This document shows positions 1 through 64,000 of a stretch of 64,000 nucleotides of DNA, in pieces. The number at the start of each line of letters is the position of its first letter. The stretch's first letter is position 1. The DNA comes from Eledone cirrhosa. Taxonomy: Eukaryota. The DNA is taken from positions 233,430,001 through 233,494,000 of the forward strand of contig OZ024743.1 of NCBI GenBank assembly GCA_964016885.1. The letters are read 5' to 3'. The notes under the pieces were generated by a model, which had not been told where the DNA came from, searched no databases, and saw only the letters and a list, made by a program, of their open reading frames with translations. Made by a program: the position numbers and the translations under genes.

Positions 1-3000
1 ACACATACAAATCACTCGCATCACACAGAAAACGTACACGACACTAAAACAAAAATTCCCCAAAGATATCGGAGACTTCCGACAAGCACTCTCCATGAGG
101 ATTTATAAGGACATCCTTCCGGAAGAGGCCACAAGCAGTGAAAAGGATGGAGAAACCATCCTTCCTCTACGAGAAGTAAGGTAAGTGGTCTTTCCCATCT
201 TTTCCACTCCATTTCAACATGACCTCACTCAGAATAGGCAGCATAAATGCGCGTGGCTTGGGGTCGTCATGGAAGCAGGGCCACCTGCTCGACGACCTCA
301 GGTCACTAAACATAGATGTAGTGGCCATCAGCGAGACCAGAATCTCCGAAGCACGGGCCTTCGCACCGATCTTCGGCGGCTACGATGTGTACGAATCTCC
401 CAGTCGTCCTGGATCGGGGGAAGGAGTTGCTGTGCATTTTCGGAGAGGTTTGGATCTCGCCATACGAGCCATCTTCCTGGACCCAGAAGGTAAGTTGGTG
501 GTGCTGGACGTGACCAGCGGAGAGGGGCAAGCTTTCAGGCTACTGGCCGTCTATGCCCCGACAGGAGCAGGGCGGCCGGATTTCTTCCGGCGTCTGGAGA
601 CCTTTCTTGGAACGTCCCGCTCTTTAGTGTTAGTGTGCGACTAGAACGGGATCTTAGATGCACGCTGGGACTGTGTGGGATTAGCGGATAGGGGAGGAGG
701 GTGCAAGAACCTCACCAACCTGCTCAGGCGTTTTGAACTGTCTGACAGGTACTGATTGGATTTCCCGAATGTGCCAATGTGGACTTGGACAAATCGCATA
801 GGGTCATCCAGATCATATCTAGATAGAGTATTTTGTAGGGAAATAGATAGGTCTAGCATAGGCTGTCCACAATTCAAGATAGTCAACTACACGGACCACA
901 AATTCGTGATCTGTGTGCTTGACTTAGATAGGCTTCATAGACGAGGACCCGGCTACTGGAAGCTAAACGCGTCCTTACCAGCGCACAAGGCCTACAGAAA
1001 CCGGATTAGCGAACTAGTTAAGCGGGCGTTGACGGGAGCCATCGTCAACAACAAGTGGTGGTTTGCTCTGAAAAGAGCGATTAGAATAGAGTCCATTAGG
1101 TTTAGTAAGGCTTTAGCAATAGAGAAAAATAGAGCAGAGGGAGAACTAGTTAGAAAATTAGACGAGGCCCTTAGCAAAGCATCGCGACCGACGTACTTGC
1201 GGCGAAATTGGCCCTTGACCAATTCTTCAATGCAAAGCACGAACGCTGCGTTGTCAGAGCTAGGGTGCGTGCTCTCAGACACGAGGGGACGAAAGCCGTT
1301 CAATGGGCCCGAGTGGCGGAGGAGCGTCGTGGCAACAAAGACACGATCCGGTCTTTGGTGGACCACAACGGGCGCATGCTACTCGATCCTGGGCAAATGT
1401 GTGAAGCTTTTCAGCGACAGATCGCACAGCTGTTCGGGGGCAGCAGCGGGCCAGATCGAGGGATGGACTTTAGTGTCTACCTCGACGGACTGCCGCAGCT
1501 CTCGGCCACTGAGGCGGAGTGTTGCGAAAAGCCGATAACAGCCGCTGAAGTACGGGAGGCAATGACTGGCAACACAAGGGGTAAATCGCCTGGTTTGGAT
1601 GGTCTGCCCTCTGAACTTTACGTACAGATGCCAGACTTGTTCGGAGGGTTCTTGGCAGACGTCTACTGCAACTGGAACAGAACGGGAGAATTCCCAGATC
1701 TGTGAGCCGAGAAGCTGTGGCGCTGCTGAGAAAGGATCCGAACAAGGGGATAACATAGATAATTTCAGGCCCATAACTCAGCTAAACACAGAGTTCAAGA
1801 TTTTGGCCAAGGTGCTAGCAAAGAGGTTGGCGCTTGTCGTTGGTGGTCTGGTGGGAGAGGCGCAGACATGCGGCATTCCCGACAGATCCATCCACGACAA
1901 CCTCCACCTCATGCGATATAACGTAGAGAGGGTAGCTAGGGAACTTGGAACGGGTGGGTCCTTGATCAATTTAGTTCAGTCGAAAGCTTTCGATAGGGTC
2001 GACCATCGTTACCTAGCGGCAGTCCTGAGGGCGGCTGGCTTTGGGCCCGTCTTCAGAGGCTGGATCGCTGCCATGCACAGCGACATCTGCTCTGTGGTGA
2101 GAGTGAACGGTCACCTTTCGGAACCGTTCAACATCATGCGCTCGGTCAGCCAAGGATGTCCCCTCTCGTCCCTCTTGTACGTATTCACTCACGAGCCATT
2201 ACTGCACAAACTGGAGACGTTGAGGGGGGTCTGGCGCGAACTATGATACGGAAGATCCGTGTCAGCATATACGGACGATGTCACCTTAGTGGTGTCGAAC
2301 GCCAAACACATCGAGGCGATCGGCACTACACTAAGAGAATACGAAGCGGTGACAGGAGCAATGATCAACCAGGAAAAGTCAGTGGGTCTGCAGCTCGGCA
2401 CCTGGAGAGGCAGGTCCATGCCGTCCAACAGCGTCGTCAGACGCGGGACCGACGGACCGGTTAAATTGCTAGGGGTCTGGTTCGGTCCGGACCTCCAGAC
2501 GGACACAAACTGGGACGAGGTGACGAGCAGGGTGGCTTCTCTCACCCAGAAATGGGCGGAGAGGAAGCTATCCCTGAAAGGTCGAGCGGAGGTGGCTAAC
2601 GCGTACATCGCGTCCGTCATCTACTACCGACTGTCCGTCGTACCTTGTCCTAATCCCCGCCGACTGCGCTGGTGCGTTTGCTCTTTCGATTTTTGTGGAA
2701 GGGACGCGTTCCGATGGTCAGGCGGTCCATCTTCTGTGAACACCCGCTATGTGGAGGGCTGGGCATGCCGTGGCTGATGATTCGCAGACACGCGCTCAGG
2801 CTACGACATCTCCACCTCTTCCTCGACGGTGATCAGGTGTGGTCGCCGTTTGCTAGACGCGTCTTTCCCCAGCTCGTCTCCTTGACAGAGCTGCAGTTCT
2901 GGGTCAAGCGAAGACCGAGAGGGAGCGTTTGGAGACTGGAATGTCTTCAGGCGCTCACAGCCAACGACCAATCGGACAATGTGATCGGTGGACACTCTAC

Positions 3001-3826
3001 CATGGCGTTCTATAGAGGATTAGTGGAGGGGAAGAGCGACGACGTACTTGGAGAAACTCTAGGCGTCGACGAAAATCAACTAGCCAATCTCTTCGGAAGA
3101 ACTTTCGGGCCGGGGCCTATGGACAACTTCCAGAAATCCCTGTCCTGGCAGTGCTACCGAGGAGCTTTGCCAGTTCGGGATAAACTCTACAGGCGTGGAG
3201 GTGCCGTGAGCCAGGCATTTCCGAGATGCGCGCAGGGCGACGAAACCGCTATCAGCTGAGTCCATTGTGAGGATTGCCCCCGCCCTCCTCCTTTAGCCGG
3301 GAAGGGTAGATTTATCTGTCTGGCGGCCATGGCGAAACAGATAGTATGGTGGACACGTTTGAAAGGGCTGAAGGCGAGCCCTTACCTCTTCGGTGATGCC
3401 CTGATTGACTTTTTCAAATTTAATTTGAAAAGGAAAATCAAGGTAGAGAGGGAAGTGCTCTCTTCCCAGCATTTTGTTGAAAGATGGGTGAGAGAAGCAA
3501 GTATGGCCCAAGTGAATGGGCCTACTCTGAGTATGTCTGTAAATTAAAGGTGGAAAACTGAGAGAGGGCACTTGCCCTGGTGGTCAGGGTTACTGTGGCC
3601 TTTTAATGGGCTTTCTTCACAAATGTCCCTCGTAAGTCTCCCCCCTATTGGGGAATTTTTCATTGTTCTTTTATTACATCTTCTGGTTTTTGGGGGGGTT
3701 CTTTTTACACGCAGAAATGCCCATTTGTACCGTCTTGTATTGTCTTGTACTGTCTTTAATATCTACTTTATGTAAACCCTTGTGGTTAATAAAGAAAGCA
3801 TTATTATTATTATTATTATTATTATT
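1..3826 (+). mobile_element. Tx1/L1-clade non-LTR retrotransposon, copy 1 (cut by window start; ORF1 3' end, decayed ORF2, 3' UTR, (TTA)n tail)
   Basis: ORF fragments 219-3547 together give APE endonuclease (SINARGL, ISET, TDHK) and RT (GCPLS, YTDD) with stops/frameshifts; near-identical to ORF2 at 6174; ends AATAAA then (TTA)n at ~3800-3826. Confidence 0.92.
219..3547 (+). pseudogene. Disrupted ORF2 (APE endonuclease + reverse transcriptase) of Tx1-like copy 1
   Basis: Several in-frame stops (e.g. TAG 642-644 where copy 2 has TGG), frameshifts and a deletion near 3250 relative to copy 2. Confidence 0.9.
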
Positions 3827-4041
3827 GAATGCCATGGTTGACGGAGGCTCGGCTCTGTAAGGTATAGTAATTTTTAACCGTTAAAACAATTGTAAATTGT
3901 TTAAAACTTGAACCAAATTGTTGATAAAGACACCCTCCTCCTCGTGAGAGGGGTCTTTCTGTCCGTTATTTGGCCCTTCGGGGTTAAATAACCAGTTATT
4001 GGGGTTTTGTACCCAAAATTTCATTTTAAACAAAAAACAAC

Positions 4042-6138
4042 ATGGCTACAAAAAAGAAATTTCATACGTCACTCCCACTCATTCCGTCTTCTTCTTCCTC
4101 AATCATCACTACAGCAGAGAGAAGATTGTCTCTCTCCCTCCCTTCTTTAAATGTGTCTCTCTCCCTCCCTTCTCTTTCGCAAGTGACGAAAGAAAAGAAA
4201 AGTCTCGTGCAAAGCGTGCAAGGTTTCACCACGACGACGACGACAGCGACGAAACAGGTGTGCGGGAAATACGAAAACCCAGTTCATTCGTCTGACGTCA
4301 GGAATAATAGCAGTAGCAGCCGTAATAACAACAGCAACAGTGACAATGAAAACAACAGTAGCAGCCGCAACAGCATCACCAGCAGCATAAACAACAACAG
4401 CATTAGCAGCAGCAACACCAACAACAACCACAGCAACAGCGGCGGAGGCAGTAGTCGTAGTACCTGCAGCAACAACAAAAGTACCACCAGCTCTGACGAC
4501 AACAACAACAGCAGAGAAAAACCAATCTCATTTGCAGGTATTGCGAAAAACTTGGAAACAATCCTCATAACAAATGAGGAATTAGAGGAAGCGAAGAAGA
4601 TGGTGACAAAGAACGGACACCGAGCAATCTGCAAGGCAGCGAAAAATTTTTTCGAAACCCAAGAGCACTGTACGGTCACGTACCGTACAGTAAGTACAAA
4701 ATCCCGTAGGGTGGAAAGAGCCACAGAGGCCCAAATACAAAAAGCCTTGGGGTCTGTGTGGCAGAGGAAAACGCACATCACCCGAGGCAAAAAATACGCC
4801 ACCGTAGACGTACTTTTTGCCACACCCCAGGAGGCAAAGGCCCAATCAGTAGTGACCCTAAGGAGCGAGGAAATGGTGTTGGTGCCCTCCTACTGCGGGC
4901 AAAAAATTGTGAGGGTCAAACTGACCCACGTCCCCCCCGGAATGACCCCTTCTTGGCTGGCCGCGTCTGTCCTCGTCGGAATCGAGGACAAAACAACTGT
5001 ACTGCAAGTACAGAAAAAAGTAAGAGAAGATTGGGTCGGCTCCTCCATTGAGATGCTAATCCAAACCAACCAGGAGTGCATCGAAGCTATCCCGGATGTG
5101 ATAGACTTCGATAACGGCACTCAACTGCCCATAAGTGTTGAGGGCAAACGCCCGAAATGCTTTCGCTGTGGATCGAAGACTCACCTCAGGGCCTTCTGCA
5201 ACGAGAAGACCCTGAGAAAGGAGAAAACCCCCCTCCTTCCGAATCCGGCTCCACGGCTACCAGCAACAGGACAAGCGGCAACCAGGAACGATAGGTCCGT
5301 GGCACCCATACCCACTCCACGGAAATCAAAGACAGCAGCAGCAGTGGAAATATTAACAACAACAACAGCAATACCAAATGCAGCTGCAACAGAGACTCCA
5401 GTGCAAACATCACCAACAACAACAAGTGAAAGAGTGGAGCTGGTACCCCTCCCCGACCTCACAGAATCAGACATGGAGTGTGAGGTGGGAGAGGGATGGC
5501 AAAAGGTCGCAAGAAGGCACAAACGCAGAAGCAGCGCATCGTCGCCTTTGAAAAGGGAGGAAAGAAATGAGAAAAGGGTAAAGTCTACTGCAAAGAGACC
5601 CACAGCAGCAACAACACCAACACCATCACCACCCACACTAGCACCACCATCACCACCGGCGACAACCCCACCGCCAACAACACCTTCAACACCACCACCA
5701 CAAGCACCAACATCGCAAACACAACAACAAAACACACACACCCAGCAACAACGACAAGAAAATAGCAGAACCACACCCCACCCCCAGAAAAACAAATGCA
5801 CGGCAATAAATACACACAACAAGAAACTAATGACTTACATAATTGAACACACAGACATTTCACAACAGGACTACATAATACCAGCACCAATCAAAACGCC
5901 AACTAACATAAGACTGCTAAAAATAGCACAGAAACAATACACAAACATTAAAACGAAATTCCCCAACGCAGTTGGTGATTTCAGGGACCTAGGAGGAACC
6001 ATCAATCGAAGAGTATACTCAGACATTCTCTTAGAAGAGCCGACGACCAGCCGAAGGGACGATTCAACGGTCCCTTCACCAGACGATCAAGTGAAAAGGG
6101 ATGTAAAAACCATCCCTCCTCTACCAAAAGTACGGTAA
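4042..6138 (+). CDS. ORF1p, gag-like nucleic-acid-binding protein (698 aa) with CCHC zinc knuckle
   Basis: Open ORF upstream of ORF2; CFRCGSKTHLRAFC fits CX2CX4HX4C; Asn/Ser-rich N-terminal and Pro/Thr-rich C-terminal low-complexity tracts. Confidence 0.88.
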   Translation: MATKKKFHTSLPLIPSSSSSIITTAERRLSLSLPSLNVSLSLPSLSQVTKEKKSLVQSVQGFTTTTTTATKQVCGKYENPVHSSDVRNNSSSSRNNNSNSDNENNSSSRNSITSSINNNSISSSNTNNNHSNSGGGSSRSTCSNNKSTTSSDDNNNSREKPISFAGIAKNLETILITNEELEEAKKMVTKNGHRAICKAAKNFFETQEHCTVTYRTVSTKSRRVERATEAQIQKALGSVWQRKTHITRGKKYATVDVLFATPQEAKAQSVVTLRSEEMVLVPSYCGQKIVRVKLTHVPPGMTPSWLAASVLVGIEDKTTVLQVQKKVREDWVGSSIEMLIQTNQECIEAIPDVIDFDNGTQLPISVEGKRPKCFRCGSKTHLRAFCNEKTLRKEKTPLLPNPAPRLPATGQAATRNDRSVAPIPTPRKSKTAAAVEILTTTTAIPNAAATETPVQTSPTTTSERVELVPLPDLTESDMECEVGEGWQKVARRHKRRSSASSPLKREERNEKRVKSTAKRPTAATTPTPSPPTLAPPSPPATTPPPTTPSTPPPQAPTSQTQQQNTHTQQQRQENSRTTPHPQKNKCTAINTHNKKLMTYIIEHTDISQQDYIIPAPIKTPTNIRLLKIAQKQYTNIKTKFPNAVGDFRDLGGTINRRVYSDILLEEPTTSRRDDSTVPSPDDQVKRDVKTIPPLPKVR

Positions 6139-6173
6139 GTGGTCTTTCCCATCTTTTCCACTCTATTTTAAAC

Positions 6174-9100
6174 ATGACCTCACTCAGAATAGGCAGCATA
6201 AATGCGCGTGGCTTGGGGTCGTCATGGAAACAGGGTCACCTGCTCAACGACCTCAGGTCACTAAACATAGATGTAGTGGCCATCAGCGAGACCAGAATCT
6301 CCGAAGCACGGGCCTTCGCACCGATCTTCGGCGGCTACGATGTGTACGCATCTCCCAGCCGTCCTGGATCGGGTGGAGGAGTTGCTGTGCTTTTTCGGAG
6401 AGGTTTGGATCTCGCCATACGGGCCATCTTCCTGGACCCAGAGGGTAAGCTGGTGGTGCTGGACGTGACCAGCGGAGACGGGCAAGCTTTCAGGCTAGTG
6501 GCCGTCTATGCCCCGACAGGAGCAGGGCGGCCGGATTTCTTCCGGCGTCTGGAGACCTTTCTTGGAACGTCCCGCTCTTTAGTGTTAGTGGGCGACTGGA
6601 ACGGGATCTTAGATGCACGCTGGGACTGTGTGGGATTAGCGGATAGGGGTGGAGGGTGCAAGAGCCTCACCAACCTGCTCAGGCGTTTTGAACTGTCTGA
6701 CAGGTACCGATTGGATTTCCCGAATGTGCCAATGTGGACTTGGACAAACCGCATAGGGTCATCCAGATCATATCTAGATAGAATATTTTGTAGGGAAATA
6801 GATAGGTCTAGCATAGGCTGTCCACAATTCAAGATAGTCAGCTACACGGACCACAAATTCGTGACCTGTGTGCTTGACTTAGATAGGCTTCATAGACGAG
6901 GACCCGGCTACTGGAAGCTAAACGCGTCCTTACCAGCGCGCAAGGCCTACAGAGACCGGATTAGCGAACTAGTTAAGCGGGCGTTGACGGGGGCCATCGT
7001 CAACAACAAGTGGTGGTTTGCTCTGAAAAGAGCGTTTAGAATAGAATCGATTAGGTTTAGTAAGGCTTTAGCAATAGAGAAAAATAGAGCAGAGGGAGAA
7101 CTAGTTAGAAAATTAGACGAGGCGCTTAGCAAAGGCATTGCGACCGACGTGCTTGCGGCGAAATTGGCCCTTGACCAATTCTTCAATGCAAAGCACGAAG
7201 GCTGCGTTGTCAGAGCTAGGGTGCGTGCTCTCAGACACGAGGGGACGAAAGCCGTTCAATGGGCCCGAGTGGCGGAGGCGCGTCGTGGCAACAAAGCCAC
7301 GATCCGGTCTTTGGTGGACCACGACGGGCGCATGCTACTCGATCCCGGGCAAATGTGTGAAGCTTTTCAGCGACACTTCGCTCAGCTGTTCGGGGGCAGC
7401 GGTGGGCCGGGTAGAGGGATGGACTTTAGTGTCTACCTCGACGGACTGCCGCTGCTCTCGGCCACTGAGGCGAGGTGTTGCGAAAAGCCGATAACAGCCG
7501 CTGAAGTACGGGAGGCAATGACTGGCTGCACAAGGGGTAAATCGCCTGGTTTGGATGGTCTGCCCTATGAACTTTACGTACAGATGCCAGACTTGTTCGG
7601 AGGCCTCTTGGCGGACGTCTACTGCAACTGGCAACAGAACGGGAGAATTCCCAGTTCTGTGAGCCGAGGAGCGGTGGCACTGCTGAGAAACGATCCGAAC
7701 AAGGGGGATAACATAGACAATTTCCGGCCCATAACTCTGCTAAACACAGAGTTTAAGATTTTGGCCAAGGTGCTAGCAAAGAGGTTGGCGCTTGTCGTTG
7801 GTGGTCTGGTGGGAGAGGCGCAGACATGCGCCATTCCCGACAGATCCATCCACGACAACCTCCACCTCATGCGATACATCGTAGAGAGGGTAGCTAGGGA
7901 ACCTGGCACGGGTGGGTCCTTGATCAATTTAGATCAGTCGAAAGCTTTCGATAGGGTCGACCATCGTTACCTAGCGGCAGTCCTGAGGGCGGCTGGCTTT
8001 GGGCCCGTCTTCAGAGGCTGGATCGCTGCCATGCACAGCGACATCTGCTCTGTGGTGAGAGTGAACGGTCACCTGTCGGAACCGTTCAACATCATGCGCT
8101 CGGTCCGCCAAGGATGTCCCCTCTCGTCCCTCTTGTACGTATTGACTCTCGAGCCATTACTGCACAAACTGGAGACGTTGAGGGGAGTCCCGCGCGAACT
8201 AGGATGCGGAAGATCCGTGTCAGCATATGCGGACGATGTCACCGTAGTGGTGTCGAACGCCAAACACATCGAGGCGATCGGCACTACACTAAGAGAATAC
8301 GAAGCGGTGACAGGAGCAATGATCAACCAGGAAAAGTCAGTGGGCCTGCAGCTCGGCACCTGGAGAGGCAGGTCCATGCCGTCCAACAGCGTCGTCGGGC
8401 GCTGGACGGACGGACCGGTTAAATTGCTAGGGGTCTGGTTCGGTCCGGACCTCCAGACGGACAAAAACTGGGACGAGGTGACGAGCAGGGTGGCTTCTCT
8501 CACCCAGAAATGGGCGGAGAGGAAGCTATCCCTGAAAGGTCGAGCGGAGGTGGCTAACGCGTACATCGCGTCTGTCATCTGCTACCGCCTAACCGTCGTA
8601 CCTTGTCCTAAGCCTCGCCTGACTGCGCTGGAGCGTTTGCTCTTTCGCTTTTTGTGGAAGGGACGTGCTCCGATGGTCAGGCGGTCCATCTGTTGTCAAC
8701 ACCCGCTACGTGGAGGGCTGGGCATGCCGTGGCTGATGATGCGCAGGCACGCGCTCAGGCTACGACATCTCCACCTCTTCCTCGACGGTGATCAGGTGTG
8801 GTCGCCGTTTGCTAGACGCGTTTTTCCCCAGCTCGTTTCCTTGACGGAGCTGCAGTCCTGGGTCAAGCGAAGACCGAGAGGGAGCGCCTGGAGACTGGAA
8901 TGTCTTCAGGCGCTCACAGCCCTCGACCAATCGGGCAATGTGATCGGTGGAAACTCCACCTCGGCGTTCTATAGAGGATTAGTGGAGGGGAAGAGCGACG
9001 ACGTACTTGGGGAAACTCTAGGCGTCGACGAAAATCAACTAGCCAATCTCTTCGGAAGAACTTTCGGGCCAGGGCCTATGGACAACTTCCAGAAATCTCT

Positions 9101-9593
9101 GGCCTGGCAGTGCTACCGAGGAGCCTTGCCAGTTCGGGATAAACTCTACAGGCATGGAGGTGCCGTCAGCCGGGCATGTCCGAGATGCGCGCAGGGCGAC
9201 GAAACCGTCCTGCACGCACTCGTCCAGTGTCCGAAAATTGCTGACTTGTGGGTTTATGTCGAACACCTGCTGTCGCGTTTAGGACGGATCCAGCTATCAT
9301 CTGAGTCTATCGTGAGGATTGCCCCGCCCTCCTCCTTTAGCCGGGAAGGGCAGGCAGTTTTTATCTGTCTGGTGGCCATGGCGAAAGAGATAGTATGGTA
9401 GACACGTTTGAAAGGGCTGAAGACGAGCACTTACCTCTTCGGTGATGCTCTGATTGACTTTTTCAAATTTCATTTGAAAAGGAAAATCAGAGTAGAGAAG
9501 GAAGTGCTCTCTTCCCAGCATTTTGTTGAAAGATGGGTGAGAGAAGCAAGAATGGCCCGAGTGAATGGGCCGACTCTGAGTATATATCTGTAA
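6174..9593 (+). CDS. ORF2p: APE endonuclease, RT, C-terminal zinc finger; single nonsense codon at 9399-9401
   Basis: GDWN, SYLDR, TDHK (EN); KSPGLDG, LDQSKAFDRVDH, RQGCPLS, YADD (RT); CPRC..ETVLHALVQC; TAG at 9399 is TGG in copy 1 and the frame continues to 9593. Confidence 0.93.
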
Positions 9594-9840
9594 ACTAAAG
9601 GTGGAAAACTGGGAGAGGGCACTTGCCTTGGTGGTCAGGGTCATTGTGGCTTTTTACTGGGCTTTCTCCACAAATGTCCCTCCGAAGTCTCCCCCCTATT
9701 GGGGAATTTTTCATTGTTATTTTTGTTACATCCTCTGTTTTTGTTTTTTACACGCAGAAATGCCCATTTGTACCGTCCTGCATTGTCCTGCACTGTCCTT
9801 AATGTCTACTTTATGTAAACCCTTGTGGTTAATAAAGAAA

Positions 9841-9887
<47 letters not shown>

Positions 9888-9888
<1 letters not shown>

Positions 9889-11146
9889 TTTGAGTCTCAG
9901 TCATTGATGTTAGTTAACTGGAAAGTTTGTTGAAATGAATATCAAACCACTACCTGCATCCTCAGATATTCAGGACATATCGGAGGGTTCTTGCTGTTCC
10001 CAGCAAGCATGCCTTTTGAAGCGTTCCAAAAAGCGTGGCGGGGCCAATTTTCTTTAACCATCCCTGGAAACTTTTTGAGATAGTAACTAGTGCGCCTATG
10101 ACAATCGGGACCACTTTGACTTCATGGCAGTTCCAAATCCTTTTTACCTCCCACTTTAAGTCATGGTATCGGTTAATTTTCTCCCTCTCCTTCTCTTGCA
10201 CTCTCGTGTCGAATGGGCAGGCCACATCCACAATCAGGCACGATCTTTTTTCTTTGTCCAAAACCACCAGGTCAGGTCTATTATGTTCCAGTTTCTTGTC
10301 CGTCTGTATCCTAAAATTCCACAGCACCTTCAACTGATAGTTTTCTATCACTGGCTCTGGCTTGTGCTCATACCACTTCTCAGAATGTGGTAAATCGTTT
10401 ACTTTGCATAGGTGCCAGTGGACCACCCTGCTCATCACATCATGTCTCCAGCCTTTATAGTGAGTCTGGGCTAGGTGTTTACACTCGGATACAATGTGAG
10501 CCACAGTCTCCTCTCTCTCTCCACAGATCCTGCACAGTGGTCTAGCATCCTCCTTGTAAATATGGTGTTTCAACCACTTCGTTTTGAGGGCCTGCTCTTG
10601 CGCAGCCATTAGCATTCCTTCTGTAGCCTTTTTAAGGTCTCCTCTTTTCAACCAGTTCCATGTCTGTGGATCTCTGAATTCAGTTTTCTCAAAGAAGGTA
10701 CTATGAAGGGATTTTTCCTGAAGGCTGCTCTTTCTCCTTGTTGTTATTTCCTCCTTGGACACCCCCTGGTCTATTGTTCTCTCCTTCAGTACAGTTCTGA
10801 GCATTGGCTCCTTACTATCAGTCACGTATTTGTGTAGGTTGTCTTTCTCCATCTGAACACAGTCCTCTATGCTGATAAGACCTCTTCCACCCTCAGATCT
10901 CCTTAAGTAGAGTCTATCGACATCACTCCTCTTGTGGAACATGTTGTAGATAGTCAATAGCTTCCTAGTCTTCCTATCCATTTCTTTTTGTTCAGCAACA
11001 TTCCATCTCAAAATTCCCGCACTGTACCTAATAATAGACACAGCTCGGGAATTTACTGCACTTATGGCATTCCTACTGTTCAGATGTGACTTTAATACGC
11101 TCCTTACTCTCCGAATGTATTCAGATCTTATCAATTCCTTCATTTT
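9888..11146 (-). mobile_element. 5'-truncated Dong/R4-clade RLE non-LTR retrotransposon (family A), ORF 9962-11143 open
   Basis: EGGRGL, CRICGEREETVAHIVSEC (CCHC), RHD, NRPDLVV..IVDVACP..EKINRY restriction-like endonuclease motifs; flanked on both sides by (TAA)n. Confidence 0.88.
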
Positions 11147-11169
11147 TTATTATTATTATTATTATTATT

Positions 11170-11313
11170 GTTCTTTGAGTCTCATTCATTGATGTTAGTT
11201 AACTGGAAAGTTTGTTGAAATGAATATCAAGCCACTACCTGCAGCCTCAGATATTCAGGACGTATCGGAGGGTTCTTGCTGTTCCCAGCAAGCATGCCTT
11301 TTGAAGCATTCCA
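11170..11313 (-). mobile_element. Very short 3'-end copy of Dong/R4 family A
   Basis: Near-identical to 9888-10027; bounded by (TTA)n at 11148-11169 and 11315-11355. Confidence 0.85.
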
Positions 11314-11314
11314 A

Positions 11315-11355
<41 letters not shown>

Positions 11356-11356
<1 letters not shown>

Positions 11357-14300
11357 AGTTGCATTTATCTTGCTTTATGTTCATACGAGTTATCACCAAG
11401 TCACAACCAGTGACCTCAAGAGACAACAAGGTCCGCCATGTTCAAGAAAGAACATACATATTCACACATGCATCTTTAGTGTTTAGACTTGTGATGTACT
11501 TATATTGACAGAATCTTCCTTAATATATGGGCAGTTCCCATTAATACTATCTTTTGTATTTCTCCTATACGCGGGTTTCCTGGGATTTGCGATATGTAAT
11601 CATTAGAATCCTTAGGTATCATTCCCAGAGCGCCTACAACCACTGGTATTGTTTTAGTTCTCAATTTCCACATTTTTCCAATTTCTATCTCCAGGTCCTT
11701 ATACTTGCTCAATTTTTCAAATGTTTTTATAGATACATTCTTGTCTATTGGAACAGACATATCAATTAGCAGGCATACCCTCTTTTGAAAGTCTTTCAAT
11801 ATTATATCAGGTCTGTTTGCATCTATTTTTCGGTCTGTTTGGATGCTAAAGTTCCACAAGATTGAGATGTGATCTTTTTCAAGTATGGGAGGTGGTTGAT
11901 GCTCCCACCAATTCTTTTGATGGGGCAGGTCAAAATGCTTACACATTATCCAATGTATGTATTGTGCAGCTCTGTCATGCCTGTTTAGGTATTCGGTTGG
12001 AGCTATAGGACTGCACATTGAAATTATATGGTCAATGGTCTCTGGTTGTTTTTTGCATACACGGCATAATGGGCTGCACCCATTTTTTATTATGTTGGCT
12101 TGGTCATTTTTTGTTGGCAGACACTGATCTTGTGCCGATATAATCAGTCCTTCAGTCTCCGATTTCAGTCCAGAGGATGCCAACCACTGATGGGTTAAAG
12201 TTTTGTCAACATCAGGATTGTTAGCTCGCTCTGGGTATTTTCCATACAGAGGCTTTTCTTGCCACTTCTTAGCCAGTTTCTGTAGCAGTTCTTTCTTTGC
12301 AGTTACTTTTACCTGCTTTGCTTTTTCTGTGTTTTCCATTTCAGCAGTAAATGGGACTTCTGAAATTTGTAGTCCATTACTGTATCTTTGTGCATCTTTT
12401 GTAATGGAATATGATCTTTTGATGCTTTCGTGTTTCAAAACGAGTTTGATCATCCAATCATGTGATTCCCTTAGATATGTAGATAATCCAATTGTTGCAG
12501 TTTTCAACGCAATGTCTAACTGGATTAACCCACGTCCTCCTTCTTTCCTAGGGAGATATATTCTATCTATATCTGCCTTAGGGTGATGCATTCTGTGCAT
12601 GGTTAAGAATTTTCGAATTTTTGTATCGAGCCTACGGATCTCTGTGCTTGACCAGTTGATGACATTGTAACTGTAGGTTACTACTGGTATGGCAAGCGTG
12701 TTTATGGCATCGATCCTATTCCTTGCATTCAATTCCGTTCTTAAGATTGCTCTTACTCTGCGGTAACATTCCTTCCTTATCCTTTCCCTCATTGTCGAGT
12801 ACTTGATTCCGTCTCCTTCACAAACACCTAGATATTTGTAAGTTTTTTCTTGATCAAGTTCTCTTATCACGTTCCCCCGATCAAGATTAATGTCTGAACT
12901 CTTCAGCAGCTTTCCTCTGGTGAACGTTGCTTTGGCGCATTTATCTAGTCCAAACTCCATTTTAATGTCATCACTGAACTGCTTCACAGTGGATAATAGC
13001 CCTTGCAATTGTTCATCATTTTTTGCAAATAGTTTCAGGTCATCCATGTAGAACAGGTGATTAATGGTTTTGTCATAGACTTTATATCCATGTTTTGTTT
13101 CATTGAGCATTTTACTTAATGGTATAAGTGCGATGCAGAATAAAAGCGGTGATAAAGAGTCACCCTGAAAAATTCCACAATTAATATTAACTTCTCCAGC
13201 TTCCAGTGATTTTGTTTCACTATTCAAAAGGAGTGTCGTTTTCCATGTCTTCATACTGAATGACAAAAACCTCCTGACAACGGGGGATATTTTGAAAATC
13301 TCTAAACATTTTTCAATTCAACTGTGTGGCAAACTATCGAATGCTTTTTTATAATCTATCCAAGCAATCGATAGATTTTTGTGTCTATTATGACAATCTT
13401 CCAGTATCATTTTGTTAACCAGAAGCTGATCCTTACAGCCATATGAGCCTCGTTTACACCCTTTCTGCTCAATGGGAAATAGGTCATTTGTTATCAGGTG
13501 GTCATATGTGTATTCAGTTAGGACTGATGTTAACATTTTATACATTGTGGTCAAGCAAGTTATCGGTCTGTAATTTTGGGGATTGTTTGTCTCATCATTC
13601 TTCGGAAGCAGGAATGTAATGCCGTTAACTAGCCATGATGGTATCTTTTCTGGCTCCTTAACTATTTCATTGTAAAGTTGGGCTAACAGCTCATGAGACT
13701 CTGTGAAGGCATTTATCCAAAAGTTTTGTATTTTGTCTTTTCCTGGGGATTTCCATTTGCTGGTTTTTCTTAGAGCCAAGCGCAACTGTTCAACTGTTAT
13801 ATTTTCCCATGTTGTCCCTCAAGGTGAGCTGTATCTTTCATTTGTCTGTCTATCATTGGGGCATGTATGTTATGAGCTTTTTCTTCGGCCCAGATCTTTT
13901 CCCAGAATTCTTGCACTTCCTCCTTGGGTGGTATTGATTTAGCAGTTATTGTTGACTTACCAATTTTTCTGTAGAAGTTTCTTTGGTTGTTTTTGAACAT
14001 ATTATTGTCCTTATAGAATCTAGATCGTTTTTCAAAGCGCCTTATACGAGGAGCTTTGGCCGACACTTTTTGCTTGATTATTTCTATCAGCATGTCTATG
14101 TCACATGTTGATTTTATACTGTACTTTTTTTTCAATTTTCTAAGTTTAGTTTGTTTAACATGTTCACCTACTTTATAGTTTGTTAAAATTTCTATGTCAG
14201 ATCGGAGAAGGTTTATTTGGCGATTGATATTCTCTTGCCAAGTAAATTTCTTGTGGGAATTCCTTTGTTTTTTCATCTTCACTCCACATAAGTGAGTGGT

Positions 14301-15000
14301 GACTTTAGCCGATGCATAATAGAGATGATTTAAATCAGTAATGTTTAGTTTGTTTGTGATGATAATGTTTTTGAGAATTATGTTAGTCTTGTGTATTATC
14401 TTTTGGTTCTGTTTGGAGTTCTGGATCTTAGGGAGGGTGTCTCGTTTCCCCATGTCAGATTCTTTCATTTTCATCCCGAAAACAGAGGCAATATAGCCTC
14501 TGTTTTCGGGATGTTTCTTTTTCCAGTTGATATATGTCTGTTCTGTATTCGATGTATTTGATGGGTAGTACATGGCAGTGTAGAAAGCCTCAAGGACTTC
14601 TTTATTATCTTCCCTTGACCATTTTTCTCTCTTTTTCTTTGGATTTCTTGGTGGTGAGCATGGAGGGCCAACAGTAGGAGTATTCCGGTTATGGGAGGTC
14701 TCCAGCTCCGAAGTGATGGGAAGGTTTGAACCATTAGCTGATTTTTCGACCCCAGTCTGGTTCCTCTCTGAGAGACGCGGCCCTTTTTTACCCGGGTGAC
14801 GGCCGATCCGGTATGAGATTTTATCATTAGACATTTACTTTATTTTGTCGCGTTTTATCCTTATCCGCAAAGGGGTAATCATTTCGTGTTACCACTTCTA
14901 GAACGAGTGTCAACCAACACTAGAGGGGTCGTTCTCCCCTAGAGACACGGCTATTCCCCGCTGGCCGCCATCCCGGTATTTCTTGGTCACGGGGTTTTCT
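11356..15000 (-). mobile_element. Near full-length Dong/R4-clade element (family B); single ORF broken into 13797-14834, 13318-13785 and 11500-13266
   Basis: WKSPGKD, NYRPITCL, WIDYKKAFDS, GIFQGDSLSPLLF, FYMDDLK (RT); CRVC..ETIDHIISMC, RHD, RPD..IDMSVP (RLE); 3' end abuts (TAA)n; 5' boundary approximate. Confidence 0.88.
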
Positions 15001-16010
15001 TTTTGTTGTTTTTTAAAATTGTTATTATCATGAGTGGTTCCTTAATGTGAGCATTGCGTGGTTTAAGAATGAAATTATTAATAATTGTCTCCACTCCAGG
15101 CACAAGGCCAACAATCACCCAGTGCATTACAATAATATAATATACTTTTTGCTGAAGTTGCCTGTTATTGTTGTTGGCTATGTCGGTGGTGGTGTCGGGG
15201 CTTTTTATATTGTTGGTGAGGAAGGGGTGAGCCAGCAGTCCCATAGTTGTTGATGTTGACGTTTGGCCGGTGCCCAGGTCACTAAGTCAATCTATTTATA
15301 TCTTTTGCTAGCCTCTCCCTTGTCTAGTGATACCGCCACCTTCCCCTTTCGCTCTCAAGTTAACAGGGGAATAGTGGTGGTAGCAATGAAGGAGTGGTGG
15401 CGGCGGTGATGGGATAGTGGTAGCAATGATGGATGGGGTGGTGGCGGCGGTGGCGTTGTCGTTACTGAGTTTTGTGATATGTAGTATCTATGAGTTTGTG
15501 TTCGTATGTTTAATATATATTGTGTTGACATATTCCCGTAAAATTAAACATTTTGTTAAAACTTGAGACAATAATAATAGTAATTATTATTATGATGCTG
15601 GGATTGATGGTGGTGGTGGTGAAATTGCCCTTATCTGGCTGTTATATTTAGTGTGATGGGGTAGGTGGTGTATCAAGTTTCTGGTGTTGGTGAAATTGCT
15701 ATTTGGCTGTTCTATATAGTGTAGACAGAGGGTGTTTTCTTCCATTTATAACCATTTTCTTTTTTTTAATACAAAATATATAATACAAAATTGAATATTT
15801 GAGCGATATAATAATATAATATGGATCCGAAATTTTATGGGACTTGATTCGGTGGTTTATGCAACATTTGTACTAAGAATTGTTATTTCACAATTGATTT
15901 AAATATGTTAAAAATCAAAAACTTACGGGAGCGATTTCATTACCTTCTACCACCTCGTGCGTCTTATTCTTCTTCTTCTTCTTCTTCTTATTATTATTAT
16001 TATTATTATT

Positions 16011-16270
16011 AACTGGGAGAGGGCACTTGCCTTGGTGGTCAGGGTCACTGTGGCCTTTTAATGGGCTTTCTCCACAAATGTCCCTCTGAAGTCTCCCCCT
16101 ATTGGGGAATTTTTCATTGTTATTTTTTGTTACATCCTCTGTTTTTGTTTTTTACACGCAGAAATGCCCATTTGTACCGTCCTGTATTGTTCTGCACTGT
16201 CCTTAATGTCTACTTCATGTAAACCCTTGTGGTTAATAAAGAAATCATTATTATTATTATTATTATTATT
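16011..16270 (+). mobile_element. Solo 3' UTR copy of the Tx1-like family inserted in (TTA)n
   Basis: Matches 9607-9842 closely; (TTC)n(TTA)n upstream and (TTA)n downstream. Confidence 0.9.
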
Positions 16271-16766
16271 TATTTATTCATTTTTTTTTTTTGTATTATG
16301 AATTCAGAATTGATTTCATCATGTATTACAACTGAAGAATAAATTGAATGTAGAATAACAAATTTCTATACAATATATTTTGTTTTTTTCTTCTGATAGC
16401 ATTTCAGGTGAACCATTTCAGGGAACCATTTCAGGTGTCTCTGCTAGTTGAGAATATGCTCAGAAATATGCACAGAAATTGAAGAGAGACTGTGTTACAT
16501 ACTTTTCTGTAATCAGTAAAGTAATCCACGATACATTTAAAATAGACGATATTATATATAAACTGCATTACGGCGAAATGTTATGAAAACGAAAAAGGAG
16601 AAAATTAGCGACGGAAATATGAAGGTTATGATGCAATATATGAGCATTTATATAAGCGATGTGATATAACGTACGGCTATGTGTGTTATGATGTAGCGGA
16701 CGCTAACAGGAAAGAAGTGAATCTTAAAATAAGCAATACATTATATATAGGAATATTTATGTTTAA

Positions 16767-17860
16767 CTAAGAGCTACGAAATTTAGTAGATAATACTTTC
16801 CTCAAAATGTGCGCAATACCTACTAAAGCCGCCTTTTGTATGAAACCCAACCTGTATGGTATTCCCAGTCGCTTAAAGAAGTCTTGAAGTTTCAATGGGA
16901 TTGAACCTAATGCCCCGTTCGCAACTGGTATTACTTTCAGATTATCACCTTGCATTCCAAATAGTCCTGTCAGCCCCACTTTCAATGTGTAACAACTCTT
17001 CGTCATTGTTTATCAAATATTCTGCAAGCGTTCTCCTTTCACTACTGATGAGGCCTCTGCCACCATTCTTTCTCTTCGTGTATAGTCTATTAATATTTGC
17101 TTTAGGGTGTAAAGCTCCATGTAATGTCATTAAGGTGTCAAGGCTATAACAATTAGTAACGGTGAGAATAAGTCTCCTTTGCAGAAAACTATTTTAATTT
17201 CTACTTCTCCCAGAAATACGTTGCTTGAGTACAATTTGGTTTTCCACTCTGACATAAACATTGTAATGTTGTCAGCAATACCAAACATCCGCAGGCATTC
17301 ACCAATACAAGAATGGAGCACCATATCATGTCTTCTTAAAGTCAATCCAGGTCATAGACATATTTGTGTGATGTTTGTTACAATGCCTCAAAACTGTCTT
17401 TTCAATAATCAGGTAATGCTTGGTACCCTGGGACTTCTTACATTCTTTTTGTTCCCTTTGTAGTATGCCTTCCTGTGACAGAAAAGCATATGTCTTCCCC
17501 GCAAATATCCCAGTGAGAACTTTCCATATTACTTGTATGTTTAGGCATGCTATAGCGAGATAGTTTCCCACAGCATTCCCCTCCTATCTCTTACCACAAC
17601 CGTTTCCACCATGTATCTATCCAGGTGGGGACTGCACCTTTCTGGACACAATCATTCAATTGTGTTGTCAGTCTTTCATGCATTGCACTGCATCTCTTCA
17701 AACAAAAGCTGTGGATCCCATTTGGTATTTTGGCCACGTGATCGACTGTGCTTATGGTAATCTCTCTGTACATTTCCTCCTCGCAATTCTATCTTGATGG
17801 TGTCTATCCATTTGATATCCTTTCTATGACTCATTATGTTTCCCCATATCCAATTCGAAA
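16767..17860 (-). pseudogene. Old, internally deleted Dong/R4-type element
   Basis: Fragments NYLAIACLN, WIDFKK, KGDLFSPLL, LHPKANINRLY..GGRGL, IQKAALVGIAHILRKVL match family B motifs. Confidence 0.75.
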
Positions 17861-17865
17861 ACTGT

Positions 17866-18057
17866 GAAGTGGCAGTATCGGTAGAGCGTCGGACACCCTG
17901 CTTCGCGGCATAGTGTTATGCCCCTTTACGTTCTGAGTTCAAATCCCGCTGAGGTTAGCTTTGCCTTTCATCCTTACTGGGTCGATAAAATAAAGTACCA
18001 GTAACTAACTGGTGTAGATTTAATCGACTTTCCCCTCCTCCAAATCGCTGACCTTGT
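17866..18057 (+). mobile_element. tRNA-derived SINE with Nin/Deu-like core
   Basis: A-box-like TGGCAGTATCGGTAGAGC, B-box GAGTTCAAATCC, core GCCTTTCATCC..GGTCGATAAAATAAAGTACC; three relatives in the window. Confidence 0.8.
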
Positions 18058-18261
18058 TATTAATATTCACATTTTATCCATTATTACTTTTTATCTTTTA
18101 ACTTTTCTGGGGGGTCTTTAAATATAAATCTACAGTTATTCATTTATCTACTCTCTCCCCTCCCTCTTAGTGGTGTATATAAAACCCATTAGTAAGTGTA
18201 TATAAAAAGATCCTGGGGCCTCTGTCAACAGTTTACATATGTCTTTGCACATATAAATTCG

Positions 18262-18348
18262 CATATCTGAAGAGATGTCGAAGAAGAATCGGGCTCCATC
18301 ATTATGATTCTACACTAAGCTGATCGATATCGAAACAATTGCAATCTC
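18262..18348 (+). ncRNA. Degenerate type I hammerhead ribozyme
   Basis: CTGAAGA, stem II GATGTCGA/TCGATATC, GAAA, palindrome CAATTG; cleavage triplet and stem I are damaged. Confidence 0.5.
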
Positions 18349-18614
18349 TATCTATGTATGTCTGTGTATGTCTGTCTTAGTATATGAATGTGAGAGTGTA
18401 TGTGTGTGAGTGTGTAACAACACTAACAAAAAATAACACAATGAATATTGTTTACCCTAAGGTGCTTCAAGATTGACAGATTTTGATTTCTAAATTCTAT
18501 TATCATTAAAATTTGGATATTTTAAAAATAAGATATAGATATTTTGAAATAATTATGAGAAAAATAAACATATCTTTATATTTGTTGTGTACTAATCTAA
18601 ATAAGAACAGCAGT

Positions 18615-18644
18615 AACCCGGGCAACGCCGGGTAATTCAGCTAG
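18615..18644 (+). mobile_element. Helitron 3' terminus
   Basis: ACCCGG-GCAACG-CCGGGT hairpin followed 7 nt later by CTAG then T. Confidence 0.7.
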
Positions 18645-18838
18645 TATGCCAATAAGGCTTGTACATAGCTGCAACACTGACTTCGATTCTACTTAATTTA
18701 TTTACACTCTGCACACTACAGCTGTCTTAACTCTGGAATACAACCCATACAATACGAACCTCGTAACAACATCGAGTACTTTGACCGGCGCGCCGCCTGT
18801 AAGTGTAGTTACACACCCAACACACACACACACACACA

Positions 18839-18920
<82 letters not shown>

Positions 18921-18974
18921 CACATATATAAATATATATATATATATATGTATGTATATACGTACACACACACA

Positions 18975-20075
18975 CAGAAATGCGCATATATCAAAGAGTG
19001 CGAACCACTCGGGCCCACTCTGTTTGCACTGAGCATTGATGACGTCACAAATATGGGGGTTGAGTTGGACCTCAACGTCTGTTATCTTGACGACGCTTGT
19101 TTTAGGGAAACTCCGGATACGGTTCTCGCCACTTCTAACAAAATGGCTGAGGAGCTAGGCTGTCGGGGTCTCCAGTTCAATAGCTCCAAATGTGAGCTCT
19201 GGATCCTCAACCATCCAGCTTCTCAACACCAACAAACAATCGACCTGTTTACGGAGTCCTTCCCTTCCATTGCGGTCTTTGCCTTTGAGTCAATCTTCCA
19301 ATCGAAGATGGTTGGCCTTGAGCAGCTGCTCAAGAATAATGAAGCAGAATAACCCCATCAAGATTTTTTCATACTCAGAAACTACCTTTCGATTCCTAAG
19401 CTCTTGTATCTGCTCAGGATCAGCCCTTCTCACAGATTTTCGTCGTGCCTCCAACGCTTCGACGACATAATCTTCGAGAGGCTCGAGTGCTTGGTCAATG
19501 ATAGACTCTATCCAGAGTCCCACAATCAGGCTGCGTTGTCCAAACGATTTGGGGGACTTGGTCTTCGTAAATGTTCGTCCCTCTCTCTCCCCTGCTTCCC
19601 TTCATCCATCCACGTTTGCTCCACCCTGGTGAGCAGCATCCTCTCCTCTCCAACATGGACTAGTTTCAACAAGGAGTTGGATGAAGCTCTTCAACAATGG
19701 AGTGAGTTGGGCTTGTCTCTTCCTGAGAAGGTGGAGGACAGTCGAAGTCAGAGAGCTTGGGACAGCATAAGTTCGAAGGCCACCGTCGAATCCCTTTTCG
19801 TCCAGTCGGATCAGTTAACAAGGAGCCGCTTACTATGTGCCAGCGCCAAATACTCAGGTGACTGGGTTGGTGCCTACCCGTAGCTAACGTTTGTGGCCTA
19901 CTCAGTTTGGACGAACTTCGTGTCTCCATTTCCCCCAGAATGGTAGCTGACGTCTGTACGGGTTTGAGGTGTCGATGTGGAAAACTCCTCGCCTCCACAG
20001 GCCTCCACAGGCCTCCACAGTCTTTCTTGCCGTCTGAATGCCGATCACTTCGCGCGTCACACGAAGCTAAACCTT
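18975..20075 (+). pseudogene. Decayed CRE-clade non-LTR retrotransposon (RT 3' half to zinc knuckle)
   Basis: PLGPTLFALSI, CYLDD, QAALSKRFGGLGLR, SGDWVGAYP, CRCG; adjoins (CA)n/(TA)n. Confidence 0.7.
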
Positions 20076-20406
20076 ATTCCCAGTTTTAGTAGTATACTAA
20101 ACCATCCGTGACCCGTTGAATCACGTTAATTTCAAAATATTTTTTAAAATATCACACCGTTTGTAATCTTAGCTATTAAAAAAATACCATCTGTAGGGGT
20201 GTGCCTCTGCTACTCCTTCAACAACAAAATAGGTCAAATTTGTTACAAAGGCTGAAGAGAAGCCGGATTCTATATCATAACATTTGCAGCGCTACAGGTT
20301 AAATAGTGTAAGTGGATAATTTCATGTTGCTATTTATATGTTTATTAAGTATGTGTGTATGACTCACCACTCCAGACTATATTTTACATCATCCAATTCT
20401 CACTAA

Positions 20407-20477
<71 letters not shown>

Positions 20478-20732
20478 CTCTCTCTATTGATATATATTCT
20501 TTCTTCTGTTCAGATGCTTCCACGTTCTCATAATTTATCGTTCACTTCTCATCCTTCCCTTTCTCTTTGGAACACCCTTAGTCACCGTTTAAACCCGCCT
20601 GAGAATAATAAAGTGAATCGTGCACTGTAAAAAGATATTCGGTGAAGTTGAAACTGTTTATGATACATACGTGAAAACAAAAGAAATATGCATGAGAATG
20701 CTGTCGATATTATTGTGATGATAATTGTTTCT

Positions 20733-20895
20733 ATTGTTGGCATAAGGACATTACTAATGCTTTATTTTATCGACCCCGTTAGGATGAATGGCAAAGTTAA
20801 CCTCGGCGGGATTTTAAATCAGAACATGAAACGCCATAACTCTATACTGCAAAGCGTGGCGTCTGACGCTCTACCGATACTGCCAATCCACCTCC
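20733..20895 (-). mobile_element. tRNA-derived Nin-like SINE
   Basis: Reverse-complement similarity to 17866-18057. Confidence 0.7.
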
Positions 20896-21788
20896 CATTG
20901 TTATGACGATAATGGAAGCATTGATGAGTTTTTGCAGTGGTGGTTGGCATTGTGACAAGGTTGTAGTAGAGTAAGTTGGTATGATAGTGTTGTAGTGGCT
21001 GAGATGGTCGCTTGGTAGCTAGCAATTGCCTCCCCTTAACAACCCTTCAGGGAAGGGAGGCAAAAATACACCCGGACACAGCCACAGGTTCACTCACTCT
21101 TTCTGGACCACGGACATGAACAGACGTGGAAAGATCCGCTCCTCAAAATATTGACGTTGTAGGAAATTTACTAAATTATTGCATTAAATAAAATGATTGT
21201 TAGACTTGGTTGTGCATTTATTTATTCGACAAAGAGAAACATCACTTTTCTTTATTGGCGACCCTGACGATAAACAATGAAAACGCAGCCTATTGGAGTC
21301 CGAAATTCTTTTTAACGGCAATGTGGAATGGCTTAACATTTGGAATGTCCGAATCACTTAGCGTAAGTCCATAAAATTCATTATATTCCATTTGTTATAG
21401 CACGCATACAGACAAACACAAAAATACAACACACAACAAAAAAAAAAAAAAAAAAAAAAAAAGGATTTCTCTGGAAATAGAATTTTGCTTCCAACATTCT
21501 GTGGAAATTACAAATGGAGATATTTCGTTTTCCCGCGTTCAGCCTGTCTTCTCCAATCCCAGCCATCTGATTGGCTGCATCGTGCCTCATGACGGCTTCA
21601 TCACGGACACATTTTTAAATCAGCCATCTTGGATTTCCTTACCATTAATTTTCATAGAAAATGATTTTTTTTTATTATTAAAATTTTCTTTGGGATATTT
21701 TTTTTTAAAGAAAAAAATTACCAGCAATCAGCAGCAACACCTGGCTAACTATTGACCAACACCAAAAAGTCATCAAATACGTGGCACC

Positions 21789-22574
21789 ATGAGTCAACAT
21801 CATTTGCCGTCCTTCGCAGGCGACATCAAGTTGTGGTTTGCGCAGCTGGAATGTTTCTTCGAATTGACGAAGACAAAGGAACAGCATAAGCTGAAGGTCC
21901 TGATCAATGGCCTACCTGTTTCCTTGGCATTCTCGGTGAAGGACGTTGTGACGGATTTAGACGCCGACGTTACCTACGGCTCATTAAAAAAAGAAATCCT
22001 TCGCCGAAATACCAAGTCGGTAGAGAGCCGTTTTCGGGAGTTGTTGGACGATGCTCAAATGGGTGACAGGAAGCCGAGCTCCTATTTGCGACATTTGCGG
22101 GAGTTGAGCGACTCCCAGGGGATTGACACCCCCTTCATAAAGCAACTTTTTTTCTCACGCCTACCACCAAGTGCGCAAAGAATATTGGTCAATAGTTTAG
22201 AGAAGGATTCACTGGAGCAACTTGCCGCGTCCGCGGATAGGATACTTGAGGTGGACTCGAACAGCAATCAGCATAACCCATATGTGGCTTCAGCTTGCGT
22301 CCCTCCACGCAGTTCTTCTGTGGCCGACGGCAAACTGTTGGAGTTGATTGAAGCTTTCACCAAAAAGGTAGAGGATTTGACGGTACATCACAGAGAGCCT
22401 TCTCAACGTTTGAGGTATCGTTCGCCGCCGTCCTCTATTCATCGCCAGCACTACAACGCAGGCAACAATAATTCTTCGTTGTGTTGGTACCATGCTAACT
22501 TCGGCAGTAGGGCGCAACGTTGTCGCACGCCCTGTGATTATAAGAGATCGGGAAACGCCAAGCAGAGCCACTAG
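21789..22574 (+). CDS. gag: Gag (261 aa)
   Basis: LWFAQLECFF, MGDRKPSSYLRHL, C-terminal CWYH..FG..A..C..PC motif typical of invertebrate Gypsy gag. Confidence 0.9.
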   Translation: MSQHHLPSFAGDIKLWFAQLECFFELTKTKEQHKLKVLINGLPVSLAFSVKDVVTDLDADVTYGSLKKEILRRNTKSVESRFRELLDDAQMGDRKPSSYLRHLRELSDSQGIDTPFIKQLFFSRLPPSAQRILVNSLEKDSLEQLAASADRILEVDSNSNQHNPYVASACVPPRSSSVADGKLLELIEAFTKKVEDLTVHHREPSQRLRYRSPPSSIHRQHYNAGNNNSSLCWYHANFGSRAQRCRTPCDYKRSGNAKQSH

Positions 22575-25500
22575 GAGCGGCTAGTGAACTCTGGGAAAAC
22601 CGACCGAACCGCCATCTTTTCGTATACGACCTGCGGTCAAAAAAATTTTTCCTTGTCGATACTGGCGCGTCGCTGAGTATTTGGCCATCAGTTATCTCAA
22701 AAAAAGCCCAGCCGAAGCAGATATAAATCTACGAGCAGTCAACCACACGGCCATTCGAACGTATGGGCAAATTTCGCTTCCTCTTCGGTTAAAAAATTTG
22801 CGGCGTGATTTGAGGTGGAAGTTTACTGTCGCCGACTTGCCATACGCCATTTTGGGAGCGGATTTCTCCACCATTTTTCCTTGTTGGTGGACATTCGCAG
22901 ACAACACCTTGTTGATGCTGAAACAGGCCTTTCTTTCGAGGGTTCAGAGCCGGACGTCGCCACCGTCAGCCCTTCCTTTTTCTTGGCTGAAGTGGGCAAC
23001 CAGTATCAAAGCCTGCTGCATTCATTCCCTCAGTTGACGCAGGGAAAGTTACGAATAACTAGCCCGGACCATGCGATTGAACACTTCATATCCACTACAG
23101 GTCCACCTGTTTTCTCACGTCCTCGAAGATTGTCTACAGAGAAGTTGAAAGCTGCACGTCTTGAATTCGACCACATGCTGGAATTGGGAATAATTCGGCG
23201 CTCCACAAGTCCTTGGGCATCGCCTCTGCATATGGTACCTAGATCTTCTGGGGATTGGAGACCGACGGGTGACTACCGACGCTTAAACGCGATTACTGTG
23301 CCTGACCGTTATCCAATCCCGCATTTGCAGGATTTTGCGTCGTCATTGCAGGGTTGCAGAATCTTTTCTAAGCTTGATTTGATCCGCGCTTATAACCAAA
23401 TTCCGGTTAACGAGGAGGATATCCCAAAGACTGCTATTGCCACTCCTTTCGGATCGTTCGAGTTCCTCACTATGCCTTTCGGCCTTAGAAACGCTGCAAG
23501 TACCTTCCAACGATTTATGGATGATATTACTCGGGGCCTGGATTTTGTGTACACGTATATCGACGACGTGTTGATTGCTAGTTCTTCCCTTCAGCAGCGT
23601 TCAAAGCATCTGGATCTCGTATTTCGTCGTTTACAGATCTATAATGTTCGAATTAATGCTTCCAAGTGTGTTTTCGGCTCGACTTCACTAACATTTTTAG
23701 GCCATCTGATTGACGCCGATGGTATTCGACCTCTTCCTGAGAAGGTTAAGGCAGTATCGGATTTGCCTCCGCCAAGTTCACTGCGTCAATTGCGTCAATT
23801 CCTGGGCCTTGTAAATTTGTATAGGCGATTCGTACCTGGTTGTTCCAAATTGCTGTTCTCGTTGACAGAGATTTTTAAGGGTTGCCCGCGTAAGAATATG
23901 GACATTTCCTTAAATGAAACGCAGCTTGATGATTTTAAAAAAGTGAAAAAGGCGTTAGCGAACGCGTCTTTGCTCGCCCACCCAGTACCCAACGCCGAGC
24001 TATCGCTCTGTGTTGATGCTTCGGACAGCGCCGTGGGCGCAGTCTTACAGCAGAAGGGTGATGGGGTACAGCAACCACTCGAGTTCTTTTCGAGGAAGTT
24101 AAAGCCTGCAGAAACTCGCTATAGCACCTTTGGAAGGGAGCTATTAGCAATTTATTTATCAGTGAAACATTTTGCTCATGTACTTGAAGGTAGAACATTC
24201 ACCATTTTCACTGATCATAAACCCTTGACGTTTGCTCTTCGAACTAAGGCAGACAAATACTCGCCCAGAGAGATGAGACATCTGGACTTCATCTCACAGT
24301 TCACGAACGACATTCAACATATTCCGGGTTCTTTGAATACAGCGGCCGATGCGCTGTCTCGCCTGCCGATCGCATCGATTTCGTCTTCCGAGGAGATAGA
24401 TTTACATCGAATGACAGCTGCCCAACCCACTCTCGAATCGTTGGATGTTACATCGCCAGAGTTTGTACATTGCAAACTGAAATACATTCCGATCTCAACT
24501 GCTGACGGACAGATACTGTGTGATGTTTCGTTGGACTCACCACGACCTCTAGTCCCAGTGGAACATCGACGAACTGCGTTTCTCGCTTTACATGGCATTT
24601 CTCACCCAGGAGTATCAGCCTCAGTAAAACTCATAACAGCCAGATTTTTCTGGCCTGGTATGAGACGTGACATTGCTGCTTGGTGTCGTTCCTGTGTCGC
24701 TTGCCAACAAGCGAAAGTTCATAGACATGTTAAGGCTCCTCTCGGAACCTTCACCTGCCCCGATGCAAGATTTCGTCACATTCATGTGGACATCGTCGGC
24801 CCGTGGCCGGTTAGTCGTGGTTTTTCGTATCTTTTGACGATTGTTGACCGTTTTTCGCGTTGGCCTGAAGCCGTCCCTATAACAGATATCACCGCCGAAA
24901 CCACAGCCCGTACCCTCGTATCTTCGTGGATCGCTCGTTTCGGTGTACCAACCACCATAACAACAGATCGTGGTCGTCAATTCGAGTCTAACCTCTTCCG
25001 AGAGCTAACCCAAATCCTGGGGGCTACTCGAATAAGAACCACATCTTACCACCCAGCCTCAAACGGAATGGTGGAAAGATTCCACAGGCAGCTCAAAGCC
25101 TCCTTAAGGGCTTCCATGGACTCTTCACGTTGGAGCGAGTACCTACCCATTGTATTGTTGGGTATTCGGTCGACGGTAAAGGTGGACCTTGGGTTCTCCT
25201 CTGCCGAATTAGTTTATGGTACGCCTCTGGCGTTACCGGGGCAAATGCTGGCCCCTTTTGACCTGACTTCGCAGGACCCCGCTTCCTACGTGTCCCGGCT
25301 TCACTCTTATTTCAAGGATCTACCACCGATGGGCACTAGGAAGCAGACTGTAAAAACTGCCGTCCCAAGGGATATTGCCTTGTGGACCCATGTGTTCGTT
25401 AGAGACGACGCCGTGAGACCCCCTCTTCAACGGCCGTACTCTGGACCCTATCGTGTGCTTGCTCGCACAGACAAACATTTCACACTGGACATTCGGGGTT

Positions 25501-25703
25501 CCAGGGAAACGGTTTCCGTTGATCGTCTCAAACGAGCAAACCTGGACAATGACACAATGACACTTGAAACTCAAATGCCCCCCTCTTTTTCTTTGCCACA
25601 CAGGCCTATTTCTTCCCCTCCCCCACCATCAACACACAGAACTACGACCCGTTCTGGGCGAAGGGTGCATTGGCCCCGTAAGCTATGCAGTAATATAAAC
25701 TGA
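22550..25703 (+). pseudogene. pol: Pol (protease, RT, RNase H, integrase) in -1 frame, with two frameshift lesions in the protease region (~22690, ~22865)
   Basis: FLVDTGAS in the -1 frame; [52 protein letters not shown]. Confidence 0.93.
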
Positions 25704-26529
25704 ATTGTATTTTTTTTTTTGTTTGTTTTGTTTTGTTATTTTTTTCCTTCCAATTGTTTTTGTTGTACATTGCATTTTGTTACCTTTGGATTCTTGACTG
25801 CCTACGGCAGTGTCAATATATTATATTTTGCGTAACATTACGACTGTTGTCAATTCTGACACAGTCCCTTTTTTTTTAGTGCATTTTTATAACTATGCTA
25901 CATATGGCATTATCATTGCCTAGCAAAACATTTTTTTTCTTGTTTATCGCATCCGGGGCCCCTTTATTGCGAAGAGTGTTATCTTTTCATGCATTTTGCA
26001 TCTTTTACTGTACGTTTTTTTTTTTTTTGTTTTGTCTGCGTTAATGCTTGCAGACATGAACCTATTTATTATTTTTTTTTTAAATTTTGAATTTGTTGAT
26101 ACATCCTTCTACATTTTGTAAACTACCTTCGCTTCATTGTTAACGATTTTGCGACAAAAAATCTGCTCCGAGGTGAATGTAGTGGCTGAGATGGTCGCTT
26201 GGTAGCTAGCAGTTGCCTCCCCTTAACAACCCTTCAGGGAAGGGAGGCAAAAATACACCCGGACACAGCCACAGGTTCACTCACTCTTTCTGGACCACGG
26301 ACATGAACAGACGTGGAAAGATCCGCTCCTCAAAATATTGACGTTGTAGGAAATTTACTAAATTATTGCATTAAATAAAATGATTGTTAGACTTGGTTGT
26401 GCATTTATTTATTCGACAAAGAGAAACATCACTTTTCTTTAGTGTTGATGGAACAGTGGTTCGTTATTTGTTGGTGTGGTAGTTGGTGGTGGTGTGTTGT
26501 TTTTCAGTTAATTATTATTTGGTAGGTCA

Positions 26530-26730
26530 GGCGGTGCATTGGCAGAATCGGTAGAGCTTCGGACAACATGCTTTGCGGCGTATAGCTACGTACCTTAATG
26601 TTCTGTGTTCAAATCCCGCCGAGGTTAGCTTTGTTTTTCATCCTTGCGGAAGCGATAAAGTAGAAACGCCCATAATTCACTGACGCCGATTTAATCGACC
26701 CCCCTAGAATTGTTGGCCTTGTGCCAAAAG
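26530..26730 (+). mobile_element. tRNA-derived Nin-like SINE
   Basis: TGGCAGAATCGGTAGAGC, GTTCAAATCCCGCCGAGG and core similarity. Confidence 0.75.
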
Positions 26731-27078
26731 TAGATTTAGGCACAATTATTAGGCAGGTCTGGAGATACGGTTTGACTCCATGACTTGGATACAATACCGC
26801 GGCTCGCTAATTGCTGGTTCTGTTTAAGGGTGATGAGGTGCTCATCCGAGACGTTTTATGTTCAGAAAATTGACATCTGCTTTATCGTTAATTTAGTTTC
26901 GATCTATATTTCTTATCTTTATTTACTTGTGACTTATGATGTTATTGCTAGAGAACCACGCTACGGGACAAAAGCAAACATAGGTGACATTTGCTTTATG
27001 ATTGATTTAGTTTCGATCTATATTTCTTGTCTTTAGTCACTTGTTGTGATGTTCTTACTAGCCAATCATGCGATATTA

Positions 27079-27121
<43 letters not shown>

Positions 27122-27123
<2 letters not shown>

Positions 27124-27638
27124 CATACGTCAAGACGGGCGGTCTCAAAAGTGAAACTAATTTTTGACACACACGCAATTGTATGGATTTCTTAGTATAT
27201 ATATATGTGTGGGTGTGTAGATGTGTGTATATATATGTGTGTGTGTATGTATATATATATATATATATGTGTATGTATATATATATTTATGCACACATAC
27301 ACATTTATATGAATTTGTAGATGTATATATGTGTATGTGTGCATAAATATATATATACATACAGATATATATATATATATACAGACACATATATATATAC
27401 ACAAACAAACATATATATATACACACAAACACATATATACACACAAACATGTATATACGTCTAAACCCATGTTTGCGTGGAAGATAGACGTTAAACGATG
27501 ATGATGACACAAACACATATATATATACAAACACACACATATATATACACACCCACACATATATATATATTAAGAAATCCATACAATTGCGTGTGTGTCA
27601 AAAATTAGTTTCACTTTTGAGACCGCCCGTCTTGACGT

Positions 27639-27642
<4 letters not shown>
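27122..27642. repeat. Fold-back insertion: ~100-bp inverted repeats around low-complexity DNA, within (TA)n
   Basis: 27122-27219 is the reverse complement of ~27545-27642. Confidence 0.85.
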
Positions 27643-27694
<52 letters not shown>

Positions 27695-27750
27695 GTGAAA
27701 GAATGAAGAGTATAACATGGTTGGCTGTACAACAAGGGGCTCTATTTCAG

Positions 27751-27861
27751 GTATTGACAATTGTTTCATTGATCAGGTGAGTCTAGAGGTCGCTAATTGC
27801 TTGAAGTTGCGTCACTCGATCTCTATTACATTATTTACCTCTGATCAACTCATCAGAATAC
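27751..27861 (-). ncRNA. Type I hammerhead ribozyme with extended stem II
   Basis: Minus strand: GTATT-CTGATGA-GTTGATCA..TGATCAAT-GAAA-CAATTG-TC-AATAC. Confidence 0.85.
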
Positions 27862-28303
27862 GAAGATATAAAAATAATTCACTCGAGTCAAGATATATAT
27901 AGAAGAATAGCGTATAATCAAAACAATAACATCAATAATAAAATATATATGATAAATAGGTAGAAAAGTTACAGATGTAAAACGTAAAAAGTAAAAGATA
28001 AGAAAAAATACATTTAAAAAGTAAGAAAATGGAAAATATAAATAAATAAATAAGGATAAGTGAGAGCATGTAAGTACAGAGTATGCTTGTGGTGGTGGTG
28101 AGTAAGTGTTCTTATAAGGATTCTGTGGTGTGTTTAGTGCTATCATGAAAAGTCATATTCGAAATATACATCGATACGCGTAGAGAGTCTGATGTATTGA
28201 CAGATAAAAGAAAAGGGAAAAAGCAATAAATTAGAGATTAATTGGTGGATACAAGTGTGAGATTTAAGGGCTAAGGGTGGATGGTGAAGGGAGGTTTGAC
28301 AAA

Positions 28304-28370
<67 letters not shown>

Positions 28371-28377
<7 letters not shown>

Positions 28378-28971
28378 ACGTACATACATATATGTATACA
28401 GACGTACAGTAGTATGTATATATATACATGCACACATATATATATGCACGTATCGGTTTAGCGAACATTTATTATAATGCTCGGTTTGTTTGTTTGTAAA
28501 CAAACAAACAGCCCGAATTACGCCGTACATTGTTTAGGCAACCACGTCACCTTTTTGTTCAACACTGACACAGGAACGATGTACTAGTTTCAAGCTTATT
28601 AGCTATCGCCAGCATCGTATACCTTCCTGCCAGATGGTTGAACGTCAGAAAGTATATACTTTTCCTATGCATATTAAAGGTCTAATTTGCATATCGAGTG
28701 AGTTCAGTCGGCCGGGCACACCGTAACCGAGCATTATAATAAATGTTCGGTAAACCGATACGTGCATATATATGTGTGCATGTATGTATATATATATACA
28801 TACTACTGTACGTCTGTATACATATATGTATGTACGTATACATACATACATACATACTTACATTTAAGTAAGTGCCGTACTAAGAGTGAGAAATGAAATT
28901 TCTTTTCATTCTATTCCATTTATCATTTTCGGTGTGCCCGGCCGACTGAACTCACTCGATATGCAAATTAG
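28371..28971. repeat. Two adjacent inverted-repeat pairs (28371-28487/28725-28848 and 28682-28722/28930-28971)
   Basis: Direct reverse-complement matches. Confidence 0.8.
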
Positions 28972-29440
28972 GCTGCCACGTCGACGAACACGCGCCTCAT
29001 TACAACAAGGCCCTCCAGCAGAGTGGCTTCCGGGAGGAAATATCCTGTTATCCAGCTTCCCTTAGCGAATCCAACTGGCTACACCGCCGCTTACGCAACG
29101 TAACGTGGTTCAATCCTCCCCATAATGTCGAGGTGGCAACACCTATCGGGAAAATCTTCTTTAGACTCCTCGAAAAACACTTCCCACTACAACACCGCTA
29201 CGACAACATAATCAAAGAAAATACCATCAAACTCTCCTACAGCACCACACCTAACTTCGCACAAAACATCGTCTCTTCAAACAACAAAAAACTCAACCCT
29301 TATGGAAGAAATAAACTAGACATCAGTGGAGAGCCGACCAGGAGGTGTAACTGCCCTGATAGATCTACGTGCCCCCTCAACAACAAATGCCGAGAACGTA
29401 ACGTGATCTACCAGTGCAACGTGAGAACGGACACTAACAA
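28972..29440 (+). pseudogene. Naiad-type PLE fragment (linker to start of GIY-YIG)
   Basis: WFNPP, IGKIFFRLLEKHFP, TIKLSYS, CNC..CPLNNKC, NVIYQC. Confidence 0.8.
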
Positions 29441-29613
29441 CAACAATAATAATAATAATAATAAAAGTGATGTTGATGGTGATGATTACTAGGAAATGCT
29501 ATTTTCATCATTTCTAAAAATAGCAAAACAATTGATGCTTGGGATAGGATCAATTAGTAGTCGTTAGACATGCTCAACCAACTGTGACGCCTAAACCAAT
29601 CAGCTTTAATAAT

Positions 29614-29800
29614 TGTTTCTACTTTTGGCACACGGCCAGCAATTAACCCAGTGTATTACTGGTACTTTATTTTATCGACCCCGAAAGGATGAAAGGCAAA
29701 GTTAACCTCGGCGGGATTTGAACTCAGAATGGCAAGGACCGTAACTCTATGCGTCAAAGCATGGCGTCCGACCCTCTACTGGTACTGCCAATCCTCTGCC
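29614..29800 (-). mobile_element. tRNA-derived Nin-like SINE with long TSD
   Basis: Similar to the other SINE copies; CCAATCAGCTTTAATAAT duplicated at 29596-29613 and 29799-29816. Confidence 0.85.
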
Positions 29801-30154
29801 AATCAGCTTTAATAATCCAGTGAAACTACACACCGATTGGTCGAAATACAGTTTGCAAGATTTAGCATTCTGGAGCCACTTTTCACTGTATATAAGGCAC
29901 AATATTTAGCCATCTCATTACAGTTGAAAATTGCAAACTTGACTGTCACCACACATTATGAACCTGAAGATTGCGAAAGCATGAAAGTACTTGTTCAATT
30001 AACACTTAACATTTAATATTCTACCATACTATTTCATTCTAATACCATTATAAATTTTAAAGGATTGTAAATAAAACGAGTAAATCAGACAAAGTTGGAA
30101 TTCCTTTTAATATAATCTTCTATACACGATCATATACACCCGTGTATATTTATC

Positions 30155-30505
<351 letters not shown>

Positions 30506-30706
30506 TTAGTTATACTATTTATGGTTATGTAAATACAAGACCTTAAGCAGTTGTAAGTATTTTACACACACCCTAAATAGTGGTAGGCAGTATTGTATTA
30601 CTACCTTATTACCAGTAAGTTAAGTAGCTCAATGTAAAAACATCAGATGATTTACAGAGCAGTTATATGAAATATAAGAATCAAAGAACTGTTCAAAACA
30701 TTATTG

Positions 30707-30753
30707 TGCTTACAGCTGTTTCCTCCAAACCGAGGTTTGGATTTTTCGGAGCA
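30707..30753 (-). ncRNA. Degenerate type I hammerhead
   Basis: Minus strand: TGCT-CCGAAAA-(A)TCCAAACC/GGTTTGGA(G)-GAAA-CAGCTG-TA-AGCA; first core segment mutated. Confidence 0.55.
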
Positions 30754-31739
30754 ATTTATTAATGCATGGACAGTTATATGACCTCCTTTTCAGCCGAGAG
30801 ACATACCAATACATATTCAAACATTGATACAAATTCAAACATTGTGGGTCAACATTCATTACAGAATTTAGAGTGGCAGTACACACTTCGAGATTACATT
30901 TATATTAATAGGTACAATCAAAAATCAAAAATATAGGTTAAAATACAACATGAAGATAAGCGGTTATATAGTGCAAATGTTATATGTGTGGCACGCATGT
31001 GCGTCTTGTTTATATAGTGTGGCAGAGAGATATGTGTGGTAGAGGCACTTAGGTAGGTAAATAAGAGTGTTAGGTTGGTAGATCTGGTGGCAAATTCTTT
31101 ATATGATTGATATAGTCTGTGTGTGGAGAAATATTATAAGCATTAAAGATAGTGCAAGCATTAAATGTGTTATAAGTAATGGAGATGCACAGCTCAGGGA
31201 TGTCAAGTATTTCATGTACTTCGGCATTTTCATGGTCAGGGGAGTGTATTTTTCGATTATATGCCCTTCACATAATCCACGACAATCCAGTTAGAGATCG
31301 TAGTCTGGTGTTCTTTAGTTCGATACAGGAGGTTGTTACGTTTCTAGAAACGCCATTGAATACCGCCCGGAAGTGTGTGTGTGGCAAAGGGGAGTTAATG
31401 CATGCGGGGAGGTAACTCTGGGGTTTCTATATCTAGCCATTAAAATGTGTCCCAATATAGACCCTAAATTCTATGGTGATGCGCATCTTCCAAGAGAGAT
31501 TTTTAAAGCATAAAGTGTATTAACTATAGAGTAGTTTAATTAAGTTATGCTGAAGGTGATCATATTATTATGGTGGATTAACCCATCTTAAGGTGCCACA
31601 AATGGAAATTATAGATGATGAGCGAGGATTCTAAATTAATGATCTCTGTGGTTGTAGTCTGCTCATATGACCAGGCGCGGTGATTGCAGGCTTGCTTCAG
31701 GACCCAATGATCTCTGGTAAGATCTGGGTCATCGCTTGC

Positions 31740-33973
31740 TACATTTGATGTCGAAAGATAACACACAATTTCAACACTTCATGACAACGATACACACCAT
31801 ATGCAAAAAGTGTGTCCCGGAGAAAGAGGCAAACAGACACAAAAATCTTATTCCCAGAGATAGGAAAATCCTTATGAGACGTAGAACTAAACTCTCAAAC
31901 CAGTTGAATAGTCAACAAAACAAAAACAAGAAGGAATCCTATTTGAAACGTGCACTACTTGACACCGAGATTGCACTCAAACTTTCACATGAGAATGAGA
32001 GGGCAAAGAAAGAGAACAGGGCCATAGAAAACATTAAAACAAACCCTAAGGCCTTCTTTAAATTTGCAAAAGAAACTGCCTCAGTACACTGCAAGATTGG
32101 GCCACTCTTCCACACGGACGGTTCATTAACCGAAAATCCCCAAGAGATATGTGAAATACTGAACGAATAGTACAAAAGTGTCTTCTCACATGTCCACTGA
32201 GGCACATGCAAATAACGAAGCCAGATGAGTTCTTTGATGCCACAACACTACATCAAGAAATGGCAACCATCAACCACATAGACATAACGGAGGAGGATGT
32301 GGTGTACGCCATTGATGAAATTAGAACAGACTCGGCTGCTGGACCTGATGGATTTCCAGCAGTTCTCTTAAAAATATGTAAGCGGGCCTTAGCAACTCCA
32401 CCGAAGATGCTCTTCAGAAGCTCCTTGGCTAGCGGTGTACTACACAGGGAGCTGAAAGAAGGCACAATATGCCCTATCCATAAAGGAGGTAGTAGAGCGG
32501 AGGCCAAGAACTATAGGCCAGTCTACCTGACGTCGCATATCAGTAAGGTCATGGAGCGAGTCGTCAGAAAGAAACTAATCACTTTCCTCGAAGAAAATGA
32601 CCGCCTGACTAGCACGCAACATGGCTTCCGCCCAGGAAGAAGCTGCCTTACACAGCTGCTACATCACTACGACTGGGTACTGAGACAACTACTAGACAGC
32701 TCACATGTGGACGTGATATATCTTGACTTTGCGAAGGCCTTTGACAAGGTCGACCACGGAATCATATGTCACAAACTACACGGACTCGGCATAACTGGAA
32801 AAGTAGGTGAGTGGCTGCATGGCTTCCTAAGGGACAGAAGCCAGGCAGTCGCAGCAAATGGGGCCCTCTCGAGGGAAACACCGATAACAAGTGGGGTGCC
32901 CCAGGGGACAGTCCTGGGACCACTACTGTTTTTGGTGGCTCTCTCGGACATGCCCTCTGTGGTGCATGCAACAACATCCCTCACTAGCTATGCTGATGAC
33001 ACTAAGGTAGCACAGGCAATCAAAAACCCGGCTGACGCTGCCCTTTTACAGCAGGATCTGGATGCCATATACAGATGGGCGGAAGAAAACAACATGCAGT
33101 TTAATGCTGGCAAATTCCAAGCCCTACAATACAAACCAGCAAACACAAATATAGTGGAACACAGTTACACAGGACCAGGAGGGACCGATATCCCCGCGTC
33201 AAAATCGATACGAGACCTGGGCATAGACATGAGCGATGATGCATCTTTTTCTTCACATATCATGAAAGTGGCGACAACGTGCAGACGACTCGCTGGCTGG
33301 ATCTTGAGGACTTTCCGGACAAGAGATCGAGACACCATGTTGACACTGTGGAGGACTTTTGTCCTAAGCCGCCTGGACTACTGCTCCCAGTTGTGGTCAC
33401 CCCATAGTGTCAAACTAACCACGGAGTTTGAGGCAATCCAGCGAAGCTACACCAAGAGGATTGCCAAGATGAGGGAGACAAGCTACTGGGAGAGGCTAAA
33501 GGAACTAAACCTCTACTCCTTGGAGCGAAGACGGGAGAGATACGCAGTGATCTACATGTGGAAAATCCTGGAGGGACTAGCACCAAACTTTGGCATTGGG
33601 AGCTGGACCAACCGTCGAACAGGACGTCACTGTGTGGTGCCAAAGGTCCCGTCTTCCACATCTAGAATAAGGAGCAGGTATTGCAATAGCCTGGGATTCA
33701 AGGGCCCTCAACTCTTCAACAGGCTGCCGAGGCATCTGAGAGACTTGCATGACGTGGAGGTGGATGTCTTTAAGAAACATCTCGACACCTTGTTATCCAG
33801 GATCCTGGATGAGCCCACAGCAAGACACGGGGGAAACCTAAGGGCAGCAGCAAAAAACTCCCTCTTACACCAGTGGCCAACCTATACAGGCTGGAGATAA
33901 AATGTGTAGCAACAAGGGCGGTGCCCCAGCATGGCCTCAGCCGGATGGCTGAAACAGGTAAAAGAGTAAAAGA

Positions 33974-33975
<2 letters not shown>
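31740..33975 (+). mobile_element. 5'-truncated CR1-type LINE; RT ORF 32206-33900
   Basis: AAGPDG, NYRPV, LDFAKAFDKVDH, GVPQGTVLGPLLF, YADDTK, LNLYSLERRR; 3' tail (GTAAAAGA)n running into (TA)n. Confidence 0.88.
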
Positions 33976-34555
<580 letters not shown>

Positions 34556-34556
<1 letters not shown>

Positions 34557-34744
34557 TAGGAACCAGTAAGACCCCGACAGCTGAGCTCAAGCCGTTTCGA
34601 CGGCTAATTCCCAGAATTAGCCGTCGAAACGGCTTGAGCTCAGCTGTCGGGGTCTTACTGGTTCCTATTACCCACTCTACTACCTCAAGTATTGAGTACT
34701 TTGGTGCGTTATGGTCCACCTGGTTCCTTACCACATTTCCTTCG

Positions 34745-34747
<3 letters not shown>
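34556..34747 (+). mobile_element. Fold-back PLE-LTR-like fragment: perfect ~54-bp-arm palindrome (34556-34667) plus tail
   Basis: Arms are reverse complements; right arm plus tail matches 46754-46889. Confidence 0.85.
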
Positions 34748-34797
<50 letters not shown>

Positions 34798-34919
34798 GGA
34801 GGTGAGTTTTATTGTAGTACAATAAAGCAATGCAGATATCGGATAAGAAGCACTCTACAGTTTGTAGGACTGGAGTATACATAATATAAGATCAAAAGAT
34901 GGTTAAAGGAGTTCCATGT

Positions 34920-34988
34920 ATTTTATTATGCGCATTTCAAAAACAAACATCATCATGCAATAATATTTGTGTTTTCATCAGATAAAAC
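34920..34988 (-). ncRNA. Type I hammerhead (inverted pLTR copy)
   Basis: Reverse complement of 37664-37732. Confidence 0.82.
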
Positions 34989-35021
34989 AGGAGAACATGA
35001 TATGAAGGCTAAAAAACACTT

Positions 35022-36650
35022 GTGGATAGTGCAGTTTTAAATCAACATATGAAAAGTGGTTTTAGATTGATGTGTGATATTGGGAAAAATATTTTATTTA
35101 AATATTCTGACATCACCACAGATGAACTTCACATCATCCTCACCGCACGTAAAACCATCCTAGAGTTCAACAACGAATATTGGACCAGAGCCGATACCTC
35201 TAACAACTTCGACATCACAATGGGAGCATCCGATTCATCCCAATTGACTGATTTAATTGGTATCTTCATTTTGAACTCTTTGAGTCGGAAAATTCCTCAA
35301 CTTCGCGGTGGAATTTATCGTGACGATGGACTCTTTACTATCCTAAATTGCAATATAGTTAACCTGAATATTATTAAGAACAATATACGTAATCTCTTTA
35401 ACCAACATAACCTAAAAATTGAATTTGATAATAGTATCAAACTAGCTAATTTCTTGGATGTATCTCTTAATCTTGACACTGGCCTATATTACCCTTACCA
35501 TAAAAACAATGAGAACCTAAATTATGTTAACTTTAAATCTAACCATCCTACCAATATCAAGAATGCTATAGTTAGTAATATTGGAAAAAGAATATATAAC
35601 ATATCTTCTAATAAAAACATCTTTGATGCTAACGCCAATTACTATAATAACGCACTTTCTAAAGCCGGCTATCCAGATAAAATCAAATATAGTAAAGAAA
35701 CAAATTCTAGAAAAACTTACAGTAGAATAATTAATCATGATCATTCCAATAATTTTAATAAAAGACCTAGATACAAAAACATAATCTGGTATAATGCTCC
35801 TTTCTCCATCTCTATTAATAACAATATTCCTAAATTATTTTTTAGTGCCTTAAATAAATGCTTCCCTCCCTCACATATCTATAGTAAAATATTTAACAAA
35901 CACACCATCAAATTTTCTTATTCTACATCCTCCAATATTTCCAACATCATCTCTAAACACAACAATAAAATACTAAATACTAAATCTCTTCCTTCCAACA
36001 TTGAATTTCATAATAACAGTAATAGTACTCCCGACGTCATTGTAAACCCTAGGCTAACTTCTGTAAATCCAAATACAACGTCAAACACAACTTCGCTAAA
36101 TGTTCATAATCCAACTCTAAATCAAGAAACTATTATTCCTATTATTCCTATCGCAAACAACTTCTCCAATCCAATTCCTTCTATAGATAACACTAGGTCA
36201 CTCATTAATAATCTCTCTAATTGCAACTGCCGCATTAAAAATAAATGTCCTCTCAACAACCATTGTCTCGATAAAAACTTAATTTATGAATGTAAAGTTA
36301 TAACTAGCACCAATTCCTTCACCTATTTTGGCTCCACTTCCACCTCTTTTAAAGCTCGTCTCTATAATCACCATTCATCTTTCAAATACAAACTTAAAAG
36401 AACCAACACGGCTCTCTCAGAACTCATATGGTCCTTGAAAGACAAAAACATTAAATATACCATCTTTTGGAAGAAGGTTTCTTCTGCATCCTCATACTTG
36501 AACAGCTCTCTATCTAAAATCTGTAATCTCTGCCTAAATGAAAAATTTACCATTATCTCTAATCTAGATTCTATAATAAATAGACGTACAGATTTGTTTT
36601 CTATCTGCCTGCATAAATTCCATAGGACTTTTCACAAAGTATACAGTTAA
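35022..36650 (+). CDS. Truncated PLE RT + GIY-YIG endonuclease (first ~26 codons come from the inverted pLTR)
   Basis: FDITMGASD, GGIYRDDGL, NFLDV, SNHP, IWYNAPFS, CNC..CPL..C, LIYEC..YFGST..FKARLYNH, CNLCLNEK. Confidence 0.88.
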   Translation: MDSAVLNQHMKSGFRLMCDIGKNILFKYSDITTDELHIILTARKTILEFNNEYWTRADTSNNFDITMGASDSSQLTDLIGIFILNSLSRKIPQLRGGIYRDDGLFTILNCNIVNLNIIKNNIRNLFNQHNLKIEFDNSIKLANFLDVSLNLDTGLYYPYHKNNENLNYVNFKSNHPTNIKNAIVSNIGKRIYNISSNKNIFDANANYYNNALSKAGYPDKIKYSKETNSRKTYSRIINHDHSNNFNKRPRYKNIIWYNAPFSISINNNIPKLFFSALNKCFPPSHIYSKIFNKHTIKFSYSTSSNISNIISKHNNKILNTKSLPSNIEFHNNSNSTPDVIVNPRLTSVNPNTTSNTTSLNVHNPTLNQETIIPIIPIANNFSNPIPSIDNTRSLINNLSNCNCRIKNKCPLNNHCLDKNLIYECKVITSTNSFTYFGSTSTSFKARLYNHHSSFKYKLKRTNTALSELIWSLKDKNIKYTIFWKKVSSASSYLNSSLSKICNLCLNEKFTIISNLDSIINRRTDLFSICLHKFHRTFHKVYS

Positions 36651-54391: not shown

Positions 54392-55826
54392 TCAATCCTG
54401 GTAGTATTTATAATATGAAAATGTAGATTTTAAGCGATGGTTACAGTATAACGATCGCTCTATTCTGTTATTTAATAAAATGTTTTTGGATTTCATAATA
54501 CAAAATAATTCTACATTACATAATCTACAAAATTCCTGTCCATTGGAATATGGGGGGGGGGCAGTCGCTATTATATCCCATTTTAGGTGAAATTGTTGGT
54601 TATTTTCACGCAGCTGCCAAGCCTTGTCTGCGAGTGTTGTTACATAACGCTGGTTTTCATGTTTTATCGAATAACGATGTCTATAAAGGCGTGATTTAAA
54701 GGAGGTGGCTGTAGATCCCACATAGTACCACTTCTGTCTATCCGATTCGATAGTACATTTGTATACGATGTTGCGTTCAAGACACTGGTTGTTCAACGGA
54801 CACATTCCTGGTTGGACACAGTTGCAATTACAATTTTGCGTTGTTGTATTGCCATGGATGGGTTGATGAGGTTGCTTATGTAGAACAGGATGTTGTTTGT
54901 TGTTTTGTGATGTTATAGCTAATGTTTTACGTGTATTGTTATGTGTTGGAAGGCGTTTATACAACCGTTTTGCGTTAAGCATTTTTATATGTTGTTCAAT
55001 ATTAGGGGCGGTTGAATATGAAAGTCGGATGGTGTTAGGGTTTAAGATTTTATTATATTTATGTGATGTTGGAAAGTGTTTTCTAACTAATCGAAAGAAT
55101 TTTGAGGGTAGATTGGTTTTAATAGATTTGTTATAGACCGGGTTGTACCAGATATACTCCTTACATCGCCTTCTGTTTGGTGGTGTGCGACTATTATTGT
55201 GTCTATTGCGGTAGTGTATGTATGGTGGTGATTCTGTGCTATTTCTACTCCTATGTGATTTATTTTGGGTGTTTTGGTGATCATTGACTATATACTCTAT
55301 ATTATCTAGGTGACCGGCTTTCCTAAGTGCATCATCATAATACTCGGCATGTTCTTTGAAGGTTTGTTGGTTGGACGATAGGCGGGAGATTCTAAGAGAA
55401 ACATTTCTAGGGATGGATTTAATTATAGAGAGTGGATGGTTAGAACTCGTATTTACATATTTAAGGTTCTCATTTAGTTTATGGAACGGTTTAATCGTAT
55501 CTGTATTGAGATTGAAAGTAACATCAAGGAAATTGACCTCTTTGAGGTTATATTCAAATGTAATATTTAATCCTAGTTCTTTAAAAAGTTTTCTGATATT
55601 TTTACGCATCCTTTCTAAATTCTGGTTATTCATATTCTTAACTAATAGGAGCGCATCGTCACGGTAAATTCCACCGTGGAGATCCTTGAATTTTCCTTGT
55701 AATCTGTGGGTGATATAAATTCCCACAAGATCTGTTACCTCCGCCGAATCATTAGAACCCATAGTGATATCAAAATTAGAAGGTCTATCTTTGCGAACCC
55801 AGTAGCTATCATCGAATTTAACTATA
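54392..55826 (-). CDS. Truncated Naiad RT + GIY-YIG (inverted arm)
   Basis: Same translation as the + arm from ITMGSND to YYQD. Confidence 0.85.
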
Positions 55827-57379
55827 TTGATGAATATTATTCCTCAATTTCACCTGATACTCTACATGAAGCTCTTTCGTTCGCTAAGGATAATTCCGAC
55901 CTTACGGATGCTGAAATTAAAATTATTATGGAAGCGAGAAAAACTATAGTTAAATTCGATGATAGCTACTGGGTTCGCAAAGATAGACCTTCTAATTTTG
56001 ATATCACTATGGGTTCTAATGATTCGGCGGAGGTAACAGATCTTGTGGGAATTTATATCACCCACAGATTACAAGGAAAATTCAAGGATCTCCACGGTGG
56101 AATTTACCGTGACGATGCGCTCCTATTAGTTAAGAATATGAATAACCAGAATTTAGAAAGGATGCGTAAAAATATCAGAAAACTTTTTAAAGAACTAGGA
56201 TTAAATATTACATTTGAATATAACCTCAAAGAGGTCAATTTCCTTGATGTTACTTTCAATCTCAATACAGATACGATTAAACCGTTCCATAAACTAAATG
56301 AGAACCTTAAATATGTAAATACGAGTTCTAACCATCCACTCTCTATAATTAAATCCATCCCTAGAAATGTTTCTCTTAGAATCTCCCGCCTATCGTCCAA
56401 CCAACAAACCTTCAAAGAACATGCCGAGTATTATGATGATGCACTTAGGAAAGCCGGTCACCTAGATAATATAGAGTATATAGTCAATGATCACCAAAAC
56501 ACCCAAAATAAATCACATAGGAGTAGAAATAGCACAGAATCACCACCATACATACACTACCGCAATAGACACAATAATAGTCGCACACCACCAAACAGAA
56601 GGCGATGTAAGGAGTATATCTGGTACAACCCGGTCTATAACAAATCTATTAAAACCAATCTACCCTCAAAATTCTTTCGATTAGTTAGAAAACACTTTCC
56701 AACATCACATAAATATAATAAAATCTTAAACCCTAACACCATCCGACTTTCATATTCAACCGCCCCTAATATTGAACAACATATAAAAATGCTTAACGCA
56801 AAACGGTTGTATAAACGCCTTCCAACACATAACAATACACGTAAAACATTAGCTATAACATCACAAAACAACAAACAACATCCTGTTCTACATAAGCAAC
56901 CTCATCAACCCATCCATGGCAATACAACAACGCAAAATTGTAATTGCAACTGTGTCCAACCAGGAATGTGTCCGTTGAACAACCAGTGTCTTGAACGCAA
57001 CATCGTATACAAATGTACTATCGAATCGGATAGACAGAAGTGGTACTATGTGGGATCTACAGCCACCTCCTTTAAATCACGCCTTTATAGACATCGTTAT
57101 TCGATAAAACATGAAAACCAGCGTTATGTAACAACACTCGCAGACAAGGCTTGGCAGCTGCGTGAAAATAACCAACAATTTCACCTAAAATGGGATATAA
57201 TAGCGACTGCCCCCCCCCCATATTCCAATGGACAGGAATTTTGTAGATTATGTAATGTAGAATTATTTTGTATTATGAAATCCAAAAACATTTTATTAAA
57301 TAACAGAATAGAGCGATCGTTATACTGTAACCATCGCTTAAAATCTACATTTTCATATTATAAATACTACCAGGATTGA
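55827..57379 (+). CDS. Truncated Naiad RT + GIY-YIG; predicted N-terminus 55706-55826 is antisense-arm sequence
   Basis: YYSSI, FDITMGSND, GGIYRDDAL, NFLDV, SSNHP, IWYNP, CNC..CPL..C, IVYKC..YVGST..FKSRLYRH, CRLCNVE, CNH. Confidence 0.88.
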
Positions 57380-58128
57380 ACGCCTGTCTCTATCCCCGTT
57401 TGATTGTCAAAATAGATATGAACATTCTTTATTAGTCTTAATTCTATCAACTCTTCTATTATTTACCTTTTAATACAAACTGCTATAGATAAAATGAGAT
57501 TTCTGATTTTTTGATTCAATTCCCTAGTGCAAATACCAGCTGACCACTAGCATTGATGTTATTTAGTAGCAATCGAAATCTCCCCCTTCCCCAATTGACA
57601 CTTTATGATTAATACTACTGCACCAAATGACCAGCCCTGTCCACTGTCCAGTTGGTCAAGTAGAGATTAAAATCGGCACCCCCAAAATTCTTATTTAGAT
57701 TTACTCATGGTATTCTCATTAAAAACCCATTATATACTTGTTTAGCAGTAAATTATTTTACCATCTGTCATATTCTATCCCCTCTGTTCCTTCCTCTTTT
57801 ACTAATATAAATACTTCAATTTTTCTTATTTTATCCAGTTTATCCAAAATCTCTGAAGAAGTGACAACTGATTATACATTTGCTATCGAATACTTGCTAA
57901 CATTATATGATTACGCAAGCAGCGATACATAGGTATTCGGTCTGTTACAGAAACATATGTCAATACCTAATAAATTCCTTTTTTAACAAAAGCACTTTCA
58001 TTTTATATTCATCCTTTCTACATTTCTCCGGAATATAATTTATACTCGTTGAGCAAACCTGCACGTACGCTGTTCATCTCTAACGTAACGATATATTATC
58101 ACTACATTATTGATAACCTGAAATTTTA

Positions 58129-59683
<1,555 letters not shown>

Positions 59684-59692
<9 letters not shown>

Positions 59693-60327
59693 TGGATGTA
59701 TATATAATGTATTTTGCAATACACTTTATGCTTAATTAAAAGCATTTTGAAGTCCGTATGCTATTGTTTTAGAGTAGTGACAGATTCACTTACTTTAATC
59801 TCAGCAAACAGGGGAGATAAGCCGACAAGACCTTGTGTCGCTTTTGTTGAAGCTTATCAAGGCTAAGTACCCCTCCTGTCTACTGAGATTACTGATGTTA
59901 TATTCTTATAGAATTCTAGTAAATAATCAGGAACTGATTATACAGAGCGATTGTTGGTCAGGCAGGAATTAAAAATTAAAATTGGAACTCTGAAATAGCA
60001 ATATATATATGGATGTATATATAATGTATTTTGCAATACATTTTATGCTTAATTAAAAGCATTTTGAAGACCGTATGCTATTGTTTTAGAGTAGTGACAA
60101 ATTCACTTACTTTAATCTCAGCAAACAGGGGAGATAAGCCGACAAGGCCTTGTTTCGCTTTTGCTGAAGCTTATCAAGGCTAAGTAAACCTCCTGTCTAC
60201 TGATATTACTGATGTTATATTCTTATAGAATTCTAGTAAATAATCAGGAACTGATTATACAGAGCGATTGTTGGTCAGGCAGAAATTAAAAATTAGAATT
60301 GGAGCTCTGAAATAGCAATATATATAT
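59684..60327 (-). mobile_element. Retrozyme-like tandem dimer (2 x 317 bp); HHRs at 59820-59864 (GAAA to GACA mutant) and 60137-60181
   Basis: Reverse complement of the 51.5-kb monomer; TGGATG recurs at 59693 and 60010. Confidence 0.88.
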
Positions 60328-60459
60328 CATCATCATCACCGTTTTACGTCCGTTCTTCCACGCTAGCATGGGTTAGACGGGTTGTCCTGTTGTGGGCAGT
60401 GTCTGGTCGGCTGACCATGCCTTGCTCATACAGGAACTGATATATATATATATAAATTC

Positions 60460-60514
<55 letters not shown>

Positions 60515-60516
60515 CA

Positions 60517-60585
<69 letters not shown>

Positions 60586-60587
<2 letters not shown>

Positions 60588-63190
60588 ATTTTTTCATTCT
60601 GAGGATTGAAAGCAAAATCTTTTGCTTTTAAGAAACCACTGGTAAATGGAATAATTGCCTTATGTTGTTTATTACATAACTATTAAGCTCTGTTACCTAC
60701 ATAGAACACTCTTTTTTCCTGGACTTTTCCGACGGAATTACTTCATTTATACAGCTCCAACCGGGATTGATTGAAGCATATTCTATATTACATATACGAT
60801 TGGCACTTTCTAAGCCCGATTAGTTGAGCACTCTACAGTTTTCAGGAATTTAACCAACATACACCATGGATCTTTATGAATTGGATTATTCAATCAAAAA
60901 TATACCCACTCCTTCCAACACAACTTATACCAAAATCCTTATAGATAAAATCGAACAAGTCGTTAAAAGAATGAGATGGAAGGCAATCGTTTACGATGGA
61001 CTATTTAGGGCTGATACTAAAGATTGTTTTGACATCAAATCCCGTAAATATCCACCTAGAATTAAAGACATGGCCAACTTCGAATTAGACCTGGTTAATC
61101 TAATTAGTGATATCAAATTTCGTAAGTACAGTAATAACTTTCAAACTAAACTTTCTCACGATATTTCTAATTTTAGAAATTCTACAAATACTTTTGTTCT
61201 TTCTGATAAAACTAAAAAATCTCTTTGAAGTTAATAGTACTTTGTATAACCAACTTTTAACTAATAGTATTACCAATAAATATCAATTAACTAATAATAA
61301 TACCTACAATACTATCAATAAAGAAGCTAAAGAACTAGCTAGTTCTTTAAATATAGATAACCGGATTGAAAGCCTAGCTAAGCGTAAAGAATATATTACC
61401 CTTAAAGACCATAAATTGGACTTTACTAATCGACCTAGTTGTAGACTGATTAACCCGGCTAAATCCGAGGTTGGCCTTGCAAGTAAAAAAATCTTAAGAA
61501 AAATAATTCTCCAAATTAGAACTAACACTGACCTATCACAGTGGCTAAATACTTCCTCTGTTATTTCTTGGTTTAATAATATACAAGGTAAAAATAAGTG
61601 TAGATTACCCAATTTGATATTGTCGATTTTTACCCATCTATTACTGTTTCCTTATTAACTAATGCCTTAGATTTTGCAAGACCCTTCATTAACATTTCTT
61701 AATTAGAAGAAGACATTATCTTTCATGCTAGAAAAACTTTACTTTTTACTAATGATAATATTTGTGTTAAAAAGTCAAACCCTGAAAACTCTTTTGATGT
61801 TGCAATGAGTTCATATGACAGTGCGGATGTGTGTGACTTAGTAGGATTATTCCTTCTCCACACCCTCAAAGAGAAATTTCCGTCCCATTATATCGGTTTA
61901 TACCGTGATGACGGATTAGCAGTTTCTCATAACACCAACGGCCATAACCTTGATAAATTCCGTAAAGATTTAATCAATACTTTTGCTAATCTTAACCTTA
62001 AAATCACTATAGATAGGAACCTTACTAATGCTAACTTTCTTGATATTAATCTTGATCTACTTACCGCCTCTTTTAAACCCTATCATAAACCTAATGAAAA
62101 TCTTAGGTATATACACAAAGAGTCTTGCCATCCCTCTATAGTTTTTAACAATCTTATTCCTAACATTAGCCGTAGGATTTCTACCTTATCTTCGTCTATA
62201 GACATTTTTAATAAAGCCCCGTCCCTTATTATAATAAAGCCCTTAAGAACAGCAGTTTTACAGAAAAAAATTCTTATTTACCTACTCCCCCCCTAAAACT
62301 AACCACAATAACAGAAAAAGGAAGATTATTTGGTTTACACCCCCCTTCTCTCTAACTGTCAAAACTAATGTAGGAAGGAAATTCCTTGAACTCTTAGACA
62401 AACATTTTCCTCCTAATCATAGATATTAGAAGATATTTAATAGGAACGTAGTTAAGATCAGCTACTCTTGTTTCCCATCTATGAAGTCCAAAATCACCAG
62501 TTCAAACCATACGAGAACAAATCCAGGATGCAGTTGCAGGAAGCCGGATGAATGCCCATTGCAGGGTAAATGTAACACCAAATCTGTTGTTTATGAGGCT
62601 AAGATAACACCGGTAATCAACAACCAGCCATCCAGGAGTGAGCGATATGTCGGTATGACCCAGGACAGGTTTAAAACCAGATTTTACTCACATGTCGCTT
62701 CTTTTAAGCACTCCGATAAACGAACATCAACGGCCCTCGCAAGTAAGGTGTGGGAACTCAAGGATAGTAACATCCCGTACTCTATTGATTGGTCTATATT
62801 AGACCATTCGAGGGAGTACCAAAGGGAAACAAAGAATTGTTCTTTGTGTACCACAGAAAAATATAGGATTTTGCTAAACTTGAGAGCCACTTCCGCTTGC
62901 CTTAACTCAAACACTGAGATCTTCAGATGCTGTCCTCATCTGAAATCGCATCTGATCTGTAACTGGATTGACACTCCTATGATAAATCAACCGCCTTGAA
63001 CTCCTTCTCTGCTCTTTACTTCTGCTACGGTTTTTTATTTTGCTGAATCTACGTTCTGTACTCTTGTATATATATTTTTTTCTCCCTTACCTCCCCTTAT
63101 ATTTCACCTTTTCCTATGTTTTCCCCGCCCCCATATATTCTTTTTGCCTTGCCCTTCACATACCTATGTGTATGTGTATGTATATTTATG
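60586..63190 (+). mobile_element. Full-length but frameshifted Naiad PLE (ORF pieces 60866-62999)
   Basis: YSIKNIP, KRMRWKA, LKDHK..CRLINPAKS, FDIVDFYPSI, IGLYRDDGL, CSC..CPL..C, VVYEA..YVGMT..FKTRFYSH, CSLCTTEK, CPH. Confidence 0.9.
60593..60650 (+). ncRNA. Type I hammerhead in the 5' pLTR of a Naiad element
   Basis: TTCATT-CTGAGGA-TTGAAAGCAAA/TTTGCTTTTAA-GAAA-CCACTGG-TA-AATGGA. Confidence 0.82.
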
Positions 63191-63196
63191 TATATA

Positions 63197-64000
63197 TACC
63201 AACACTTGCACAGACAAAAACACAAGCCAAACCTCAACAAGAAAGAATGGGAAGAATTAAATAGATTAAAAACCGACAGAACCATTACAATTAAAGATGC
63301 CGATAAAGGGAGTACAGTAGTCCTAATGGAGACAGAATTCTATATCAACTTAGCGCTCTCCACTTTGGAAAACGAAACATACTACGAAAAGGCTGAACAC
63401 TACAATCAACAGAAAATTATGAGAAACCTAAAAACTCTAATCAACCAATACAAAGAAGGACTCACTAACAAGGAATTCAGCTTCATCACAGACTTCACAA
63501 GCAAATCCAGCCTCTTCTACGGTATCCCTAAAGTACATAAAAGCGAATCAATAAGTAAGGCATGCAAGGAAGCCACAGACATAGTCATCAATGTCCCCTC
63601 ACCCAATGATCTCAAATTAAGACCTATAATAGCAGGCCCCGCTTGCGAAACGCACCGTCTTAGCAACTTCATTGATACCCTTCTCAAACCCTTCCCCAAA
63701 CACATCAAAAGCTATATAAGGGACGATCTAGATATGCTCAATCACCTCCCTAATATGCCACTTTCTGAACAAACCCTACTAGGGACGTTCGATGTAGTCA
63801 ACCTATACTCCAACATCCCCCACAACCTAGGAATAGAAGCTATCCAATTCTGGCTGGATAATTTCCACAATGAACTCCCACAACGCATCAAAAAAGAATT
63901 CGTGATAGGGACTCAAATTTATCTTGGAGAACAATTACTTCGTTTTCAATAACAAATCCTACAGGCAGAAATCTGGGACCGCTATGGGAACGAAAACAGC
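63197..64000 (+). mobile_element. 5'-truncated Neptune/Poseidon-type PLE RT, running off the window
   Basis: PNLNKKE, IKDADKGSTVV, FYGIPKVHK, LRPII, FDVVNLYSNIPH, GTAMGT after a frameshift. Confidence 0.85.

Follow-up and report, generated by a model that had tools for sequence, protein, structure and literature searches.

The window, that is, the whole stretch of 64,000 nucleotides of Eledone cirrhosa DNA analysed here, carries two tandem arrays of a 317-nt retrozyme unit, a miniature third copy and a head-to-head insertion of a Penelope-like element (PLE; Table 1). The minus-strand array was resolved by TRF with a period of 317, 2.0 copies and 96% matches; it amounts to 2.03 units overall and contains no ORF of at least 150 aa. 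In the numbering used below, position 1 is the first nucleotide after the internal TA run of the unit, and the predicted ribozyme cut falls after position 178. The 5' end of the array lies within the TA run, at unit position 309 (minus strand), and its 3' end lies at the TA-run site, here called proximal, where it merges with genomic (TA)n. The initial annotation had described two 317-nt monomers that start and end at this run, about 130 nt from the cleavage site, as well as a plus-strand array whose 3' end merges into (TA)n at the same run. All of this was borne out by the mapping, with a distance of 131-139 nt from the predicted GUC/G cut to the run. The far edge of the adjoining tail stretch is the distal 3'-end site of the family, which the minus-strand array leaves unused.

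The miniature insertion consists of a minus arm of ~20 nt with a tail-site end and a plus arm of ~40 nt with a TA-run end, and a local partial duplicate of it lies at 58786-58839. The short (GAT)n-tailed element next to the minus-strand array measures 113 nt, is identical at several loci, has 151 first-look candidates and shows (TA)n at its 5' side in 8/8 viewed loci. A 289-bp inverted pair of another repeat (49627-49915 and 51198-51486, 96% alike) adjoins the plus-strand array. Within the retrozyme unit, at positions ~250-25 (51643-51735 in the window), an ATG past the most conserved block starts a frame of 28 codons whose stop lies at the tail end and which is, by eye, in frame in families A and D; it may be a chance frame or the remnant of a PLE start. 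The conserved block before this ATG also bears a by-eye likeness to the start of the Hydra-like ORF described below, at a different position relative to the ends. Other retroelements lie at 137-9869, 9962-14834, 21756-25703 and 32155-33900; going by their ORF translations, we take them to be tandem two-ORF LINE copies, an RTE/R2-like LINE, a Gypsy-like element and a CR1-like RT.

Table 1 Retrozyme copies, ribozyme motifs and associated elements in the window.
Feature	Position	Strand	Remarks
Retrozyme array, single arm, 2.03 units of 317 nt	59684..60327	-	TRF and unit alignment
Type I hammerhead motif, 5' unit	60124..60193	-	U3-A8 core, intact GAAA, palindromic helix III; predicted cut 60141/60140
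Internal CATCC and 10-nt TA run	60001..60015	-	Proximal 3'-end site of the family; end mapping
'Tail' stretch of 27-34 nt with conserved GCTATTTCAG block	59968..60000	-	Family alignment and end mapping
Hammerhead motif, 3' unit	59807..59876	-	Core GACA at 59837, predicted inactive; predicted cut 59824/59823
Second retrozyme array, 1.54 units	51542..52029	+	5' end at unit position 148, 3' end at TA run
Hammerhead motif, plus-strand array	51837..51906	+	Intact core; predicted cut 51889/51890
Head-to-head insertion of autonomous-type, Hydra-like Penelope element	53751..58128	both	Left end short, right end long; (TA)n at both
Miniature head-to-head insertion in (TA)n	58659..58718	both arms	Third copy in the window
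Unrelated young short element with (GAT)n tail, in (TA)n	60328..60445	-	Abuts 5' end of the minus-strand array

In the 5' unit, two private G-to-T changes affect distal helix I of the hammerhead motif. In the 3' unit, GACA stands for GAAA, so that the dimer is not an intact two-ribozyme cassette, and with this core the copy is probably not a source of monomers. The commonest hammerhead forms in the family are intact. In 11 natural copies representing six related subfamilies, pairing is seen in 93% of the cells of the structure and two-sided changes at 9/17 pairs; a shuffle control is inflated by the relatedness of the sequences, but slid-structure controls pair at only 41-59%. The position 3-8 pair is U-A in 8 of these copies and C-G in 3. 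The hammerhead motif is real as a structure, and the covariation of its helices across families implies selection on the fold. Rfam returned three Hammerhead_HH9 matches below threshold (24-28 bits versus a cut-off of 52), and its scan of the whole window was dominated by microsatellite matches to miRNA models. Minimum-energy single-strand folds of the ribozyme region did not yield the catalytic fold.

A 23-mer marker taken from the unit matches the 3.0-Gb genome exactly at 1,569 places, its reversed control at none. Exact matches are in excess on the forward strand (940/629, 390/216 and 222/90), which suggests that a long plus-strand array of subfamily A may exist. Insertion ends were tabulated for the first 100 places listed, corresponding to 46 clusters in the first 152 Mb of contig C1, all of which were examined; the sample therefore represents one chromosome and loci that carry the marker 23-mer just 3' of the cut site. 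Matches below 88% identity or shorter than 35 nt were dropped, as was a local duplicate (L092), and the counts comprise only the 46 pattern-listed clusters, excluding two earlier similarity searches that were biased to full-length look-alikes. In this sample, arrays reach 6.5 units with pure 317-nt periodicity and no ORF, and the flanks are unrelated between loci, which identifies the copies as dispersed insertions. The assignment to a retrozyme-type family (tandem, with a hammerhead motif, dispersed and without ORF) thus holds.

The 46 loci provided 78 arms, whose 3' ends fall into two narrow groups: 33 lie at the TA run and 36 at positions 25-35 (19 at position 27 and 12 at position 32), with 9 elsewhere and none at the cleavage site (positions 170-186). 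The sequence continues into (TA)n at 34/36 tail ends and 26/33 TA-run ends, and the tail ends have only an AT/TA dinucleotide in common with the target. This agrees with the earlier proposal that the 3' ends lie at fixed internal points anchored in (TA)n, and not at the cleavage site. The companion claim that copies end at the UA run describes the 33 proximal ends, but not the 36 that lie 25-35 nt further on. Proximal ends (n = 34, including L119) were also read individually: by our own reading, 24 retain CATCC, 4 stop past TACA, 5 lie in an upstream 8-nt run and 1 farther upstream, and all of them stop at TA/AT. The unit contains 75 AT/TA dinucleotides, few of which are used as ends. The spread of the proximal ends fits annealing of a (TA)n primer along the AU-rich stretch, or later slippage.

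The 5' ends are distributed evenly over the unit, with 3/78 near the cut site, against 3.7 expected, and 3/78 in the TA run (positions 305-317), as expected from a uniform spread. A 5' end at the TA run, taken by the initial annotation as the rule, is therefore a special case of the minus-strand array, while its 3' end follows the rule of the family. This 5' end likely reflects a cDNA that was halted when its second TA run annealed to the far side of the target. The cut site is crossed by 69/78 arms, a figure inflated because the marker adjoins the cut, and twice or more by 26, with no pile-up of ends there.

The typical insertion, unforeseen by the earlier reading, is a head-to-head pair, found at 31/46 loci. 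All pairs with two canonical ends combine one TA-run end with one tail end (26/26, p ~1.5e-8); each of the remaining 5/31 pairs has one odd end, and in none are the two ends alike. Arms overlap by at least 1 nt at 25/31 pair junctions (BLAST overlap, uncorrected for chance). Such strict one-of-each pairing indicates a geometry set by protein. A chimeric arm was seen at L019 (1290-1831), where a subfamily B unit is followed by a subfamily A unit; the switch falls between positions 243 and 52, around the TA run and not at the cut site, and probably represents a later insertion into the TA run.

The two arrays of the window are arranged tail to tail at a distance of 7.6 kb, each with its 3' end at the TA run. 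A helix I variant has 3 occurrences in the genome, which are all three complete ribozymes of the two arrays, compared with 606 for the common allele; a second variant has 2 occurrences, in the plus-strand array and the 5' unit of the minus-strand array (common allele 312), and is absent from the 3' unit of the latter. Since the two variants are confined to these arrays, the arrays share an origin, possibly in a single event that copied a heterogeneous multimer into two nearby (TA)n tracts, as a local daughter copy or through later conversion. If they arose in one event, the one-of-each rule was broken, as both end at the TA run. The minus-strand dimer is consequently not clean evidence for a monomer circle.

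At a distance of 2 kb from the minus-strand array lies the head-to-head insertion of an intact Penelope element, with ORF parts at 54392-55843 (-) and 55703-57379 (+), which is taken here as a model of the machinery. Its family is young, with a 3,115-nt unit and many open frames of 781 codons (772 aa from the ATG). The 772-aa ORF contains RWK, DKT, a CxCx5C linker, CxxC, CxH and a C-terminal EN, and the element inserts into (TA)n; by these motif and target criteria, its sequence places it in the Hydra clade type. No Pfam family matched the Hydra-like proteins of the window. At 30 loci of this family, every completed 3' end lies at one of two sites separated by 106 nt, both of which have only a TA dinucleotide in common with the target and no UA run. 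Among eight insertions fetched whole, 4 are clear short/long pairs, 1 is a composite with two long ends and 3 are unscorable. The same ends are thus produced by an element with a 3-kb template and without a UA run, which means that the two-ended (TA)n palindrome is made by Penelope proteins and that the end pattern, proposed initially as the footprint of a circle, is not by itself such a footprint. The tails of two measured Hydra-like insertions are ~90 and 106 nt long, versus 27-34 nt in the retrozyme.

More Hydra-like Penelope elements with the CxCx5C linker lie at 34795-37775, 61104-62999 and 28950-29492, the one at 34795-37775 being a head-to-head pair whose arms differ by ~90 nt (tail). 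Penelope-like fragments of another type were found at 39796-40299, with a Pfam GIY-YIG match, and at 63047-63952. The family of the head-to-head insertion contains a candidate ribozyme with a much extended helix II. In addition, a hammerhead motif of a Hydra-like family with an apparent U3-A8 core lies 3' of the endonuclease domain at L115 and L113; it is otherwise unlike the monomer.

Related units with 63-85% identity are present in the fetched loci. Family D is 77% identical, has a C3-G8 core and shows the same two end sites among its 30 best matches. Family C is 63% identical, with a unit of ~311 nt and 32 candidate loci; its complete pairs are TA/tail in 22/23 cases and TA/TA in 1 (counts from 27/32 candidates, L244 being without a match above the cut). 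As sister families keep C3-G8, the switch to U3-A8 is visible within one lineage. A UA-rich run of 7-10 nt is kept at the proximal site in families A, C and D. Between the two end sites, the GCTATTTCAG block is unchanged across an alignment of four families, which suggests a candidate protein-binding site.

Several side observations concern these relatives. Palindromic arrays of family C with 15 to >30 near-identical 311-nt units and a canonical core occur at L224 (1104-5877, G000:C2:362.12 Mb), L232, L236 and L239 and represent the best material for a test of the circle. Position 84-85 of the family C unit is a 5'-end hotspot (L225-L231, L241-L251) at the edge of an internal inverted repeat; a junction 85/254 recurs in 6 insertions of different haplotypes, and the position is also a hotspot of a single-unit C-to-T change. 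It may be a pause site of the RT. More diverged retrozyme families (E and F) with the same end sites were seen at L198 (5680-6147), L146 (995-1264) and L126 (3049-3176).

As regards the template, we compared haplotypes within and between insertions, and most insertions carry a single haplotype. The two arms belong to the same subfamily in 52/52 classifiable pairs. In subfamily B, differences at shared polymorphisms amount to 0.17 per 100 nt within an insertion versus 1.01 between insertions, and the contrast is weak in subfamily A (0.19-0.23 versus 0.32), in a comparison of 87 insertions of which 41 were best-hit picks. Rare alleles, 34 in total, are shared by every unit that covers them in 25 insertions, in 15 of these across both arms. 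Family C comprises 16 haplotypes among 27 insertions, 9 of which carry private variants that are fixed throughout their units, in 7 cases in both arms. For example, L224 consists of 15.4 identical units, and L232 has at least 30 units (up to ~31) with one private base. A new variant that is fixed in all units needs a bottleneck of one unit followed by repeated copying, and these sequences thereby suggest a single monomer as template. However, adjacent units share private variants in L101, L107, L017 and L093, and L239 and L240 contain periodic higher-order repeats; arrays therefore also grow after insertion. In L221 and L234, variants are common to single units of opposite arms. Conversion is slow relative to mutation, as indicated by 392 unshared rare alleles in 47,686 unit-sites.

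The family can be compared with known systems. Animal non-LTR retrozymes are tandem repeats of 150-450 bp units with low GC, a type I hammerhead and no ORF (PMC7229834); target-primed RT of retrozyme circles into tandem cDNA, with PLEs as candidate helpers, has been put forward as a hypothesis (PMC7229834). Here, the unit likewise falls within 150-450 bp in tandem, has a GC below 50% and neither LTR nor ORF, and is dispersed and non-autonomous. The unit length class, low GC, hammerhead type and the range from dimers to multimers correspond to the published retrozymes, but RNA and cleavage were demonstrated in that work (PMC7229834), whereas the present family is known from genomic sequence. 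Conversely, end mapping, (TA)n targeting, inverted pairs and tails, all described here, are absent from the available part of that paper. A recent preprint treats retrozymes as non-autonomous PLE derivatives (bioRxiv 10.64898/2026.07.22.740005), similar to our reading in PLE origin and trans-mobilisation and reporting mean units near 315 bp in several classes, mostly vertebrates; its accessible text does not mention a tail, head-to-head copies or a target site. In contrast to that study, the PLE link is drawn here from the architecture of the insertions and not from homology to a parent. The repeat-annotation paper (PMC13282606) does not mention ribozymes or retrozymes in the part available. 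Subscription papers and supplements aside, no retrozyme insertion ends mapped in a similar way were found in the literature searched.

On the PLE side, units of EN+ elements show 5' truncation, partial tandems, an inverted copy and a 30-40-bp tail that is often one-ended (PMC8557442, PMC3846280), and almost all families of the Hydra clade, which carry RWK, DKT, CxCx5C, CxxC and CxH motifs, insert into (TA)n (PMC8557442). The retrozyme shows the same traits, namely fixed 3' ends (69/78), flat 5' ends, an inverted copy (31/46) and a tail of 27-34 nt at one end only (26/26 pairs; family C 22/23). It differs from Hydra-clade units in having no ORF and up to tens of 317/311-nt units per arm, and the one-of-each rule is near absolute (26/26; 22/23), compared with 'often' as described for EN+ PLEs. 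The Anolis Poseidon protein PAc nicks and extends both strands of an AT-rich target, and its RT starts at two internal sites that bound the tail and lack homology to the target (PMC11167929); hammerhead cleavage was dispensable for PAc insertion in vitro (PMC11167929). In the retrozyme, by contrast, a UA-rich run forms one of the two sites, and the RNA is non-coding. In the hammerhead of the Schistosoma PLE Cercyon, U3-A8 replaces C3-G8, and the palindromic helix III suits dimeric folding (PMC4209133); both traits recur here within a tandem retrozyme.

Taken together, with a probability of about 70%, we interpret the locus as part of a non-coding, hammerhead-bearing tandem family (a non-LTR retrozyme) in (TA)n that is moved in trans by a PLE in the following way. 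The PLE protein would bind the RNA close to the conserved block that separates the two end sites, and would nick both strands of the self-complementary (TA)n. Each 3'-OH would then prime RT, one at the UA-rich stretch, where pairing of primer and RNA likely helps, and the other at the tail site on 2-3 nt of homology only. Both cDNAs would run upstream through the ribozyme for a random length and join by short microhomology to give the palindrome. A monomer circle excised by the ribozyme is the likely template in many events, and multimeric RNA may serve in some. The enzyme is likely a (TA)n-targeting PLE, probably one of the Hydra clade. Within this scheme, PLE-type mobilisation with internal priming into (TA)n is the part we hold with high confidence, and the two primings, one per strand, appear quite probable. 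Head-to-head palindromes have been read as self-priming on an antisense template (PMC3846280); since both arms have fixed 3' ends on the sense strand, two primings are favoured over this mode. That a monomer circle is a frequent template is slightly favoured; what speaks for it is the homogeneity of haplotypes, and the minus-strand dimer is among the exceptions. A more specific version, in which a Penelope RT dimer sits on one 317-nt circle and both cut (TA)n strands are primed 27-34 nt apart in a double rolling-circle target-primed RT (TPRT), is put forward tentatively.

Most of the competing explanations concern the template and the choice of the priming site. The same PLE machinery could copy an uncleaved linear multimer from one or a few long homogeneous arrays, with no circle involved. 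Autonomous 3.1-kb elements have ends and tandems of this kind, mutation of the ribozyme does not prevent insertion in vitro (PMC11167929), and 8/9 Xenopus dimers were without cleavage (bioRxiv 10.64898/2026.07.22.740005); moreover, the strand excess (940/629, 222/90) hints at a long source array, and the window pair, L221 and L234 fit a heterogeneous template. Yet 9/27 family C insertions have their own fixed variants in a family of only 32 candidate loci, so that each private haplotype would require its own long, now missing, source array, and the hammerhead helices covary across families. We therefore regard a linear multimer as the general template as rather unlikely. Repeated jumping on a linear monomer would mimic a circle. 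Growth and homogenisation of single-unit insertions by unequal crossover, slippage or arm-to-arm conversion would explain the private variants shared by adjacent units (L101, L107, L017, L093) and the periodic higher-order patterns of L239 and L240, but conversion is slow, as noted above from the unshared rare alleles, both arms are long and uniform even in young insertions (15.4 units in L224), and the fixed ends are left unexplained, all of which makes this origin of the arrays quite improbable.

The initial annotation had assumed that pairing of the UA run with nicked (TA)n alone sets the priming site on the circle, as in a microsatellite-homing element. Internal priming on (TA)n is retained in our scheme, and the 34 proximal ends, which spread over a 25-nt AU-rich stretch and always stop at TA/AT, as well as the UA-rich run of 7-10 nt kept in families A, C and D, are compatible with a contribution of pairing. 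However, 36/78 ends lie at the tail site, which needs only the AT/TA dinucleotide, the pairs always combine the two types of end, (TA)n is targeted by the autonomous element without a UA run at either end, and few of the 75 AT/TA dinucleotides in the unit are used, so pairing as the sole determinant is improbable. Finally, the monomer might be nothing but the pseudo-LTR of an autonomous PLE that normally has its 3' end at the TA run. Its geometry resembles a PLE end, with the ribozyme lying 140-170 nt upstream of both end sites, and 24/57 Xenopus retrozyme families match Repbase, nearly all of them PLE ends (bioRxiv 10.64898/2026.07.22.740005). Against this stand the pure 317-nt periodicity to 6.5 units without an ORF and the search for a parent or partner, which, from 54,080 first-look candidates, covered parts of the 3' region in about a dozen families. 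At 31 single-arm loci, no PLE ORF end led into the retrozyme within 1.2 kb; PLE fragments nearby (4/31) were on the opposite strand or mid-ORF, and upstream flanks were unrelated. Likewise, a four-family profile search of the fetched loci yielded only further retrozyme families and no Penelope end. As judged from these loci, a mere pseudo-LTR is very improbable.

The class of element and all of the mechanistic steps have been published before, including internal PLE priming (PMC11167929), (TA)n targeting (PMC8557442) and the copying of retrozyme circles (PMC7229834), and what is useful here are the statistics of insertion ends. In the literature as far as available, the origin of the tandem and inverted structures of PLEs and the question whether retrozyme circles serve as templates are stated to be open. 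The present family offers hundreds of short, young insertions with readable ends and unit haplotypes, beside intact ORFs of (TA)n-targeting PLEs. The one-of-each rule and the insertion-wide private variants narrow the range of models, and a 317-nt substrate is defined for an in vitro test. If the double rolling-circle version is true, each insertion would be a palindrome of the haplotype of one molecule and thus a genomic record of double rolling-circle TPRT, which would account for the tail and the inverted repeat of Penelope elements in general.
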